Shown one piece after another: positions 1-64,000 of a DNA stretch of 64,000 bases (within the stretch, counting starts at the first letter, position 1; each line of letters starts with the position of its first letter). The position numbers and the translations under genes were made by a program. The notes under the pieces were generated by a model. The model did not search any database and had not been told where the DNA came from. It saw only the letters and a list, made by a program, of their open reading frames with translations. The DNA is from Cyanidioschyzon merolae (taxonomy: Eukaryota), in the NCBI GenBank assembly GCA_000091205.1, contig AP006497.2. One strand, 5' to 3'.

Positions 1-18
1 GCCCATTCGGACCTGTTC

Positions 19-1281
19 TTGGCGTTGTTTGCACGTCTTGCGAAAAACATGCCGGACTTTGCGTTCGTCACGACTGTTCATCACAAATTTAACACTCATT
101 CGCATACCGTCTGTCGTAATAAAAGTAAATCCAGGTGCAGAAAAGGCCTAGCGAACGTCGAAAGCCTACTTGACGCTCACGGAGACGGCCTTGAGCAACG
201 ACCGACGCCGCAGTCTGTATTGGCGCACAAGGCGCTCCGAGCCGGTCAAGTGGGACTCTCTTCAAGTTCTCGATCAGACTACCAACAAAAGCCGGTCGAC
301 ACGGACACACCACCGTGTGTGGTCAAGGTTTTCGGCGTTGGCGGTGGCGGGTGTAACGCGATCTCTCGTATGCTGGAAGACGGAGAGTTCCGCGGGGTGC
401 GGTTCGCTATCGCCAACACAGATCATCAGGCATTGATAGAGTTCAAGAAAAAATACATTTTATATACGCAGAACGCTGTTCTAGAAACAGTTGTTCCACT
501 GGGTGAAAGCATCTGCAGAGGCCTCGGTGCTGGGGGCAACCCCGAGGTCGGCTGCGCAGCAGCCGAAGAGTCCCACGATCGCATCGCACAGGCGATTGGT
601 GTCGGGACAGACCTCCTGTTTATTACCGCGGGCATGGGCGGCGGCACCGGCACCGGAGCCGCTCCCGTTGTTGCGCGCATTGCCAAGAGTCTCGGAGCGC
701 TCACCGTTGGGGTGGTCACCAAGCCGTTCTCATTCGAGGGCCGCCATCGAATGCAGCAGGCCTTGGATGGCGTTGCTGCGCTTCGTGAAAACGTGGACAC
801 ACTCATCGTTGTCAGTAATGACCGCCTCATGCATGTGGTTCCCAAGAATATGCCGCTCAAGAGAGCTTTTCGGGTAGCAGACGACGTTTTGAAAAATGGT
901 GTGCGCGGCATTTCCGAATTAATCACGCGACCTGGTCTCATTAATGTGGATTTCGCTGACGTTCGCTCGGTCATGGCCGAAAAAGGCTACGCGCTTCTCG
1001 GATTGGGAACAGGAAGCGGCGAGCGCCGAGCTAAGGAGGCAGCACTCGCCGCGGTGTCCTCGCCACTGCTTGATTTCCCTCTGAACAGCGCAAAAGGCGC
1101 AGTGTTCAATATTTGCGGTGGACCCGATATGACGCTCAGCGAAGTGAACCAGTGTGCGGAGGTCATATTCCAGCATCTGGATCCTGACGCGAGCATCATT
1201 TTTGGGGCAACGGTGGATCCGACGCTTGGGCCGCGCGCTGATATCTCCGTTACTGTCGTTGCGACCGGGTTTGCGTCCTAA
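19..1281 (+). CDS. ftsZ: FtsZ tubulin-like GTPase for organelle division, with a ~100 aa N-terminal presequence
   Basis: The ORF contains the FtsZ/tubulin signature GVGGGGCNA and the motifs FITAGMGGGTGTGAAPVVA and VVTKPFSFEGRHRMQQA, followed by DTLIVVSNDRL, which are collinear with bacterial FtsZ. The first ~100 aa are unrelated and rich in basic and hydroxylated residues, as expected for a transit peptide. The protein ends without the conserved C-terminal core peptide. Confidence 0.9.
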   Translation: MALFARLAKNMPDFAFVTTVHHKFNTHSHTVCRNKSKSRCRKGLANVESLLDAHGDGLEQRPTPQSVLAHKALRAGQVGLSSSSRSDYQQKPVDTDTPPCVVKVFGVGGGGCNAISRMLEDGEFRGVRFAIANTDHQALIEFKKKYILYTQNAVLETVVPLGESICRGLGAGGNPEVGCAAAEESHDRIAQAIGVGTDLLFITAGMGGGTGTGAAPVVARIAKSLGALTVGVVTKPFSFEGRHRMQQALDGVAALRENVDTLIVVSNDRLMHVVPKNMPLKRAFRVADDVLKNGVRGISELITRPGLINVDFADVRSVMAEKGYALLGLGTGSGERRAKEAALAAVSSPLLDFPLNSAKGAVFNICGGPDMTLSEVNQCAEVIFQHLDPDASIIFGATVDPTLGPRADISVTVVATGFAS

Positions 1282-1608
1282 TGAAACTAGACCGCAAGCG
1301 TTCCATGCAGTACAGATTGCTATAAACAAGGAAGCTCGTTGCTATGGAATGTCCATCGAGTCGGCGCGAGCGTCGATAATCTCGCTGGGGGCCTCATCAT
1401 TCATATGCAATCCCTGATTTTTCCCAAGCGAGCAGTGCTCCAATGCCACACACGCGATGGTCACTCGGTGTGATACCACAGCCATTCCGTTGGTAAGGAA
1501 GGATTCCTGTGCGCCCGAGCGGCTTCTCTCGGCACTCTATAACAAGCAAAAAGCTCGTGCCGGCTCGTAGCAGGGGCAGCGATGTGCGCTTCGCCACCAT
1601 GGACCGCT

Positions 1609-3747
1609 TCACAGGGTCAGCGTCGTCCGCTCCGTATCCGTCTCGATCAAACCGTCGTCCTCAAATGCCGCCTGACCTAGCAGATTGGTCTCGGTCAAGT
1701 GATCCAGCTCGGGAATGTCGGCCATGCCGCGTGAAACCCGGATTCGGTGGAGCATGTCCACAATCTTCGGATGCAGATGTTTCAACGCAAGCTCACGTCG
1801 TGGATCGTCGCGCTCCCAGCTGCGAAAAAATGGACCAGGAACCCGCAGTATTCCATTCTCAATATCATCCAAACAGTAGTCAAGGGTGAATACCCGATAG
1901 AAGTACTCTCCAAAGAAGCGATTATCCCGAAGGCCGCTTCGCACTGGCGCCCCGTGGACCATTCTAACGTGGATGAACATCACATTGTAGAGAACGACCC
2001 AAAATCTGATTTTCGCGTGATCATCTGTTAGCGTTCGCGGATCCGCTGACTGCAACTGCGACGCCGCGAACAAATACTCCTCGCTCGGCAGCTTTCGATG
2101 CTGCATGCATTCGCGGCGAATACGTTGCAGCAGCGATTCAACCAGCTCAATGGCACTTGCCAGAATCGGGTTCCCGGTAAAGTCGGAAGCAAGGTTCAAG
2201 ACCCGTCGCGCAGGCTGTCGCCATTTCTCGTGTGCAGCAAAGAGCTCTTTCGCTCCGGCGTCCTGGAGTGCCTGGGGCTCGCGTGTTGCCCGGCGATGGG
2301 CATGGGTGCCGCGCGGCCACCACGAGTTTATCGCTCGGGTCACCCGGCGAAAGCCCTCGGCCGCGTGTCCTGCACTAGAGGCGGCATCGAAAGACAAAAA
2401 ATCTCGCTTTTCGAATGCATCGGGCCCCAGAAGCTTACTCGCATCTACACGGTGCAAATGACGAAAGTCGATGCCTTTGAAGAAAGGATGCAACTTGAGT
2501 GCACGCATCGTAATGCGTTGGGCTGGATCCTTGTTGAGAAGCTTCTCCACAAGGTCTCGACCCGAACTTGTCGGAAGACATGACTTGGGGAACGCAACGT
2601 CGTCTTTCAAGATACTTTGAAAGAGTAAGTAATCTGTTTCGCCACGGAACGGGAGCTCGCCGCCACACAGCATCTGGTATAGGACGACACCGAGCGCCCA
2701 GAGATCGCTCTCGAACCCGCCTCCTGGTCGTTCTCTTCGGAGCTGCTCTGGTGCTAGATAAGCGAAAGTACCAACAAAGGAATCGTAACGATGTTTGTCC
2801 TGCGGCCGCGGAGACCGCCCCGCCAGTTCGTCATCCGGTGTTTTGCCCAAAATGGCGGCAACGCCGAAGTCTGCAAGCTTACAGTGGCCCTTGTTCCCAA
2901 TGAGAATATTGTGTGGCTTCAAATCGCGATGGACGATGCCGTTTTTGTGAATCAAATCGACCGCGGACACAATCTCTGCAAAGTAGAAGCGCGCTGCATC
3001 AAGGCTCAAGGCGCCGACATGATTCCCACCGCTCGGAGCCGCCCCGTTCGGCTCACGCTTCTGGAATCTGTCTCGATGCGACGGATGCGGCGTTTCGCTT
3101 GAAGCGCGCCTACGAGCGAGCAGGCGCGCCAGGTCACCGTGTGGGCAAAGCTCTATAACCATATAGAGAAAGTTCTCATCCTCCAGAATAGCTTTCAGCT
3201 GCACGATGTTTGGATGGCCCAGTCCCACTTGTAAACAAATCTGCTCTGTTCGCAGGGGGAGCACCTGCTCATTCTGCTCTGCCAAAGCTTTCGAGATAAC
3301 TTTCACCGCATACTCCCTCCCGGTCGGAAGGTAAGTAGCTCGCAGCACCCGCGAGCATGCACCCTCTCCTATCAGTTCCGTCGCTTTGAAATCAGCGCGC
3401 GATGCACCCTGTAGCTCAAGAGGCGGAACGCCAGGCAGCAGGGCAATGAAATGACGGCGAGCATTGCGCTCGCCGTCGGTATGCCAGGAGTGGCTGTCCG
3501 CTACTGGGGGGCTTGTTTTGCTCGAGACTTCCGGGACCGGCGGCTGATGCGGTAGCATTTGGTCTGTCTCTTTCTCAGATTCGTCCCGAGAATCTTCGAA
3601 GCACACAACAGGCTCCGGTTTAGCGGATGTGTCCACAGGGAGACCGGCCGCGCAGCCACCCTTGATGCCTCGCTCGAGTTCGGCAAACCAACTTTCATCC
3701 ACTGCCCAGGAGGGCGTCCGGCGCTCCCGGCGCCACGTACTCATCAT
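1609..3747 (-). CDS. PDK1-like Ser/Thr protein kinase with a C-terminal DUF547 domain
   Basis: The kinase motifs GEGACSRV...YAVKVISK, HRDLKPHNILI, DFG, SFVGTFAYLAPE and DLWALGVVLYQ are present. The C-terminal lobe (DYLLFQSILKDDVAFPK...RDLVEKLLNKDPAQRI) closely parallels PDK1. The C-terminal ~200 aa contain the DUF547 signature (IRFWVVLYNVMFIHVRMVHGAP ... FFGEYFYRV ... DDIENGILR). Confidence 0.8.
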   Translation of the reverse strand: MMSTWRRERRTPSWAVDESWFAELERGIKGGCAAGLPVDTSAKPEPVVCFEDSRDESEKETDQMLPHQPPVPEVSSKTSPPVADSHSWHTDGERNARRHFIALLPGVPPLELQGASRADFKATELIGEGACSRVLRATYLPTGREYAVKVISKALAEQNEQVLPLRTEQICLQVGLGHPNIVQLKAILEDENFLYMVIELCPHGDLARLLARRRASSETPHPSHRDRFQKREPNGAAPSGGNHVGALSLDAARFYFAEIVSAVDLIHKNGIVHRDLKPHNILIGNKGHCKLADFGVAAILGKTPDDELAGRSPRPQDKHRYDSFVGTFAYLAPEQLRRERPGGGFESDLWALGVVLYQMLCGGELPFRGETDYLLFQSILKDDVAFPKSCLPTSSGRDLVEKLLNKDPAQRITMRALKLHPFFKGIDFRHLHRVDASKLLGPDAFEKRDFLSFDAASSAGHAAEGFRRVTRAINSWWPRGTHAHRRATREPQALQDAGAKELFAAHEKWRQPARRVLNLASDFTGNPILASAIELVESLLQRIRRECMQHRKLPSEEYLFAASQLQSADPRTLTDDHAKIRFWVVLYNVMFIHVRMVHGAPVRSGLRDNRFFGEYFYRVFTLDYCLDDIENGILRVPGPFFRSWERDDPRRELALKHLHPKIVDMLHRIRVSRGMADIPELDHLTETNLLGQAAFEDDGLIETDTERTTLTL

Positions 3748-4951
3748 TTCGAGCTAGGCCGCTCTCACCACCGACGAAGAATCGAAAAGTTTCCCCGAAG
3801 CTGGAACTCTACAGAAAGCGTTGGCGCCCCGCGCGCTTCCCCAAAAGCTTGCGCCGAGCTCACCCCGCAGTTGCGTTCCAAGCAGCAACCTCCGGCACAA
3901 ACGAGGGCTCCCTGCTGACTTCCGACCCTCTGGGCGCGAGCCCCAATGGAGGCGACGCTCAATTCGAGTCCCTAAGTCCTTATTGTCACGCACGCGTGAT
4001 GCACCACAGAAATCGGCGGTATACTCCACCAACCAATCACGTATTCAACATTGGAGGAAAAATGCCACGCATACGCGGACGTCCCGCGCTGCATGCGTGC
4101 CGCGAGTGGCGCACGCACATTCGACTGAACGCACCCGATATCTAGCGGACACGTGTCCATATTGCTCGAATCGGCGATGTTGCCGACGGCACGTCGACGG
4201 GCATCGGTGAGCAGCAGGCACCAGCGCATGCTTGGGAATGTTCGCTGCGCTACACGCTGAGCCATCGGAAGCGAAGAGGTATATAGTGCGACAAAAGTGT
4301 GAAAGCAGCGTGTACCAATGGTTTGAAATACCTCTCCGGATTATAAAATGTACAGAACGCAGTTGATGCGTCAGGGCAAACATGCGTTGACTTTACAAAG
4401 TTGGTAGATTGTTGTGTGCTTTTACGCAGAGATATATAGTATGGTGACTTGGTAGCTCCGTGTTAAGGAGTGGATGTTCGTGTCCTCACAAGGCAGATAT
4501 TCAGTTTGATTTATGCACGTCCACACAACAGCAGCCGAGTGGGCGCAGAGCATGCAGCGGCGGCGGTAGCGGTTGTCAAAACTGCCGCACTCGATTTCTT
4601 GTCGAGCATCGTTTGGGATCGATAAGAGCGCCCAGATGCGGTCGCTTCTGGCGAATGGAGCTTTCGCGCTGCGTACGCACGCGGAAGCGATAGGTAACCT
4701 CGATTTAGGTGCTGGAACGGCCGGGAAAACTCAACAAACTCGGGGGCTCGGCGTACTTGCCAGCGTTTGACTTGTAAAGCCACCGAAAGAAAACCAGAAG
4801 GACCTACACGAAACGTTCTAACCGTGGCCTGTGCCAGTGCACAAGCTCGAGTCACTCGAGAACCTCTACATGCAGTGCATCGCGGCAAACGAGTTCGGAA
4901 GCTTTTTCAAGACATGAAGCACCTCAACTGGATTCGCTTGTGGTACGATCC

Positions 4952-7122
4952 CTGACACCGATTGATGGAGCACCGTGGTCGTTAGCCAGGTGCATGGGAA
5001 ATTCGGTCTCGATGGATCCAGGTATTACTGGATTCCCTCTGCATTCTCGGTATTTGCACCGTTCCACAGCCTTGCTCCACGCGTGGTCCGAATGTCCTCT
5101 CTGCTGCGCTGATTTTTTCATCGCAAGTCATCTGCGTATCGGAGCCATGCCACAGTGCGTCCGAAACGATGCCTGCGGACGCTCCTGGGGCACGACATCC
5201 TTCCGCATGTCGATCGAGCCGCTCAAGTCCAGGTTGAGCGTGTGTTTGCGCGCACGGTTGCTCCTGGGGCACTCCACAGGGAGCAGCTCGCATGCTAGTG
5301 CCTCGCATTCGGACGTTCAGGCATGTTTCCGCACTCCGTACCGTGCATTTGTCTCTATTTGACGCCCCTGTGCTCTGCTTGTTTCGGCGTACGGTTGTAT
5401 GCATGATGAGCGTAGATGCCGTTCAGGAGGCATCGACGAGCCTCGAAGAGAATCGATTCGTGAACGTGTGTGACGCTCTCGTCGACGGAGCAGGAGCGCA
5501 GCCTTTGCGCGTGAGCGCACGTCCAGCGTCGTGCGCTGCTACCAGACGACCCGAGATGTTAGTCGTGATCGTGGCGAACATGTTGAACGGGGTGGCGAGT
5601 GCGCGCTTCTTCCCGCCGACCAGCGGAAGCTGCTTGGGAGCCCCAGCTCAACCGCGTGGTCCCGTGTCCTCCTGCCGAAAATCCTTCTCATGAGCCGTGT
5701 GCATACTCGTGTATGTACTGGTGCACAGCACCCCTTGTATCTGTACCCGCTTTTCTGGGCCTCTGCGGCGGCGGTACATTGCGCAAAAGATGCACTCTAC
5801 AGGGACGCACAGACGGTTGTTGCGGAGAGTTTGGTACTCTTTGGCACTGGCGCTGTCGGTGTTCCTGTCGCTGAGCAGCATGGCAGTGCATCGAAGGATG
5901 CTGGAAAGCCCGTGTGTGTGTGTGTGTGTGTGCGTCGCTGGTCCGCCGATTAGGCCGCATTGCATCCGCGGTGCCGAACATCACGCTTCATGTCGCATGC
6001 GGGTTTGGTCGAGCAGGTCTAGGCCAGTGTGGACATCCGGCACACTTGCACCCGGAATGCCGTCGAACTGCTTGCTCGACGAGGCGCTTCCGTGCAAGGA
6101 CAGCGAAACGAGTATTTCTCGAGTGAAGCGTTACACGCTCATTCATGACGCTCTGTGTCGTTGCGCGTGTCGGATACGAACGACTCGCCTACTGATGCGT
6201 GATCCTCGAAGCGGTGTAGAAGCATTAGGAAGGCGGATTTGGCCCGATGGAACCAGGGAGCATCGGCTAGCACGTGGCGCACCTGAACGCCTATGCCAGC
6301 TGCGTACGCCTTGACCACGTATCAGAGATGGAAAGCGACGCTGCCCCTGAACAGGACAGACGCGTACGGGAAGCAGAAGCCAGGAAGCGTGCATCGACGA
6401 AGAGTGCGCTGTTGAGCGATCCAGTCTGGTTGGTGATTCACAGGAGACCGCATCCTTGGATGGTCGTTCGCGTTGATGTCGACGGCATGCTCGTTTGACT
6501 GTTCTGAGCAGACCGAGGCTTGCCCCTGTTTGCGTATCCATTGTGGAAGTCGACCAAGTCTTCTTGCGTGGAGCCTCGTCGAGCGAGACGATCTCTGGCC
6601 CCTGCCACGCTCCGCCCTCGCGTTCCAGCATGACGCCGATGGTGTGGTATGCATCGTGCGTCTGTCTCCCCGAGAAGCGTCCTTTCTTTCTTTCGTGCTT
6701 CGTCCATGGTGTCTCTTCGTCACTGTTCGTATCAACGGCACGCGGAATTCGGAAGCTCCGGCTTCTCTGAAAGTACTTCCTGCACAACGCGTAGAATGGG
6801 ATGGATTGACGAGTACTGGGTTGCATAGGCAGCGTTTTCATCAATTTTGTTTACGGGTTATGACATTCAGAGCAGGGACTTGCACGGTATTTGGTCCAGT
6901 GGCTATCGCAGATTGACTGCATTGGACAAGCACCGCCGTTCTTTTTCGCGAGCTTGCACTCGCAGCATCACGGCATTCCGTAACCTTTCTCCAGAGCGCA
7001 GGATACAATCCTCTGTATTGAATCGCTGTGCGAGAAACAAAAACAATACGGGTGTGCTGGCGCAGCTTCTCCAGAATTCACTGGTCTGAGCGTAACGCCC
7101 GAAAGGTGTTGGAAGCAGCGAG
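4952..7122. repeat. Copy A of a ~2.17 kb dispersed direct repeat, non-coding, containing a (GT)n microsatellite at ~5914-5936
   Basis: It is near-identical to 18771..20939, with an offset of ~13,817-13,819 bp. The six-frame ORFs inside the two copies are the same except for scattered substitutions in every frame. The first base pairs form the stop codon of ORF 4767..4955. Confidence 0.85.
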
Positions 7123-7438
7123 TCGCGTCTCGTCTCGACACTATTCCTTCCCAGCACCTGGATCGCATCGGAAACCGATCACGCAACGCGTTCGCCATCG
7201 TACCAGCAACGAGACGCCCTAGAGGCACGCGCACCATCAACGCATCACGATGATCAGCGTACGTACATCGAAAGCGCCTCTGCCCCGCCATTGTCCCTGT
7301 CTCCCAGCAGGTGTGGCGCTGCCGTCTGGCCGCATCGCTGGCGCGCAAAGCGCTGCATTCGCCAGCGCTGGGACACGCTGCCGATCCCGCCATCTTGGCA
7401 TTTCGAATCCGTGAGCGCTGGGGGCCGCGCGTTCCCGG

Positions 7439-8881
7439 GTGCTCTCGTTCCGGTTCCGTAGTCGCTTACGGGATATGCCTGTGGGCAGCGGGGTAGAACC
7501 CCAGGCGGCTGCGTTTGAAAGTCTGCAGCCGCCCTGGCTGGGCTCGAAACCTCCACATACACAATCTACGCGAGATGACTTAGAAGCTGTTATGACAGAA
7601 CAGAAACTGGAGTTGGAGAGCGCCCAGAGACAACGTTTAGCTCGTTTGGAGGAGCGAGCGCGAAACCAGGATAAGGTTATCGCTCGGTTACAGAGAGAGC
7701 TCTATGAAGCTCGAAGGCTTATTGAGGAAAGAAAAACCAGTCCAACACTGGTGGACGCAATCCGGGTACCCGCAGGTGTTCAAACGACAACGTCCAGCGC
7801 CGGCAAACAACACGACGTCGCATCGCTCGCGCTGCAACTTGAGGCGGCCAAAGAGGCACTCGCAGCTGAGCAGAGAAATAGGCAGGAAACTGAGAGGCTC
7901 AGTGAACGATTGGCGAAATCTTTTGACTCGTATCTGCAGGAGATGGAGCGACGTCAGCGCGCTCAGGAGCAGGAATACCGTCGCCAGGAGATGCACCTTC
8001 GAGGAGAGCTTCGGCGTTGCAACATGGCAAAGGCGCACCTGGAGGAGCAGCTCGAGCTGGAAAAAGAGTCACTCCGTGCGGCCCAGCAGGAACTCCGTGG
8101 GCTGCGCTCCAGGGTGGAAGGCACCATAGAGGACATGAAGGCTCGCCAGCTGCAACTGGAAGAGGGAAAGCGGGAGCTCGAGCGAAATCTGAATAAACTC
8201 TCCGATCAGCTTGAGAAAGAGCGCACTCTCTTTCAAAGCGAGCGCGAACGTTTTCAACAGGCGTCCCGTGAGGCGTACACGATGCTGAGCGAATCCGCCG
8301 CCCGGAGTGATGAACTCGAAAAACGACTCGCTGAGACTCAAGCGCAAATGCAACAGCTTCGAATCGAATTCGGCAGTCAGTTGCAGGCTGAGGTAGCACG
8401 CTCTGCTGCACTTGAGCGCGACCTTGACAGATATCGCCAGCGAAATCGACAGTTCGAAGACCGTATTGACGAGCTACTTACCGTGAATCAGAAACAGGCG
8501 GAGGAACGCGCCTCCCTTCGGGCGGAAATACGACGACTGACCGACGAACTGGTACGTGTTCAAGCACGCAGCACATTCGCTGAACGACGCCTTCAAGATC
8601 TGCTTCTGGATGCATCAAGCCCGCAAACGGAGGCAAACCTGCTCCCGGGAGATACAGGTGACGTCCCGACGCCATTGTCGGGCAGCATCATGAAAAAAAC
8701 GTCTCCCTCAAGCGTCCACAAGCTTCAGAACATCGAATCGTCCCTTCGTGGCATTTCCGAAGAAAATGCAGCGTTCCGAGCCAAGGTTCGCGCCTATCTG
8801 GACAAGCGAACTCCCGAGCCGCGCAGTCGTTCACTCGCTGATGATACGCATACAAGATCTCAGAAGGGAACGCCTCCATAG
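7439..8881 (+). CDS. Coiled-coil protein (E/R/Q/L-rich heptad-like sequence), function unknown
   Basis: This 480 aa ORF is dominated by charged heptad-like sequence such as LQLEEGKRELERNLNKLSDQLEKERTLFQSERERFQQ, and no enzymatic motif is present. Confidence 0.5.
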   Translation: MLSFRFRSRLRDMPVGSGVEPQAAAFESLQPPWLGSKPPHTQSTRDDLEAVMTEQKLELESAQRQRLARLEERARNQDKVIARLQRELYEARRLIEERKTSPTLVDAIRVPAGVQTTTSSAGKQHDVASLALQLEAAKEALAAEQRNRQETERLSERLAKSFDSYLQEMERRQRAQEQEYRRQEMHLRGELRRCNMAKAHLEEQLELEKESLRAAQQELRGLRSRVEGTIEDMKARQLQLEEGKRELERNLNKLSDQLEKERTLFQSERERFQQASREAYTMLSESAARSDELEKRLAETQAQMQQLRIEFGSQLQAEVARSAALERDLDRYRQRNRQFEDRIDELLTVNQKQAEERASLRAEIRRLTDELVRVQARSTFAERRLQDLLLDASSPQTEANLLPGDTGDVPTPLSGSIMKKTSPSSVHKLQNIESSLRGISEENAAFRAKVRAYLDKRTPEPRSRSLADDTHTRSQKGTPP

Positions 8882-9481
8882 GGTTTTCACGTGCATCGAC
8901 AGACACAAGTAGGTGCAGTTTCCGCGCTAAGCGGCTTCATCGCATTGGATCTTTCGAGGTAGGCGCGTGAGCGCTTCGAATTCCGTCGGACTTGCTTTAC
9001 GAATCGAAGTGGATCCGTATGGCAAGCGCCCATGCATGCCTCTCTGGGTCAAGAAGAAGCTGCCATGCGCTGCATGCTCTTGCAGCCAATATTCCATGAC
9101 GCTGCTTTATGGGCAAGAATTTTCCGCCGCTTACACGATCCAACGCCAATGCCAGCATCAACAACGGCTTGTCCGTAAGTTTACAACAGTGTCTGGACTA
9201 TGCTTACATGGTGACAACGACGGGAACCGTCGTCGTCGCGCCGCAACGCTGCACCTGACTCGCGTGCCCTACAGAGACAGAGAGAGAGAGAGAGACAGCG
9301 CGCTTTTCGCTCCTCACCACCAGGTCAATAACGTGCATGCCTATCGCACGCGTGCAGGCCTGGTGATCGCAGGTGCAGCACCGACAAGCCAGCTTCCTAT
9401 CGCGTGTGCTGGCCATCCGCGAGGTGCTATTCCCGATTAAACAGCACCCGATCTCAATAAAGTCTGAGTACCCATTCCACG

Positions 9482-12235
9482 TCACGTCTCTGGAGATGTG
9501 TCCGGCAGGAGCGCAGATGCCCGCAGGCGCCACACAGCTCTGTTGCCATCACCGGATTCGCTCAGATAGGCGACAAGCTTGAGCACTGCTCGGAACTCGG
9601 CAGCGTTGATGCCGCGTACGCGCAAGGAGGACTTAAAGGCGCCCGCAAGCTCCGCAGTCGTCGCCCCGGGCCCGCGTCGCTGTAAATACGACGTAATCTC
9701 GTGCACAAGAGACTGCAGCTTTCGAACCTGCTCCTCATCGTCATCGACCGCTTCGCGTTCGTGCAGACACTGAAGCAGTGCCTGTGACGCAAGTTTCGAT
9801 GAAGGTGCTCGGTTCGCTGTCGCTGTCGAGCAGAGCCACGGCGCCTGTGTCGTTGGTTCAGGTAGCGGGGTTGTCGGCGTCTGGTGGTTCAGTGAACGAC
9901 GCAGTGCCGCCAGCGCTCGTTGGGCGACTCGATCGGCCTCGGCCTGGAGCACCTGTCGATCGAATGCGGTCCGGGGATGCTTTCCTGATACCTCCAGCGT
10001 GGAGTCGTGGTTGAAGACTGCCGCCACTTGATCAAGCGCACGGGCATCGTTGCCGTCCAGTAACTGTCGCATGATCCGCATCTCCGCTGTTAGCTGTTCA
10101 TTCTGCTTGGCATCTAGCTTACAATGATTATCGGCATCAGCATCATCACCAGCTGCTGCTGCGACGCTCACCGGAGCGAGCGACTCCCGTGCAGTCGCCT
10201 GAACCTGAACAAAATCCTCGTCTGTAGCGTCTTCATGCAGCGTCAGAAGCTCGTGTATATCTTTTCGTTTGAAAAATCGGCGCTTGCGAGGATCATGCAA
10301 AACCTTTTCAGAGAGAAACGTTTTGAAGATCTGGCGGTGGTATATCTTCTCCTCGATGGTGCCGCGCGTCAACAGGCGATAGACGACAACTGGGCGCTCC
10401 TGGCCGATGCGCCAGGCCCGTTCGCGGGCCTGGGTATCGGACGCCGGGTTCCAGTCGGGATCGTAGATAATCACGCGATCTGCTCCGATTAGGTTGAGAC
10501 CGAGCCCACCCACGCGAGTGGTCAACAGGAAGGCGAAAATCGAGCTATCGTGATTGAAGCGGTCTACCAACTCGGCTCGAAGTGCAACATTCGTCTCACC
10601 GTCCATGCGCAAGTACGTGAACTGCCCCTTGTTCAGCGTTTTCTCGAGCAGAGTGAGCATGCTACGCGTCTGCGAAAAGATCAGCGCTCGATGATTCGTC
10701 TCGCGGAGCTGGTGCAGCAGGCGATCCAAAGCGAGGAGCTTACCCGAAGTACTCTGGCGCAGGAGCTTCCTCTCTGAGCCGGATACATGGAGATCAGCAG
10801 CCGCGAGCCGCGGATGGTTACAAATCTTGCGCAGGGTCGTGATGATTGGCAGTAAGTTCAGCTGTCCATCTGCGGCTCGTTCGACGTCAATGGCATTAAG
10901 GTAGTTCTGGTAGATCCGTCGCTGCTCGGGTGTCAGTCTGCAGAGGAGAACATGTTCCTGTTTTTGTGGTAACTGGAGTGCAACGTCCCTTTTCAAGCGT
11001 CGCAAAAGATAGGGCGCAATCAGATCTCGCAGTGTCGATGCACAGCGATACGCGATGTGAACCTGGGCGGGCGTTGCGTTCGCGAAACCGCCTAGAGATA
11101 TGGGTATGCTGAACTCCTCCTCAAAGGACTGCAATGTTCCGAGCCTGCCAGGGTAAATAAAATCAAAGAGACTCCAGAGCTCACAAAGACGGTTTTGCAA
11201 GGGTGCACCGGTCATCAGAATGCGATGTACCGTGTTGAGTTGTTTGCATACTCGTGTGACCTCTGCTTCGGGATTCCGAATGCGATGGCCCTCATCCAGA
11301 ATTACATAGTCCCAACGTCGGCTGGTAAACCAACTCGCATGAATGCGAAGGTGTTCGTAATTCGTAATGAATATAACTTGCGATGGACACTGATTCGGCT
11401 GGAGCGCGGACTCCCCGATACCCAGCACGGCGTGCAGGACGCGCACTTGCAGTCGAGGCCACCAGGTTTCCAATTCTCGTCGCCACTGGTCCAGAACAGT
11501 GACAGGTGCCACCACTAGAATCGGGCCTTTCAAGAGTCCCGAGTAGTCGAGCGCTGCGAGAAAAGCGATGATCTGAACAGTCTTTCCTAACCCCATTTCA
11601 TCGCCCAGAATCCCACCGGTACCCTGTACATGAAGCGACCAGAGCCAAACAAGCCCCTCCTTTTGGTACGGAAACAAACGCTCATACAGAGACCGCGGAA
11701 GCCAAAGTCCAGGTGCAAGTTCCATAGCTGCCTCAGTTCCTACGGCATGACCTGCTTCGAGCGTACGCGCAAGCTGCTGCGAAGCTAGTGCGTCCGGCGA
11801 GCCCGTTGGTGTAAACGAAACTTCTCCGTTGCGATAACCGTCGGTGCTCGCAAGATCTCCGAGTTCATGAACTTGTTCAGCTTCAAGCTCAACCAGCTCG
11901 CTTCTAAGTTGTTCCAAGCGGTTGTGCAGGTAGTGGAGTCGTCGCCGCGCCCGGCCGCTAGCCGCAACGCTGCCCGCGTCACAGGCGTCGTCGCTGCGCT
12001 GAGCCCGCTGCGACGACGTGCCCGCTCCGTGCTCGCTTCCGAGCACCTGCTGGAGTAGCTCATTCGTTTCTTGCTCTAGCACAAGGATTTGCTGTCGTGT
12101 TTGCTCGATGAGATCGCGATGTGCTTTCTGCACAATGTCAACAACGAGTTTTCCCTCGTCCACCACCTGCACTGCAGGATCAGTGACCAGTGCATCGCTC
12201 CTCGCGACGTACGACGTTGAATTCGGGGCAGACAT
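9482..12235 (-). CDS. SNF2-family DNA-dependent ATPase, ERCC6/CSB/Rad26-like
   Basis: Motifs LFPYQKEGLVWLWSLHVQGTGGILGDEMGLGKTVQIIAFLAAL and DYVILDEGHRIRNPEAEVT are present. So are ILMTGAPLQNRLCELWSLFDFIYPGRLGTLQSFEEEFSIPI and IIYDPDWNPASDTQARERAWRIGQ. These are nearly collinear with the human ERCC6 helicase core. Confidence 0.85.
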   Translation of the reverse strand: MSAPNSTSYVARSDALVTDPAVQVVDEGKLVVDIVQKAHRDLIEQTRQQILVLEQETNELLQQVLGSEHGAGTSSQRAQRSDDACDAGSVAASGRARRRLHYLHNRLEQLRSELVELEAEQVHELGDLASTDGYRNGEVSFTPTGSPDALASQQLARTLEAGHAVGTEAAMELAPGLWLPRSLYERLFPYQKEGLVWLWSLHVQGTGGILGDEMGLGKTVQIIAFLAALDYSGLLKGPILVVAPVTVLDQWRRELETWWPRLQVRVLHAVLGIGESALQPNQCPSQVIFITNYEHLRIHASWFTSRRWDYVILDEGHRIRNPEAEVTRVCKQLNTVHRILMTGAPLQNRLCELWSLFDFIYPGRLGTLQSFEEEFSIPISLGGFANATPAQVHIAYRCASTLRDLIAPYLLRRLKRDVALQLPQKQEHVLLCRLTPEQRRIYQNYLNAIDVERAADGQLNLLPIITTLRKICNHPRLAAADLHVSGSERKLLRQSTSGKLLALDRLLHQLRETNHRALIFSQTRSMLTLLEKTLNKGQFTYLRMDGETNVALRAELVDRFNHDSSIFAFLLTTRVGGLGLNLIGADRVIIYDPDWNPASDTQARERAWRIGQERPVVVYRLLTRGTIEEKIYHRQIFKTFLSEKVLHDPRKRRFFKRKDIHELLTLHEDATDEDFVQVQATARESLAPVSVAAAAGDDADADNHCKLDAKQNEQLTAEMRIMRQLLDGNDARALDQVAAVFNHDSTLEVSGKHPRTAFDRQVLQAEADRVAQRALAALRRSLNHQTPTTPLPEPTTQAPWLCSTATANRAPSSKLASQALLQCLHEREAVDDDEEQVRKLQSLVHEITSYLQRRGPGATTAELAGAFKSSLRVRGINAAEFRAVLKLVAYLSESGDGNRAVWRLRASALLPDTSPET

Positions 12236-14943
12236 TGTTCGTGAAACGTACGACCAAATGCGTTCACAACCATAAGTCCACTTCTAATGCATAGTTCTCG
12301 GGGAAGACTCTTTTTTTACGTTCTTGTTTCGTACCGCACACCAGCGCCCTGTTCACGATCGAGCGTCGAGGGCGCGCGTCGCAACTGGAGAACGGCACCG
12401 ATTCGCGTACCGCATGGGGGTATCTGACGCGTCCACAGCGCTGTGGTATGGAGAGTTTGCATGTTCGTGATGTGCATCGCTTCGGATCGGTCATGAACTG
12501 TGGAAGAGTTATGAATTGGTTCAGCGGAATAGATTACCATTTGGATTTGATTAAAAAAAGCGGTGAAACCTGCGCACGCTTCACGGATTGGAACGGGGAA
12601 ACGAGCGAGAAATACGTGCTGCAGCGGGAGCGCGCTCTCCGCGACAGCCTCTGCTGGACGACGTCGATGGTTGCTTCAGAGCTTGCTGCGAACAGCTGGG
12701 AGTACTTTCAATCATTGTCTGGTGATTTTGGTTCGTCATTCACGGTAGGGTCTTGTTGGACGGCGCAAACTTGGACCCGCAATGCCACGGATGAGCCGCG
12801 GGAGTGTCGACCGCGTATCCAGGTGCCGGTGAGGGTATACCCAATGGAATGCTGCAGCTCGAGCTGTCATGATTGCCCCGCATACACTATCAAGATAAGA
12901 TCCGCCTCAGCGCGGTGACTTTGGAGCTGTATGTCTCGCTATACCCGTGTCAAATGAAAACGGGATACTGGATCGATCGCTCTGGTCCTTACCTGAGCGT
13001 TGCCCAACTTTTTCAGGCGTTTAGCCCTGAAATTCGAAATGCGATCAAAAAATTCCTATTCATTTATACCATGTCGTATGATTCTCGGTCGTCTTTTAGA
13101 CATGTCAAGTGCGACGCGGTGCCACTGGGTTTCATCGCTTCTGCTTCCTAACAAAGATTCGCAACGACGATGAGCACGGGTTCGTAAATTGCCGACGTCA
13201 TTCTACAATGCATGCGTGGAAGTCTGGATGCTTCTCGTTTCCTGAAGTGCGGTCTGCTCCAATCTTGCATTCTCCAAATGTTCGGTCTTTCTGTTCTCGA
13301 CGACGTCGTGGCCCGGCGACTTGCTTATTTGCTCATGACGCACGTTGACTGAACTTTTCGCTTCAGCGAATGATCGATTCGGTTTAGGAGACGAACCCTC
13401 CTATCTTACTGGTCATCGACGAGGCGGCATTCGACAGCAGCCTGCTGCCTCTCACATGACACGCCCGCAGACAGACCCGTCTCTTCTGTTTCCATGGAGA
13501 GAGGCCTCGTTCTCGGACCTGAATCATCCCAGCGATCGCCCGCGGTGGAGCGTACGTCAACGCTTTCCACGCAGGTAGGGTAGACGAAACGAAATTTCTC
13601 GCCCAGGTTTCCCGCCTGAGTTTTATTGCGATTTCTGATGCCATCATGATGAACATCGCGTTCCACAAACCTCGATCGAACCGAGGAGCGTGCCCGTGCT
13701 TGTGCAGCGGACTGAGCGCCTACCGAGGACTCTCGCCCGGAGGGTGCTCGATATTGTAGGGTACGGTGCCGGGCGTGGAAACGGAGGATTGCAACACCGA
13801 CAAGCATCCGTACCCGTCAAGCGCACAGCCCAAGCGGTTAGACAATCGCTGTTGCGCCGCATGGTAGAGCGCCATGCAGATTCTGTGTGGTCGACACATG
13901 CAAACACCTGACCAGAGTCGAACGTTATCCCTGCGAAGGGCATACCAAGATCGTTAGCCGAGAAGATGGAATATGGCAAGCGAAGCATAGTTCGTAATTT
14001 GTGCCTATGCATGAAATGCAGCAACAACAGCTGGAAAGCAGCAAGATCAGGAGTTCAAGGTAGCTGCCAATGGCCTTCGACTGCCAACACCAGAGCTGGA
14101 ATGCCAGGAGGAACCGTCGTCGTTAAAACAGGCGATAAGAGAGAGGAATAGGAAGCAGTCACAGAAAAAGCCCGCAAAGGCTGGTGTTGTTGATACTGGG
14201 AAGCGACCCAAACTTTAGAGCGTACGCCCGTGTCAGGTAAATGGGCCCGTCGCATTTCATTCTGACCTGGACGTGTAGCAGAAACGGATGCGCTGCTGCT
14301 CGAGTTCGATCCCGACGACGACGATGGAGGTTTCGCTATGCATCGAGCTTACCCCATCCGCAAGCGTCATCGCTTGCCTGGTCCAGCTGACTACCACGGA
14401 CACGCAGCAGCTTCAACGTGCGCTGCAGCAGCGAGGCGCCACCTATCGACGCTTGCCCAGGAGTAGTATTGCCCCGACGCCGGACTCGGGTGTGCGCCCG
14501 TGGCCAGACCCTCGAGTGCGCGCACCGCCTCCCGACACATGCCCAGGAGCAGCGGTGCCTTGTCGTTGCACGCGTGTGTGGACCCGCGCACTGCCATCCT
14601 CCTGGTCGACGGGTGCCTGATTTCCTCCAGATTCCTTCGGTGTCGAGCCATGAGATGCACAGTACGTGAGCTCGTCACGTAGGCTCGGATTCCCGGACGC
14701 GTCCAGCTACGGAATTCTCCTGACTGGCGAGACCACCGGGGAATCCGCGTCTTACGTCCAGGCCAAGTAGGCGATCTGCGCACATCCGTCGTCCAAGTGC
14801 TGCGCAGCAGGCGCATGCCCAGTCCCAGTTTATCGGTTATCGTCCCTCGAACCAGACATCGTTTTCACGAATGCAAATTCACGAGCATGCGTTTATCACC
14901 GAGCATTCGTGCGCAGAATTCATGGAAGTGTCACGAATGGAGC

Positions 14944-15450
14944 TCACGATGCACGTGAGCGAGGTTTAATCATTCCTGTCCGACGAGCGTACTCGAACAG
15001 ACCGCCGGCATCAATGACAGGCTGGATTTCACCGAGCGGCTCCAGTTCGAAACGCTGCCCGCTATTGAGATTCCGTATGCTGAGGGTCTCAAAGTCAATC
15101 ACGGCCTCATCTCCGGTCTTAAAGTGCTCAACTAATCTCGTCTTCGATACCCATGGATACAGCTCACCCGTCGATGAGCAGTTGCGGAAAAAAATACGTG
15201 CGTATGAGGTCGCGACGACCGCCTTGGCACCGGCCGCACCAAGAGCAATAGGTGCGTGCTCCCTGGAGCTTCCGCAACCAAAGTTCTCACCTGCAATAAT
15301 GATGCTATACTTTGTGGATAACTGTCCTTCTTCAACAAAACGCTCGGGATAGAGCTCTCGAGGAAGACCTTCCAACGCGTGGGAGCCAAGCAGTTGATAC
15401 TCTGCTGGCACCGATGGCAGCAAGCTCAGGTGCTCAGCGGGGATGATTTG
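14944..15450 (-). CDS. leuD: 3-isopropylmalate dehydratase small subunit (LeuD), exon 2
   Basis: The LeuD/aconitase C-terminal signature [31 protein letters not shown] is present. The exon begins with QIIPAEH immediately after a TAG acceptor, continuing the DTD|QIIP motif from exon 1. Confidence 0.85.
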
Positions 15451-15627
15451 CTAATTTGCACGTGAATAGGGTTAGTATCTGTTATACAGCCTTCATGCAC
15501 CCAGGCAAACAACTGCGTCTGCTGTTTTTAGACGATTCTCCGCCAACTGAAGCCGTCCACCCAAACCCCTGCACCGGTTTAAGAGCGGCAACCGAGTGCA
15601 AACGGCGATAATTCCACAAAACTTACG
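15451..15627 (-). other. Spliceosomal intron (177 bp, phase 0) in LeuD, GTAAGT...TAG
   Basis: On the minus strand, the canonical donor gtaagt follows codon GAC (D) and the acceptor ttag precedes CAA ATC ATC CCC (QIIP). Joining the two exons restores the universally conserved LeuD motif DTDQIIP. Confidence 0.8.
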
Positions 15628-16169
15628 TCTGTATCAATGTTATCGTGAACAACGAACACACGTCCTTGAATGTTACCCGTCTCTGGATCGCGTTTCCGAC
15701 CAACAGAGCAGACGTCCTCCATTCGAAGCGGAGCGGGCGTCTCCATTCGCACGGTAGCCCGACGAGAACAGCCCCTCGAGCGGTAACCAGCCAAACCAGG
15801 AAGACGAGGCGCGGAGCACCTCCCGAGAGCGCTGCTCCTTGCTCTGGTCCCCTGAACAACCACAGCGTTCGAAAAAACGAAAACCATTGTGAACCTTGAG
15901 CTTGTTTTCTCCGAGAACGTTCCTCCGGGTGTCGCTTCGTCCCCAGAGCGTATTGACCGTCGCGCGGGGCAGCGACACCGCGCTGCGCTGTCGCGGGAGG
16001 TCACCCGTGGAGCGCTCACACTCCGAGGCACTAGGATCGTACACCTGCTTTGTACACCAAGAGCTTGAACCGCTTTGGAGCTGGGAGCGTCCTCGGTAAG
16101 CGTCTGAGAATAGAAGACGCTGCCTTGGTATACGACGGGTGCAGTGCTCCCGAGCACCATCGCTGGCAC
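15628..16169 (-). CDS. leuD: LeuD exon 1, a long S/R/A-rich presequence followed by GRVFVVHDNIDTD; the start codon is uncertain
   Basis: The minus-strand exon ends ...GRVFVVHDNIDTD followed by GTAAGT. The ORF reads through into the intron and terminates there. The upstream ~150 aa resemble a transit peptide. Confidence 0.7.
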
Positions 16170-16274
16170 TCAAAGGGTGTCGTTTCGCACGCTAGCGTTA
16201 GGGGGGTGTCCATCGCTTGACTTGGTCGTGAGCGGGGAGCGTTCGCTAGAAAACGCTTCATTGGATACTGCTCA

Positions 16275-18773
16275 GTGCTTTCCTTCTTGAGCGCTAACAT
16301 TTTCGGAGCACGACGCACGCACAAACGGCGATCTGGAGGCTACGCAAGCTCTAGAACGGGAAACCGCTATGGAATGACGAATTCTGACCACATTAGTCTC
16401 TTTAACTTCGCTGGAAGACAAGTTCCCACGCTTTCATGCTTTTTAGGTCCGCGCGAGCGCATGTCCCAGAATCAGCGACCCCAGCGGACTGCTTTCGTTG
16501 CGTCATACGCGGGTCCGCGTGGAAGCGCTGCAGCTGTGCCGCAGCGTAGAAACGCTGAAGAACGAATACTTGTGTGCCGGATCAAGCAAGCGAGTTGCAC
16601 CGTGAATACGCATTTGCATCGAAAAGCGCCTACCCAGCTTTTGTCTGTGGAGAGCGCGAGATGGCCCGGCGGCATGCTATTCAGCAAGAGGCAACAGCGT
16701 CATCAACGACAACGAAAACGGGCGCTGGCGCTGTGCGCTGAGGCGCCACACCCCGGGAAGCCACAGCTCTTGGTACAGCGAGCCGCAGCGTTCGCTGGAC
16801 AGGCCGCTGTCCTTGGCCTGCTCTGCTATCTCCAGTTTCTTCTAGGCAATGGATCCTTCTCCATTATGGACAACACGGAACCCAAATTCGCTGTATGCGC
16901 AAAGAACATGCTTCGAACGGGGAACTGGCTCATTCCGCAATGGAATGGACGAGTTCGCTTTGATAAGCCTCCGCTTGTTTACTGGCTCCAGGCTGTCGCA
17001 TATCGTCTGTTTGGATTTACGGAAAGCGCCACGCGACTGCCGACTGCGCTAGCAGCTTGCGCGGTAACCCTCATGGTGTACTGTTTCAGCGTAGGCGCCT
17101 CCAGCGACAACATGAGAAAGCGGCAATTCAAGGGCCTGATTTCCGCCGCAGCATTCGCCTGCAGCCTCTATGCAGTCGGCTGGGCCCGAAGTGGTGTCTC
17201 CGATATGGTCTTGTGTGCATGCATCACAGCGTGTTTGGGGTGTTTCGCAGCCGCCTATATCTCGGAAACAAAAGCGACCCGTTTCGCCTGGTACATTGGT
17301 ATGTTTGCAGCTGCGGCATTGGCACTGCTCACGAAGGGCCCCCTGGGCGTTGCGCTCCCAGCCCTGATCGTGAACGTCTTCCTCGTGCTCGTCGGTCAAT
17401 GGCGTGCGGTTGTCCTTCACGAGATTCCCTGGACTCGAGGTGTTCTCCTCGCCGCTGCAATCGGTCTTCCGTGGTACATGCTCATTATCCGTGCATACGG
17501 GCTAACCTATATCAAGGCCTTCTTCGGCTATCATAATCTGGCCCGCCTGACAAGCGCTGTGAATGCGCATAGCGGCCCCTGGTACTACTATCTGGCGTGT
17601 CTTCTACTGGGGTTCCTTCCCTGGGTCGCAGCGTTACCGGTTGCACTTGTCGCTGCCTATCGTCGCTCCGGCTTCGCCGCAGCGTCGAGAAAGTCGTCGC
17701 GACGCGAGCAAATCCCCTTATTCATCACCACCTGGTTTCTGCTTACAATTTCGTTCTTCTCCTGCATCCGCACGAAGCTCTTCAGTTACATACTGCCTGC
17801 TATACCGGCTGCTGCTCTGCTCATTGGCGAATACTTCTCAGGCGTGGATCCGCGCAAGCCAGCAGACTGTGGGCGCGCAGAGCGTCTGATCACTGCGCTG
17901 GCAGTCATCATAATCATGGCTGCAATGGCGCTGCTCTGCCTGCGACTCGAATCACTCATTATCGGCAGCAGCGGAGGAGCTGGCGACCCCTGGATTCTGC
18001 GGGTCTGTCTCGAACAGGTGCGAGCTCAGAAGCTGGTCTGGCGAGGCGTTGCGCCCTGGGTGCTCGGTATCGTCGGCGTTTTGGTGACCTGTTCCATCAG
18101 CCGCTGGTATCGTTATCTGCCCACAGCTATGGCGGCAAGTTTTATGCTCTTTCAATGCATGTTCCTATTGCCAGCGATACGTGTCTGGGACCGCGCCCAC
18201 CAGCAGCCGCTTCGCGAACTAGCCCAGTGCGTTCGCAGCCTGCGTGAGCGAAGCGAGGCCGACCTCCGCACCGACCGGGTCTACATGATGGTATTTGGAT
18301 GGTGTGATGGTGTCCCCGAAGGCCAGCCTTCGGTTGTTTGGTACAGCGACTTTGATGGATGGCATTTTGCTGAGCGTCCCGAGGAGACGCTCGCAGACAT
18401 TGTGCTCATGGCACGACGCGATGATCGTGCCGAACGTGTTTGCCTCGTTTCCAGGCCAGCCGCGGACGTTGCACCAAACTACGCCAGTCTATGGTCGGCT
18501 TGCTGCGATGGAATCGCTGAAGACGACCTCCGCGACGCTAAAGATGTGCTGATCCTGGCGGATACATCGATCTGGCGGACGATTCCCGGGCAGCTGCCGG
18601 ATACCAAGGTCATCGAGCGACGAGGTCCATTTGCGCTCTATCGCGTACCGCCACGAGCGGCACTGCGAGCAGTACAAGCGATACGAAATCGTGGTGGTAC
18701 ATACGCTTTCCAACGTGATCGTCTTGACTTGAAGAGCATGGAGCCAGCTTCGAATATGAAGGAGTATCCTTGA
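16275..18773 (+). CDS. GT-C glycosyltransferase of the ArnT/PMT (GT83/GT39-like) family, polytopic membrane protein with a ~170 aa N-terminal extension
   Basis: The first periplasmic-loop signature DNTEPKFAVCAKNMLRTGNWLIPQWNGRVRFDKPPLVYWLQAVAYRLFGFTE matches the ArnT pattern D/E...R...ML.SG.W..P..NG..Y..KPPL.YWL. It is followed by about 11 hydrophobic helices and a soluble C-terminal domain. Confidence 0.7.
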   Translation: MLSFLSANIFGARRTHKRRSGGYASSRTGNRYGMTNSDHISLFNFAGRQVPTLSCFLGPRERMSQNQRPQRTAFVASYAGPRGSAAAVPQRRNAEERILVCRIKQASCTVNTHLHRKAPTQLLSVESARWPGGMLFSKRQQRHQRQRKRALALCAEAPHPGKPQLLVQRAAAFAGQAAVLGLLCYLQFLLGNGSFSIMDNTEPKFAVCAKNMLRTGNWLIPQWNGRVRFDKPPLVYWLQAVAYRLFGFTESATRLPTALAACAVTLMVYCFSVGASSDNMRKRQFKGLISAAAFACSLYAVGWARSGVSDMVLCACITACLGCFAAAYISETKATRFAWYIGMFAAAALALLTKGPLGVALPALIVNVFLVLVGQWRAVVLHEIPWTRGVLLAAAIGLPWYMLIIRAYGLTYIKAFFGYHNLARLTSAVNAHSGPWYYYLACLLLGFLPWVAALPVALVAAYRRSGFAAASRKSSRREQIPLFITTWFLLTISFFSCIRTKLFSYILPAIPAAALLIGEYFSGVDPRKPADCGRAERLITALAVIIIMAAMALLCLRLESLIIGSSGGAGDPWILRVCLEQVRAQKLVWRGVAPWVLGIVGVLVTCSISRWYRYLPTAMAASFMLFQCMFLLPAIRVWDRAHQQPLRELAQCVRSLRERSEADLRTDRVYMMVFGWCDGVPEGQPSVVWYSDFDGWHFAERPEETLADIVLMARRDDRAERVCLVSRPAADVAPNYASLWSACCDGIAEDDLRDAKDVLILADTSIWRTIPGQLPDTKVIERRGPFALYRVPPRAALRAVQAIRNRGGTYAFQRDRLDLKSMEPASNMKEYP

Positions 18774-20939
18774 CACCGATTGATGGAGCACCGTGGTCGT
18801 TAGCCAGGTGCATGGGAAATTCGGTCTCGATGGATCCAGGCATTACTGGATTCCCTCTGCATTCTCGGTATTTGCACCGTTTCACAGCCTTGCTCCACGC
18901 GTGGTCCGAATGTCCTCTCTGCTGCGCTGATTTTTTCATCGCAAGTCATCTGCGTATTAGAGCCATGCCCACAGTGCGTCCGAAACGATGCCCGCGGACG
19001 CTCCTGGGGCACGACATCCTTCCGCATGTCGATCGAGCCGCTCAAGTCCAGGTTGAGCGTGTGTTTGCGCGCACGGTTGCTCCTGGGGCACTCCACAGGG
19101 AGCAGCTCGCATGCTAGTGCCTCGCATTCGGACGTTCAGGCATGTTTCCGCACTCCGTATCGTGCATTCGTCTCTATTTGACGCCCCTGTGCTCTGCTTG
19201 TTTCGGCGTACGGTTGTATGCATGATGAGCGTAGATGCCGTTCAGGAGGCATCGACGAGCCTCGAAGAGAATCGATTCGTGAACGTGTGTGACGCTCTCG
19301 TCGACGGAGCAGGAGCGCAGCCTTTGGGCGTGAGCGCACGTCCAGCGTCGTGCGCTGCCACCAGACGACCCGAGATGTTAGTCGTGATCGTGGCTAACAT
19401 GTTGAACGGGGTGGCGAGTGCGCGCTTCTTCCCGCCGACCAGCGGAAGCTGCTTGGGAGCCCCAGCTCAACCGCGTGGTCCCGTGTCCTCCTGCCGAAAA
19501 TCCTTCTCATGAGCCGTGTGCATACTCATGTATGTACTGGTGCACAGCACCCCTTGTATCTGTACCCGCTTTTCTGGGCCTCTGAGGCGGCGGTACATTG
19601 CGCAAAAGATGCACTCTACAGGGACGCACAGACGGTTGTTGCGGAGAGTTTGGTACGCTTTGGCACTGGCGCTGTCGGTGTTCCTGTCGCTGAGCAGCAT
19701 GGCAGTGCATCGAAGGATGCTGGAAAGCCCGTGTGTGTGTGTGTGTGTGCGTCGCTGGTCCGCCGATTAGGCCGCATTGCATCCGCGGTGCCGAACATCA
19801 CGCTTCATGTCGCATGCGGGTTTGGTCGAGCAGGTCTAGGCCAGTGTGGACATCCGGCACACTTGCACCCGGAATGCCGTCGAACTGCTTGCTCGACGAG
19901 GCGCTTCCGTGCAAGGACAGCGAAACGAGTATTTCTCGAGTGAAGCGTTACCCACTCATTCATGACGCGCTGTGTCGTTACGCGTGCCGGATACGAACGA
20001 CTCGCCTACCGATGCGTGATCCTCGAAGCGGTGTAGAAGCATTAGGAAGGCGGATTTGGCCCGATGGAACCAGGGAGCATCGGCTAGCACGTGGCGCACC
20101 TGAACGCCTATGCCAGCTGCGTACGCCTTGACCACGTATCAGAGATGGAAAGCGACGCTGCCCCTGAACAGGACAGACGCATACGGGAAGCAGAAGCCAG
20201 GAAGCGTGCATCGACGAAGAGTGCGCTGTTGAGCGATCCAGTCTGGTTGGCGATTCACAGGAGACCGCATCCTTGGATGGTCGTTCGCGTTGATGTCGAC
20301 GGCATGCTCGTTTGACTGTTCTGAGCAGACCGGGGCTTGCCCCTGTTTGCGTATCCATTGTGGAAGTCGACCAGGTCTTCTTGCGTGGAGCCTCGTCGAG
20401 CGAGACGATCTCTGGCCCCTGCCGCGCTCCGCCCTCGCGTTCCAGCATGACGCCGATGGTGTGGTATGCGTCGTGCGTCTGTCTCCCCGAGAAGCGTCCT
20501 TTCTTTCTTTCGTTCTTCGTCCATGGTGTCTCTTCGTCACTGTTCGTATCAACGGCACGCGGAATTCGGAAGCTCCGGCTTCTCTGAAAGTATTTCCTGC
20601 ACAACGCGTAGAATGGGATGGATTGACGAGTACTGGGTTGCATAGGCAGCGTTTTCATCAATTTTGTTTACGGGTTATGACATTCAGAGCAGGGACTTGC
20701 ACGGTATTTGGTCCAGTGGCTATCGCAGATTGACTGCATTGGACAAGCACCGCCGTTCTTTTTCGCGAGCTTGCACTCGCAGCATCACGGCATTCCGTAA
20801 CCTTTCTCCAGAGCGCAGGATACACTCCTTTGTATTGAATCGCTGTGCGAGAAACAAAAACAATACGGGTGTGCTGGCGCAGCTTCTCCAGAATTCACTG
20901 GTCTGAGCGTAACGCCCGAAAGGTGTTGGAAGCAGCGAG
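18771..20939. repeat. Copy B of the ~2.17 kb dispersed direct repeat, with a (GT)n microsatellite at ~19731-19748
   Basis: See copy A. Copy B begins exactly at the TGA stop of the glycosyltransferase ORF. The shared sequence ends at gcagcgag|ctcac, where copy A has tcgcg. Confidence 0.85.
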
Positions 20940-22122
20940 CTCACTGCGCGACGAGCATGCGCCCTCACGTGGGCGATGTTTTCCTGCCGAGGTCTGCGTG
21001 CTCCGCCGCCCTCGCCAAGGTGCTCGGTAACGACCGCGCCGACAGAGTTCAGCTTGCAGCAGGGAATAACTAACCGTGAAACTATCCCAGAAACTCGCCG
21101 AGCAAATTTCGAAAGCAAAAAGCTGGCGACAAGGTTAAGCATCCGGTCCTGTACGAAAACAGCGACTCAATCCGAGGTTAGGAAATACAAGAGCAAGCTG
21201 TCGCGTGTCCGTATGGCGGCCACATACGCGCATTCCATATCGCAGAGATTCTGGACTGGTAAAAATCCACACCCAAAGCGCACTGAACCATCGTGCGGAG
21301 CGCACACGATACTCACAAAAGACACGACATTCCGTGGCTTCCAGGATCGACCAAAGCCGCGATACTCCATAAGACCTACCGCACTGGAATGGGGGCGGCT
21401 GTACATACAGGCATCCGCGGAACCTACGATGGTGACGCTCCCCATACACGAAGGTATCTGTGCATCCAGGTCGTCTGGTTCGATCGATCGATAGAATCTG
21501 GAATATGAAAAGAATCTCCCACACCATGTCCATAGCCAAAAGTATCGGTACTGAACGTGATAAACTCGTCTGTAGCTCGCTGCATTTCACAATGGCATCC
21601 TACTCGTAAGCGTCCTGCACATGAGGCAGGCCCCCACTGAAACAAATACAGTTTCCAGCATGCCATCCGCTCAAATGGACGCGATTGTTCCGTCTGTTCC
21701 GTTGCGTATTCGTCGGAATCACCCGGTATACATACATACACACGATGATGCATCTCGACTCTGACAGTTTGCGGTGACGTTCGTGTCCAGTGCAGTGCGT
21801 CCGTGGCGGCGCCACGACGCCAAGGGTGGCACGGCAACGACATCTGCATCATCATCGTTTGGGTCGTGGATCTTTCACCGTCACCGGATGCTCTTACATG
21901 CGTCACGCACTGCAACTGGTGAGCGCTAACACGTTTGCAGAAAAACTACGGTTTGTGGACCAAGAAGAAGCTGCGTTCTTGCTCCCTAATATGCCTTGTT
22001 CGCGGTATCGGGCCATAACATGCGCTCATAGGCATCACCGTGCAGTGGAAGGAGACAAATCGCTGTCTCAAGGGGCTTCCAACGGAGCGCGCATGCTACA
22101 GTTCACCTTTCGCATTGCATGT

Positions 22123-23253
22123 TTAGAGCCGAACGAGCACCCCTTGATTCTTCATGTACTGCTTGAGGTCGGGAATGCGAATCGTGTTGTCATGGAAAAG
22201 GGAGGCAGCCAACGCTGCCGATGCGCCACCTTGCGTCACTGCGTCCACAAAGTGCTGCATGGTGCCTGCACCACCACTCGCAATAACGGGAACGCATACC
22301 GCATCCACAACAGCACGGGTAAGCTCCAAATCGAAACCCGCCAAAGTTCCGTCCGCATCCATGCTTGTCAGCAGGATTTCCCCAGCTCCTAGCTCGGATC
22401 CTCTTTGCGCCCACTCCACAGCATCGATCCCGGTGGGTTTACGTCCGCCAGCGACATAGACTTCCCATTTACCCGGACTGCGCCTCTTTGCATCAATTGC
22501 AAGTACAATATTGGCCTTTCCGAGCTGGTATGCACATTCTTGGAGCAGCTCCGGGCGTGCAACAGCTGCGCTATTGATGGCGACTTTATCCGCTCCAGAG
22601 AGCAGCGTGCGTCGCGCATCCTCGACCGTGCGTATTCCACCGCCAACTGTCAACGGAATGAAGATGGATCCTGCGACCTGTTCTACAACTCGCAAAGTCG
22701 TCTCATGGCCGTTCGGTGTTGCCGAAATGTCGAGAAACACGAGTTCGTCGGCACCGTCCTCGTAGTAGACTCGGGCCTGCTCAACGGGGTCACCTGCGTC
22801 TCTGAGGTTTACAAAATTGATTCCCTTGACAACACGGCCATCCTTCACGTCCAAACATGGAATGATGCGCTTCGCGGGTCCCGAAATACGCTCCTGAGGT
22901 TCAAGCTGCTCATCCACCGACAATATGGTTGTCGTTGAAAGCGGCGACGAGGACGCAGCCGCCAGACATTGAACCGTGCGCGCTGCCCTGGAAGCTCGCC
23001 CACCAGATCCGCGACCAAAAGCAGCACAGCACCGCAGCTGCCAAGCCCCAACGCTAGCCCGCCAGGTGCTCTGCCGCTCGATCGGGAGACGCAAACAGAG
23101 GCTAAAGCCAAGCGCAGGACACTTCCGACTGCAACGCGTGTTCACCGTTCGACGGCAACGAGGTAGGGCGCTCGCCATGGCCCTTCCCCAGGACCTGGAC
23201 GTCAGCTTGAAGCCGCAAAAGATCCACCCGCAGTTGAAGTGGACGCAGCACAC
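22123..23253 (-). CDS. hisF: Imidazole glycerol phosphate synthase cyclase subunit HisF, stand-alone, with a ~110 aa presequence
   Basis: Motifs [48 protein letters not shown] and VIASGGAG are collinear with HisF. No HisH-like glutamine amidotransferase sequence precedes it in-frame. The likely start is at MASALPR near 23178. Confidence 0.85.
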
Positions 23254-23385
23254 GCTGCAGCAGGAACCAGTACGAGTTCGGACTTGCTCCTGCTGCTCCT
23301 GCTGCTGCTCTCAAGCGTCAGCCAGGAGTCTGTCTCAGCTACGCCGCTGCTTCAGGCCTGCCTGCGCTCTACGGATACCTGTGCT

Positions 23386-23478
23386 GGACATTCGGTGCCA
23401 TCTCTAAAGTTGGACATCCGATGCCATCTCTAAAGTTGGACACTCGGTGCCATCTCTAAAGTTGGACATACGATGCCA
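23386..23478. repeat. 26-bp tandem repeat, ~3.5 units (ggacatNcgRtgccatctctaaagtt), in the HisF-ThrRS divergent intergenic region
   Basis: Read directly from the sequence: units at 23386, 23412 and 23438, plus a partial unit at 23464. Each unit contains ATGCCATCTCTAAAG. The last partial unit supplies the ATG of ORF 23473. Confidence 0.9.
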
Positions 23479-25719
23479 GCGACGGTTCCCAGGCCCCGGC
23501 TTGCACTGCGACATCTCGTCGACGTCGTCGACTGTACCGGGGATGATCGTCAACGGCATTGCGCTCTGGGCGTGCTGCTGCGTCTCTCCTGCCTCAGGTG
23601 TTGTTGTTGTTCTTGTTGTTGTCAGCGGCGTTGGCGGCTCGGCTCTGAGGTGCTTTCAAACCAGTATCCATTGTCAAGCCAAGCTATGCTTACACGTGCA
23701 GAAAACAGGGGTTTTGTGCGTTTATTGTTCATCTCACGTCTGGGTCTACTGCGCACGCCGTCGACCTTTGGACGCTGGGCAACAGCGTGCGCCCCCCAGC
23801 GGCGTGTACGTGTCGAACAAACAGCGAGGCCGCTTGCTCATTGCTGCGGCGTCCGAGGGCTGCGGTCGTGCTCAGCGGCATCGACACCGCGTACCAGTCA
23901 ACAAGCGAACGCAAGTCAGAAAGCACCTGTCGCTGCTGGTGACGCAACGGGGACCTCTCGACTCGACGCACTGCCGACGAACGAGACGAATCCAAGGCTG
24001 TTGCGCATTCGCCATACCTGTGCTCACGTTATGGCTATGGCCGTACAGAGAATATTCCCCGAAGCCAAAGTGACTATTGGGCCTTGGATAGATAACGGCT
24101 TTTACTATGACTTCGATATCAGTCACCCATTCTCACCGCAAGACCTCGAGCGCATCAAACAGGTCATGGATGAGATTATTCTAGCGGATTTGCCGCTAAA
24201 ATGCGTGGCGCTCTCACGCGAAGAGGCGCGCGCCCGCGTCGAAGCACTCGGTGAGCCGTATAAGCTGGAGATATTGGATTCGATCACCGAGGAACCAATC
24301 ACGATCTATTCCGTTGGAGACGACTGGTGGGACCTCTGTGCCGGGCCACACGTTGCCAGGACCGGCGAGATCAACCCGGAAGCGGTGCAGCTGGAGGGTG
24401 TTGCTGGCGCCTACTGGCGCGGCGACGAGTCGAAACCGATGCTCCAACGCATCTACGGAACCGCTTGGGAGACGCCTGAACAGCTTCAAGAGTATCTACG
24501 TCGCCGTGAGGAGGCCAAACGCCGAGATCATCGCGTGCTCGGAGAGCGGCTTGGTTTATTCTCCATTCAGCAAGATTTGGCTGGACCAGGGCTTGTTTTC
24601 TGGCACCCGAAAGGAGCCTTTATTAGGAATATGATCGAGACTTTCTGGAAGGATGCGCATCTTGCGGACGGCTATCAATTGCTGTACACTCCGCATCTTT
24701 CCGACCGCGAATTGTTCCGCGTTTCCGGTCATGTGGACTTTTACGCGGAGAGCATGTTCAAACCGATTGAGTGCGAATCTCGAGAGATTATAGCCAAGCC
24801 AATGAACTGTCCACATCATGTTCTGGTGTACAAGAGCAAATTACGCTCGTATCGAGAGCTTCCGGTGCGCTTCGCCGAGTTGGGTACTGTCTACAGGTAC
24901 GAGCGATCGGGCACGTTGCACGGTCTCATGCGCGTTCGTGGGTTCACTCAAGATGACGCGCATATTTTCTGCACGTTTGATCAGCTGCGATCCGAAATCA
25001 AGCGAGTCCTAGACCTCACTGAAACAATACTATCGCGTTTTGGATTCCGTGACTATCAGGTGCATTTATCGACCCGACCCAAAGTTTCCATTGGTAGTGA
25101 AGAGGCCTGGTCGCGTTCCGAGCAGGCGCTGCGCCTTGCGCTCGAGGACAAGGGATGGTCTTTCACCGTTGATGAAGGTGAAGGGGCCTTCTACGGAGCG
25201 AAGATCGATTTGAAAGTTCGTGACGCACTCGGTCGTTTATGGCAGTGCTCTACCATCCAGTGCGACTTCAATTTACCCGAACGATTCAATTTAGAATACG
25301 TAGCGAGTGATGGTTCACGCGAGCGACCTGTCATGGTGCATCGCGCGATATTCGGCTCGCTGGAACGCTTTTTTGGGATTCTGATCGAGAATAGCGCCGG
25401 GGACTTTCCGTTGTGGCTCGCGCCAATACAGCTCCGGCTGCTACCTGTCTCTGACAAATTCTTACCGTTCTGCGAGCAGGTGGTCGACAAGGCCCGTCGA
25501 CGTCGTCTCAGAGCGGAGATCGATCTGTCAGCGAATCGCCTCGGCAAAAAAGTTCTCAACGCAGAAGAGGAGCACATTCCCTACATGGCCATTGTCGGTA
25601 AGCGCGAGGTTGAATCGGATGCACTGTCGATGCGTTCTAGACACAAAGGCGATCTGGGATCTGTACCAGTAGACGAAATCCTCGCCCGTCTGGAATGTGA
25701 AGCGTCTATGCAGCTCTGA
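23473..25719 (+). CDS. thrS: Threonyl-tRNA synthetase, bacterial/organellar type; the conserved part runs from ~23990 and the N-terminus is uncertain
   Basis: The editing-domain HxxxH motif HTCAHVMAMAV and the class II motifs are present. MNCPHHVLVYKSKLRSYRELPVRFAELGTVYRYERSGTLHGLMRVRGFTQDDAHIFC is nearly identical to E. coli ThrRS motif 2/3. The first ~170 aa of the ORF are low-complexity (CCCCSCCC) with no TGS domain. Confidence 0.85.
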   Translation: MPATVPRPRLALRHLVDVVDCTGDDRQRHCALGVLLRLSCLRCCCCSCCCQRRWRLGSEVLSNQYPLSSQAMLTRAENRGFVRLLFISRLGLLRTPSTFGRWATACAPQRRVRVEQTARPLAHCCGVRGLRSCSAASTPRTSQQANASQKAPVAAGDATGTSRLDALPTNETNPRLLRIRHTCAHVMAMAVQRIFPEAKVTIGPWIDNGFYYDFDISHPFSPQDLERIKQVMDEIILADLPLKCVALSREEARARVEALGEPYKLEILDSITEEPITIYSVGDDWWDLCAGPHVARTGEINPEAVQLEGVAGAYWRGDESKPMLQRIYGTAWETPEQLQEYLRRREEAKRRDHRVLGERLGLFSIQQDLAGPGLVFWHPKGAFIRNMIETFWKDAHLADGYQLLYTPHLSDRELFRVSGHVDFYAESMFKPIECESREIIAKPMNCPHHVLVYKSKLRSYRELPVRFAELGTVYRYERSGTLHGLMRVRGFTQDDAHIFCTFDQLRSEIKRVLDLTETILSRFGFRDYQVHLSTRPKVSIGSEEAWSRSEQALRLALEDKGWSFTVDEGEGAFYGAKIDLKVRDALGRLWQCSTIQCDFNLPERFNLEYVASDGSRERPVMVHRAIFGSLERFFGILIENSAGDFPLWLAPIQLRLLPVSDKFLPFCEQVVDKARRRRLRAEIDLSANRLGKKVLNAEEEHIPYMAIVGKREVESDALSMRSRHKGDLGSVPVDEILARLECEASMQL

Positions 25720-25746
25720 GCACGCGGCACTGCGAGCTCATGACGG

Positions 25747-27654
25747 CTAACCACCGAAACCGCGACGACTCGCGGGCGTGCCTGCCCGCTGACTTGCCGC
25801 ATGCGCGCCGCCGCCGCCGCCGCTGCTGCTACTGCGTCGTCGCCGCATCCGATCAGCGTACGGCGTGAAGCAGCGAAAAATCTCCCGCACCCGGGGTTCC
25901 AGCGTCGCATTAGCAGTACCCGATCCACCGTAACTGGGCACCCTCTGACCAATCAGGGCTTTCATAGACGCTAAAGTCTGTGCAAGCACCGCGTCGTCGG
26001 CGAATCCGAGGGCATCAGGGTGCGGCAGCGCTGCGCGAACCCACAAGATGCCCGTCACCGTGGAGCGTCCCCGCACATAAACCACAATCGTGTGCTCAGG
26101 GCCTGGTAATCGACCGTTAGCGCTTTCACCAGAAGCGTCCACTCCCGAGCACACGTACTGATACATCTCGTCCGAGGCATGGAGATCCCCAAACCAGAGC
26201 AAAGTTGTACTCCCGAAAGAGAACTGATGCGCAGCCTGATCGCTGTAGACTTGCCGAGCGCCACGCATATTGCGCGCCGCCATGCGTGCCGTACGGCATG
26301 CGTGTTCGAGGCCGCAGGCGCGTCGACGCCCAGCGACGGGATCCGGGAAGCACAGCGCATCGCCAGCGACGTACACGTCCGAGGCAGCTGCCAGCTCTCG
26401 ATTGCAAACGATGCCACCAAGGATTGCATCGATTTCCAGGTGTTGCACCTGTTTGAGCACTGCAACGCCGCCGGGTGGACGCGCTTTATTCAAGACGGTA
26501 AATCGATCGGTGCGAAACGAGACAGCAACGCTACGATCGTAGGTTCGGACGAAGAACAACTCTAGATCGCTCTGGGCGGCAGCTGTATCGGTGCGCTCCT
26601 GAATATAGCGCGGTTCTGCGTACGGGATAAGTTCGATGCCCAGATCGCGGAGGCTTTGTGCGACTTGTTTGGCAACTTCTTTGGGTAGGAATTCTCCGAG
26701 CGGCTCCGACTCGGGGAACAGAATGGTCACTGAATGGAGACCGCCGCTCCAAGTTCGGATTTCGGATGCGAGCACACAGGCATACCAGTCCAGTCCCAGC
26801 AGGGTGTAGTGCCTCGGTTCGGTGCATTCGCGCCAATCACAGCCCGCATGAAGTTGGCCGGCGGGTATAAAGTAGCGGCTCGCATTCGGACCCATGACGC
26901 AGCTGTCTGGGCAACTGTTTTCTTGGCCGGTTGCAAGCAGAAGTCGTCCGTAACGAATGGGATCGACGCCCTCGAGTGTAACGGTCTTCTGTTCAACGTC
27001 TAGGGCCTGTAATCGATGGCCTTCGTGGAATACCCGGTGGTGGTTTACCCATCGTTTACACTGTTCTTGCGTCCAGGATGGATCGTAGCTCTGGTCCGTG
27101 ACCACCAGAAGCGAGGCGTCTGCGTCACACCGAGCAAGTTCTGCCGCTGCCTCGTGGGCCGCTGGTCCACCGCCAATAATCACATAGTCGTAGGAAGAAC
27201 CAATAGATGCTGATGCTTTGTGCGAGAGAGACTTGACTTTCGAGTTTTCGGCCGCCTCGCAAGAGGTTTCGTTCGCTATTGCGCTGGAGACGGAAAACCA
27301 AGGTGCCTTGAGGGCGCACCAAACGCGAAACTGATTCCAAAAGTGAAATCGTCGTCTATAGTTGCAACGTTCGTGGGGCTCCTTATCCAAACGATCCGCT
27401 GCACTTGGGTGCCACAAGCCTGCACCCAGCTGGTTCGTCAGACTGTCGCTATCCCCTGCGAAAGCGAAGAGTCCGAGCCCCGCAGTCAGGCCACTCGCCA
27501 GGCAAGTCTTGAGCAACCCACGACGTGCTGAACAAGTTCGCAGACCAGAACAGGAACGAGACAGCAGCTCGAAACAGTACAGTGCTCTTCCCCAGCTCAT
27601 GAACCAGCTGCTCAGTGCGCTGAACCCGCCGTTCCAACTGTATAGTGAGAGCAC
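25747..27654 (-). CDS. FAD/NAD(P)-binding pyridine nucleotide-disulfide oxidoreductase family protein (AIF/ferredoxin-reductase-like)
   Basis: A Rossmann dinucleotide motif YDYVIIGGGPAAHEAAAEL is followed by a second nucleotide-binding region and a DVYVAGDA motif. The C-terminal tail is low-complexity and Gly/Ser-rich, with a GCC-repeat DNA tract at ~25800-25830. Confidence 0.65.
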   Translation of the reverse strand: MLSLYSWNGGFSALSSWFMSWGRALYCFELLSRSCSGLRTCSARRGLLKTCLASGLTAGLGLFAFAGDSDSLTNQLGAGLWHPSAADRLDKEPHERCNYRRRFHFWNQFRVWCALKAPWFSVSSAIANETSCEAAENSKVKSLSHKASASIGSSYDYVIIGGGPAAHEAAAELARCDADASLLVVTDQSYDPSWTQEQCKRWVNHHRVFHEGHRLQALDVEQKTVTLEGVDPIRYGRLLLATGQENSCPDSCVMGPNASRYFIPAGQLHAGCDWRECTEPRHYTLLGLDWYACVLASEIRTWSGGLHSVTILFPESEPLGEFLPKEVAKQVAQSLRDLGIELIPYAEPRYIQERTDTAAAQSDLELFFVRTYDRSVAVSFRTDRFTVLNKARPPGGVAVLKQVQHLEIDAILGGIVCNRELAAASDVYVAGDALCFPDPVAGRRRACGLEHACRTARMAARNMRGARQVYSDQAAHQFSFGSTTLLWFGDLHASDEMYQYVCSGVDASGESANGRLPGPEHTIVVYVRGRSTVTGILWVRAALPHPDALGFADDAVLAQTLASMKALIGQRVPSYGGSGTANATLEPRVREIFRCFTPYADRMRRRRSSSSGGGGGAHAASQRAGTPASRRGFGG

Positions 27655-29127
27655 GTTTGCGAAAGACCATTACCTGAAGTATGCGCATTGCGATCTAGCG
27701 GAAACGCATTCCCTGGCTACGAGGCGACTGCGACTGCAACAGACGCCTTTTGTTGCTGGAAGGCCCAAAGCGAAGTGCTCCTGGTGCGTTTTCGGCACTT
27801 TGCAAGTCGCATGTGCGCAATGCACAAACCCGTAAAGCGGAGATTGGGGCAACACCGTTGATTCTTCAGCGGATAAGCATGGTCCATTTTTTAGCTGCAG
27901 GATAGATGTGGCTTCCAGGGATACCGCAGTAAGGGCTTGTTATCATCATCGGTGGAAGTAAACACGATTCCATGTCAGATTCCCTAAATTGCACCAACCA
28001 GAACCCAGAATTCTGCTCGGGCGTGGTTGTAAGACGGGCGTCCATTTGCTGCGTTTTCGTGATACATCGCTGAGCAATCTAGTCAAATCTCCCGGGAAGC
28101 GCGAACGCCACCAATAACAATGAAGCAACTTCTTCTCCGCATGAGATTGTATCAGGCTGAACCAGTCCCCGAATCGCTCGCCTTGCAGAGGCCAATGCTC
28201 CATCCATGCATCGCTGGCACGGGGCAGCGTCTCAGAAGCACCATGCGGCAGCTCTCGCGGGACCGAACCATTGCAAAATCGGTGCTTCCAGAACGATACG
28301 ATCACAGGCTCAGGACTAAACAAGCCCGTTCAGTGATTGGCTGCGCAATTCGCTCGCGAAACCGCGACAAGGCGCATTCTGCATCGGTGAGGTCGGCGCG
28401 GTCCAGAGATGAACGCGTGTCGCTCCCAAGCGCCCGGCTACATCACCTCAAGCAACCCAGGCACTGAGGCGCGATCACGCCCGCCCCAAATGTGACACAC
28501 GTGCGTCTGCCGCTACACGTCGTCACATTCCTCATCCGCACACGTGCCTCGTTCCGTGCCGATGCTCGAACGCATGCACCCGTCTCAGCTGTCACGCAGG
28601 CGCGAACGCGTGCGACCTGGTGATTCCCTGTTGGCTTCGAGCAGCGCACGCACCGGCGCTCCAGGCGTCCTTGCAGACTCTTAACCCTAGGGGCCATAAG
28701 AACCAACCATTACCCCCAGAGGAAAGTGTAGATGGTGCCGATCCTGCTGGTGATGGTCATTGCGGTTATTGCGTGGAGAGCCGAAGCCCAATTGCGACAA
28801 ATTGGCCTTCGGGTCTACCGCGTGCCGATCGCAATCGCGCGCACTCAGGAATCCTCGCCTGGATGCGGCGTTCCCGCACCCCTATAAGGAAAATACAGTC
28901 TAGCGCCTGCGCCTGACGTGCCCGGCCTGTCGACGCGCGAAATCTCCGGTGTCTCTGAGAGCCGCACACGCCCGAGCGATCGGTGCAGGCGACACGCGCG
29001 CACCAGTCGCAGCAACGTGATGGCGTCGATCGCTGCGTCCCGCCACGGCACGGCATCGCTTGACGTGGACCGTGATCTGTCTGATGGTGTGTACTGGACT
29101 GCGTGAATAGAATTTCTGTAGCTTTGT

Positions 29128-30198
29128 GTGTTGCCCCAGTCGCTTCAGGCACCTGAAACCATGAACGTACCACAAAAGTTCCATATAGAGGATGCGACGA
29201 TACAGGGTGTGCGAATGGCGCTTTCTCACCCGCGCGAGTGGGTGCCTGGTCTCGTCCACGCGCTGCGCACAGCGCAGAGCCCGGTGGGCGCTGCACCGCT
29301 AGCTGCAGCGCTCTGGTTCTCTATGCTGTGTGCGCTATGGGCGTATGTACGCTCAAACATAACCGGCAGTACGTCGCAAGTAGACATGATGTGGTCACTG
29401 CTGCCGCCTGCATACGTTACCTGGTTTGCTGCACTTGCTTTCTACACTTCGGGGGCGTCTCCGCGACTCGCGGTGATGACGGCGCTCGCGCTGGCGTGGT
29501 CGATTCGAATGACGTACAACTTCGCACGCAAGGGTGGATACTCTGGCGTGGAAGACTACCGCTGGCCGGTGTTGAGGCGGAGGATCTCGAACCCGATCCT
29601 CTGGCAGCTCTTCAATATCGGCTTTGTGAGTATTTACCAGAACTTGCTGCTTCTGAGTCTGGCTCTGCCCGCGTGGGCGGTCTTCCTTCGGAGTCAAAGC
29701 GCCTGGACTGCAGTGGACACTGCAGCTTTATCCATGTTTCTCATGTTTCTGCTTCTCGAGACCGTGGCAGATGAGCAGCAATGGCGTTTTCAGTGTCGAA
29801 AGCACGCCTTGACGCTAGTTCAACGTGCGCAGCACCCGAACCCAGATATCCGCCGAGGTTTCCTCACAAGTGGCCTCTTTCGTTTCTCACGGCATCCGAA
29901 TTTCTTTGCCGAGCAAGGTATGTGGTGGGCGTTTTATCTCTTTGCTGTAGGTGCCGTACTAGGCGAACAGAAGAACCCCGCATGGTGGCGAGTGATCTTC
30001 CAGGGGAGCGCGGTGCCTTTCTTCCACTGGAGTATCATCGGGCCTGTGCAGTTGACGCTTCTCTTCCAGGGAAGCACCTGGTTAACTGAACAGCTCAGTT
30101 TGGAGAAATATGGGGATCTGTACCGCGCCTATCAGCGGCGGACAAGCCGCCTGATACCCATGTGGGCGCCCGCGCTTCTCAAGGAGCATCGAGCGTAA
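29128..30198 (+). CDS. DUF1295-family polytopic membrane protein (steroid 5-alpha-reductase / ICMT-like fold)
   Basis: Multiple hydrophobic helices are present, along with the C-terminal signature SGLFRFSRHPNFFAEQGMWWAFYLF, which is typical of DUF1295/ICMT-like proteins (RHPNYFGE). Confidence 0.6.
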   Translation: MLPQSLQAPETMNVPQKFHIEDATIQGVRMALSHPREWVPGLVHALRTAQSPVGAAPLAAALWFSMLCALWAYVRSNITGSTSQVDMMWSLLPPAYVTWFAALAFYTSGASPRLAVMTALALAWSIRMTYNFARKGGYSGVEDYRWPVLRRRISNPILWQLFNIGFVSIYQNLLLLSLALPAWAVFLRSQSAWTAVDTAALSMFLMFLLLETVADEQQWRFQCRKHALTLVQRAQHPNPDIRRGFLTSGLFRFSRHPNFFAEQGMWWAFYLFAVGAVLGEQKNPAWWRVIFQGSAVPFFHWSIIGPVQLTLLFQGSTWLTEQLSLEKYGDLYRAYQRRTSRLIPMWAPALLKEHRA

Positions 30199-31910
30199 GA
30201 GCTGGAACAGGACAGTTTTCTGGTACGCTGATGTTATTCTGCTTACCCAGACGAGACGAGGCTGAAAAATTTCCAGTTGCAGACGGCACTTAGATTTCAA
30301 GTGTCTGGCGCATGTCGTTTCCTTGGTTGCGATCATGCCGCGTGAATATGATGTGACCAGACGGCTTCTGATTTGAAGAGCGATCGCCGCCCCTGCCGGT
30401 CGAGCAGGAATCATTGTGTCGGACTATCCGCGGGACTGCGAGCTCCTCATATCGTTCTCGGCATGCGCAAACCGACCCACACGGGTCATTGTTTCCAAGT
30501 TCCGTTCCCCATCCGCTTGCATAGTGCAAGCAGTTTCAAAGCTTGGTACCGGCGGTCTCCATTGAGGTGCGTCACTACTTCTTGTAAAACATGCGCAAGC
30601 CCAAGAACATCTAGCGCAAACGTCTACAGAGGCCTGCAGCGCCGTTCTTCTCATGCGCTGCGACCTGGGCAGTGCCTCTCGTGTCGTAGCAAGCGGTCGC
30701 TACGCGGCTCAGCGCCAGCAGGGTTGCAAAATCGATCATACGTCGATGTCAGTTGGGGAAAGGGAGCTGGAGCGCATTGAGCGGAGACAAACATTAATAG
30801 GACCGCGGCTTCCTCTATGGTTACCAGCAGGAATCGCACATCCGAGGTATTCAAGAACCGGGAAGAAAAGTAAATGAATGCGAGGCCGCAGTTCCATGCG
30901 TGTGCAGAGTGCCTACCCGGCCCCTTGAACGCAAGCTGAGGCGGTCGAGCAGCGGCACTACTCGCAAACACGCCTCGAATGGGAAGCTGACACACTCGAG
31001 TCCTTGAGCACAAGTCTCTGACCCGACGCAGTAGCAGTTACTCAAACGTTTGTGGCCAGTCAATGCCCTGCAACGCAACGGATCCGCACACTTTACGAAT
31101 TTGCCCATGGCAACGGGTCAAGCGGCACCATGTTCCTTTTGGCGGAGACTACCCGGGTACGACCACAACTGGCAAACATCTGAGCGCTCCGCCGGGATGC
31201 TTCCGCCTGCCACACAGTTCGTCGCGGCGTCAGCGGAAGACCTCGTGTCGAGTCCGTAAAACGCATTGGACCTTCTCGTAACTCGAACGTGGCGTAGCCA
31301 TGCGCGATGAAGGCATTCAGTGTGAAGCTGGATGGCATCTCAGGGCTCTCGCTCGTCTACCCATACTGTAAGCGATGTTGACCGAGTTTGCTCCTGGTCC
31401 CTAGGCAGGGCGAGCCATGTAGCTCGGCCCCCGCCTGAGTCGTTCGAACGAGCCGGGCGAGCGCACTGCTGCCGAGACTCGTACCCAGAAGACCTCTTCG
31501 TTATGAATGCATTGGATACCACAAAATACGAGTTTATCGCCGAATCGGGCGCGAGGCAATCAGAGCAGGCTTCCAGATGACGCGGGAGGCTCAAACGAGA
31601 CCCAGAAGGTCGCAGATAACCCAACACCGAGTAAAAGTCGATTCCAGGAACAATTAAAATCTTTGCAAGCGGGTAGGCGCGCCTCTCGAAGCCGTATGCA
31701 CCATCCAGTCGCTGCAGCTGGAGCGACCGGGCGCACGCCTCACCTGGTAATAGTCGTCTCCTCGGGAACGACTCCAGCGTGTGGATCGGCTTCTCGAAGG
31801 TGTCCCTGGTCAGCTTTGTCGGAACGCCCGGGCCCCGCTAAATGGCAGCATACTGCGTACGCACTGCTGCAAGTATTGCGTGCGGATCGCAGTCTGGACT
31901 CAGGTGCGCC

Positions 31911-33011
31911 TCACAAAATATCTCGTATTCGTCGCTTTTGCTCCTCTGTGAGGGTTACAGGGAACAGAACCTTGAATTTCAGGATCATGTCACCCTTCTC
32001 GTTCGGGTTCTTGCTATTCGGCATGCCCAGGCCGTTAATCCGTTTTTCAAAGCCCGGATGGACGACCTCCGGTATTTTGACTCGCAGCCGACGGCCATCG
32101 AGGTGCTTGAACTCGATCTCCGTCCCAGTCAGCGCATCCTTGAGCGGAACCTGCACATTGTAAATAAGGTCATTACCTGAGCGCTCAAAAAGCGGATGCG
32201 GCTTCTGTTTCAGAATGAAGACCACATCAGCTGGAATCTCGTTAGGGTCGATTTCGTCGCCCTCTCGCTCGAAGCGGATTTTCGTACCGGCCTTGAAGCC
32301 TGGTCGAATATCAATCGTAAGGATTTTCTCGACGGGAACAATTTGTCCGGACGAAGCGTCCCGTATTCGTTTCGTGAGCTTAATTTTCTTCTGAGTGCCA
32401 CTGTACAGCTCCTCTAGGGTCAAAGCGAGGGGCACTTCATGATCGGGCGCCTTCTTTTGAGTTCGCCGAACGCCGCCAAAGCCGGAATCGAAAGGAGACG
32501 CTCCGCCAAAGCGACTGCTTCCAGCACCGCCGCCAGTTCTCGATGAAAACGATGTGAACGGATCGTCTGCCGCAGCGCGACCGAAAAATTCGCGGAATAA
32601 CTCTTCGGGATCCTGGAAACCAAAGCCTCCGAAGCCACCGGGCATGCCGGCGCCACCGGGCCCCGCTGAAGAAAAGAAGAAGGTCGTGCCGTTACCGCCG
32701 CCGCCACCGCCCGCCCCTCCTGGAAAGCCGGCGAAGCCGCCAGGAAAACCGCCGGCGCCTGCACCACCGTTCTCGTGCATGCCGGCCTTGATGCCTTCTT
32801 CACCAAATTTATCATATATTTCGCGTTTCCTAGGGTCTACGAGAACCTGGTACGCCTCGCTGATTTCTTTGAACTTTCGCGTAGCGAGCTCCTTGTTGTC
32901 AGGGTTCTTGTCCGGGTGCCATTTCATTGCGAGGCGCCGGTACGCCCTTTTCAAGGCTGCCTCATCTGCATCCCGGGGAACGCCAAGAATTTTATAATAG
33001 TCGAGTCCCAT
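31911..33011 (-). CDS. DnaJ/Hsp40 type II co-chaperone (DNAJB/Sis1-like)
   Basis: The J-domain [39 protein letters not shown] contains the HPD motif. A G/F-rich linker (GGFGGFGF) follows, then a C-terminal substrate-binding domain. No Cys-rich zinc finger is present. Confidence 0.9.
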
Positions 33012-35469
33012 TCCTCTTCACGACAGCAACTCCCTCGAAACGCTCGGGGCGTGCTTCCACGCGGGTTTACGTGTCTGTTGTGTGTAGCAAGCCAGAGGAT
33101 CTTGCAACACTCAATGGCCCGATTTCGCTATCCACATTGCCGCTTTCATCCGTTGATGCTCGAGGCACGCGCCTGGCCGGCCGCACGCTGATCGCTGGCG
33201 CGCGCGGAAGTCTCTGGAAGGCGGGGTCATATTTTTCCCTTAATGGACAGTTCCATCACATGCTGCGTGTCGCGTTGTACCCGCTACGGAGAACGTAGAT
33301 CATCTGCAGCGGGGATGTGACAAGCCGATCGCTGTGCCCTCATGAAGCTGGGTATGGACAGGCTCGCAATGCTTAGCGTTTTGGTATCTGCACTTGGGGA
33401 CGCAATCCATCAGAAGGCCTCTGGGTGATGCATAGAATGACTGGATGGTCTCTGGTTCAGTGAGTAGGAGGATTCGATCATCGCAGATCTCGAACGCCCA
33501 GCTTCCTATTCCTCTCTCGGGTGGAAATGCAGTACTGAACTGCTCGATCTGCTCTTACATTTCTTCATTCATTTCGGGCTTGTTTTGGGTGTACTGTCTC
33601 GATTTTCGAAGTACGATACGAGGGACTTGCGAGTTCGTACGTATTTTTAGGATTCTTGGACTTATTTTTGAGTGGCTCACTCGAATCTCTGCTGATGGAG
33701 CTCATTGCGTCTTAGGAATCAAGATGATTCACGTAATCGTAGAGCAAGTGTTCGTAAAATGACCAATGTCATTATCCATTGTATAGGAAGTATCCTCCAT
33801 TCTTCTCGTTTCTTTTGCGCACTGCATCCTCTAATCACACGTTGTATCCAAGTTTTAGACCTTTCTGCTTCGGGCCAACCTGTGGGCTCAACAATTTGCG
33901 CGTCTGGACTGACGACGAATACCACTCGTCGATCTCAAATGGCGGCATGTGTAGAAGCTCGTGCCAAAAGTTCGTTGAGCTTCTCGAGTCAAATATTCGA
34001 TTCCGTTCCAAACACAAATCTACCACGCTCTGTGAACATCGACGAAACTGTTTCGGCGGCAGCATGATACCTCTCGTGCGATATGCTCCAAGACATCCCG
34101 TTTCCTCTGTTCTTTTTCGATGGAAAAAGGTCCTGGAGTCGGACTTGAGGCATGACAACGATCGCTTTCGTTGGAGTATGTGTGACCGCTTTGCACGAAC
34201 GCAGCGTCGATGCATCGAGAGTTTTCGATCTTTTCTCCACCGCTCTTTTCGCTTTCGGTTCTTGATTCGCCATGAATCAGCTCGGGTTCCGCCAACATCT
34301 GTCGAATGGTACAGCGTGCGCGTGCGTGTGCACCAAAAAGAGTACTCGCCGAGGATATTGCTCGCAAGAGTCACGCGATCGTAGGGCAGGGCACCGGGAG
34401 CGAAAACGATGGAGACTGCCCAAAGGAGCCTTCCGTAACCGTCAGCGACATGCGCCGGACCCTGAAGCCAGTCTGAACGCGGTGCAGGACGGCCCTCGGG
34501 CGAGCGGATCTGAAGTGCCTACAGAAGCCCTGGTTCACGTTCAAGTGTCACCGCTGCACAGCGCGCACCGAGGCTTTATGCATAGAGTATCAATATGCGA
34601 AACGAGGCGTGGATCGCAACCACCGTCTGAGCATGAAACGCGTCGGTAACAGCCGGAAGCATCGAATCCGAGAGTTTAACACTGCCGTCAACATCGTTTG
34701 ACTGCTGCCAATAGGGCCACAGGGACAAGAGAGACCTCTGTGTTTAGATCTAGAGGTAAGAGCGAGGGCAAGGAAGCAATTGCAGAAAATTCTCGCACTT
34801 TCTTGTATTGATGACATTGGGCAGAGACTCGAACTTTAGAGTGTACGCACGAGTTGGATACGCGGACTCTAGTCTGAAACGGATATATTCAGCGACTCGA
34901 ATGGCCTCTGAGTAAACGGGTCTATTGAAGCGATAGGAAATGGAACACTCCGGAAGGAACGTTACAGGTTCTGGTACTCGTGAAATATAGAAGAATTTGT
35001 GCGGCACACGAGCTCCGTTTCCTGATTAGCACCAAAGCTTCCGCATCCGAAAGCCTTACTGGTTGCTTCGCGATATCCGTCGCCCATGCAGAGATTCTGC
35101 CGCCTTCGGCCTCGTCGCTGGCAAAAAAGGAGCGGCTGTCAGGTCAGGTCCGTGTCATGGCCTCCACACAGAAGCGGAAGCAACCAGACCGCGGAACTGC
35201 TTTCCGTACTCGAGCTGGGCACGAGACGATGACCCCAGCTCTGCGCTTCGTATCCGACTGCAGGCATGCAACGCGTCCAGTCCATTCGTTGTATGCAATC
35301 GTTAGTTGCAGCCTCCTGGAAGCAGCAGATATTGATTCAATTGCGTGATCTGTATGTCCAACGCGAACTAGGCTTTATCAGAGTCGCATTCGCACGCATG
35401 TATCGCTCAGTTCTGCGTACTTCAAATCCAGTACGCAAATATGTGTCCGAAATATGCAGTCTCGCATTT

Positions 35470-37722
35470 CTACGCACCTATACTTCCCACAAATGCCGGT
35501 CCGAAAACCATTGTCAGTGTCGATAACATCTTGATCAGCACGTGCAGACTCGGTCCCGCTGTGTCCTTAAGCGGATCGCCGACCGTGTCTCCAGTGACAC
35601 TCGCCTTGTGTGCCTGGCTACCCTTGCCGCCGTAGTGCCCATCCTCGATGTACTTTTTCGCATTATCAGCCGCACCTCCAGCATTATTCATAAAGAGCGC
35701 CATAAGTATCCCAGCAATTGTGGCAACCATAAGGAGACCCGCCGCGCATTCAAGTCCTAGCAACGGGCGTCCGGTCATATTACCTATGAAGCGGAAGAGC
35801 ATCCCAATCATGATAGGAGCAAGAACCGGCAAGAGTCCCGGCAAAACCATTTGACGAAGCGCCGACGCTGCAACGAGCGCAACACAACGCTCATACTCTG
35901 GCTTCTCAGTGCCAGCCATAATGCCAGGATGGTCACGAAACTGCCGCCGAACTTCCGCAACGACGCCCTGTGCAGCGCGACCAACGGCAGTCATCGCCAG
36001 ACTCGAAAACAGAAACACCACTGCTGCACCTAAGAGACCAGCGACAAATACCTCCGGCTTCGCCAGGTCCACCGAATTGAACACCATCTTTTCCGGCAGC
36101 TGTGCACTCATTTCCTCCATAAAGGAGCTGAAGAGCAAGTAGCCCGCAAGCGCTGCGGAGCCGACGGCGAAGCCCTTGGTGAAAGCTTTGGTGCTGTTCC
36201 CCGCTGCATCGAGCCGATCGGTTATGCGACGAACGCTGGGGTCCGCTCCGCTCATCTCCGCGATGCCACCTGCATTATCAGCAACGGGCCCGAACACATC
36301 CATTGCCAGAACGATTCCCGCGGAGCTCAGCATGCCCATGGTGGCCACAGCAGTGCCGAAAATTCCAGCCGCGTTTCGATCCGGCATGCCAGACGTTGCA
36401 CCGAGCCAGTACGCACCAAGAATCGCAGCTGAAACGACGATGGCAGGCAACGCACTCGACTCGAGACCAACAGCGAGCATTCGTATCACATTCGTCCCGT
36501 GACCGTACTCTGAGGCTTCCGCAATGCTGCGCACAGGCCGAAACTTGGTATCCGTATAATACTCCGTTATGAGTACGTAAAGATAGGATACTGCCAGTCC
36601 AATCATCCCGCAGAGCGCGTAGTGCCACCAGGCACTTGGCGCCACATTTCCGACGCGCAAAAGCAGCCAGCATAGTACCCAAATGGAAATTGCTGCAAGC
36701 ACCATCGTCACACGAAAGCCTCTTTTCATGATCGACATTGGATCTTCAAGCCTCGTCTCGAAGGCATCGTCAGTCCTCAGCAAAGAACGCTCTTCGTCTC
36801 TCGCAACGCCGCTGCTCACACGAACGGTGACGCCGCCGAGAGCGCTACATACCAGTCCGACGGCATGCACGCAGAGCGGAAACAGAACGTACGCCGCTTG
36901 ACTAGCCCCGGACAAGTTCGCCGTTCTCGCGAGCGTGCCTCCGAGAATGCTCGCTCCAACTAGCTCCGCAGAGATCGACTCAAACAGGTCACAGGAGCGC
37001 CCGGAAGCGTCGCCGACGTTATCGCCTACCAAATCAGCGATGGTGGCTGGATTTCGCGGATCGTCCTCGGGAATACCTGTGTCAACTTTGCCGACCATAT
37101 CGGCCCCGACATCCGCAGCCTTGGTGTAGATGCCTCCCCCAAGCTGTGCGAAGAGCGCCACAAAGGAGGCTCCAAAAGCGTAACCCACGAACAGGACAGG
37201 GACCTGCGTTATGTCGCCAGCCGCCATCCCCGTCACAAGGGCGAACCAGTAGAGCAAGATGAAGCCCACCAAACAGTTGCTCAGTATGAGGAGACCCCCG
37301 AAGAGGCCACCTCGGAAACAAACCTTCATCGCTTCAGCATAGGACCTACTTGCAGCCGCTGCAACACGCACGTTCACCCGAACAGCCAAGTACATTGTCA
37401 GCACACCAGAGAGCGCCGAGAGCGTGCCACCAAGCAGAAAGGCTGCCGCGTTGAAGAAAGGTGAGGCTTGCGTCGTGCCGCCCGCACCCCCTGTGCCGAA
37501 AAAATAGATCACAAGCGCGAATATACCTGCTATGCTAGCTATCGTCGAATACTGCACCTTGAAAAATCCGGAGGCACCCTCTTGAATCGGACGCGCGACA
37601 TCGCGCATGGACTGCGGCCCTTCTGGACAGCCGATCAAGTACTCATACAGACGGTATGTAAAAATCAGTGTTCCAAACGCTATCACTGCTAAAACTGCCA
37701 AAATAAAACCCGCCGTAAACAT
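35470..37722 (-). CDS. H+-translocating inorganic pyrophosphatase (vacuolar-type membrane PPase)
   Basis: Signature motifs AADVGADMVGKVDTGIPEDDPRNPA and GDNVGDASG are present, with ~16 transmembrane helices. The C-terminus has FTKGFAVGSAALAGY...GDTVGDPLKDTAGPSLH. Confidence 0.9.
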   Translation of the reverse strand: MFTAGFILAVLAVIAFGTLIFTYRLYEYLIGCPEGPQSMRDVARPIQEGASGFFKVQYSTIASIAGIFALVIYFFGTGGAGGTTQASPFFNAAAFLLGGTLSALSGVLTMYLAVRVNVRVAAAASRSYAEAMKVCFRGGLFGGLLILSNCLVGFILLYWFALVTGMAAGDITQVPVLFVGYAFGASFVALFAQLGGGIYTKAADVGADMVGKVDTGIPEDDPRNPATIADLVGDNVGDASGRSCDLFESISAELVGASILGGTLARTANLSGASQAAYVLFPLCVHAVGLVCSALGGVTVRVSSGVARDEERSLLRTDDAFETRLEDPMSIMKRGFRVTMVLAAISIWVLCWLLLRVGNVAPSAWWHYALCGMIGLAVSYLYVLITEYYTDTKFRPVRSIAEASEYGHGTNVIRMLAVGLESSALPAIVVSAAILGAYWLGATSGMPDRNAAGIFGTAVATMGMLSSAGIVLAMDVFGPVADNAGGIAEMSGADPSVRRITDRLDAAGNSTKAFTKGFAVGSAALAGYLLFSSFMEEMSAQLPEKMVFNSVDLAKPEVFVAGLLGAAVVFLFSSLAMTAVGRAAQGVVAEVRRQFRDHPGIMAGTEKPEYERCVALVAASALRQMVLPGLLPVLAPIMIGMLFRFIGNMTGRPLLGLECAAGLLMVATIAGILMALFMNNAGGAADNAKKYIEDGHYGGKGSQAHKASVTGDTVGDPLKDTAGPSLHVLIKMLSTLTMVFGPAFVGSIGA

Positions 37723-38008
37723 TCTCGTTTCTATGTAGCAACTTGTCTGGGGAGAGCGTCACTTGAGCGCGCTAAGTACAGTTGCGCGTGTCTATGGGCT
37801 GCAACCTGCGGGACAAGCAGTAGCAGCAGTAGGAGCAGTACAAGCGATTTTATCCTATCAGAGATAGCTGCAAGAGCTGCATCGCAAAACAGCGCTGCGC
37901 GGGTGATCTGGGGCCGTGCGCTGCACATCGAGCGCAGCCAGTGCCTCGATCGCCATGCGCAGATGTTGGTTCCCAGAAGGTTTCCACTGGTATGGGATTC
38001 GATACTGC

Positions 38009-38082
38009 GGGATGGATGGATGGATGGATGGTTGGTTGGTTGGTTGGTTGGTTGGTTGGTTGGATGGATGGTTGGTTGGATA
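38009..38082. repeat. Compound tetranucleotide microsatellite (GGAT)n(GGTT)n(GGAT)n
   Basis: The sequence gggatggatggatggatggatggttggttggttggttggttggttggttggatggatggttggttgg was read directly. It lies ~290 bp upstream of the PPase start codon, which is on the opposite strand. Confidence 0.95.
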
Positions 38083-40510
38083 TGGGCTTTTGGGAAAGCG
38101 TCGATTATTCTCCACTCTGCCTCCAAGTTCGATTTCTTATACTCTCTGTCGGGTGTAAGAGTCGTTATGTATGTTCTATCGTGCTCTTAACCTGCCTTGA
38201 GCACGGGCGATAGCACTTATGCCGCTAGAGCAGATGCTGAACGTAGACAGGAAGGTTTTGCCGTACTACTATGGGCGTTGGATCCAGGCTTGGTTCATCC
38301 GACATGGGGAGTGGATTCATTATGATTCGGGGAACTAGCAAGCTGCGCAGAGAGACGTGCTGCCTGCGGCAGCGATAAATGATATCCTAGCAGTCCACTG
38401 CGACCAGGGTAACGTCCAGACGCAGCCTAACTGCTCCCAAATCCCGGAATGAACTACGCTGCGGACGAGTCGCTCAGGTCTCACTAAAGTACCCGCCACT
38501 GCGAAGAGCATAACGTACTAGCCTTGTGGAGCCTTCCGGCTGGAAGGTAAACTTTCGACAATACGGAAAGTAGTTTTCCCTTTTGACGTTGACCTAAGAG
38601 GGAGAGAGAGATCGTTATATTGTTGCTAGCTAGTGGTTCGTTTCTATTTTTTTTCTACAACGCGGTCGATGCGCGCTCCTCCATATCTTGCAGGCATGAT
38701 TCACGATGCACATCTCACCGTTGAAAGGGAATGCGATGATGATCAATAGCCTGTTGTTCTGACTTACAAGTCGAATTTGCGTTGTGGTCGTAGCAAAGTA
38801 TAGTTTTTCAGTTCAATTGTGTTTCAACCCTCAAGCAAGTGTATTCAGGTGCTTTTTCGCAGTTTATAGCAGAAGTTTTCAAAGTGAATTCGTTATCCAA
38901 AACAAAATACAGTTATGGAAATGGAAGAGGAGGATCCTGGGCGGCCGCTGTCACCGGCTGCCCGACAAAACGAGAAACAGTGCCGAGCCCAGAGGAACAG
39001 ACGAAGAACAAGAAGCAGAACTGGGATTTCGTACGTCAGATGCAACTCGTGATGCGATACATCGACGAGAATATGGTGAAAGCCTTTCTTCGAGGCGATA
39101 CCAAGGATCCCCACAAGCAAAAGTTTCTAGAGGCCATCAGAAATCGTGTCGCGTCCCACTCCATGAGGATTATCAAGACTTCTTCAGGAATAGTGCATTT
39201 GGTGACGAAGATGTATCGCGACTTGACATATATGAAAACAGTCGAGGTTCCGGGAGAAAATTTCAACAAGGCCATTATCCGCCACTTGATACTTGGAACC
39301 AGGTAAACGTCGAGGCCAAACGATCGAGTACACACCCTACAGGAAAATCACGCCGAATACCGCTTCACCAGTACTCGAGACAGGGGTAATTCGGATATTG
39401 ACACTTGCGGGGCAATCAAGTGCATCATGAACCTGAAGAACCATATGACCATGAACCTCAAACGCTTCATGATACGCTACTTCGTTGCACTCTGCCCGGG
39501 TCTCGTTCGCAAAGGGATCTGGGGCGACATCGATGGCATCATGAACGATCGCCAGCATGAATAGGATATCGAATTCGTCGACCAGAAGACATCACCCAGG
39601 AGCACAACTGAAGCTTCTGTAATCCGCTCGGCTATTCATGAGCACCATGCTGTCTTGGGGCTGGCGAGTCCAGCAGAGAAGCTATCAGAAATGAAAAACG
39701 ATGTAAAAGGATACTATCCCCTCATCCTGTGCTATTTCATGTTCCTGAACCTCTAGCCGAAGAAAGCTTTCAAACCATCAGAAACATTCGACGACGGCAA
39801 CTCCACTGGAAACATAGCCGTTCGCAGCTGATTTTGCACCGAGTTGCGCGACGCGCTTGTCGCATGCACCCTGTAGCCGTCGCCTACGCATATGTTTATT
39901 TGCGAACGGCATTCAAATAGGTCACATGTCAATGAAAAGGTGCATTGCATGAACCGTGGATGCGCTGCCTTGCCGTTTGCTGGAAACTGCAGCAATCAAG
40001 AGGCACATCGATGAAAAGTTGCGATGCATGGTCCCAGACTCGCTGCCTTGCTGGCTGGCAGGAAACTCCAAAAAAAATCCCCACACGTCAGAGGCTAAGC
40101 AATCCAAACCACTCGAGTTTCGCGAGTCAAGAACGGCGCGATCCCTCTTGTAAACATATCCACATCCAAAAATCAAGTTCCAGGATGGGTCAGTTTAAAG
40201 CTTGGGCTCCAGCCATGGTAATAACGCAACCGTGTCATCCTCGATAGCAAGAACAGAATATTCCACTTATTTAACATGAAATATCAACAGCCAGTATAGA
40301 ATCGCTTCGCGTTCCATTATCGTGACGTATCCGCGAGCGTTTCCGATGGCATCGCATCGATATCCAGAAGCTTTGCTCTGGATGCGCGTCTTCCCCCAAA
40401 CACATACGACTGCAAACGCGCTGCGGGGCGTTCGCGAGCACTTGCGCAAGCCTAAGGAGATTTTGTTCGACCTTGATTTCAGTCAGGTGTCGGCTGCAAC
40501 AAGCTTCAGT

Positions 40511-42655
40511 TCAAAACATATCATTCGCGATGTCGCCATCGGTGCGTCGTCGTTTGCACCGCAGTCGATGTACAGCTGGCGTATCGGTGCTTCTGTGTGC
40601 CTTCTTGGTTTCATGAAAATGACAGAGAACTTCATATGCCGCCCGAATGCCGCTAAGATACGCACCACCTGCGGTGGTTGGATGTTTCCGGCTGGTATGC
40701 TCGCCGGCAAAGAACAGGCGTCCATCCACTGACTCCGCAGCTGTGTCATAGGCAGCGCCAGAGCTCCCCACCGGAACGTAAGAGTATGCACCTTGAGAAT
40801 ACTGATCTGATCTCCAACGCGTCACAACTGTCTCGAGCGGGTCAGGAGCTTCGGGAAAAGCCAATCGTAGTCGCTGCATAGCGGATGCCGTGATCGCATC
40901 ATCGCTCAGCATCTCCATGGAATCAGCGGCATCTGCGGGCAGCATACCCATGAGTGCAGGACATCCAATCAATGGCGTAAGGTCCCAGAACATATAGAAG
41001 CGTCCATCGTCGTGGGCCACCTCTTCAAGAGGGCATGCAACTCCGAACGAGCACAGCTTTGCGCTTTTTCGATCCGGATGCGTATGTGAAATCCAAAATG
41101 CACACGAAAAAAGGAGCACGATTTTGTTGAGGTTGCCATTGCCGACAGCGCGCAGGGCATCACGTTTCCAGACCGGCAACTCCGGGACAAAACGCAATAG
41201 TTTCGGGTCACGCAGAACACCGAGTGGTACAGCCAAAATGACGTAGTCTGCCAACTCGACACTGCCGTCACCACAAACAACCCGAACTGTGTCATTCATC
41301 CATTCAACTTTCTGCACTGGTCGCCTCAGCTGGATGTTCAAGCCGGTGGCTAGAGCCTGCACGACTTGGTCGAGTCCGCCCTCGACCATGCAGTGCTCAC
41401 CTTCAAATCCGAAAGGATCATCTTGGTCCCAGTGACAGAGGGAGAGTTTCTCGAGCGGTGCTGCGCATGCGTATTCCAAGTTGGATACGTGCCATCGGAC
41501 GATTGGCTGAAACTGATCAGGCTGCTGGTGGAGTTTCTGTTTCATGGCTTTTCGAAAAGCGTCTCCCAGAGATATACGATCAGCATCCCGGAGCTTCTGG
41601 CGCATTTTCACAGTCTCTTCAAGAATGCTGTTGTAGATGTCTTCGATTTTTGCGTCTAGCTCGGGGTCGAGAACCTCGTGAACACCAGCGAATATGGGAC
41701 AACTCGGGTCGACTTCGCGTAAATGCAGCCTCAACTGATACAATGCAATTAAACCAAGGGGATTCTGGCGGACTCCGGTGATGATCATGGCACCGAGATC
41801 CATAGACGCCTGCCCGAGCGAAGCTCTATGCGTCCAGATTCGACCACCAATCCGCGGACGGGCCTCCAACACCCGGACATCAAATGCTGGCTCGCATGCC
41901 CGCAAGTGCCGGGCAGCTGCAAGGCCTGCGATGCCTCCACCGATGACCAAAACTCTTGCAAGCGACTGGACACCATAGCTGGCGAGCTGTTGGAGAGGTA
42001 CGGCGCCAAAGAGGATCTTGCCTCTCCAGTGCAGGAAACGGAAACAAGCGCGAACGAGTTTGGTATATTCTGATGGTGTCTCCTGCTCAATATCCTCTGT
42101 GGATAGCCACTGCGTAGGATTACGCCACCACTTCCGAATGATATGATTTCGCACATCCAGAAAGAGGTCCGTGAGCGCTGATACATACTCGGGGAACTGG
42201 GCTGCCTCCTCAGGTTCGATCTCATTGACGGTGATGCCAGACCGCACCACAGCGGCAATATGTTCGCCTGGATTGAAGCAATCAAGCTTTGGCAAGTCAC
42301 TTTGCGTAGCTGTGTCCACCGCCTCTGCGAGCAACTTCTCGCAGGGCTCTAACCACTTTCGGTAGGTCTTCCCGAGAGCGTTTCCCGCATTCGTTGCCGT
42401 CCATGCCAGTCGCTGTTGCTGGGCTATCGGTTGAAAAGCCCGTTGCTGGTGCACCGTATGTATGCCTCCTCCAGCACGTACGCCCTCAAATAGCATAAAC
42501 AAGTCAATCTGGCGCCAGCCAACCCGAGGAGCCTTTAGTTCAGCGAAGCCCTTCTCGGTCCAATAGCTCGTCAGGGCTCGGTCGAAAGCTGCGCGGCCGA
42601 TCAGCCGACAAAGCGGGTCATCTGGTAGCGTCGACAAAACTGAGCAATCTTTCAT
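40511..42655 (-). CDS. LSD1/KDM1-like flavin amine oxidase with an N-terminal SWIRM domain
   Basis: A SWIRM-like region (EEAAQFPEYVSALTDLFLDVRNHIIRKWWRNPTQWLSTED...FLHWRGKILFG) is present. It is followed by the FAD-binding fingerprint RVLVIGGGIAGLAAARHL...VLEARPRIGGRIWT and a C-terminal amine-oxidase domain (FFAGEHT). Confidence 0.75.
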   Translation of the reverse strand: MKDCSVLSTLPDDPLCRLIGRAAFDRALTSYWTEKGFAELKAPRVGWRQIDLFMLFEGVRAGGGIHTVHQQRAFQPIAQQQRLAWTATNAGNALGKTYRKWLEPCEKLLAEAVDTATQSDLPKLDCFNPGEHIAAVVRSGITVNEIEPEEAAQFPEYVSALTDLFLDVRNHIIRKWWRNPTQWLSTEDIEQETPSEYTKLVRACFRFLHWRGKILFGAVPLQQLASYGVQSLARVLVIGGGIAGLAAARHLRACEPAFDVRVLEARPRIGGRIWTHRASLGQASMDLGAMIITGVRQNPLGLIALYQLRLHLREVDPSCPIFAGVHEVLDPELDAKIEDIYNSILEETVKMRQKLRDADRISLGDAFRKAMKQKLHQQPDQFQPIVRWHVSNLEYACAAPLEKLSLCHWDQDDPFGFEGEHCMVEGGLDQVVQALATGLNIQLRRPVQKVEWMNDTVRVVCGDGSVELADYVILAVPLGVLRDPKLLRFVPELPVWKRDALRAVGNGNLNKIVLLFSCAFWISHTHPDRKSAKLCSFGVACPLEEVAHDDGRFYMFWDLTPLIGCPALMGMLPADAADSMEMLSDDAITASAMQRLRLAFPEAPDPLETVVTRWRSDQYSQGAYSYVPVGSSGAAYDTAAESVDGRLFFAGEHTSRKHPTTAGGAYLSGIRAAYEVLCHFHETKKAHRSTDTPAVHRLRCKRRRTDGDIANDMF

Positions 42656-44161
42656 TTGTCTCTCTGTACTACCTTTGACCTAACACAAAGATCCTATTCC
42701 CTATGGAAGAGTCTTATGGACACACTTGCGCGGCATGCGCCACTCAGAAGCAAGTCTGCGCGACAAGCCGCGAGGCGAAAAATGCGCGGATCGATGCCGG
42801 AAGTGCAGCAACTTTTGGCGATCCGCTTGGGAGACAAAGACAGAGAGAGAGAACGAGCCGCGAAGCAGCGCAACCATCCCGAATACGATGTGATGGGTAT
42901 ATGTCGCTGCTCACCACTGCTGCATCAGCATACCAAGGAGCTTTACCCGCTCAAGCAGGGGATGCGCTTCAGCGATGCACAGTGCCTCCAACGCTGCGGA
43001 GTGCATCTTGCAATCGATGCCATACCTGTTTATCTAGCATTCTGGAATACAGCAGGCAGTATGCACCTACAGCAATCAAATATTCGTTCCAGTAGTGCGG
43101 CTCGAGTCCTATGGAAATGCTGTAAGCGCACGCACACTTTTCTTCCATGTGAATAAGCCACGCCATGAGACCAGCGCTCATTGGACGTTCCGGTTCCCGA
43201 ACAGGGGCATCTCTTGTCGAAGATCATGGAATTGCGCTCGGGCGTTTATCGCGCACACTCAAGCTTCATGGACATCGAATGTACCAATCATCCGATAACG
43301 TCGAGCCAACAACCGCAGGGGAATGGTGGAGCTGCTCTGTCTTCCTACGGCGTCTGCAAGGATCCAACAGGCGCGTTGGTTAGACAAGGTACACTGCAGT
43401 GTGTTTGAACGAACCATGATCCGCAAATGAATTGTCAAGTCTGACGTTCGCGGAATCTTCAGGTCTGAAGCAGACTCTTGTTTGTTTCCCTGCATGCCGG
43501 AACCAATCGTGAACTCGAAGGGTCCCGGTTCGATGCATCGATCCTAAGCTATCATCATTGTCATCTCGTCCGCCGTGGTGACACGCTCACGGCACGTACC
43601 TATGCTCATTTTGTTTTCAGCGACGTGCTCGCTGTATAAGCGCCGTCTAGAAACTTGCGTCTGGCGTGGAAGGCTTCCCTGACGTGAAGCGCTCCCAGAG
43701 GCACACCTATACCGTACAGATTAAGAATTCGACTCGCGCAAGCATGCAGCTCCATTGTTCATAGGAAATGCTTCGCTCGGATGCATCTTCACCTACCCGA
43801 GGTTGAAAAGCGTCGCAGCATTTTACGAGACATGCGCTTTCATGAGTAAGTTTCTTCAGCGCCAGAACGTACGAAGCCAACACTAGTTCGCCCGTGTTGC
43901 TTACCTTGATGTCCATGTTTCCGCCGCAACGTAACTGTCGCCTAAGAGGTCGTATCGCACCAATTATCAAGAATTGGAAGATGTCCAACCGAGGCTTTCG
44001 ATTTTGCACCCGCATGAAGGCTGGTTGCACAGAACACTGCTCCAAGCCGATGAAAGGTGCTGAACAGCGGGACATAATCAACAATTTCGCTCCCGAAGAG
44101 CCAACCACTTCACACAGAAGACTGCTCCATGTTCGTGACAGGTGCATACAAGCGGAAAAAA

Positions 44162-46282
44162 TCAGTGATTTCGCTCTTGTAGAGCCAACAGCATCCCGTA
44201 ACGGCTGTTCGATTCACGAAGAAGCTCCTCATGTGTGCCGTATTCGACAATCTCGCCATTCTCCATAACCGCAATGCGATCAGCATCTCGAACGCTTGAG
44301 AGACGATGAGCAATAAAAATAGTGGTTCGTGGGTACGCGCTTGATGCGAATAGCTCACGAAGACTCGAAAGAATATGAGTTTCATTTTCGGCATCGAGAG
44401 CGCTGTATGCTTCGTCGAGTATGAGAACACCCGGCTCGCGGTAAAGCGCCCTAGCGATAGCAAGGCGCTGCCGTTGCCCACCCGACAGATTTGAGCCACC
44501 TTCTCCAACCAGCGTTTCGTACCCTGCAGGCAGATCCTTCACAATGAAATCGTGTGCTTTTGCTAATTGGCAACAATATTCAACTTTCATGGGGTCCATT
44601 GGCAAGCCAAACGCAACGTTCTCCGCTACTGAGAAATTCAACATCGGTGCGTCCTGGGGCACCACGCAAACCTGTCGGCGAACATAGTCAAGCGGCATGG
44701 ATCGGATATCGACACCGTCCAGGTACACGAAACCGCGCTGTGGATCACACATGCGGCTCAATACAGCAATCAATGTTGATTTGCCGGCACCGCTTCCGCC
44801 AACGATGGCTACGCGCTCGCCTGGATGAACAGTCATCGTGACGCCACGCAGCACATATTCCGAATCTGGTGCATAGCGGAACCATACGTTCCGTACTTGG
44901 ATTTTTGATGCGGCTGGTTTGGGAATACTGGAGGTCTCTATTTGAGTACGCTTTTTGGGACGCAGGTTGATAACACGAAACACTCGTCTTGCCGACTCCT
45001 CGCCTTCTTTCACACTCCCCAGACCAGAGGCTATCCCTTGCACTGGCTCTATGAGAAATGCCACAGCGGCGATGAAGGAAACGAGCTCTTTCGGCTCGAG
45101 ATAACCCCAACTGATACAAAGTGCGCTTGCATAGAGCATTGTCAGGACTGTTATAGCGTAGCAAACAGATATAGCAGGTACAATCCCGGCTCGAATAAAA
45201 TGCATGCGGTTCTTTGCGAGAAGGAGCTCTTTCGCGAATGCTTCCAGTTTTGACGCAGCAAAATCCTGTGCTAAATACAACTGCAGGAGTTGCCGATTCC
45301 GAAAAGAGTCTGCAGTCGCTGCAGCGTACCGAGCGAACAGCTTCTGCGCCTGTCTTACATACTGGTCCAGTCTTCGTTCAAGAATCGCATAGACGACAGC
45401 CATGAGCGGTGCGGTACATAATATACACAGTGTCAAGGGCAGAGAAACATACAACATATAAGCAAGCATCACGACGAATTGGAGCACGCTGGGCGCAAGC
45501 GAGCGGAGAACGAGAAGCATGGCACTACCTACCCGCTCTATCTCCATGGTGGCTTGCATGGAAGCTTCACCAGAGTCTAGGGCGCCCTCCTCTAGACCGA
45601 AATCAAGGGCGGACGCAACATAACGCGCCCTGAGCGCGTCTTCGACAAAGTTGCATGTTCGGGATAGCCATACATCCTGACCAAACTGAGATGCTACCCG
45701 CAAAAGGAGCGCAACGCTGCAGCCGACCGCTAGTTGGCCCACGTTTGCCAACGAGCCGGCAGCCACGGCCGAGCTTAGACGCCCGAAGAGGCGAATAAGC
45801 CACAAAAGGGACGAACTCGACATAAGGGTGCATAGTCCCGAGAAAACAACCTCCTTTGTGTGTGTCCTGATCAAGCTAGCGAAAACCTGAGCCAATTGCC
45901 ACCGACCAAGGCTTTGAATACCTGCCCCAATAGCCGAGTCGCGGGAGATGCTTTGAAGTTGTGTCACACTGAGCTTTCGCAAGCGCTTTCTAGGAACGGC
46001 TACCACTTTCGGAGCCCTCCGTCCCAGAAAGCAAACGACAGGAGACACCAGATATCGCGACTGCTGACAGAGCTGATCGTTGCCACCATAGAACGCAACA
46101 CTACTCCATAAACTTGGAACGATGAAAGCTAGCGAGCGGCATTCTTGGACAAGGTGCCTTCCCCTTGCCATAGCTTTTGGACTACACCGTTGCTGCTGGC
46201 GTCTTCGACAGGGCGCACTGCGGGGCCACTGACCCGCACGGGCTCGACCGTCGAGATGGACGTGCTGCCGGGGTCGTCCCAA
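44162..46282 (-). CDS. ABC half-transporter (type I exporter: 6-TM domain plus NBD; ABCB ATM/MDL/TAP-like) with an N-terminal basic presequence
   Basis: Walker A GGSGAGKST, the ABC signature LSGGQRQRLAIARAL, Walker B ILDEAYSALD and the H-loop IAHRLS are present. An N-terminal transmembrane domain precedes them. Confidence 0.85.
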   Translation of the reverse strand: MGRPRQHVHLDGRARAGQWPRSAPCRRRQQQRCSPKAMARGRHLVQECRSLAFIVPSLWSSVAFYGGNDQLCQQSRYLVSPVVCFLGRRAPKVVAVPRKRLRKLSVTQLQSISRDSAIGAGIQSLGRWQLAQVFASLIRTHTKEVVFSGLCTLMSSSSLLWLIRLFGRLSSAVAAGSLANVGQLAVGCSVALLLRVASQFGQDVWLSRTCNFVEDALRARYVASALDFGLEEGALDSGEASMQATMEIERVGSAMLLVLRSLAPSVLQFVVMLAYMLYVSLPLTLCILCTAPLMAVVYAILERRLDQYVRQAQKLFARYAAATADSFRNRQLLQLYLAQDFAASKLEAFAKELLLAKNRMHFIRAGIVPAISVCYAITVLTMLYASALCISWGYLEPKELVSFIAAVAFLIEPVQGIASGLGSVKEGEESARRVFRVINLRPKKRTQIETSSIPKPAASKIQVRNVWFRYAPDSEYVLRGVTMTVHPGERVAIVGGSGAGKSTLIAVLSRMCDPQRGFVYLDGVDIRSMPLDYVRRQVCVVPQDAPMLNFSVAENVAFGLPMDPMKVEYCCQLAKAHDFIVKDLPAGYETLVGEGGSNLSGGQRQRLAIARALYREPGVLILDEAYSALDAENETHILSSLRELFASSAYPRTTIFIAHRLSSVRDADRIAVMENGEIVEYGTHEELLRESNSRYGMLLALQERNH

Positions 46283-46301
46283 CCTGCGCTAAACGCTCAC
46301 T

Positions 46302-47766
46302 CGTGTCATATTAACATGGAATACCGGACTGGTAGCTCCGTGCCTGCCTTTCTGTCTCTTTCCGGACCTTTTTTGGATGTACATCCTAGACATTCAAGGT
46401 GCAGCGACGGGGGATTACGGATTCATGCACAGTATCAGAGTTCGTGGTCGTCGTTTCAGAGCGGCTTTTTCGAGCTTTTGCCGCTGGAATCCGTTCCGCT
46501 ACGGGGTAGAAGATGACCCGCTGCGCCCTTGAGTAACGGTTCGTAAAACAAGCCGTGTCATTATCCACTGCATACGTAGAATCCTCCACTGTTCTCATTT
46601 CCGTACCTGCAGCATGCTAAAATCATACATGCTTAAAGTATTCGATCCGTTCGATTCATGGTGGTCCATGGGCGCAGCAATTCGCGCCTTTAGATAAACA
46701 ATGAAAAATGCGACTTCATTGCCGGACGACTTGTTAACAAGCCCATGCCAGAAGCTCATTGAAAATATCAAATGAAATAATTGATTCATTTGAAAATATA
46801 GATCGTTGTCTCTTTGTCATCATCGACGAAACGCAATTCGACACTAGCATAACGTTTGTTACGGGTTTTTCTTCCAGGATATCTCGCTCAACTGTTTGCG
46901 CGGAAAAGATTCTTGGACTTTGGGCATCGGAGCAATGGCTTCTAACTGAGCATGCGTTATCAACTTGCATAAAGGGAGCGAAGACGGATCGAATTTTTTC
47001 GACGTGATCATCATCCTGAATACTCCTTCTGGAACATGTTTCATCATAAACAATACAGTATGACGCAAATTCTCTACTTAATGGCGATACTTGCGCTCGC
47101 GCCCGCGAGGGATGGATTACTCGCCTTGGATTTCTCTTAGAACTAGCCCATGATCGTAGGATTCGGCTACGAGCACGGAAACGGCGGAGGACATGAAGCG
47201 AAGCCTTCTGGACCCGTCAGGAGCATCTACCAAGCCTTTCGTCGATAATTACAAAGAGACAACGATCTATATTTTCAAATGAATCAATTATTTCATTTGA
47301 TATTTTCAATGAGCTTCTGGCATGGGCTTGTTAACAAGTCGTCCGGCAATGAAGTCGCATTTTTCATTGTTTATCTAAAGGCGCGAATTGCTGCGCCCAT
47401 GGACCACCATGAATCGAACGGATCGAATACTTTAAGCATGTATGATTTTAGCATGCTGCAGGTACGGAAATGAGAACAGTGGAGGATTCTACGTATGCAG
47501 TGGATAATGACACGGCTTGTTTTACGAACCGTTACTCAAGGGCGCAGCGGGTCATCTTCTACCCCGTAGCGGAACGGATTCCAGCGGCAAAAGCTCGAAA
47601 AAGCCGCTCTGAAACGACGACCACGAACTCTGATACTGTGCATGAATCCGTAATCCCCCGTCGCTGCACCTTGAATGTCTAGGATGTACATCCAAAAAAG
47701 GTCCGGAAAGAGACAGAAAGGCAGGCACGGAGCTACCAGTCCGGTATTCCATGTTAATATGACACG
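46302..47766. mobile_element. Foldback/hairpin element: essentially identical ~530 bp inverted-repeat arms (46302..46833 and 47237..47766) around a ~400 bp spacer
   Basis: The six-frame ORFs in the left arm on the minus strand (70 aa and 64 aa) are letter-for-letter identical to ORFs in the right arm on the plus strand. The arms diverge just after atcgacgaaa on the inner side and before cgtgtcatattaacatgg on the outer side. Confidence 0.8.
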
Positions 47767-48453
47767 GGAGTACCAGCAGGCTATGGAAAGAACAAAGCGG
47801 CCCTAGTGCTTGGGCCCAGCATAGTCTGCCTTCGCGACAACAGCAAACCATCTCGCACGAACACGTATCGAGCCGTCACCTTCATGCTTAGCGCACTGAG
47901 TGATTTCCAGGCAATCTACTGACAGAATCGATGCAAGTCGGCTAGAACGGCGAATGGGTGAAATTACCATCAATGGATGCGCGTGACGCATGCCACTTAT
48001 CCAACAGGTATCTTTTTGAAACTTCCATAATCTATAGCAGACTTGCACCAGCGCAGGGAACGACGAAGGCTCTCCGACGGCTTTCGAGGTGCTGTTGCCT
48101 GGACGCGGTAGGTGCATGCCGGTTCGCATCCTGCTAACCAAACTTCCGGATCAGAAGCGATCCAGCATTAGAGACACGACACAGCTCCGAACACATCTGT
48201 GATGCATCACAGCGTCTGCACCTGTTCACAGCCCATGATCAGCTTCCGCTGAGAGACTCACCACTCGGTGACAGGTAGCTAATGCATTCGTCCGATGCAT
48301 CTTGCGATCACGTGTACGACGCGGTTTTGGAATCTCTCTAGAGGTCCGCAGCACTGCAAAACACGCTCCGTGCAGGTTCAACACGGCACTGCTGACCATT
48401 TTTCTTGTGGAATTTCGTGAACGCAAGCTTGTAGGCGCAGCCCGGCCGCTCTA

Positions 48454-49119
48454 TCATTCCCTCAGCATCTCAACCGTGAAGCATACTGCAGCTGAGACGG
48501 TGCCCACAACAGCACTTGCTGCGAGAAAATAGCCAGCACTCCCGGGGCGCAGTTGAGCTCCATTCGAAGACGAGTGCAGCGCAAGCCGATTCCTCAAAGC
48601 GATGAATAGCCACTTCATCCAGAGCGTCGAGATCCCGCTGGCTGTTCCAGCTGCGGCTGCTATCAGGCGCGGATTCCGTAGCTGTTCAACCGTAGAGAGT
48701 TTCTCTAAAACATGCCCAGAGGAGTGATCGAGGATCTTATCCGTCCAGATCGCGCTCTGGCGGTCCAGGAAACAGTATATTCCATAATACTGGGCAGTGA
48801 AGACGCCAAATTCCGCTGCACGTCCGATCGCACTGACAAAAATCATACTCATATACAAGTGTGACGGGTACGCAAAAGGTCTCGGTACTCGAAACTGCCA
48901 TAGGTGTCTCCAGTCGAGAGCCTTTCCCCACGCCGTGTTCGTGCAGTCCCGCACGCTGTTGTCCACGTGGGCAGTATCAGAGCGGTGGGAGCCCCAGACT
49001 CGGTGTACCCCAACAATGGCGCCCCAAGCGAGGCCCAGAGGAACGCCTTTCAGCGCTCCGTCGAGTACCTGAGAGGTACAAGACCAGTCTGGTTTGCGAG
49101 TCCTTACTGGCTCCGCCAT
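48454..49119 (-). CDS. Hypothetical small membrane protein with Gly/Ala-zipper helices (possibly Tim17/Tim22/OEP16-like)
   Basis: This 221 aa ORF contains several G/A-rich hydrophobic segments (LGLAWGAIVGV, AAAAGTASGI, AASAVVGTVSAAV). The assignment is weak and rests only on composition. Confidence 0.3.
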   Translation of the reverse strand: MAEPVRTRKPDWSCTSQVLDGALKGVPLGLAWGAIVGVHRVWGSHRSDTAHVDNSVRDCTNTAWGKALDWRHLWQFRVPRPFAYPSHLYMSMIFVSAIGRAAEFGVFTAQYYGIYCFLDRQSAIWTDKILDHSSGHVLEKLSTVEQLRNPRLIAAAAGTASGISTLWMKWLFIALRNRLALHSSSNGAQLRPGSAGYFLAASAVVGTVSAAVCFTVEMLRE

Positions 49120-49435
49120 GGGACCCGATCAGAGACCAACACCCGCAGCAAAACTGCCATTGCAGTCTCGGCCTGTGAGCCACAAAAAGCAAACGGTGCT
49201 GAGCGTTTCGCTGCCCTTATGCAACAGAGACGTCACCGCTACCCCTTTAGCCTCGCAGGTTGCTCTCTGGTAGATACCCACTCAAACGTACTAGGCCGCA
49301 GCTTGCTCACGAAACCAGTGAAGCGTCCTGCATCGCGCAGGTACCTGCTTCTGACAAGCGCTCGACGCGAAAAATTTTCATGCGTTGCTTGATGGACGAG
49401 GACGTTGCTGAGACAGTCTCTGCCAGTGGAGCCGG

Positions 49436-52054
49436 GTGCGTTCTCGGGGATTTCGGGGCGTTTGGGGAAGATCGTACCAAGTTTTGGGAATGCCACAGCC
49501 ATCCGAGTTAAGTAAACTTGGAAAGGGCAGCTGCCAGCCAAAGCCCCCCGCGGGACTTGCGTTTGTGGCCTTGGGACTGGACGCTAGACGCATAGTAAGA
49601 GCGCTGGTACACTGCGGCTACCGCGAACCCACTCCAATCCAGCGCAAAGTGATACCTCTGATTTTGTCTGGAAGGGATGTGGTTGCCATGGCCCGCACCG
49701 GTTCTGGAAAGACAGCTGCCTTCTTAGTGCCGCTGATCCAGCGCATAGCGCTCCATCCGACGCAGTGCGTCGGTGTCCGCGGGCTCGTGCTATCACCCAC
49801 GAGAGAGCTGGCTCTACAGACCTTCAAGTTTTTATGCGAATATGCAAAATATGCAAGGTTGCGGGCAGCGCTTCTCATCGGCGGAGAGTCACTGGAAGCA
49901 CAGTTCGCCGCACTTGCGCAAAATCCCGAGGTTTTGGTCGCGACTCCTGGTCGCCTGCTGCAGGTGCTTGACCAAGTTCCTCACTTTTCTTTGAAGCTAT
50001 TGGAAATAATCGTTCTCGACGAGGCCGATCGCTTGTGGGAAGGCAATTTGGCCAGTGAATCGAGGCGAATACTCGACATGCTGCGGGGTACACCGCAGGT
50101 TGAGAACGTGTCGGGCCTGAACGTTGCTGCTCAGACACAGAAAGTGCTGGTATCGGCGACATTACCAAAAGATCTCGCAAACTTTTCGCAGATGGTCCTC
50201 TCATCGCCTGCATTTGTGCGGCTTGATGAGGAAAAATTGCTCTCCGAAGCTGTGGAGACCGGCTATATTTTCTGCAGGCAGGAAGAAAAGATCGCTGCTC
50301 TGATCCATGTACTGCGCACGCTCTTAGCGTCCAGCAAACGGATTTTAGTATTTTTTGCCACGAAACATCATGCGGCATATGCACATAGGCTCTTATCTAG
50401 GTATGAAAATTGGCCAGTCGCTTGTATTCACGGTGGGATGGACCAAATATGCAGAAAGAGGACCCTAGAGGAGTTCAGAAAGAAGGAACAAGTCTCACTT
50501 TTCGTGACAGATGTGGCAGCGCGCGGGCTCGATTTACCACAGCTGGACGTGGTGATCAATTTCCATTTCCCACCAAGCCCGAAACTATTTGTGCACCGCT
50601 GTGGACGAGTCGGTAGACGCGGACGCAAAGGGTGGTGCTGGTCTCTCGTGTCGACAGATGAAGTACCATATATGCTCGACGTGTGGTTGTTCGCCAACGA
50701 CGGGAAATCTTTTGCCTTCCGAGAATCCAGTGAAGAGTGCCCCGTGGATGTCGGTAACCGCGGGTACGTGCGGGACCTTAGATCCCAGAACGTCGGTCGC
50801 GTGTCCTCTGCCATTTGCCAAAGTATTGCAGAGCGTATACAGAGGGCCGAAATGGAAGATGCAGAGCTGCAATCGCTCCATCAGAGTTGCGTCCGTGCCT
50901 ATGATCTGTACCGAAGAACGAGGATCAAAGCATCCGGAAGCTCTGTTGTGCGTGCACGACATCTTCGTAATGAGTACTGGAGCCACGTGTCGATTCACCC
51001 GATTTTTTCCTCTGCGACTGCTCAAGAGGAAACGCCTGCACAGGAGCAGGCTGGGAGAGTGGTCCAAGTTCCAAACAGTGACGGCCCGGAGACAAAACGA
51101 AGCGAAGTGCTCCGGGATATTCACTGCTGGCGACCACGTGCGCCCGTTTGTAACGTGCAGCAGACAATATCCGGCCATCACGCATTGCTTCGCACTGCCT
51201 CAGGTCCGGGACCTCGTCTTAATGAAACTATCTGCCGGGAGACTGAGGCCAATGATACAACCACGGCGCCTAGCAGTACCGCTGCTTTGGACGAAGCAGC
51301 CGCGATTTCTGTGGACTGTGGACAGAGCGATGCCTCGTCCGCTGATCGAATAGAATCGAACACAAGAGAGAAGCCTCGCCAGCGGAAGCGTGCTCGTGAG
51401 GCGCTGCTGCAGCGGGAGCACACGTTCGCCGTTCCAGCAGAACCTCCTGCCTCGACAGTTACGGATCGGATCCGGGCGGCCTTTCTGCAGCTGGATCAGA
51501 GTACGGACGTCGATCCGAAGAAAAATGACAACAGTGCTAGTGGCGTTGGAGGATTGGGAGCATCTGTTTCTCGCCGATCATCCAGCCTACAATGGGACTT
51601 CCGTCGTAAGAAATTCATTCGAACAACGTCACAGAATGGAAATATCAACGATATTCGGGTTCGGCGAAGACTGCGTCGAAAGTTTTCAGAGGAGAAGAAA
51701 CAAAAGAATGCCACCCGAGATACCGTTACAGCCTATGAAAGATGGACACAGAAAACACAAGCCTACATTCAGCAAACAGGAGCTTTGCCTAGATCATCCA
51801 TATCAACGCTAGCGCTCCAGACTGTGCGCAAACCTGATTATCGCAGCAAGCAGAAAAAGAGCTCGCGGTGGCGTTCGCGACATGCTCCACTTGGGCTTCA
51901 TATCGACACAGAAGTGATGCCGAGCTCCGCGCAGATGATCTCAAACCGAGCTGTAACGCGCTCTCTTCCTGAAATTCGGAAGCATAGGAAACGCAAGGCC
52001 GTGATTCAACATATTCAGCGAAAGATCGGGAAACCAAGCCGTTCGAGAAAGTAG
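49436..52054 (+). CDS. DEAD-box ATP-dependent RNA helicase, DDX54/Dbp10-like
   Basis: The Q-motif/motif I region PTPIQRKVIPLILSGRDVVAMARTGSGKTAAFLVPLIQRI closely matches Dbp10/DDX54. PTRELA, LDEADRLW (DEAD), SAT, ARGLDLP and HRCGRVGRRGRKG are also present. A long basic C-terminal extension follows. Confidence 0.85.
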   Translation: MRSRGFRGVWGRSYQVLGMPQPSELSKLGKGSCQPKPPAGLAFVALGLDARRIVRALVHCGYREPTPIQRKVIPLILSGRDVVAMARTGSGKTAAFLVPLIQRIALHPTQCVGVRGLVLSPTRELALQTFKFLCEYAKYARLRAALLIGGESLEAQFAALAQNPEVLVATPGRLLQVLDQVPHFSLKLLEIIVLDEADRLWEGNLASESRRILDMLRGTPQVENVSGLNVAAQTQKVLVSATLPKDLANFSQMVLSSPAFVRLDEEKLLSEAVETGYIFCRQEEKIAALIHVLRTLLASSKRILVFFATKHHAAYAHRLLSRYENWPVACIHGGMDQICRKRTLEEFRKKEQVSLFVTDVAARGLDLPQLDVVINFHFPPSPKLFVHRCGRVGRRGRKGWCWSLVSTDEVPYMLDVWLFANDGKSFAFRESSEECPVDVGNRGYVRDLRSQNVGRVSSAICQSIAERIQRAEMEDAELQSLHQSCVRAYDLYRRTRIKASGSSVVRARHLRNEYWSHVSIHPIFSSATAQEETPAQEQAGRVVQVPNSDGPETKRSEVLRDIHCWRPRAPVCNVQQTISGHHALLRTASGPGPRLNETICRETEANDTTTAPSSTAALDEAAAISVDCGQSDASSADRIESNTREKPRQRKRAREALLQREHTFAVPAEPPASTVTDRIRAAFLQLDQSTDVDPKKNDNSASGVGGLGASVSRRSSSLQWDFRRKKFIRTTSQNGNINDIRVRRRLRRKFSEEKKQKNATRDTVTAYERWTQKTQAYIQQTGALPRSSISTLALQTVRKPDYRSKQKKSSRWRSRHAPLGLHIDTEVMPSSAQMISNRAVTRSLPEIRKHRKRKAVIQHIQRKIGKPSRSRK

Positions 52055-52515
52055 GGAGCGCATCCTGCGACAGCATGGACGAAACTGCAGATCAGAACAT
52101 GCCGGGAACGTCTTTCCCAGCAATGAAACTTTAGAGCATAGATGCCATACATGCACCACTTAGATAGCCTGCGGCAAATCCGATGTGGCAGTCTGCCCCT
52201 GAAAGCACATGAATGGAGCCAACCTGTTTGCGGGCGGACTGGGATATTCCGCAGACGAATCCCCGGAATTTTTCCACGTTGCCTAGTGCCGCAATGCCAC
52301 AAGGCGGGTGTGTCTGAGCGGAGCTCGATGCATGAATTGTGACGCTGCAGCTAGTGACTTGGATGGAATACGTTAATCTGCCCGGATAATGCCATCTACC
52401 GTTCATGTTTGCATCGATTCGATCCTTGGATATCCTTGCAGACCGCAAACCTGTATCCGCCATAAAGCTCATGTTTTGGTCATCCTGAGACCTCTCCGCG
52501 ACTGCCGTCAGCGCA

Positions 52516-54051
52516 CTAGAACGATCCTCTCCCCAGCGACTGCAGTAAGCTCATGGCTCCGTCCTTGTTTTCCCCAATGATCAGTATCGTCACGAAGATA
52601 ACGGCAAGCAGCACGCCTACGAGTAACTCTCTTTCAGAACCCGATTCCCTGGATTGCCCGGCTTGGTTTAAATTACGCAACTTTCGAATGATACACATGA
52701 CTTCATCATCGCCTGGTTGTCTGTTTTCGTACTGCGTTTGATCAAGGGTCCCAACTTTGGTGTACACAATTTTGGACCTTTCTTGCATGGCTCGTTGCCA
52801 GCTGGCTGGGTGCAGCCTGGTCGGCGAGCATGCGAAAACATTCCAGTTTTCACCAAATGAACGTATGAGCACACCGTGCTCTACAGCGATGAGATCCGGC
52901 CGCAAAATCTCCACAATTGGCTCCATGAAGAAGCCGATCTGGAAACTATACAGAAACTGCCGTCTCCTGTCAATTTCGCGGATCGACAACGTGACATTAT
53001 CAGCCTGATCCTCGAGGTATGGATTCAAGAGAATCCAGATAACTTGAAAGTCGCGTCCTGGTCCATGTGATGAGACAACATCCAGCGCCTGCATCTGTTG
53101 CTGGATCAGGTTTTCAAGCCGCGGGATCGCCGAGTCACCGCGAAGATTTCTTGGTTCAACGATGATGATGAAACCTCTCCACGTCGCTGATTTCTTGGAC
53201 AGAAGCTCACTAGCGTCCCATGTAGCATTTGCAGACTCCTCTCCAAAACAAGAAAACTTTGCCGATGCCTCTCCGCAAGGCGTGACGTCGCCCAGTTCAT
53301 CGAAAAGACTTTTGGCCGCGTTCGCCTTACCTGCTGAAGAAAACACCAGTCTTACTTCGTTCAACTCATCACCTATTGAATAAAAATTCGTGGCGGTCAA
53401 TTTTTGGGCAAATGCGTAGGTCAAAGCGAAAAGAAGCGTTTCCGAGTACGGCACCGTTGTTTCAAGTTTCTCGTTAATGCCAGGCAGAGCAACGACACAC
53501 CTCAGACGTGTGCAACCGGCATTAACAGCCTTGAGGATCGAGTCACTGAGTGTTTCAACTGTGTTCTCCAGGTCCAACGGAGGCTGCGCATCCGTAGAGA
53601 GTACAGAGGAACCCAGCAGCCCACGAGCACCCGAAGCGCCTTGCGACCCGTCCAGCCCCTGAAACGCAGTAGTCTTGTGGGCCAAGCCTGGTGCCCCGCG
53701 ACGCTGTTTGTCTGCGAACGGCGCTCTTCGTGGGAACACAACCCGGTGCTCTGGTCTGTGTCCACGAGCTCCAGCGAGTCTTCGCCTGAGCCTCCTGAAC
53801 GAGACAAAGGTTGGGTTGAAACTGGTACAGTCTACACTGAGGCTAGAAAGGAAGCATGATGCACCAGCTTGCACGTGACTGTACCCGTTTACGAGCATAG
53901 ACACAGCCGGTTCGGATTCTGAACCCTTGGAGATTCTTGTGTACTTGCGGCATCTCGGGGAAACGGGATCGATGAGCTTGCGGCAGAGGCAGTTTTGCAC
54001 AGATGGAAATAATTGTATCAATAGGCACATGAACCAAAAGAATTCGCACAC
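52516..54051 (-). CDS. Hypothetical protein (511 aa) with a single C-terminal transmembrane helix
   Basis: This long ORF has coding-like composition but no recognisable catalytic motif. It has a C-terminal hydrophobic helix LLVGVLLAVIFVTILII. Confidence 0.35.
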   Translation of the reverse strand: MCEFFWFMCLLIQLFPSVQNCLCRKLIDPVSPRCRKYTRISKGSESEPAVSMLVNGYSHVQAGASCFLSSLSVDCTSFNPTFVSFRRLRRRLAGARGHRPEHRVVFPRRAPFADKQRRGAPGLAHKTTAFQGLDGSQGASGARGLLGSSVLSTDAQPPLDLENTVETLSDSILKAVNAGCTRLRCVVALPGINEKLETTVPYSETLLFALTYAFAQKLTATNFYSIGDELNEVRLVFSSAGKANAAKSLFDELGDVTPCGEASAKFSCFGEESANATWDASELLSKKSATWRGFIIIVEPRNLRGDSAIPRLENLIQQQMQALDVVSSHGPGRDFQVIWILLNPYLEDQADNVTLSIREIDRRRQFLYSFQIGFFMEPIVEILRPDLIAVEHGVLIRSFGENWNVFACSPTRLHPASWQRAMQERSKIVYTKVGTLDQTQYENRQPGDDEVMCIIRKLRNLNQAGQSRESGSERELLVGVLLAVIFVTILIIGENKDGAMSLLQSLGRGSF

Positions 54052-54134
54052 GCGTCCGCTTGACTAGAAACGCCTCGCTTTATTACGCTTGGCTTTCAAG
54101 ACGTTGCCCGGTGTGCTTTGAACACTTCTTCGCA

Positions 54135-55607
54135 ATGCCAGTCAAGCATTTGTCTCTTGAGGCTCGAAAGCGCAAGCCCGAGAAGCGGAGCGCTCTCTGG
54201 CACCAGAAACCGCTGCCACAGCAACTTGCCGGGGAAGTCCAACCGGTTCGTGCCAGACCACGTCGCAAGAGCCTTGACGGCGCTCAGCGCGAGGCACGCT
54301 CTCCAGGTCATTCGAGTTCCGACTCCGATGAACTTCGAGATGTTGAACAACTTAAGGGATCTTTGGCGTTCGATCTATTTCAAGGTGATTCAAGCCACAA
54401 CCGGGAAACTCGGGCGTTACAACTTGCGACGGAGCAACTACTTGAAACTGATTATGATCTGGACGAAGCGGCACTCGTGTGGGGAGCCACGGAACCTGGA
54501 CGCCCTAAACGTCGGCGCGCTTCCAGTAATTTAGGTGAGATCGAGTTCGAGTCAGACTTCTCAAAGTCTGAGGAGTCGTCGCTATCAGGGTCCAGTGACA
54601 CTTTTTCGGATTCTGCCGTTGAAGATAGTATTGTCCACTCAGAAGATTCCACTGCACTTCTACAAATGACGGAGGAAGAACGGGACGCGCTTAGATCATT
54701 TGAACTTTCGCGTGCTGATCCGTCTGCAACAATCAACTTGGCGGACTTGGTTGCAGCAAAGCTCCGTGAGGGCGCCGCCGCATCCCCTGGTGGCCTCCCC
54801 GGTGCTGGGAGCGCAACGGGCGCGCCAGAGAGCCAAAGTCGAGAGGCTAGATTTCGTCAACTTTACGAATCTGTAGGTGAAGTGATGCATCGATACAAAT
54901 CCGGCAAGGTTCCAAAAGCGTTCAAGCTCATGCCGGCTCTGAGGGACTGGTACGACGCGATGTGGCTGACCCGGCCAGAGCAATGGTCGCCTCAAGCTCT
55001 TTTCGTCGCTACGAAGGCATTCGCGTCGAACTTGGACCAAGCAGCAGCTCAAAAGTTTTATACCTCTGTTTTGCTGCCGAGGTGTCGCGAAGACATTTCT
55101 GCAAGAGGCAAATTGAATGTACACTTATTTCAAGCCTTGCGAAAAGCGACGTACAAACCGCAGGCTTTTTACAAGGGCCTAATCTTTCCATTGATCGATA
55201 ATGAGTGCTCACTACGAGAAGCAGCGGTTTTTGGTGCTGTCTTGAATCGTTGTCACATTCCGGCCCTACATTCGGCGGCTGCGTTACTCTATCTGTCCCA
55301 GAAGCCGTATTCTGGACCCGTCGCACTCTTTATTAGAGTGCTTTTAGACAAAAACTATGCGCTCCCCCGCCGCGTCATCGAAGCATTGTTGAAGCACTTC
55401 CTTCGGACTCGAGGGGACTGCCGCGATTACCCTGTACTCTGGCACCAGAGCCTGCTCGCCTTCGTGCAATACTTTAAGTCAGATCTTTCTGCAGCGCAGG
55501 TGGAGTCCCTTCGTTCGTTGCTTCGGGAAAAGCGGCACCATTCAATTACACCTGCGATTCACCACGAAATTCAGAGCATTGTCCAGCAGAGAGACGGGGA
55601 GATTTGA
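54135..55607 (+). CDS. Bystin/Enp1 (40S ribosomal subunit biogenesis factor)
   Basis: The C-terminal domain KVPKAFKLMPALRDWYDAMWLTRPEQW...FYKGLIFPLIDNECSLREAAVFGAVLNRCHIPALHSAAALLYLSQKPYSGPVALFIRVLLDKNYALPRRVIEALLKHFL is collinear with the conserved bystin domain. The start is placed at the MPVKHL methionine. The ORF extends upstream to 54060. Confidence 0.85.
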   Translation: MPVKHLSLEARKRKPEKRSALWHQKPLPQQLAGEVQPVRARPRRKSLDGAQREARSPGHSSSDSDELRDVEQLKGSLAFDLFQGDSSHNRETRALQLATEQLLETDYDLDEAALVWGATEPGRPKRRRASSNLGEIEFESDFSKSEESSLSGSSDTFSDSAVEDSIVHSEDSTALLQMTEEERDALRSFELSRADPSATINLADLVAAKLREGAAASPGGLPGAGSATGAPESQSREARFRQLYESVGEVMHRYKSGKVPKAFKLMPALRDWYDAMWLTRPEQWSPQALFVATKAFASNLDQAAAQKFYTSVLLPRCREDISARGKLNVHLFQALRKATYKPQAFYKGLIFPLIDNECSLREAAVFGAVLNRCHIPALHSAAALLYLSQKPYSGPVALFIRVLLDKNYALPRRVIEALLKHFLRTRGDCRDYPVLWHQSLLAFVQYFKSDLSAAQVESLRSLLREKRHHSITPAIHHEIQSIVQQRDGEI

Positions 55608-56392
55608 GCTGACCACAAGCGAAGAGCGAACTCACTCTGGCGTTGGCAGCTCGAGAAGCGTCTCCGAGAGTCAGCAGGTACGCCATCAGGCACGTGAGCT
55701 ACCGCGTTGCTGCTGTGACGAGTCGTCACTGCAAGCGCTTTATTCGACCGTGGTTCTGCTACATTTCAGATACACAAGCCCATGGCCTGCTCCAGATTAC
55801 CAATTCAAGCCCGAACGCGGACGGCAGCGTCTGCATATCCTGATGCGGCAACGTGCCAGGAACTCTAGATATTCGGACCCAAGCATGCCACCTGAAGTGG
55901 GAGCTTGCCTGGCACCATGCTAGAGAGCGCCGCATCTTCGGGAACAAATTCGCCTTGTTCCCGTGGCGACATGATTGCGCAGAGTGCGTACCACAATAAC
56001 GCTCGCGAGGACGGCTCTGCTGAGTGACCAGTGTACTGCTCGGAGACTGGTATTTGGCTCAATGTGCTTTGACAAGGAAATTCACACCGCTTGGAATGAA
56101 TTTGATGCGAGATGGCTCGCTGGAATGCGCGGTCTAACTCACGTGACTTTCTGAAAAATCGAGTCGTTCAAATAGGCTTGTATATGGCGAGAGCGCGAAT
56201 CGCGAACCAAGAATCTAGGCTTCTGTGTCGAGTTTCGTGTAAAAGATTCACTTACGCTGGATCGAGAGCCCACGATCCTCGCCTCACAAACGCGTACCGT
56301 TTCTCGGCGAGCGCCTCTCGTTCCGTCGCTTCGCTCTACATCCGAGGACGGTTGCCTGCGAGGTCTCGACGTCGCAAGCAGTGCTCTTTCAT

Positions 56393-57610
56393 TCATAAGT
56401 CGCGGAAATCCGTTGACGTTCGATGCATTTCCTCTATTGTCCACGATCGAATCTGCTTCAGAAACATGCTGGGCGAGTTTTCGTTCCTCCATAACTCATT
56501 TGACATTCCTAGCGAGCGTCCGGCCCACACGCGGTGCACAGGAGTAATCACTCGAGTTGCGGAGACGAGGAAAACCTCAGACCATTGCGCACGCTCCTCA
56601 ACTAGAGGAGGTTTCTCGAGTCGAAGTGGAACGTTGTGCGCTTCGCAGACCCTAAGGACTAGCTCCCGCATGTGACCGTGTAGTACGTCATTCACGGCAG
56701 TAGCAACATACCCCTCTTTGTAAATGAAAAAAATATTGCTCACAAGGCCTTCAAGAATGATCAGCGACGTAGATGCTCTCCGCACAATTACAAGCTCAAT
56801 AGAGTCGGCGTGTTCTCGAAGTTCCTCGCATCGCTTGCGATCACGAACCCAGCCACTGTACTTAATGCTAGGATTGGACCGTTCTATTCCTAAATGGAAC
56901 TCAACCTCCGCGTGCTTGGATACCACTTCGTGCTCTACTGTTGGTGGAGCAAGTTCAGAGCAGCGCACGAATACGGGTACAGTTTCATGCAGGTTACAAC
57001 ACGCTTTGGAATCGCTGGTTCTCGCGGAAAAGACTTTATTTCCATCGACGCATGGAATGTAGATAATAATCAGAGCCTCTGCCGCCTCGCCGTTTCCACC
57101 CTGTTTACGCTGATAGACGAGGGCCCACTGGTGAAGTGCAGTTCTTATACTATCCCTCAGTTTCTTGGTGGAAAAAAGGGAAAACCGACAGCTCGCGGCT
57201 TCTGTATCCTCTAAAAGGGGCTGTAGCGGTGCTCTGCCAGCGTCCTGAACCAAAGCTGCAAGCGTTCGCTGCAAGCGTTGAACGTGGAAAGCATAGCACA
57301 CAATGCTTCTGCCTCCGTTCACGGTACGCGCCGCAGTGTACGCACCCTGCGGGAGTTCGAGTAGAAACGCTGCCGGCGAATAACTGTGCAAAAGCTTCCA
57401 TACAACAGCGGCGTGCTCCGCGGGTTGCACACCAAGCTGCTCTAGTGCACTCTTGAGAACATAGACGGCTCCCGAGTCTGAAGTGGTCAGAGCGAGCGCG
57501 CTTGAGACTGCAACGCCGTTAATGACCAGTACCGTTGCGGACTCATCGAACGCCACCTCGCCCATTCGACAGACCCCCAGAGCTTTCGAAATAGTGAGTA
57601 GTGGCGACAC
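56393..57610 (-). CDS. Fold-type IV PLP-dependent aminotransferase-like (aminodeoxychorismate lyase / D-aminotransferase / BCAT family), N-terminally extended
   Basis: The C-terminal region SNIFFIYKEGYVATAVNDVLHGHMRELVLRVCEAHNVPLRLEKPPLVEERAQWSEVFLVSATRVITPV matches the class IV aminotransferase pattern (N.F......TP...L.G..R......E...aDE.Fl....G..PV). Confidence 0.6.
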   Translation of the reverse strand: MSPLLTISKALGVCRMGEVAFDESATVLVINGVAVSSALALTTSDSGAVYVLKSALEQLGVQPAEHAAVVWKLLHSYSPAAFLLELPQGAYTAARTVNGGRSIVCYAFHVQRLQRTLAALVQDAGRAPLQPLLEDTEAASCRFSLFSTKKLRDSIRTALHQWALVYQRKQGGNGEAAEALIIIYIPCVDGNKVFSARTSDSKACCNLHETVPVFVRCSELAPPTVEHEVVSKHAEVEFHLGIERSNPSIKYSGWVRDRKRCEELREHADSIELVIVRRASTSLIILEGLVSNIFFIYKEGYVATAVNDVLHGHMRELVLRVCEAHNVPLRLEKPPLVEERAQWSEVFLVSATRVITPVHRVWAGRSLGMSNELWRNENSPSMFLKQIRSWTIEEMHRTSTDFRDL

Positions 57611-60600
57611 CTATTTAATCTCAGAATAAGTTTCCGCCATATCGTCAACAGACAAGAAGATAAACTGGGTCTAGTGCATCGCATGTACCGAAAATGGGGC
57701 GTCCCGTTTCAGACTTTCAATTCAATTCTATTCCACCTTTGCTGCGATTTATTGGAGGAGGTCAAAATCGCTTTGCAATGTATATATCCTAGACGAATTG
57801 CTTGCAGGACGCATTCATTACTGTGCAGTGCAAGGAGGACAGCTTCCTTCTTCAGGCCAGTCATAACACAGCACTCAGATGCTTGCGGAACATTGAAAGA
57901 AACAAGTATATGCGCTGCGCATCAAAAACCGGTATTCTCAAAGAGTGCTTGCGATCGATTGTAGAAAACGGCCTGTTTATCACCTTACGGGAAGCAAAAG
58001 CAACGATAGCAGCCATCATGAGCGCCTCTCTTTCTCAACAGCTTGTTCATGTGGTCCTAAAAACATTCGGATACAGTCGAAGAAAACGAGACTTAGTTCA
58101 CGCACGAGAGTCTTCTACCGAAATCGCAACGACTGTGTTCCTGGAACCTCGAGGTCGATGTGAAGCACCAGGACGTTGGTTTGTTTTTCTGACAGTCGAA
58201 GAGACTTGCGTCGGAGGAAAAGGTCGGAGCGTGTGCGGGTTTTTGCGGTTCAGGGAGCTCGTTATCTGCACGATGGAACTCGAAGAGATCGAGGATATCA
58301 TCATAGGCTCTTACTGCAGTAGATTCATTCTGCGGCATAAGTTTCGCTGGTACAGAAGGCTCACATAATAGCAACAACCATCTCATCGAATCATTGAAGA
58401 TTTTTCCCTGACGCTTGGCGGCTTCTGTCCATTGGACAACATGCATTTCATCAAGTCATTTGCGTTCGAGCTTTTCCGATTTCATCGACATAGAGATGCT
58501 TTCCATACCCCCGTACGCTCCTTGGTTGAAACCAATCCAAGGAGCGTTTTCTGTTGTAAAAAGTAATGATAGCTCCGCTGGGCGGATCGTTGATGCCTTC
58601 AGCTCACAGTAACACACCGGGGCACATATCGTCTTTCTTCCGCAAGTGCTCCTTCCTCCGGGAAGGTCATCATCTGAGGCTATTCAGAATTGCGTTCATT
58701 TTAAAAAAAATAAATGGATGAGCCTGTGTGTACGTTTCAGAGGTTCAATATGGAATGAAGGCGGCGAAGCGTATCCTCGACAGAAAAGCAGAGAGAGCTG
58801 ACAGAGCAGCAAATGGCACAGAGGGCACGGGTCCGTGATCTCCTTTCATTGATGAGTTTATGCAGCGGCAAGAAACGCGTCGAGATCGTGAACGCAGACT
58901 TTGACTCTGCTATCAACATCAGAAGATGTGCATTGATGAAAACGAGACCCGCAGAGCTGACGCGATCCAACGATGTAGGGGAGCTTCTAAAAGCCGAAGT
59001 GTACAAGCAGAAACTGAAGCCGATACCAGGGGCCAGTCAAAAAACGCTGGGAGGCGCTTTGAGTGGATACTAATTTACCCTCAGTGGTCGCGAAACTTTT
59101 TTTCTTGTACTGACATGTCGTCTATTAACGAAGTTTTCCGTAAAGCACGGATGGATACCGATTTCGCAGGGCTCTATCTTTTGCATGCGAGTCTGATCTC
59201 CTCTGCTTCATACGTGTCAGCGTCAAAATAGAACACTGAACAGCTCGCTCTTATCTCGCTTCTCGAATTTTTCCCGAACTTTGCTATGTGCACAGCATCG
59301 AAAGTCGAAGCACATCAAGAAATACTTTCAGTCTCTCACGTAGGTTTAGAATGCTCTATTGTCATTTCAGAGTGGTTCCTGCCAAACCTAGGTACTGGAA
59401 CACGTTATGCCATCCTCATTGATATGGGCAGTGGCGCACTTGAACAAGCGCCCGTAAAATAACCTATGTCATTATCCAGTTCATACGTTCAAGCTTCCTC
59501 TCTTCTCCTTCCCCAGCTTTATGATGCTCAAATCACGCGTTCTCCACGTTTTCATTCTTTTTGTTTGAATGCAACTCATAGATGCTGCTAGATGCGCCCT
59601 CTATTGAGGACGAGAAGAACCCGACGCTTTCCCTTGACGGCTTGTTCGCAAGCTCATTCTCATAGATCATGGAACTTGTTATTCCAAATAATCGATTTCA
59701 TGTAGAAGACAAATCCTCTTTTCTTTGTGACCGTCGATGCGGGAGCATTCGTCATCAGAGTGATTTCTCTCTCTGGATACTCTCCATGGTTCCCATCTCT
59801 TCTGTTTGCATGTAGATGCTTCTTGGACTCGGACTTGAGTCATCGCAGTGATCGCTTCCAGTAGAAATTGAGTCATCACTATACAGGAAAGGGACTTAAA
59901 CGGATCAAAATCTCTCTACTTGTTCTCCAGAGTGGAGCCCCCGTTACTTTGCTCGCCATGGACAACGTCACGGTCCACACAGACTGTATCGAACGAAGCA
60001 GCATGCGCCCGCGCATGCGACGGGTAAAGTGCTCGCCTTTGAGATCCCGAAGAACAAGCCCGTGATCGTGGGAGACTCCACCGGCCATGCTAGCCAAAGA
60101 GCGCATCGAGGGAAGCCTTCTTCAGCAGTCAAGCGCGTACGCCGAGCGATGAAGCAAACTTTTTCGTGCCGCAGGGCGGCCTTCGGAGCTGGAATTGTGG
60201 CAGACATACATGAACATCCGACCCCGACCATGTTTCACCGCTTCGAAGGGCGCGCCGACGCAGTTCACAAAGAAGCAGAAAATTGGCAAGCGAAGCGCAA
60301 ATCGCTGCCACAGGCCGCGGGCACATATCATCGACAACGGTCGGGAGCTGCTGAATCTGGACTTGAACGTCGCAATCAGCATCCTTTGGCTGGTCAAAAC
60401 GGAGCTGGAAGGACACAGGAGACAGATGTATAGAAAGCCGGAGTAAAGATAGAGGAAAAGGAAGCAGTCGCGGTGTGAGCTCTGCAAGCTGCTCTTGACG
60501 ACAGTGGGAAGAGATCTGAACTTTATCTTGTACTTACGAGTCAAGTCAGTTGTCAACTTCCGTATTATTTTGATGTTGGTGTAGCGGAATAACGAGGGTA

Positions 60601-61197
60601 CTCGATCCTGAGCGTTTCCGCCTCGCAACGGTTCAAATGTGGTTCCAACACGGCTCTCAGAAAAGAGGGCGTCTCCAACGAAACCGAGGACGCAAGGAAA
60701 TTCCGGATTTTTCTCCATACCGCAAAGGCATTCGAGCGTGCATCGGGCATGCATCCTCACTGTAATGTGATGCGCCTACGTTCTTTGATCGGGGGCTCCT
60801 GCAGGCCTCCGGAGCACTAGCTGCACTCGAACCAGAACTGCTATTTCCATGGTCCAAAAATTTCCAGTTTCCTCTACGAGCCCCATATATACGTATTCCG
60901 AGATCGTTTACGATGTACGCACAGCGCGGACCTCATCGCTGTATACAGAGGAGGCGCTGCGACCATACGTCCCGCACCGTAACCCCAAATCAAGCATCCA
61001 GCCGGAAACGCCGCCTTGAAAGCCAGCCCGGGGAAGAAAGATCTATCAGATCCCGCCTCGCGCACGTTGATCGCATCCGAAGCCACCTACAGGACGCTTC
61101 CGTTGACAACACATCGGCGTGCATAGTCCTTGTACAGCTTATTCTGTAAATGTCCAGTATTTTCACGTCATCGGCTTGATTGCGAGTCTATGTTCTG

Positions 61198-61245
61198 AGG
61201 CTGCGGCGGCTGCGGCGGCTGCGGCGGCTGCGGTGGCTGCGGAAG
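61198..61245. repeat. 9-bp tandem repeat (CTGCGGCGG)x5
   Basis: The tract gaggctgcggcggctgcggcggctgcggcggctgcggtggctgcggaagc was read directly, ~120 bp upstream of the probable VDAC start. Confidence 0.95.
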
Positions 61246-61365
61246 CATCTTTCAGGTGCCAATTGGCGCGCACTCGGCAGGAATCGACAACGAAGTATCG
61301 GATTTAAAAGCAGTTGTCTTCAAAAAAGAGCGGGGAAACAAGTTCGGGCGTGACCATTTCAAGAT

Positions 61366-62284
61366 CATGGTGATCAAGCTATTCTCAAAGCTTGGAGAGA
61401 ACTCGAAGAAGATTTTGAACGATGATTTTGTTTTCCAGCCGAAACTCACTGTGAAAAGCACGACACAGAACGGTGTAACGTACTCTGTGAACGGTGTGCA
61501 GACGCCGAACGGAAACATTGAGGCGGACTTTGGGACGAAATTCAAATTAGAGCCTGCGAACCTCGGATCCATTATATCCGGTGGTGCTGCAACAAACACA
61601 ATCTCTCTGAAGCTTTTCACCACCGGTGCAGTGAGTGCAGAAACCGTGCTCGACGACGTTGCAAATGTCAGCGGTCTGAAGGCGACCCTGTCGGGCACCG
61701 TGCGTGACGCTTCCAACTTTGTCGCTCTCACTTCCGAGTACGTCGGGCACATACTTGCGATTTCAGCTGGTGTCAATGTGTTCGGTACCACGGCGGCGAC
61801 GAGTTCAGGTGACACATCGTCACCGAGCACTGCGCTTTTCAACGGCTCCCTTGTTTTGGGCGCTGAAGGCATATATGTCGGCGGCGAGCTCGAGTACAAT
61901 GCGAGCAATGCAGCCATAAGCAAATACAATGCGGCGATCAGTTACTGCGATAAGGGTGAGAGCGAGCTGCTTCTTGCCCTCACGGACAAAGCTCAGTGTA
62001 TTCGTGCTTGCTATGCTCACGCTATTTCAAAAAGATTGAGCGTCGCCGCAGAAATCAGCTATAGAAGAGCGACGGATGCCAGGCTTTTGACTGTAGGATT
62101 CAAATACGGAATTGACGAGCTTTCATCGGTCAAAGCTAAGGTAGATTCTGCAGGCGAACTTTGTATGGCCTACATCCAAGAAATTCGGCCGAGGACGACT
62201 TTAGTGCTTGCCTCCAGATTGAACGTGAACCAGTTGGACAAAGGAGGCCATCGGGTCGGGTTGTCTTTGACATACGATGCCTAG
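61366..62284 (+). CDS. Mitochondrial outer-membrane porin (VDAC)
   Basis: The C-terminus TLVLASRLNVNQLDKGGHRVGLSLTYDA parallels the VDAC end [27 protein letters not shown]. The N-terminal FSKLGENSKKILNDDFVFQPKLTVKSTTQNG parallels VDAC [30 protein letters not shown]. The protein is ~306 aa with an alternating beta-strand pattern. The ORF extends upstream to 61256. Confidence 0.75.
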
Positions 62285-62366
62285 GTCTGCTGTTGTTGCC
62301 GCTTCTGGCTAATTTGCGGTTCGTAAGCCGTCTTTAAGCGACTTAATCCGATACAGGACGGTCCAG

Positions 62367-63164
62367 TTGGCAAATCATGGTCAACAGAGCTTTTCGAAAG
62401 AATTGGTAAAGTTTTGCGTGGGCATCTCTGATTTTTCGCCAAGCGAAACACGTACAGCGAGCAAATACCGATCGTCGAACGGAGTATATTTGACCTTTAG
62501 ACTTCATCTGGGAACGCACAAGAGCTGGACGCTTTTGCGGGTGTTTGATGGAGGCGCTGTTTTGCAAGCCGCGGAGAGTTATGCTCTTGTGGTTACCGAG
62601 TCATTTTCCTCTTCGGGCCGTAAAGTCAATTTGCGGACAAGAATGGGAACGCACTCCCTTAATACATCGAAGAACTTTTGCACTTTCTGCAGGTATGCAT
62701 CTAGAGCTTTGGAGAGACCTTTGTTGGGGCTTCGGGCGTTTGGTGGATCGGTCGTGGCACGTATATTTTGCTTTTATCTTTTTTGGAACACCGAACGCTG
62801 TCCAACCTTTGGAACGAACTGCTTTTACAGCACGATATGTTTCGTTCGTATTGAAATTGCATATCTCCAAGGAAGCATAGCCCCATCTATTGTTGGACTA
62901 AAAATGCACAGAAATATTGCTCAAATTTTGTTGCGTAGAATAAGAGAATCTGATGGGATGCATCCGGGATCGCCACGGCTGCCGTTTATAGACTCTCGAG
63001 ACAAAAATCAAGCCCATGGTTTCTGGGGAAAAAGCCAGCATTTTAGCGAAAATTCCTCGCAAGACGAGAACCGAAAAATCTCTGCAGGATACGCACCTCC
63101 TGAGTGTGCTAGGCATCTGCTCAATAAAGCTCTTGGACAAATCCTATCCTGGATGCGCACCTGA
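62367..63164 (+). CDS. Hypothetical ORF (265 aa), no recognisable domain
   Basis: The only support is an open frame in a moderately GC region, with no motif support. Confidence 0.2.
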   Translation: MANHGQQSFSKELVKFCVGISDFSPSETRTASKYRSSNGVYLTFRLHLGTHKSWTLLRVFDGGAVLQAAESYALVVTESFSSSGRKVNLRTRMGTHSLNTSKNFCTFCRYASRALERPLLGLRAFGGSVVARIFCFYLFWNTERCPTFGTNCFYSTICFVRIEIAYLQGSIAPSIVGLKMHRNIAQILLRRIRESDGMHPGSPRLPFIDSRDKNQAHGFWGKSQHFSENSSQDENRKISAGYAPPECARHLLNKALGQILSWMRT

Positions 63165-64000
63165 GAGCTCTTTGCAGCGAATTCAGGAGATCAAACAAGC
63201 AATTCACTAATTCTGGAATTTTTGCACCATACCAAGTCTCGATGTGTCGCAGGAGTGCAAACGCTTGGACAACATCAGAGTAAACTCGGATGTCCTATTC
63301 TACATAGTTTTGCATACCCGAAACATTGATCATCCATGCTGCCAATCGTTGGATGATGCCAGCGATCAACGAACTCTGACGTACAACGCGTGCGCGCAAC
63401 ACGCGAAGGGCGTTTGTCGGCCGATACGAACGTTTCCGAAATGGCAAAATTTAGGTGGCACCTCGGGCAATCTGAATAAATATGCACGAGACTTGTCGCC
63501 TTTTGCTTTTAGAAGGCTGCGCTGACGGCCTCTACTGGTGCCACGTGACTTGCAGTGCAATGCCGGGCACCAAAGCGAAAATATGCATTCCAGTGTTCGC
63601 TGGAGCATACGGAAGTGAAATTTGCAGATTTGAGCGAGCGTTTCCTTGAGACCTGCACGAACTCTGCAAATTTGACGCAGGCAACTTGAAGAATGGATAC
63701 AGCGCGGCCTACCGCGATATCTCTTTGCAACCATAATAGGATAAAAAGGAAAGAGTCTACTTGCGTAACTCACACAGGTGTTCTAAAGACTGTGTCTCTT
63801 CACATTGCCATCAACATTAGCGGGTTTTGGCTTTTTCTTTGACTGTGTCCCTAATTTCTCCCCTCTTTCCGGTATTGAATTCGCCGGATGCTCATTGGCC
63901 ACCAGCCCTTTTGTCAGAAGTCGAAGGACGCAAATGACAGAGTTCATGTCCCGATCTCGCTGCTCCCTGCTGTTTTTGACGACTTTCCTGCACAGACGCA

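Follow-up and report, generated by a model that had tools for sequence, protein, structure and literature searches.

In almost every eukaryote, AGC kinases are switched on by the upstream kinase PDK1. Its canonical form, represented by human PDPK1 and Arabidopsis PDK1 and PDK2, consists of a kinase domain followed by a C-terminal PH domain. PDK1 orthologues that do without the PH domain are common, and include yeast Pkh1/2 and Physcomitrella PpPDK1 (10.1101/752725), Ostreococcus PDK1 and many other orthologues of the green lineage (PMC4143559), and Toxoplasma SPARK (PMC11321763). The second domain considered here, DUF547 (PF04784, IPR006869), is found in the plant class IV glutaredoxins, which form the GRX family that carries it (PMC13621322), in a PTEN-DUF547 protein of Entamoeba, and in Arabidopsis UCHIGAWA, a peripheral protein of a polar plasma-membrane domain that joins a MIP1 leucine zipper to DUF547 and has no transmembrane helix. 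The protein described below is a lineage-specific variant of the known kinase; unlike canonical PDK1, it ends in a truncated DUF547 module.

The window analysed is a stretch of 64,000 nucleotides from contig AP006497.2 (assembly GCA_000091205.1) of the red alga Cyanidioschyzon merolae 10D, an organism that disposes of the stramenopile affiliation suggested in the original prediction. The gene (Table 1) is an uninterrupted 712-residue reading frame whose product is identical at 712/712 positions to C. merolae BAM81467.1 (P0130; also XP_005537503.1 / M1VEV3), which the databases name "probable 3-phosphoinositide-dependent protein kinase". A PDK1-type gene has thus long been annotated, and only the architecture is apparently undescribed: the kinase-DUF547 layout is present in every cyanidiophyte lineage sampled, apparently without an earlier description. 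A literature search by protein accessions and by PF04784/IPR006869 found no paper on the BAM81467.1 protein or on the function of DUF547.

Table 1. Features of the C. merolae PDK1-type gene, in window positions and in residues of the encoded protein.
Feature	Position	Strand	Basis or remarks
Whole gene	1609..3747	minus	Single exon, ATG start, 712 codons + stop (ORF list)
N-terminal extension, residues 1-100, predicted disordered	3448..3747	minus	20-29% identity among orthologues; pLDDT 30-45
AGC/PDK1-type protein kinase domain, residues 121-423	2479..3387	minus	Pfam Pkinase E 1.1e-56; pLDDT >90
C-lobe insert, residues 215-246, lineage-specific, low complexity	3010..3105	minus	Alignment with human PDK1 and P0006
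Ser323, T-loop (activation-loop) serine, counterpart of human PDK1 Ser241, motif SFVGTFAY	2779..2781	minus	Alignment
Flexible linker, residues 441-498	2254..2427	minus	pLDDT <50 in both models; overall 3-72% identity
DUF547-homologous module, residues 499-676	1720..2253	minus	VLN-helix N-terminal extension plus Pfam core, ending at the degenerate motif
PF04784-matched stretch, residues 574-669	1741..2028	minus	Pfam, profile positions 5-98 of 125
Degenerate Cys-motif counterpart HPKIVDMLHRIRVSRGMA, residues 659-676	1720..1773	minus	Alignment with 14 canonical DUF547 modules
Unconserved tail, residues 677-712 and stop	1609..1719	minus	0-31% identity

The kinase had been likened to PDK1 on the strength of several motifs, all of which are present (YAVKVISK at residues 146-153, SFVGTFAYLAPE at 323-334, DYLLFQSILKDDVAFPK at 372-388 and RDLVEKLLNKDPAQRI at 397-412), and the likeness is borne out by a phmmer search of the PDB. 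The top 21 sequences are human PDK1, at 156-163 bits, followed by Candida Pkh2 at 146 bits, while non-PDK1 kinases (Akt-like, PKC and others) reach at most 137 bits. The best non-orthologous match among 5.8e9 proteins (P0006) joins a Pkinase domain to a PDK1-type PH_3 domain. Because the PDB scores favour PDK1 and the best outside match carries PH_3, the C. merolae protein is, by the score ranking on which this placement rests, a PDK1-family AGC kinase. An NCBIfam scan of the 712-residue protein returned generic bacterial kinase families alone, each far under its cut-off.

As in canonical PDK1, the catalytic Lys, Glu and Asp residues are kept (K149, E168 and the aspartates of HRD and DFG, conserved in the alignment of all six orthologues), as is the T-loop serine within its SFVGT motif, at a position that is Ser or Thr in 6/6 orthologues. 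Compared with human PDK1, the C. merolae kinase has two lineage-specific inserts, at residues 215-246 and 301-321, the first of which shows 3-38% identity among orthologues and a pLDDT of 54-58. It also differs from canonical PDK1 in its N-terminal extension of about 100 residues, which begins with a motif, M..TWRRERRTP.WA, kept across five orthologues. The C. merolae kinome is very small, with 61 kinase domains. Like canonical PDK1, the enzyme would be expected to act as an upstream T-loop kinase of AGC kinases, which in C. merolae would be the few S6K-like, SGK/YPK-like and FPK1-like members; candidate AGC substrates of the alga are given in the supplement of 10.1101/2020.01.27.920793.

The main hydrophobic positions of the PIF pocket appear, from the alignment, to be largely kept. 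Human K115, V124 (as V or I) and L155 are found within Cyanidioschyzon and Cyanidiococcus, with V127 replaced conservatively by L; the exceptions are a Glu at V124 in Galdieria and a Val at L155 in P0005. I118 is replaced by Ala and I119 is variable (E, H, V or R). The phosphate-binding sub-site that adjoins the PIF pocket is changed in 6/6 orthologues (R131Q, T148I/L and Q150E in human numbering), whereas the canonical P0006 retains the R, T and Q. Human K76 is also replaced, by G, N or S, at a position next to a gap in the alignment, where equivalence is less secure than for the other three phosphate-site positions. Substrates would probably be docked through a PIF pocket that has ceased to read a phosphorylated hydrophobic motif.

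As had been predicted, Pfam finds no PH family in the 712-residue protein even at E <= 1, and the C-terminal PH domain, ancestral in PDK1, is absent. In this the protein resembles the yeast, Physcomitrella, Ostreococcus and Toxoplasma orthologues, which are also PDK1-family kinases without PH; a DUF547 module, however, is unreported for Pkh1/Pkh2, PpPDK1, Ostreococcus PDK1 and SPARK (10.1101/752725, PMC4143559, PMC11321763). That DUF547 has replaced the PH domain can be said of its position and of nothing else, PH-less PDK1 being common.

The DUF547 match, expected at about residues 520-690 of a protein whose kinase indeed scores in the PDK1 group, was placed by Pfam at 574-669 with 41.9 bits (gathering score 27, E 1.2e-10), and the motifs that had led to it are all present (FWVVLYNVMFIHV at 582-594, GAP at 599-601 and ENGILR at 630-635). 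In a reverse profile search of 1.84e9 proteins the module gave 682 matches, and all of those that were scanned are DUF547 proteins. In a 51-sequence alignment the near-invariant residues of the family up to the first DPR are all kept (LQ, FW..YN....H, Y, E.G.LR and DPR), corresponding to L565, L573, F582, Y587, N588, H593, Y617, E630, G632, L634, R635, D648, P649 and R650. Beyond this point the module departs from its relatives. Compared with 14 canonical modules, the motif DPRxHFAL.C(G/A)..SCPP has become HPKIVDMLHRIRVSRGM, and both of its cysteines are gone in 6/6 orthologues, all six of which share instead.LH.(I/V)RVSRG(M/F). Canonical relatives continue for about 100-110 residues past the motif, whereas the cyanidiophyte proteins stop 1-36 residues after SRG(M/F), and the C-terminal third that is lost includes the family motifs LP.IF.WY..DF and Y.W.LN. 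We rejected the idea that the missing third lies beyond the stop codon or an intron, as there are stops in all three downstream frames; tblastn with the C-terminal parts of canonical DUF547 found nothing downstream of the gene. On the evidence of these alignments the module is a C-terminally truncated homologue of the first two thirds of canonical DUF547. The "clear" domain of the original prediction therefore stands as a homologous module C-terminal to the kinase, though in a truncated form without the Cys motif.

Among the 69 closest multidomain relatives of the module, 40 contain DEP, 22 Grx, four RasGAP, four RGS, three a kinase, and one each RapGAP and PH; the predicted frequent pairing with glutaredoxin is seen both in these 22 of 69 and in the class IV GRX family (PMC13621322). 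Pfam finds neither DEP nor Glutaredoxin in the C. merolae kinase protein. C. merolae also encodes a paralogue (P0302, "similar to guanine nucleotide exchange factor") with a complete DEP-DUF547 arrangement, which is 35% identical to the module over 110 residues and whose DUF547 covers profile positions 4-125 of 125 at 119.5 bits. The module finds its best single-domain match, at 74.4 bits, in P0144, the Cyanidiales orthologue of P0302. The module is homologous to that of red-algal DEP-DUF547 (P0302) and of plant GRX-DEP-DUF547, including the N-terminal VLN-helix extension, which the Pfam model does not cover. Red-algal DEP-DUF547 and the class IV glutaredoxins differ from it, however, in that their DUF547 is complete, C-terminal third included, and is accompanied by DEP, in some cases also by glutaredoxin, but by no kinase. 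The module would most probably have arisen as a duplicate of the DUF547 portion of the red-algal DEP-DUF547 gene, a family that persists in C. merolae as the complete paralogue.

Kinase and DUF547 do occur together in other polypeptides: as NEK-DEP-DUF547 in Cymbomonas (CYMTET_24218, P0356) and Chlorokybus (P0359), as CAMK-like-DEP-DUF547 (P0160), and as a fusion of DUF547 with a TKL/CTR1-like kinase (P0185). These kinases belong to different groups (NEK, CAMK/CIPK-like and TKL), and the DUF547 fusions are therefore independent. They carry a complete DUF547, mostly with DEP between it and the kinase, in contrast to the truncated module and AGC kinase of C. merolae.

The layout of kinase plus truncated DUF547 is found in Cyanidioschyzon, Cyanidiococcus (KAF6004232.1), Cyanidium (KAK4538054.1) and Galdieria (G. 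yellowstonensis KAK4527059.1), as a single unbroken reading frame in the independent assemblies of six species or strains and in many metagenome contigs. Outside the class, an exhaustive profile search of 1.84e9 representatives, in which only two 50%-identity clusters reached E < 1e-30, revealed no PDK1 with a DUF547 module. Identity in the module across the class is 40-86%; in the comparison with Galdieria it is 40-48%, against 53-61% for the kinase and 0-3% for the linker and tail. By these values the constraint on the module comes close to that on the kinase, and purifying selection on it is strong.

About 60-80 disordered residues link the kinase to the module, and among them the motif F(R)RVT(R)AINSWWPR, at residues 465-479, is kept in 5/6 orthologues; V469, T470, A472, N474, W476, W477, P478 and R479 are invariant in these five. 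AlphaFold2 gives the C-terminal fragment a mean pLDDT of 77.5, with 134 residues above 90, the module core among them, and gives the full-length protein a pTM of 0.58, with residues 449-529 below pLDDT 50. The module is predicted to be mostly helical and to fold separately from the kinase, in both the fragment and the full-length model. Docking of the INSWWPR linker motif, or of the module, on the kinase finds no support in these models (linker pLDDT <50, pTM 0.58). No solved structure was found to resemble the module, and no lipid-binding fold was recognised.

The best explanation overall, which we hold with moderate confidence, is that this is a cyanidiophyte PDK1 with a truncated DUF547 as its regulatory or targeting element. 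The module would be non-catalytic and would take over the job of the PH domain in setting where or when PDK1 meets its substrates, most likely by way of a partner protein or small ligand rather than by electrostatic binding of acidic lipids. The targeting or sensing role proposed for it at the outset is plausible, though net charge, taken as a proxy, does not favour acidic-lipid binding.

The near-invariant polar residues have been retained, and an ancestral biochemical activity may have been kept with them, which would argue against a purely non-catalytic role. It is conceivable, if unlikely, that the module is a working sensor of the ancestral DUF547 type, sharing with canonical DUF547 domains the redox signal or small molecule that it binds or acts on and in this way gating PDK1 activity; it would then be neither a targeting nor a scaffold element. 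The preservation of every near-invariant residue up to DPR speaks for such a sensor, as does the strong purifying selection, and the frequent fusion of DUF547 to glutaredoxin suggests a thiol or redox link. The C...SCPP cysteines and the entire last third are, however, gone in 6/6 orthologues, and no biochemical activity is known for any DUF547 protein, the papers that name the domain including, by title and abstract, no work on its function or biochemistry.

We consider it quite improbable that the module directly substitutes for PH, recruiting PDK1 to a membrane as a lipid or membrane anchor. It does sit at the PH position, DUF547 co-occurs with the membrane-proximal DEP, RGS, RasGAP, RapGAP, PH and PTEN, and UCHIGAWA is held at its plasma-membrane domain without a transmembrane helix; yet a separate DEP could explain membrane association in most of the relatives, and the failure to recognise a lipid-binding fold also speaks against an anchor. 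Canonical DUF547 cores are basic (median net charge +4, pI 9.6), whereas those of cyanidiophytes carry a net charge of -3 to 0, and lipid binding through a basic surface is thus unsupported for a module that is neutral to acidic. That a former fusion has left behind a functionless C-terminal region in decay, or that the fusion is an artefact of gene model or assembly, might be argued from the Pfam score of the module, low beside that of P0302, and from its truncation and loss of the hallmark motif, but is extremely improbable, being already contradicted by the contrast between a conserved module and its unconserved linker and tail, by the unbroken frame in six assemblies and many metagenome contigs, and by the invariance of the degenerate motif LH.(I/V)RVSRG itself.

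A PDK1 with a truncated DUF547 as regulatory or targeting element is thus the reading we carry forward. The evidence covers the architecture and its conservation, and from these the role we infer for the module is probably regulatory or targeting. The position of the PH domain is taken by another conserved folded module, kept across an ancient red-algal class, and this bears on how PDK1 is regulated in lineages without PtdIns(3,4,5)P3 signalling or without PH, such as plants, algae and apicomplexans.

A wider proposal, which for the present seems doubtful, is that DUF547 is a general eukaryotic signalling module that sets where or when membrane-proximal enzymes act, and that in the Cyanidiophyceae a minimal version of it, lacking the cysteines and the C-terminal third, took the regulatory job of PH. 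DUF547 is a widespread family that is joined almost exclusively to signalling domains. Fusions have arisen repeatedly, to PDK1, NEK, CAMK and TKL kinases and to RasGAP, RapGAP, RGS, PTEN and DEP. Homologous recombination is efficient in C. merolae. If DUF547 is indeed such a general module, this single-copy gene in a tractable alga would provide the first experimental handle on the function of the domain, and the same gene would be a handle on PH-independent regulation of PDK1.

The PDK1-type gene is a single unbroken ORF of 712 codons with an ATG start, and its product is identical at 712/712 residues to the C. merolae strain 10D protein BAM81467.1 (XP_005537503.1, UniRef M1VEV3), encoded on a 902,900-bp record, which identifies the window as nuclear DNA from the red alga C. 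merolae. Already known are the database annotation of that protein, "probable 3-phosphoinositide-dependent protein kinase", and the presence of DUF547 in the precomputed Pfam annotation; literature text searches found no paper on an architecture of PDK1 plus truncated DUF547. The original prediction of a kinase followed by DUF547 with no PH domain is borne out, with every motif it quoted present in the ORF, both domains recognized by Pfam and no PH family found by Pfam even at E <= 1. Loss of the PH domain is in itself no surprise, since PDK1 orthologues that do without it are well documented: Pkh1/2 in yeast and, in Physcomitrella, PpPDK1, able to rescue yeast pkh1 pkh2 (10.1101/752725), Ostreococcus and many other green-lineage orthologues (PMC4143559), and Toxoplasma SPARK (PMC11321763). 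The gene encodes a lineage-specific form of PDK1 that carries a truncated DUF547 module.

Features of the window and of the PDK1-type protein
Feature	Position	Strand	Remarks
FtsZ gene	19-1281	(+)	Tubulin/FtsZ GTPase domain, FtsZ_C
PDK1-type gene	1609-3747	(-)
Pkinase	residues 121-423	(-)	Pfam, E 1.1e-56
FLSFD	residues 450-454 (2386-2400)	(-)
F(R)RVT(R)AINSWWPR	residues 465-479 (2311-2355)	(-)
DUF547 (PF04784)	residues 574-669	(-)	Pfam, E 1.2e-10, 41.9 bits; gathering score 27
(GT/CA)n repeat	~5850-5900
480-aa ORF	7439-8881	(+)	no Pfam match at E <= 1e-5
SNF2-family ATPase	9482-12235	(-)
PMT_2 glycosyltransferase	16275-18773	(+)
Threonyl-tRNA synthetase	23473-25719	(+)
Pyridine-nucleotide-disulphide oxidoreductase	25747-27654	(-)
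H+-pyrophosphatase	35470-37722	(-)
714-aa ORF	40511-42655	(-)	ARID, SWIRM, flavin amine-oxidase domains
Half-size ABC transporter	44162-46282	(-)
DEAD-box helicase	49436-52054	(+)

The seven neighbours from the SNF2 ATPase to the DEAD-box helicase are ordinary housekeeping genes, each one long ORF, as expected of the nearly intron-free C. merolae genome. The domains of the 714-aa ORF make up the architecture of an LSD1-type histone demethylase plus an extra ARID DNA-binding domain, and the 480-aa ORF is Glu/Arg/Leu/Gln-rich and coiled-coil-like. The short dinucleotide repeat, seen as VCVCVCVCV and THTHTHTH in overlapping ORF translations, sits in the long gene-poor stretch from the PDK1 gene to the next clear gene.

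Among all PDB sequences, human PDK1 kinase domains are the top 21 matches (156-163 bits), followed by the Candida albicans PDK1 orthologue Pkh2 (4c0t, 146 bits), with Akt-like (137), PKC (132), Greatwall (126), Akt (125) and CaMKII (122) kinases lower. The top non-orthologue in a search of 5.8 billion proteins is P0006, a canonical protein of 490 aa with Pkinase and a PDK1-type PH_3 domain. We aligned the six cyanidiophyte orthologues with P0006 and with human PDK1 (its sequence coming from the PDB-search alignment), whose PIF-pocket and phosphate-site residues we take to have the roles assigned in established PDK1 structural work. The catalytic Lys, alpha-C Glu, HRD Asp and DFG Asp are kept in all six, and the T-loop serine (S323 in the window protein, S241 in human) is Ser or Thr in 6/6. 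In the PIF pocket (human numbering) K115 is retained in 6/6, V124 except in Galdieria (E) and L155 except in the orthologue P0005 (V), while V127 becomes Leu, I118 becomes Ala and I119 is variable (E/H/V/R). In the phosphate site R131 is Gln and Q150 is Glu in 6/6, T148 is Ile or Leu, and K76, the least certain alignment position, is Gly, Asn or Ser; P0006 retains the R, T and Q. Kept catalytic residues beside a replaced phosphate site suggest an active-looking PDK1-family kinase, so placed by score ranking, whose docking pocket is probably no longer able to read a phosphorylated hydrophobic motif. The kinase carries two lineage-specific inserts (residues 215-246 and 301-321), and the first ~100 residues of the protein are predicted to be disordered. 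The FLSFD segment, ~25 residues past the kinase domain, can be likened to a hydrophobic motif of the PIF type in an acidic version (F-x-x-F-D); only Cyanidioschyzon and Cyanidiococcus conserve it, Cyanidium has GFSLD and Galdieria lacks it.

The Pfam DUF547 match spans profile positions 5-98 of 125, and by alignment homology to canonical DUF547 starts ~75 residues upstream of it, with a nearly invariant VLN element and then a helix (residues ~499-555). Near-invariant DUF547 residues through the first DPR are all present (L565, L573, F582, Y587, N588, H593, Y617, E630, G632, L634, R635 and D648-P649-R650). The canonical DPRxHFAL.C(G/A)..SCPP is replaced by HPKIVDMLHRIRVSRGM, with both cysteines lost; the cyanidiophyte motif.LH.(I/V)RVSRG(M/F) is invariant in 6/6 orthologues, which end 1-36 residues past it, depending on species, whereas canonical members have ~100-110 more residues with LP.IF.WY..DF and Y.W.LN. 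Stops in all three frames follow the PDK1 stop codon, and tblastn with canonical C-terminal segments gave no match in the 327 bp before FtsZ or elsewhere in the window. The truncation is real and common to six independently assembled genomes. The FtsZ gene is convergent with the PDK1 gene, their stop codons 327 bp apart; its ORF as listed has a TTG start close to the window edge, and the true start may differ.

A module profile (A2) of the C-terminal regions of five orthologues, searched exhaustively against 1.84 billion representatives, gave 682 matches at E <= 0.001, of which just two reach E <= 1e-30, namely the cyanidiophytes' own cluster (P0004) and P0140, whose 90% cluster includes Galdieria yellowstonensis KAK4527059.1 and whose architecture is that of the window protein, Pkinase plus truncated C-terminal DUF547. 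The remaining matches, among those scanned, are all canonical DUF547 proteins.

In the module (499-676) the C. merolae protein is 40-48% identical to the Galdieria and 65-66% to the Cyanidium orthologues, close to the values for the kinase segments (53-61% and 72-82%), and identity is low in the linker 441-498 (3% and 36%), the C-terminal tail (0% and 3%) and the kinase insert 215-246 (3% and 31%). These values indicate purifying selection on the module at a level comparable to the kinase, which rules out a decaying remnant or gene-model artefact. Within the otherwise unconserved, low-pLDDT linker, F(R)RVT(R)AINSWWPR is kept in 5/6 orthologues, with a looser Galdieria counterpart (LKTVGKTIGSIFS), and could be a docking or autoregulatory element.

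AlphaFold2 modelling of residues 440-712 (51-sequence alignment; mean pLDDT 77.5, pTM 0.69, 134 residues at pLDDT >90) predicts a mostly helical module core with a small beta-hairpin (~residues 500-680), at a confidence that may be optimistic for a truncated domain modelled with full-length homologues. In the full-length model (register-checked alignment A6, pTM 0.58) pLDDT is >90 for the kinase, ~90 for module residues 530-680 and <50 for 449-529, of which 499-529 have six sequences only in that alignment and reach 73-79 in the fragment model. Judged by pLDDT and pTM, the AF2 models give no sign of the linker motif or module docking on the kinase, and kinase and module look like independent domains joined by a flexible linker.

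Partner domains in the 69 multidomain proteins among the best 149 relatives are DEP (40 proteins), Glutaredoxin (22), GH15 (5), RasGAP (4), RGS (4), protein kinase (3), RapGAP (1) and PH (1). Plant class IV glutaredoxins are GRX-DEP-DUF547 proteins without biochemical characterisation (PMC13621322), Entamoeba has PTEN proteins carrying DUF547 (10.1101/2021.11.29.470399), and Arabidopsis UCHIGAWA, a MIP1 leucine zipper plus DUF547 without transmembrane helices, is located at a polar plasma-membrane domain (10.64898/2026.08.17.745151). RasGAP with two tandem DUF547 modules is found in P0141, P0142, P0143 and P0147 (Mantamonas, Pygsuia, Capsaspora), from the distant protist lineages CRuMs, breviates and filastereans, which points to an ancient association of DUF547 with small-GTPase signalling. 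Other kinase-DUF547 fusions involve kinases unrelated to PDK1, TKL/CTR1-like in P0185, CAMK/CIPK-like with DEP in P0160, and NEK in Cymbomonas CYMTET_24218 (NEK-DEP-DUF547), whose order is shared by Chlorokybus P0359 (kinase-DEP-DUF547); on this comparison PDK1-DUF547 is a fourth, independent fusion, and it alone combines a truncated module with the absence of DEP.

A complete DEP-DUF547 paralogue is also present in C. merolae: P0302, named "similar to guanine nucleotide exchange factor", whose DUF547 scores 119.5 bits over profile positions 4-125 and which belongs to a family that spans red algae. The PDK1 module shares 35% identity with P0302 over 110 residues, and the module profile finds its best single-domain match in P0144, the Cyanidiales orthologue of P0302 (74.4 bits). 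Though the signal is weak, the most economical origin of the module would be a duplicated DUF547 part of a P0302-type gene. The P0144 gene, whose product has 89% identity to a Cyanidiococcus protein, lies at 3001-4497 of L001, a compact contig of chromosome size (675,726 bp) from a JGI metagenome, with intron-less-looking genes; public metagenome assemblies therefore contain near-complete cyanidiophyte chromosomes.

The kinase probably phosphorylates the T-loops of the AGC kinases in the 61-domain C. merolae kinome, which include CMER004738 (S6K/RSK-like), CMER000756 (SGK/AKT/YPK-like) and CMER004759 (FPK1-like), as listed in a published supplement (10.1101/2020.01.27.920793). The module, by guilt by association, would be a non-catalytic regulatory or targeting element in place of the PH domain. 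Binding of a partner or ligand is favoured over electrostatic lipid binding, as the net charge of the cyanidiophyte core is -3 to 0, against the basic cores of canonical members (median +4, pI 9.6). Alternatively, the module may be a sensor in which retained polar residues preserve the ancestral DUF547 activity; that the cysteines and the C-terminal third are missing makes identical chemistry less likely. Specialists are unlikely to be astonished, but the gene is a clean, tractable entry to PH-independent PDK1 regulation and to DUF547 function.

What the first reader, a model, noticed from the sequence alone, without database searches (positions are those of the whole stretch)
4952..7122. 2.17-kb non-coding direct repeat pair (second copy at 18771-20939) flanking an 11.6 kb gene block
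The two copies are ~98-99% identical. I counted about 3 aa differences per 133-aa translated ORF, and differences occur in all frames, which indicates no purifying selection on any frame. They lie in direct orientation 13.8 kb apart. Neither copy has a recognisable transposase or reverse-transcriptase ORF, LTR structure or terminal inverted repeats. Each contains a (GT)n tract of slightly different length. Together they bracket the coiled-coil, ERCC6, LeuD and GT83 genes, which makes them a substrate for non-allelic homologous recombination. They could represent a non-autonomous repeat family or a recent segmental duplication of a 3'-flanking region.
Basis: seen in the sequence. Interest (0 to 1): 0.6.

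Follow-up and report, generated by a model that had tools for sequence, protein, structure and literature searches.

The report
Two-copy non-coding duplication in red alga

Summary
Window 4948-7122 (copy A) and 18766-20939 (copy B) are direct repeats of 2175/2174 nt with 30 substitutions and 2 indels, which is 98.6% identity. The window is Cyanidioschyzon merolae 10D, chromosome 15.

Neither copy shows any coding signal, Pfam domain or Rfam match. Neither has terminal inverted repeats (TIRs), LTRs, a poly(A) tail or a target-site duplication (TSD). The 10D annotation places no gene in either copy.

Independent environmental contigs carry copy A (3 independent junctions) and copy B (more than 10 contigs). 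I found no third context and no diverged relative, so an assembly artefact and a large repeat family are both unlikely.

In Cyanidiococcus and a second relative, gene order is identical. The copy A spacer there is about 2.2 kb shorter, so A is an insertion.

The first 8 nt of the repeat are the last codons and stop codon of the PMT_2 gene, at the position where the relatives also have the stop. B is therefore the source and A carries a relic of it. That indicates a DNA-level segmental duplication of the PMT_2 3' flank.

The repeat evolves at or above the neutral rate. Only 4 differences between A and B are fixed, and 12 polymorphisms are shared between them. This suggests gene conversion, although blending by metagenome assemblers could produce the same pattern.

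Interest is low.

The parts
4948..7122 (+). Copy A of the 2.17-kb repeat (the derived copy). It lies in the divergent intergenic spacer between the PDK1-like kinase and the coiled-coil gene.
   Evidence: Self-BLAST and gapped alignment. Present in environmental contig L011/L022. The A-type right junction also appears in L023 and L024. The spacer minus the repeat is 1552 bp, against 1333 and 1518 bp in the outgroups.
4948..4955 (+). Relic of the PMT_2 3' end inside copy A: ATCCCTGA, matching (T)AT CCT TGA of PMT_2.
   Evidence: 7 of 8 positions match the last codons and stop codon of PMT_2 at 18766-18773. My calculation puts the chance of such a match at about 4e-4. The stop codon position is ancestral.
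18766..20939 (+). Copy B (the source copy). It starts 5 nt before the PMT_2 stop codon and covers 2166 nt of the PMT_2 3' flank, inside the convergent PMT_2 / HisF spacer.
   Evidence: Present in full in environmental contigs L001-L003, L012 and L019-L021, and in part in L004, L005, L008-L010 and L013-L015.
5912..5932 (.). (GT)10.5 microsatellite in copy A.
   Evidence: Tandem Repeats Finder. Its length varies among strains.
19731..19749 (.). (GT)9.5 microsatellite in copy B.
16374..18773 (+). PMT_2 / ArnT-like glycosyltransferase gene (BAM81472.1, 799 aa). Its last 8 nt belong to copy B.
   Evidence: 799/799 identity to XP_005537508.1. Pfam PF13231.
1609..3747 (-). PDK1-like protein kinase (BAM81467.1), the left neighbour of copy A.
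7475..8881 (+). Coiled-coil protein 'similar to myosin heavy chain' (BAM81468.1), the right neighbour of copy A. Its start codon is 352 nt from the repeat edge.
   Evidence: Its accession number follows directly on the kinase's, so no CDS is annotated in copy A.
22123..23178 (-). HisF cyclase (BAM81473.1), the right neighbour of copy B.
   Evidence: Its accession number follows directly on PMT_2's, so no CDS is annotated in copy B.
7123..18765 (.). The 11.6-kb unique block between the copies: coiled-coil, RAD26, two further genes including intron-containing LeuD, and PMT_2.
   Evidence: Gene order is identical in the outgroups L006 and L007.

Best explanation
This is a two-copy, non-coding, DNA-level segmental duplication within chromosome 15 of Cyanidioschyzon merolae. 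The copied piece is 2175 bp. It starts 5 nt inside the end of the PMT_2 coding sequence and runs through 2166 nt of that gene's 3' flank (copy B, the source). It was inserted in the same orientation 13.8 kb upstream, in the spacer between the divergently transcribed PDK1-like kinase and coiled-coil genes (copy A, derived). The junctions are blunt: there is no target-site duplication, no terminal repeat and no poly(A). The likely mechanism is therefore repair-mediated: a double-strand break at site A filled either by copying a nearby template or by capturing a DNA fragment. This mechanism is inferred, not shown. Since the event, both copies have persisted in all sampled natural populations. They evolve without detectable constraint and appear to exchange sequence by gene conversion. 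No function is implied. Where the extra DNA in the long B spacer originally came from remains unknown.
For: The pair is real, at 98.5% identity over 2.17 kb. The organism and locus are identified.

Non-coding: codon log-likelihood of the repeat ORFs is -0.2 to +0.09 per codon, against 0.12-0.19 for the window's genes. No Pfam hit in any of the six frames. No Rfam hit at E<=1 and no tRNA. Accession numbers are consecutive across both copies. Divergence between strains is 0.78% (A) and 1.20% (B), against 0.64-1.14% at third codon positions.

Only two contexts: every junction in more than 20 independent contigs is A-type or B-type. Searches with the 233-aa and 205-aa ORFs found only hits of 96% identity or more from the same loci.

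A is an insertion: gene order is identical in Cyanidiococcus (L006) and in L007, and the kinase/coiled-coil spacer there is 1333 and 1518 bp. The C. merolae spacer is 3727 bp, or 1552 bp without the repeat.

Direction B to A: the TGA stop of PMT_2 lies inside the repeat and sits 18 codons after the FQR motif in all three species. Precise removal of B would lengthen PMT_2 by 42 unrelated residues. Copy A keeps ATCCCTGA.

No TIR, LTR or TSD was found, and the termini fold no better than shuffled sequence.

Gene conversion: 4 fixed A/B differences against 12 shared polymorphisms, and the A copy in L011 is closer to B copies (0.96-1.15%) than the 10D B copy is to other B alleles (1.2-1.56%).
Against: I could not search the complete 10D genome, so the count of two copies rests on indirect evidence: metagenome contexts and ORF-based searches. 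The metagenome scan demonstrably missed at least one short contig (L024).

The B spacer is itself about 2.6-2.8 kb longer than in the outgroups (3349 bp against 579 and 792 bp). The sequence is therefore also lineage-specific at B, and its ultimate origin, possibly an earlier insertion, is unexplained.

No empty A site was recovered, so the pre-insertion sequence and any junction microhomology are unknown, and the repair mechanism remains an inference.

The gene-conversion signal comes from metagenome assemblies, which can blend near-identical paralogues.
Confidence: 0.7

Rival explanations
1. A low-copy non-autonomous mobile element of an unrecognised or atypical class (for example Helitron-like or tyrosine-recombinase type, which need no TIR or TSD) inserted independently at both sites in the C. 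merolae lineage.
For: Both spacers are much longer than in the outgroups, and the repeat has no similarity to the outgroup spacers. Both copies begin A|TC..., and a 6-bp hairpin lies 12 nt before the right end. These are loosely Helitron-like features.
Against: The left end contains the native PMT_2 codons and the stop codon at its ancestral position, which a transposon's own terminus would not. The 3' end is CGAG, not CTRR. The base following copy B is C, not T. The terminal hairpin is no more stable than in shuffled sequence, z=-0.5. No transposase, Rep/helicase or reverse-transcriptase remnant appears in any frame. No third copy or diverged relative was found. Nozaki 2007 (PMC1955436) lists no Helitron or LTR elements in this genome.
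Confidence: 0.12
2. The pair belongs to the known 253-copy, roughly 3.2-kb interspersed repetitive element of C. merolae, which carries a truncated ORF weakly similar to the WSSV protein WSV486 and makes up about 5% of the genome (Nozaki 2007).
For: Same genome, kilobase size, and no annotated CDS. A 64-kb window is expected to hold about 3 kb of that family (PMC1955436).
Against: The repeat has no similarity to anything else in the window, even with sensitive blastn and tblastn. A different family does show the 68-77% inter-copy similarity expected of a dispersed element: 33.7-34.0 kb, the inverted-repeat arms at 46.3-47.8 kb, 59.4 kb, and a strain-specific insertion in L002. Its total length in the window is about what the 5% family would give. 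Protein-level searches found no diverged paralogues. No frame has coding signal.
Confidence: 0.04
3. The duplicated unit is a functional non-coding module, such as an unannotated long non-coding RNA gene or a regulatory/terminator block, retained in two copies by selection.
For: Both copies are fixed in all sampled populations. The sequence shows a strand asymmetry, with T in excess of A. Nozaki 2007 notes that some repeats in this genome are transcribed.
Against: Divergence between strains is at or above the neutral proxy. There is no Rfam match. Indels and microsatellite length changes are tolerated. The sequence is absent from the same sites in sister genera.
Confidence: 0.08
4. Assembly artefact: a single locus was duplicated in the reference assembly.
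For: None specific. Near-identical repeats are a classic source of misassembly.
Against: The 10D genome was finished end to end (PMC1955436). The copies differ at 30 sites and have different unique flanks. Both A and B junctions occur in independent environmental assemblies, including both right junctions within one sample: L015 and L023 from ERZ27249350.
Confidence: 0.01

Closest known systems
Low-copy repeats / segmental duplications that mediate recombination between non-allelic copies and undergo gene conversion between paralogues (as described in human and yeast genomes)
   Same: Two direct copies longer than 1 kb and more than 95% identical on one chromosome. They include unique host sequence (the end of a gene) rather than transposon termini. 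The pattern of few fixed differences and many shared polymorphisms is typical of concerted evolution.
   Different: Very small (2.2 kb) and entirely non-coding, in a compact 16.5-Mb haploid algal genome known for minimal redundancy. No rearrangement between the copies was observed in any contig.
The 253-copy WSV486-like interspersed repetitive element of C. merolae (Nozaki et al. 2007, PMC1955436)
   Same: Same genome, kilobase scale, and no annotated protein-coding gene.
   Different: Only two contexts were found. There are no diverged relatives and no similarity to the window's genuinely dispersed family. The left end is host gene sequence. Similarity to WSV486 could not be tested.
Templated or captured insertions at double-strand breaks (filler DNA copied from a nearby template, or capture of a DNA fragment)
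   Same: Blunt junctions without TSD, TIR or poly(A). The donor lies close by on the same chromosome in the same orientation.
   Different: The mechanism is inferred only. The pre-insertion sequence of site A is unknown, so junction microhomology cannot be assessed.
Non-autonomous Helitrons
   Same: No TIR and no TSD. The copies begin A|TC. A small hairpin lies about 12 nt before the 3' end.
   Different: The 3' end is CGAG, not CTRR. The 3' host base is not T at copy B. The hairpin is not above chance. No Rep/helicase partner is known in this genome. The left end is PMT_2 coding sequence.

Membership tests
Segmental duplication (low-copy repeat) | Two or a few copies, at least 1 kb long and at least 90% identical | tested here: met
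   2175/2174 nt at 98.5% identity. Only A and B contexts appear in more than 20 contigs.
Segmental duplication (low-copy repeat) | The copy includes ordinary host sequence rather than element-specific termini | tested here: met
   The first 8 nt are the last PMT_2 codons plus the stop codon at its ancestral position.
Segmental duplication (low-copy repeat) | Exact copy number in the whole genome is low | not testable with these tools
   The complete 10D genome cannot be searched here. The indirect evidence points to two copies.
C. merolae 253-copy WSV486-like interspersed element | Many dispersed, diverged copies | tested here: not met
   No other copy in the window. No diverged ORF relatives in 5.8 billion and 1.84 billion protein sets. 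No third junction type. Caveat: the full genome was not searched.
C. merolae 253-copy WSV486-like interspersed element | Truncated ORF weakly similar to the WSSV protein WSV486 | not testable with these tools
   No WSV486 sequence was available. No frame has coding signal or a Pfam domain.
C. merolae 253-copy WSV486-like interspersed element | Transcribed | not testable with these tools
   No expression data are accessible.
Class II TIR transposon / MITE | Terminal inverted repeats and a target-site duplication | tested here: not met
   No TIR between the ends and no TSD at either copy.
Class II TIR transposon / MITE | Transposase, or homology to an autonomous partner | tested here: not met
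   Six-frame Pfam scan found nothing at E<=1 apart from one noise hit.
LTR retrotransposon / solo LTR | Long terminal direct repeats, TG...CA ends, 4-6 bp TSD | tested here: not met
   Internal direct repeats are at most 23 nt and not terminal. No TSD.
Non-LTR retrotransposon or processed retrocopy of PMT_2 mRNA | 3' poly(A) or simple-repeat tail, TSD, reverse-transcriptase ORF (autonomous) or a spliced/5'-truncated mRNA body | tested here: not met
   The right end is ...GCAGCGAG with no A-tract. No TSD and no reverse-transcriptase domain. The start inside the end of the CDS would fit 5' truncation, but nothing else does.
Helitron | 5'-TC ... CTRR-3', a hairpin 10-12 nt before the 3' end, insertion between host A and T | tested here: not met
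   5' A|TC is present in both copies. The 3' end is CGAG. The host base after the element is T at A but C at B. Hairpin stability is z=-0.5 against shuffles.

The most novel reading that the evidence does not exclude
The 2.17-kb unit is an unannotated lineage-specific genetic element that entered the PMT_2 3' flank after the split from Cyanidiococcus and then copied itself (with 8 nt of adjacent host sequence) to a second site. It would be either a mobile element of an undescribed type lacking TIR and TSD, or a long non-coding RNA gene. This would make it an active or recently active non-canonical element in a genome considered almost free of transposons.
Probability: 0.1. Interest if true: 0.45.

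Novelty: new member of a known kind. Interest (0 to 1): 0.2.

Why it matters
The consequences are modest. C. merolae 10D is a reference 'minimal' eukaryotic genome used for gene targeting by homologous recombination. A 2.2-kb, 98.6%-identical direct repeat pair flanking RAD26, LeuD and a glycosyltransferase matters in three practical ways. It is a potential source of ectopic recombination or mis-targeting of constructs designed in these spacers. It is a source of ambiguous short-read mapping. It is also a small natural test case for gene conversion between dispersed repeats in a red alga now known to have a sexual cycle. It shows that lineage-specific spacer growth in this compact genome can occur by plain DNA duplication as well as by the known interspersed elements.

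Tried and rejected
1. Fungal origin, my first impression from the gene content. Rejected: the nearest proteins are from Cyanidiophyceae, and PMT_2 is 100% identical to the C. merolae 10D protein.

2. Hidden coding capacity. Rejected by codon log-likelihood, GC by codon position, Pfam on ORFs and on six whole frames, and the 10D accession order. Stop codons are depleted relative to dinucleotide shuffles (z about -5.6), but the same holds for every control region (z -2 to -5), so this is a genome-wide bias.

3. RNA gene. No Rfam hit at the curated thresholds or at E<=1, and no tRNA.

4. Transposon hallmarks. TIR, LTR, TSD, poly(A) and Helitron ends or hairpin were all absent or at chance level.

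5. A concatenated six-frame query to the search for homologous proteins returned nothing, but it also failed to recover the known 133-aa and 232-aa ORF clusters. I treat it as a failed run, not as evidence.

6. 'Insertion at both sites by a transposon', my working idea after the outgroup comparison. I revised it once the PMT_2 stop-codon position showed that B's left edge is native sequence.

7. Viral or prokaryotic source. Exact-pattern scans of the viral and prokaryotic genome collections found nothing. These scans have low power because only near-identical DNA would match.

8. Locus IDs or repeat annotation from the H3K27me3 paper's supplements. They hold only GO gene lists, so this was a dead end.

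9. The original genome paper (Nature 2004) is not held.

10. The single metagenome scan excluded B junctions by design and returned one A contig. It missed L024, so the collection is incomplete for short contigs.

Full report
**Observation**

A self-BLAST of the window gives one strong off-diagonal match: 4948-7122 against 18766-20939, direct orientation, 2176 columns, 98.48% identity. A gapped alignment shows 30 substitutions (21 transitions, 9 transversions), one 1-nt indel, and one GT-unit difference in an internal (GT)n tract. Similarity stops abruptly on both sides. The spacing (13,818 nt), the 11.6-kb bracketed block and the microsatellites are all as described.

**Organism**

I first took the window for fungal, but the PMT_2/ArnT-like ORF next to copy B has its nearest relatives in Cyanidiophyceae. 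It is 799/799 identical to XP_005537508.1 / BAM81472.1 of Cyanidioschyzon merolae 10D, on the 902,900-bp chromosome. That chromosome is chromosome 15, 'CMO'.

Exact look-ups give BAM81467 (PDK1-like kinase), BAM81468 (coiled-coil protein) and BAM81469 (RAD26) on one side, and BAM81472 (PMT_2) and BAM81473 (HisF) on the other. The accession numbers run consecutively across both repeat copies, so the reference annotation places no gene in either.

**Is it coding or an RNA gene?**

- A codon log-likelihood trained on five genes from the window scores real genes at 0.12-0.19 per codon and a held-out gene at 0.14. The repeat's ORFs score between -0.2 and +0.09, and no sliding window in the repeat reaches gene level.
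- Pfam finds nothing in the two longest ORFs or in six whole-frame translations.
- Rfam finds nothing at the curated thresholds or at E<=1, and there are no tRNAs.
- Stop codons are fewer than in dinucleotide shuffles, but this holds for every control region, coding or not. It is a compositional property of the genome.
- Between 10D and environmental orthologues the repeat differs by 0.78% (A) and 1.20% (B). Third codon positions differ by 0.64-1.14% and other intergenic DNA by 0.28-0.59%. There is no sign of constraint.

**Is it real, and how many copies are there?**

The 10D genome was finished end to end (PMC1955436). Hot-spring metagenomes and Logan assemblies contain C. merolae-like populations about 99% identical to 10D.

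- Contigs L001-L005, L008-L010, L012-L015 and L019-L021 carry copy B in the PMT_2/HisF context.
- A 19-kb contig (L011 = L022) is collinear with window 8-18859 and carries copy A. L023 and L024 carry the A right junction.
- L015 and L023 come from the same sample. They share the last 185 nt of the repeat and then continue into the B and A flanks respectively.
- L016-L018 stop within 10 nt of the B boundary, outside the repeat, the behaviour expected of an assembler meeting a two-copy repeat.
- Across all contigs only two junction types exist. Every contig that spans either site carries the repeat, so no empty site was seen.

Searches for diverged relatives used the repeat's mechanical ORFs, which metagenome gene-callers do report. 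They found only clusters of 96% identity or more from these same loci: the 233-aa ORF, and the 205-aa ORF in an exhaustive HMMER search. Sensitive blastn and tblastn found no other copy in the window.

Two caveats apply. The whole 10D genome could not be searched. The metagenome scan also missed a short contig that does contain the pattern.

**Relation to the known 253-copy interspersed element**

Nozaki 2007 describes 253 copies of an interspersed element of about 3.2 kb, making up 5% of the genome, with a truncated ORF weakly similar to WSV486. I could not obtain WSV486 or the annotated repeat loci.

The window does contain a different family that behaves like a dispersed element:

- the 533-nt inverted-repeat arms at 46302-46834 and 47234-47766;
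- pieces at 33.7-34.0 kb and 59.4 kb, 68-77% similar to those arms;
- a strain-specific replacement at window ~13206 in contig L002.

The 2.17-kb repeat has no similarity to that family. Membership in the big family is therefore unlikely, though not formally excluded.

**Polarity and origin**

Gene order is identical in Cyanidiococcus yangmingshanensis (L006) and in a second relative (L007). Spacer lengths compare as follows.

| Spacer | L006 | L007 | C. merolae | C. merolae without the repeat |
|---|---|---|---|---|
| Kinase / coiled-coil (site A) | 1333 bp | 1518 bp | 3727 bp | 1552 bp |
| PMT_2 / HisF (site B) | 579 bp | 792 bp | 3349 bp | 1183 bp |

Copy A is therefore a clean insertion. 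The sequence is also lineage-specific at site B. No residual similarity to the outgroup spacers exists.

The left edge decides the direction. The repeat begins ATCC(C/T)TGA. In copy B this is ...(T)AT CCT TGA, the last codons and stop codon of PMT_2. The stop lies 18 codons after the conserved FQR motif in C. merolae, L006 and L007 alike. Precise removal of B would give a tail 42 residues longer and unrelated in sequence. Hence B's left edge is native gene sequence, and A carries a copied relic of it. A 7-of-8 match arises by chance with probability of about 4e-4 (my calculation).

A transposon with its own termini would not carry this relic. A 5'-truncated retrocopy is excluded by the absence of poly(A) and TSD. 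TIRs, LTRs and TSDs are absent. The loosely Helitron-like features (A|TC start, small subterminal hairpin) fail on the 3' end (CGAG), on the host base after copy B, and on hairpin stability, z=-0.5.

The best reading is a DNA-level duplication of the PMT_2 3' flank into a break 13.8 kb away. The repair mechanism is inferred.

**Evolution since the duplication**

Using the A orthologue (L011) and eight B orthologues, the variable sites sort as follows:

- 4 fixed A/B differences (4952, 5709, 6557, 6776);
- 7 private to the 10D A copy;
- 4 private to the 10D B copy, clustered at 6152-6193;
- 12 polymorphisms shared between the two paralogues.

The A copy in L011 is closer to B copies (0.96-1.15%) than the 10D B copy is to other B alleles (1.2-1.56%). 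That pattern indicates gene conversion between the copies, so 98.6% identity does not date the duplication. The event predates the divergence of the sampled populations. Metagenome assemblers can blend near-identical paralogues, so this inference needs clonal data.

**Verdict**

The feature is a real but ordinary two-copy non-coding duplication. It has practical relevance for gene targeting and read mapping in a model alga, and low general interest.

Noticed in passing
window 46302-46834 and 47234-47766 (spacer 46835-47233); also 33742-34048 and 59434-59535: A near-perfect inverted repeat: 533-nt arms, 99.4% complementary, with a 399-nt spacer. It lies in an AT-richer spacer after an ABC-transporter ORF. 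The arms are 68-77% similar to pieces at 33.7-34.0 kb and 59.4 kb. This is a genuinely dispersed, diverged family, and a candidate for the 253-copy interspersed element of Nozaki 2007 or for a foldback/MITE-like element.
   Followed up: partly
L002 1-331 (JGI 3300050389, Ga0506602_000186), breakpoint at window ~13206: The first 331 nt of this environmental contig do not match the window. They are 69% similar to the inverted-repeat arm at 46316-46457. This suggests a strain-specific insertion or rearrangement of that dispersed family in the RAD26/LeuD spacer. A chimeric contig has not been excluded.
   Followed up: partly
L020 1-341 and L019 1-110, breakpoints at window ~23300-23322: Two environmental contigs lose collinearity in the HisF/ThrRS divergent spacer, close to a 42-nt tandem duplication at window 23385-23478. 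The L020 end is GC-rich and looks coding. This could be a structural variant or a chimeric contig.
   Followed up: no
window ~14944-16169, minus strand: The LeuD (aconitase_C small subunit) gene is split into two ORFs (15579-16169 and 14944-15423), so it has an intron. This is one of the very few intron-containing genes in C. merolae, where 0.5% of genes have introns according to PMC1955436.
   Followed up: no
window 6135-6193 / 19952-20010: Six of the 30 A/B substitutions cluster within 59 nt. Four of them (6152, 6163, 6170, 6193) are private to the 10D B copy. Possible causes are a multi-nucleotide mutation event or a short conversion tract from an unsampled allele.
   Followed up: partly
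whole window: Stop codons, summed over all six frames, are depleted relative to dinucleotide-preserving shuffles in every region tested, coding or intergenic (z -2 to -5.6). Long mechanical ORFs in this genome are therefore weak evidence for genes.
   Followed up: yes
window 18774-22122 compared with L006 11993-12571 and L007 12233-13024: The PMT_2/HisF convergent spacer is 4-6 times longer in C. merolae (3349 bp) than in the two relatives (579 and 792 bp). The origin of this extra, apparently non-coding DNA, which became the source of the duplication, is unexplained.
   Followed up: partly

What the first reader, a model, noticed from the sequence alone, without database searches (positions are those of the whole stretch)
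46302..47766. Near-perfect 530-bp inverted repeat (foldback/hairpin element) in the ABC-transporter promoter region
The two arms (46302-46833 and 47237-47766) appear letter-identical, as their translated ORFs are identical over 70 and 64 aa. They flank a ~400 bp AT-richer spacer with no ORF. Long perfect palindromes are unstable and usually short-lived. Possible explanations are a very recent foldback-type transposon insertion, ongoing arm homogenisation, or a locus that yields a long hairpin RNA as an siRNA/miRNA precursor. The element starts ~20 bp from the annotated start codon of the ABC half-transporter, so it could influence that gene. No target-site duplication is evident at the outer ends.
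Basis: seen in the sequence. Interest (0 to 1): 0.7.

Follow-up and report, generated by a model that had tools for sequence, protein, structure and literature searches.

The report
Inverted duplicate of a red-alga repeat

Summary
Arms 46302-46834 and 47234-47766 are 533 nt and differ at 3 positions, all in the innermost 17 nt. That leaves 516 nt perfect, around a 399-nt spacer.

The window is Cyanidioschyzon merolae 10D, a finished Sanger genome. The same structure, with the same junctions, appears in more than 20 independent metagenome contigs of ~99.5%-identical wild strains. It is therefore neither a misassembly nor a very recent event.

Left arm plus spacer is the first 944 nt of a ~1.39-kb non-coding dispersed repeat, which I call family X. 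The window holds 5 copies at ~60% identity. The right arm is an inverted copy of positions 1-531. Both outer ends fall exactly on position 1 of the family.

Strains differ at 11 or more arm sites, and each haplotype is seen from both flanks. The two 10D arms show no difference at any of these sites. This points to arm-to-arm gene conversion.

I found no target-site duplication, tandem subrepeats, coding signal, Rfam match or second locus. Published work reports that Cyanidiophyceae lack Dicer and Argonaute, which argues against an siRNA/miRNA role. The sister genus has the same gene order with a 918-bp intergenic region and no such element.

Overall this is an ordinary structural by-product of repeat expansion. 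It may contribute promoter sequence to the ABC gene, whose start codon lies 130 bp away, not 20 bp.

The parts
46302..46834 (+). Left arm, equal to positions 1-533 of the family X copy U3. It is perfectly paired with the right arm over 46302-46817.
   Evidence: A profile built only from U1/U2/U4 matches 46302-47239 as model positions 1-944, E=5e-115.
46835..47233 (+). Spacer (399 nt). It is the colinear continuation of the left arm within family X (about model positions 534-944). It is not palindromic and has no coding or RNA-family signal.
   Evidence: colinear with U1, U2, U4; no Rfam or Pfam match; the spacer against its own reverse complement is ~50% identical, i.e. background.
47234..47766 (-). 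Right arm, an inverted copy of family X positions 1-531. Its outer end falls exactly on family position 1. Its inner end joins the truncated unit at ...CTACCAA|GCCTTTCGTCGAT, with at most 1-3 nt of junction overlap.
   Evidence: 47766-47236 on the minus strand = model 1-531, E=1.5e-67.
46818..46834 (.). Inner 17 nt of the arms (mirror 47234-47250), which carry all three arm-to-arm mismatches. Homology here is still significant (P=0.0003) and then stops abruptly.
44162..46171 (-). ABC half-transporter gene (BAM81480.1, 669 aa; ABC_membrane + ABC_tran). Its ATG lies 130 bp from the left arm.
48454..49119 (-). CMO106C, a hypothetical protein of 221 aa (BAM81481.1). Its stop codon lies 687 bp from the right arm. 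No gene is annotated between it and the ABC gene, as their accessions are consecutive.
12946..14288 (+). Family X copy U1, full length, with no inverted partner.
33518..34868 (+). Family X copy U2, full length, with no inverted partner.
59213..60596 (+). Family X copy U4, full length, with no inverted partner.
63718..63998 (-). Family X copy U5, a 3' part cut off by the end of the window.

Best explanation
The element is a by-product of repeat expansion in the nuclear genome of Cyanidioschyzon merolae.

A copy of the alga's non-coding ~1.39-kb dispersed repeat (family X) lies upstream of the ABC half-transporter gene. It is truncated after position ~944 and is followed directly by an inverted copy of its own positions 1-531. 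Both arms end at the exact 5' terminus of the family.

Two origins fit this anatomy:
- A snap-back copy made while an element strand was being synthesised: synthesis stalls at ~944, the 3' end re-anneals at ~533 and runs off the physical 5' end.
- Two convergent insertions of then near-identical copies, followed by one deletion.

Since then the two arms have been kept identical by intrachromosomal arm-to-arm gene conversion. Mismatches survive only in the innermost 17 nt, where conversion tracts rarely reach. The 399-nt spacer makes the structure stable enough to persist.

The element most likely has no dedicated function. It probably contributes part of the promoter or 5' region of the ABC gene, simply because it sits 130 bp from the start codon.

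Shown here: the anatomy, family membership, presence in wild strains, identical arms despite between-strain variation, and absence from the sister genus. Inferred: the mechanism of origin, gene conversion as the homogenising process, and any promoter contribution.
For: Organism and assembly: exact protein matches identify C. merolae 10D, a 100%-complete Sanger genome (PMC1955436).

Family membership: sensitive BLAST and an nhmmer profile built without U3 match the left arm plus spacer as model positions 1-944 and the right arm as model positions 1-531. Three full-length copies and one partial copy lie elsewhere in the window. None of the other copies has an inverted partner. The family shows no preferred reading frame and no Pfam or Rfam match.

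Persistence: more than 20 metagenome contigs from JGI, ENA and Logan carry the arms at the same two junctions. Two contigs span an arm, the 399-nt spacer and part of the other arm.

Concerted evolution: variant sites 46500, 46507, 46526, 46533, 46588, 46589, 46655, 46699 and others are seen from both flanks. Site 46699C>T is mirrored by 47369G>A within a single contig. The 10D arms have 0 differences in 516 nt, against 1.1-1.7% divergence between strains.

Lineage specificity: Cyanidiococcus keeps the gene order helicase / 221-aa gene / ABC / amine oxidase / PPase. Its intergenic region is 918 bp, against 2283 bp here (817 bp once the element is removed). It has no inverted repeat and no family X. 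This matches the published repeat expansion in Cyanidioschyzon: 12.7% versus 0.59% repeats, and mean intergenic length 1890 versus 930 bp (PMC9812998).
Against: The mechanism of origin is not observed, and the two scenarios cannot be told apart.

The metagenome evidence for mirrored variants is weakened because de Bruijn assemblers collapse the two arms into one path. One contig (L030) has N at exactly five variant sites, which could mean mixed strains or arms that differ.

The three inner mismatches could come from error-prone synthesis at the junction rather than from age.

The whole 10D genome could not be searched, so other A-B-A' copies or close relatives of the arm elsewhere cannot be strictly excluded. 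No expression data were available, so a regulatory or RNA role is not excluded.
Confidence: 0.7

Rival explanations
1. The 1465-bp A-B-A' unit is itself a mobile non-autonomous DNA element (foldback or MITE-like). It would have inserted as a unit upstream of the ABC gene and would be mobilised through its two identical termini.
For: Both outer ends are the exact 5' terminus of a dispersed repeat family. Removing the 1465 bp leaves an 817-bp intergenic region, close to the 918 bp of the sister genus. A weak Tc1/mariner-type DDE_3 relic lies in the window at 58415-58612.
Against: There is no target-site duplication and there are no tandem subrepeats in the arms. An arm-end 22-mer is found only at this locus, as exactly the left-flank and right-flank contigs, in the metagenome collection. 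The element is fixed at the same junctions in all strains, so there is no presence/absence polymorphism. The other family X copies lack terminal inverted repeats. P-MITE found no MITEs in C. merolae (PMC3964958).
Confidence: 0.1
2. The locus is transcribed through both arms and yields a long hairpin RNA with a regulatory role. This could be dsRNA-mediated control of the adjacent ABC gene or of family X transcripts.
For: The sequence would form a 516-bp perfect stem. Nozaki et al. report that interspersed repeats of C. merolae are transcribed (PMC1955436). Arm complementarity is retained across strains.
Against: Cyanidiophyceae lack Dicer-like and Argonaute genes, and RNAi does not work in C. 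merolae (PMC11376382, PMC9812998). There is no Rfam family match. The arm sequence evolves at least as fast as other intergenic DNA, 1.4% versus 0.6%. Seven or more mirrored changes at ~1% divergence are far more easily explained by gene conversion than by independent compensatory mutations.
Confidence: 0.05
3. The arms act as recombination substrates that flip the 399-bp spacer. This would make a reversible switch, for example of a promoter pointing towards or away from the ABC gene.
For: Contigs show the spacer in the 10D orientation (L002, L005, L024) and in the opposite orientation (L010, L020, L021/L027, L030), without correlation to arm haplotype. Homologous recombination between 516-bp inverted repeats is expected to invert the intervening segment.
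Against: The two isomers have identical k-mer content for any k below 516. Short-read assemblers therefore cannot determine the orientation and their choice is arbitrary, which makes the observation uninformative. No promoter or ORF is evident in the spacer. The spacer is simply the colinear continuation of the repeat family.
Confidence: 0.05
4. The inverted repeat is an assembly or cloning artefact, such as collapsed haplotypes or a chimeric clone.
For: Long near-perfect palindromes are a known artefact class. One metagenome contig (L030) does contain an artefact-like 96-nt perfect inverted repeat inside the spacer.
Against: The 10D genome is a finished, gap-free Sanger assembly (PMC1955436). 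The same arms, spacer length and junctions recur in independent MEGAHIT, SPAdes and Logan assemblies from many samples. Contigs break in or at the arms exactly as expected for a true two-copy inverted repeat.
Confidence: 0.01

Closest known systems
Large genomic palindromes and inverted repeats whose arms are homogenised by arm-to-arm gene conversion (e.g. human Y-chromosome palindromes P1-P8; plastid genome inverted repeats)
   Same: Two long inverted arms around a unique spacer. The arms are essentially identical within a genome although the sequence varies between lineages. Residual differences are concentrated at an arm boundary.
   Different: It is much smaller (0.5-kb arms against 9 kb to 1.45 Mb on the Y). 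The arms carry no genes. It is made from a fragment of a dispersed repeat. Gene conversion is inferred from sequence patterns, not demonstrated.
Foldback (FB) transposons and MITEs
   Same: Long terminal inverted repeats flank a short non-coding middle. The outer ends coincide with the terminus of a repeat family.
   Different: There are no subrepeats in the arms and no target-site duplication. It occurs at a single locus and shows no insertion polymorphism. Its relatives have no terminal inverted repeats.
Inverted duplications generated by fold-back priming or template switching (snap-back DNA; MMBIR/FoSTeS-type junctions)
   Same: The arrangement is A-B-A', with the second copy starting at an internal point of the first. 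There is almost no junction homology. Mismatches cluster next to the junction.
   Different: The copy ends precisely at an element terminus instead of running into flanking DNA. This suggests the template had a physical end there. No experimental support is available.
Interspersed repeats of C. merolae reported in the literature (253 copies of a ~3.2-kb element with a WSV486-like truncated ORF, PMC1955436; 12.7% repeat content, PMC9812998)
   Same: Dispersed, old, intergenic and specific to Cyanidioschyzon as compared with Cyanidiococcus.
   Different: Family X units here are ~1.39 kb and show no ORF signal. Identity with the published 3.2-kb element could not be tested, because neither the WSV486 sequence nor the whole genome was available.

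Membership tests
Foldback (FB) transposons | Long terminal inverted repeats built from tandem subrepeats | tested here: not met
   TRF finds no tandem repeats in 46200-47900.
Foldback (FB) transposons | Multiple dispersed copies flanked by target-site duplications | tested here: not met
   No target-site duplication. An arm-end 22-mer occurs only at this locus in the metagenome contigs. The whole 10D genome was not searchable.
MITE | Small size (below ~800 bp), short terminal inverted repeats, target-site duplication, high copy number | tested here: not met
   The element is 1465 bp with 533-nt arms, has no target-site duplication and occurs at one locus. P-MITE reports zero MITEs in C. merolae (PMC3964958).
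hpRNA / endo-siRNA or miRNA precursor locus | The host has Dicer and Argonaute to process the hairpin | tested here: not met
   Literature only: C. merolae and Cyanidiophyceae lack Dicer and Argonaute (PMC11376382, PMC9812998).
hpRNA / endo-siRNA or miRNA precursor locus | Transcription across both arms and discrete small RNA products | not testable with these tools
   No RNA-seq or small-RNA data were available. There is no Rfam match.
Palindrome / inverted repeat with arm-to-arm gene conversion | Arms far more similar within a genome than the same sequence is between lineages | tested here: met
   0 differences in 516 nt between the 10D arms, against 6-9 differences per 530 nt between 10D and wild strains.
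Palindrome / inverted repeat with arm-to-arm gene conversion | The same derived substitution is present on both arms of one genome | tested here: inconclusive
   46699C>T and 47369G>A occur in the single contig L002, and haplotypes are shared by left-flank and right-flank contigs. However, short-read assemblers collapse the two arms. In 10D, T at 46500 (against C in U1, U2, U4 and some strains) is on both arms.
Family X dispersed repeat of C. merolae (defined here) | Significant colinear match to a profile built from other copies, starting at the family 5' terminus CGTGTCA | tested here: met
   nhmmer gives E=5e-115 for the left arm plus spacer (model 1-944) and E=1.5e-67 for the right arm (model 1-531). 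The terminal motif is found only at U1 and the two arms, with 0 matches expected by chance.
Invertible DNA switch | Both orientations of the segment present in one clonal population, with orientation-dependent expression | not testable with these tools
   Contigs show both orientations, but k-mer assemblies cannot resolve orientation across 516-nt identical arms.

The most novel reading that the evidence does not exclude
The A-B-A' element is a snap-back product of the replication or insertion mechanism of family X, the unclassified non-coding repeat behind the intergenic expansion of Cyanidioschyzon. Its exact run-off at family position 1 would then show that new copies are made as strands with a fixed physical 5' end. 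A second possibility is that the 516-bp arms drive real flip-flop inversion of the spacer upstream of the ABC transporter, in a eukaryote that has no RNAi.
Probability: 0.12. Interest if true: 0.55.

Novelty: new member of a known kind. Interest (0 to 1): 0.27.

Why it matters
The main value is as a clean, small example. C. merolae is famous for a minimal, finished genome, has no RNAi and reportedly has no MITEs. Even so, a 1.46-kb near-perfect inverted repeat has persisted through the diversification of wild strains, with its arms apparently kept identical by gene conversion.

It also documents, at one orthologous locus, the repeat-driven intergenic expansion that separates Cyanidioschyzon from Cyanidiococcus. 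It defines a ~1.39-kb non-coding repeat family with a sharp 5' terminus, which could be followed up genome-wide.

For anyone studying the ABC gene BAM81480, the promoter region lies inside a repeat arm that is duplicated in inverse orientation 1 kb away. This matters for homologous-recombination constructs and for short-read mapping.

Tried and rejected
- Coding potential. Six-frame translations of the element and of two other family copies gave no Pfam hit at E<=1. tblastx between copies scored equally in all frames and on both strands. A transposase or integrase relic in the arm core (the 'DND..FT' motif) was therefore dropped.
- RNA genes. There was no Rfam match at gathering thresholds and no tRNA in the window.
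- Viral origin. The family-core pattern gave 0 hits in IMG/VR.
- Homology beyond the outer ends. An impression from alignments A1/A2 that the arms or family copies share ~8-20 nt beyond CGTGTCA was tested against random 30-mers and rejected (P=0.05-0.96). An anchored extension scored 0.
- Spacer flip-flop. Contigs with the spacer in both orientations looked at first like evidence of inversion. I rejected them as evidence because the two isomers share all k-mers shorter than the arm.
- Sister-genus alignment. Cyanidiococcus intergenic DNA is too diverged to align; only the 221-aa coding region aligns, at 59%. No empty-site junction could be defined, so only the length and the absence of an inverted repeat or family X could be compared.
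- Intermediate lineages. A protein search with CMO106C found only the C. merolae cluster and one 50%-identical cluster. The '614-aa' ABC variants turned out to be the same ~99.6% lineage. The age of the inverted repeat therefore could not be bracketed further.
- Centromere. The window has no strongly AT-rich block (the lowest 1-kb bin is 45% GC), and the condensin/CENH3 paper gave no usable coordinates.
The whole-genome copy count could therefore not be done.

Full report
OBSERVATION. The inverted repeat is real. The repeat finder reports arms 46302-46834 and 47234-47766, 533 nt and 99% complementary, with 399 nt between them. An alignment of the left arm with the reverse complement of the right arm shows only three mismatches, at 46818, 46821 and 46832. 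So 46302-46817 pairs perfectly with 47251-47766 (516 nt). Nothing comparable exists elsewhere in the window. As single-stranded DNA the 1.48-kb stretch folds into one hairpin of -760 kcal/mol.

Three details need correcting. The annotated ABC start is the ATG at 46171 (exact match to BAM81480.1, 669 aa), so the element begins 130 bp from it, not ~20 bp. The spacer (47.1% GC) is not more AT-rich than the arms (46%); the whole element is more AT-rich than the window at 54%. Short mechanical ORFs do overlap the spacer.

ORGANISM AND CONTEXT. Six long ORFs were looked up by exact sequence, and five are proteins of Cyanidioschyzon merolae 10D on a 902,900-bp chromosome. The neighbours of the element are BAM81480.1 (ABC half-transporter, minus strand, 44162-46171) and BAM81481.1 (CMO106C, a 221-aa hypothetical protein, minus strand, 48454-49119). 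Their accessions are consecutive, so nothing is annotated between them. This genome is a gap-free Sanger assembly (PMC1955436).

INDEPENDENT CONFIRMATION AND AGE. I fetched contigs that carry variants of the flanking proteins. This gave more than 20 metagenome contigs (JGI, ENA, Logan) from wild strains ~99.4-99.7% identical to 10D.
- All left-flank contigs enter the arm at 46302 and all right-flank contigs enter it at 47766.
- Most contigs end ~120-127 nt into the arm or at its inner end, as expected for a true two-copy inverted repeat in a de Bruijn graph.
- Two MEGAHIT contigs run through an arm, a 399-nt spacer and 136-157 nt of the other arm, and they show the same three inner mismatches.

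The structure is therefore not a misassembly, and it predates the divergence of these strains.

WHAT THE ARMS ARE. Sensitive BLAST (+1/-1 scoring) shows that left arm plus spacer (46297-47235) is colinear, at ~60% identity, with 59208-60147, 33527-34445 and 12943-13846. Those three copies continue for another ~400 bp. A profile built only from these three copies (U1 12946-14288, U2 33518-34868, U4 59213-60596) gives the following matches:
- 46302-47239 as model positions 1-944 (E=5e-115);
- 47766-47236 on the minus strand as model positions 1-531 (E=1.5e-67);
- a partial fifth copy at 63998-63718.

Both outer ends of the inverted repeat thus fall exactly on position 1 of this family, which I call family X. 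The family begins with CGTGTCA, and there is no significant similarity beyond that point. At the inner junction, colinear family homology runs up to ...CTACCAAGC and is followed at once by the inverted copy. None of the other copies has an inverted partner within 3 kb.

Family X shows no preferred reading frame, no Pfam hit, no Rfam hit and no match in viral contigs. The arms contain no tandem subrepeats.

CONCERTED EVOLUTION. Between 10D and the wild strains the arms differ at 6-9 of ~530 sites. This is more than other intergenic DNA in the same contigs (pooled 1.4% versus 0.6%, Fisher P=1.5e-4), although the contigs are not independent. The variant sites include 46341, 46500, 46507, 46526, 46533, 46588, 46589, 46655, 46687, 46699 and 46714. 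They recur as the same haplotypes in contigs anchored in the left flank and in contigs anchored in the right flank. For example, L005 and L011 share a haplotype, as do L002 and L021. In the single contig L002, 46699C>T is mirrored by 47369G>A.

There is a caveat. Short-read assemblers collapse the two arms, and L030 carries N at exactly five of the sites. The part that does not depend on metagenome assembly is that the two arms of the finished 10D sequence are identical at every one of these polymorphic sites. This includes 46500, where 10D differs from U1, U2, U4 and some strains. If the arms had evolved independently since the strains diverged, about as many arm-to-arm differences as between-strain differences (~5) would be expected. 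None is seen. Arm-to-arm gene conversion is the simplest explanation. Independent compensatory mutations at seven or more sites at ~1% divergence are not plausible. All three surviving mismatches lie in the last 17 nt before the homology ends, which fits an edge that conversion tracts rarely cover. Error-prone synthesis at the original junction is an alternative.

COPY NUMBER. A 22-mer from the arm end was scanned against the metagenome collection. It gave five contigs, all of them the left-flank or right-flank contig of this same locus. In two well-covered samples exactly the two expected contigs were hit. The whole 10D genome could not be searched with these tools.

SISTER GENUS. The Cyanidiococcus yangmingshanensis locus keeps the gene order helicase / 221-aa gene / ABC / amine oxidase / H+-PPase. 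The interval between the 221-aa gene and the ABC gene is 918 bp there and 2283 bp in C. merolae (817 bp without the element). It contains no inverted repeat and no family X. This matches the published statement that intergenic regions doubled in Cyanidioschyzon through repeat expansion: 12.7% versus 0.59% repeats, and mean intergenic length 1890 versus 930 bp (PMC9812998).

MECHANISM. Best reading (confidence ~0.7): a truncated family X copy joined to an inverted duplicate of its first 531-533 nt. It arose in one of two ways. One is a snap-back copy that ran off the physical 5' end of the element strand, which would explain why both outer ends sit on family position 1 and why the junction has almost no homology. 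The other is two convergent insertions followed by one deletion. Since then the arms have been homogenised by gene conversion. From general knowledge of inverted repeats in yeast and bacteria, spacers of this size greatly reduce hairpin or cruciform formation, so the 399-nt spacer makes long persistence unsurprising.

No dedicated function is indicated. Because the arm starts 130 bp from the ABC start codon, it probably contributes promoter or 5' sequence to that gene. This is inferred, not tested.

RIVALS.
- A mobile foldback or MITE-like element (~0.1). It is disfavoured by the lack of a target-site duplication, the single locus, fixation in all strains, and relatives that have no terminal inverted repeats. 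P-MITE found no MITEs in this genome (PMC3964958).
- A hairpin-RNA locus (~0.05). It is disfavoured because Cyanidiophyceae lack Dicer and Argonaute and RNAi does not work in C. merolae (PMC11376382, PMC9812998). The arm sequence also evolves at least as fast as neutral DNA.
- An invertible switch (~0.05). Contigs show both spacer orientations, but the two isomers share all k-mers shorter than 516 nt, so this is uninformative.
- An artefact (~0.01). It is refuted by the independent assemblies.

COMPARISON AND NOVELTY. Functionally the element resembles genomic palindromes whose arms are kept identical by gene conversion (Y-chromosome palindromes, plastid inverted repeats), on a much smaller scale and without genes in the arms. 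It fails the defining tests for FB elements, MITEs and small-RNA hairpin loci. It is a new instance of a known kind of structure.

The ~1.39-kb family X may correspond to repeats already counted in published repeat censuses. Whether it is the 253-copy, 3.2-kb 'WSV486-like' element of Nozaki et al. (PMC1955436) could not be tested. I rate interest as low to moderate (0.27). The finding is mostly explained and ordinary. Two small open points remain: how family X replicates, and whether the spacer inverts in vivo.

Noticed in passing
window 4948-7122 and 18766-20939: A 2.2-kb direct repeat at 98.5% identity, 13.8 kb apart. It is far younger than family X. The ORFs inside it (5697-6314 +, 6143-6844 -) have no Pfam match. 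It could be a recent segmental duplication or a young repeat element.
   Followed up: partly
window 58415-58612 (+), within ~57.9-58.65 kb: A degenerate transposase-like stretch (…LSIPPYAPWLKPIQGAFSVVK…) gives a weak DDE_3 (Tc1/mariner-type) Pfam hit, E=0.007, below the curated cut-off. It may be one of the few class II relics reported for C. merolae.
   Followed up: partly
window 12946-14288, 33518-34868, 46302-47239, 59213-60596: All four plus-strand family X copies have their position-1 end facing the start of a minus-strand gene or ORF: RAD26 at 12235, DnaJ at 33011, ABC at 46171 and an ORF at 57610. The distances are 0.13-1.6 kb. Four of four is not significant on its own, but it could hint at promoter-proximal insertion or promoter donation.
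   Followed up: no
window 46507-46589 (mirror 47479-47561): Five of the between-strain variant sites cluster within 83 nt, in the most conserved core of family X. Contig L030 has N at exactly these five sites. Possible causes are a single conversion tract, perhaps ectopic from another family copy, or two co-existing haplotypes.
   Followed up: partly
window 46302-46834 / 47234-47766 versus other intergenic DNA: Between strains the arms diverge about twice as fast as other intergenic sequence in the same contigs (1.4% versus 0.6%, pooled Fisher P=1.5e-4; the contigs are not independent).
   Followed up: partly
L030:8813-9079 (JGI24721J44947_10015278): This metagenome contig ends with a 96-nt perfect inverted repeat around a 75-nt spacer, made from spacer sequence 46818-46985. 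It is probably a fold-back assembly chimera at this locus.
   Followed up: no
window 46768-46793 and 47275-47300: There is a 26-nt near-palindrome, TCAAATGAAATAATTGATTCATTTGA, inside each arm. Its significance is unknown.
   Followed up: no
window 23385-23478: A short tandem array with a 26-nt period (TGGACAT.CG.TGCCATCTCTAAAGT) lies at the start of the ORF 23473-25719.
   Followed up: no
family X 3' ends: window ~14230-14288, ~34830-34868, ~60540-60596: About 55 nt before its 3' end, each full-length family X copy carries CG(T/A)GTCA in direct orientation. This is the same heptamer that starts the family. It could be a short terminal direct repeat or a recombination core.
   Followed up: partly
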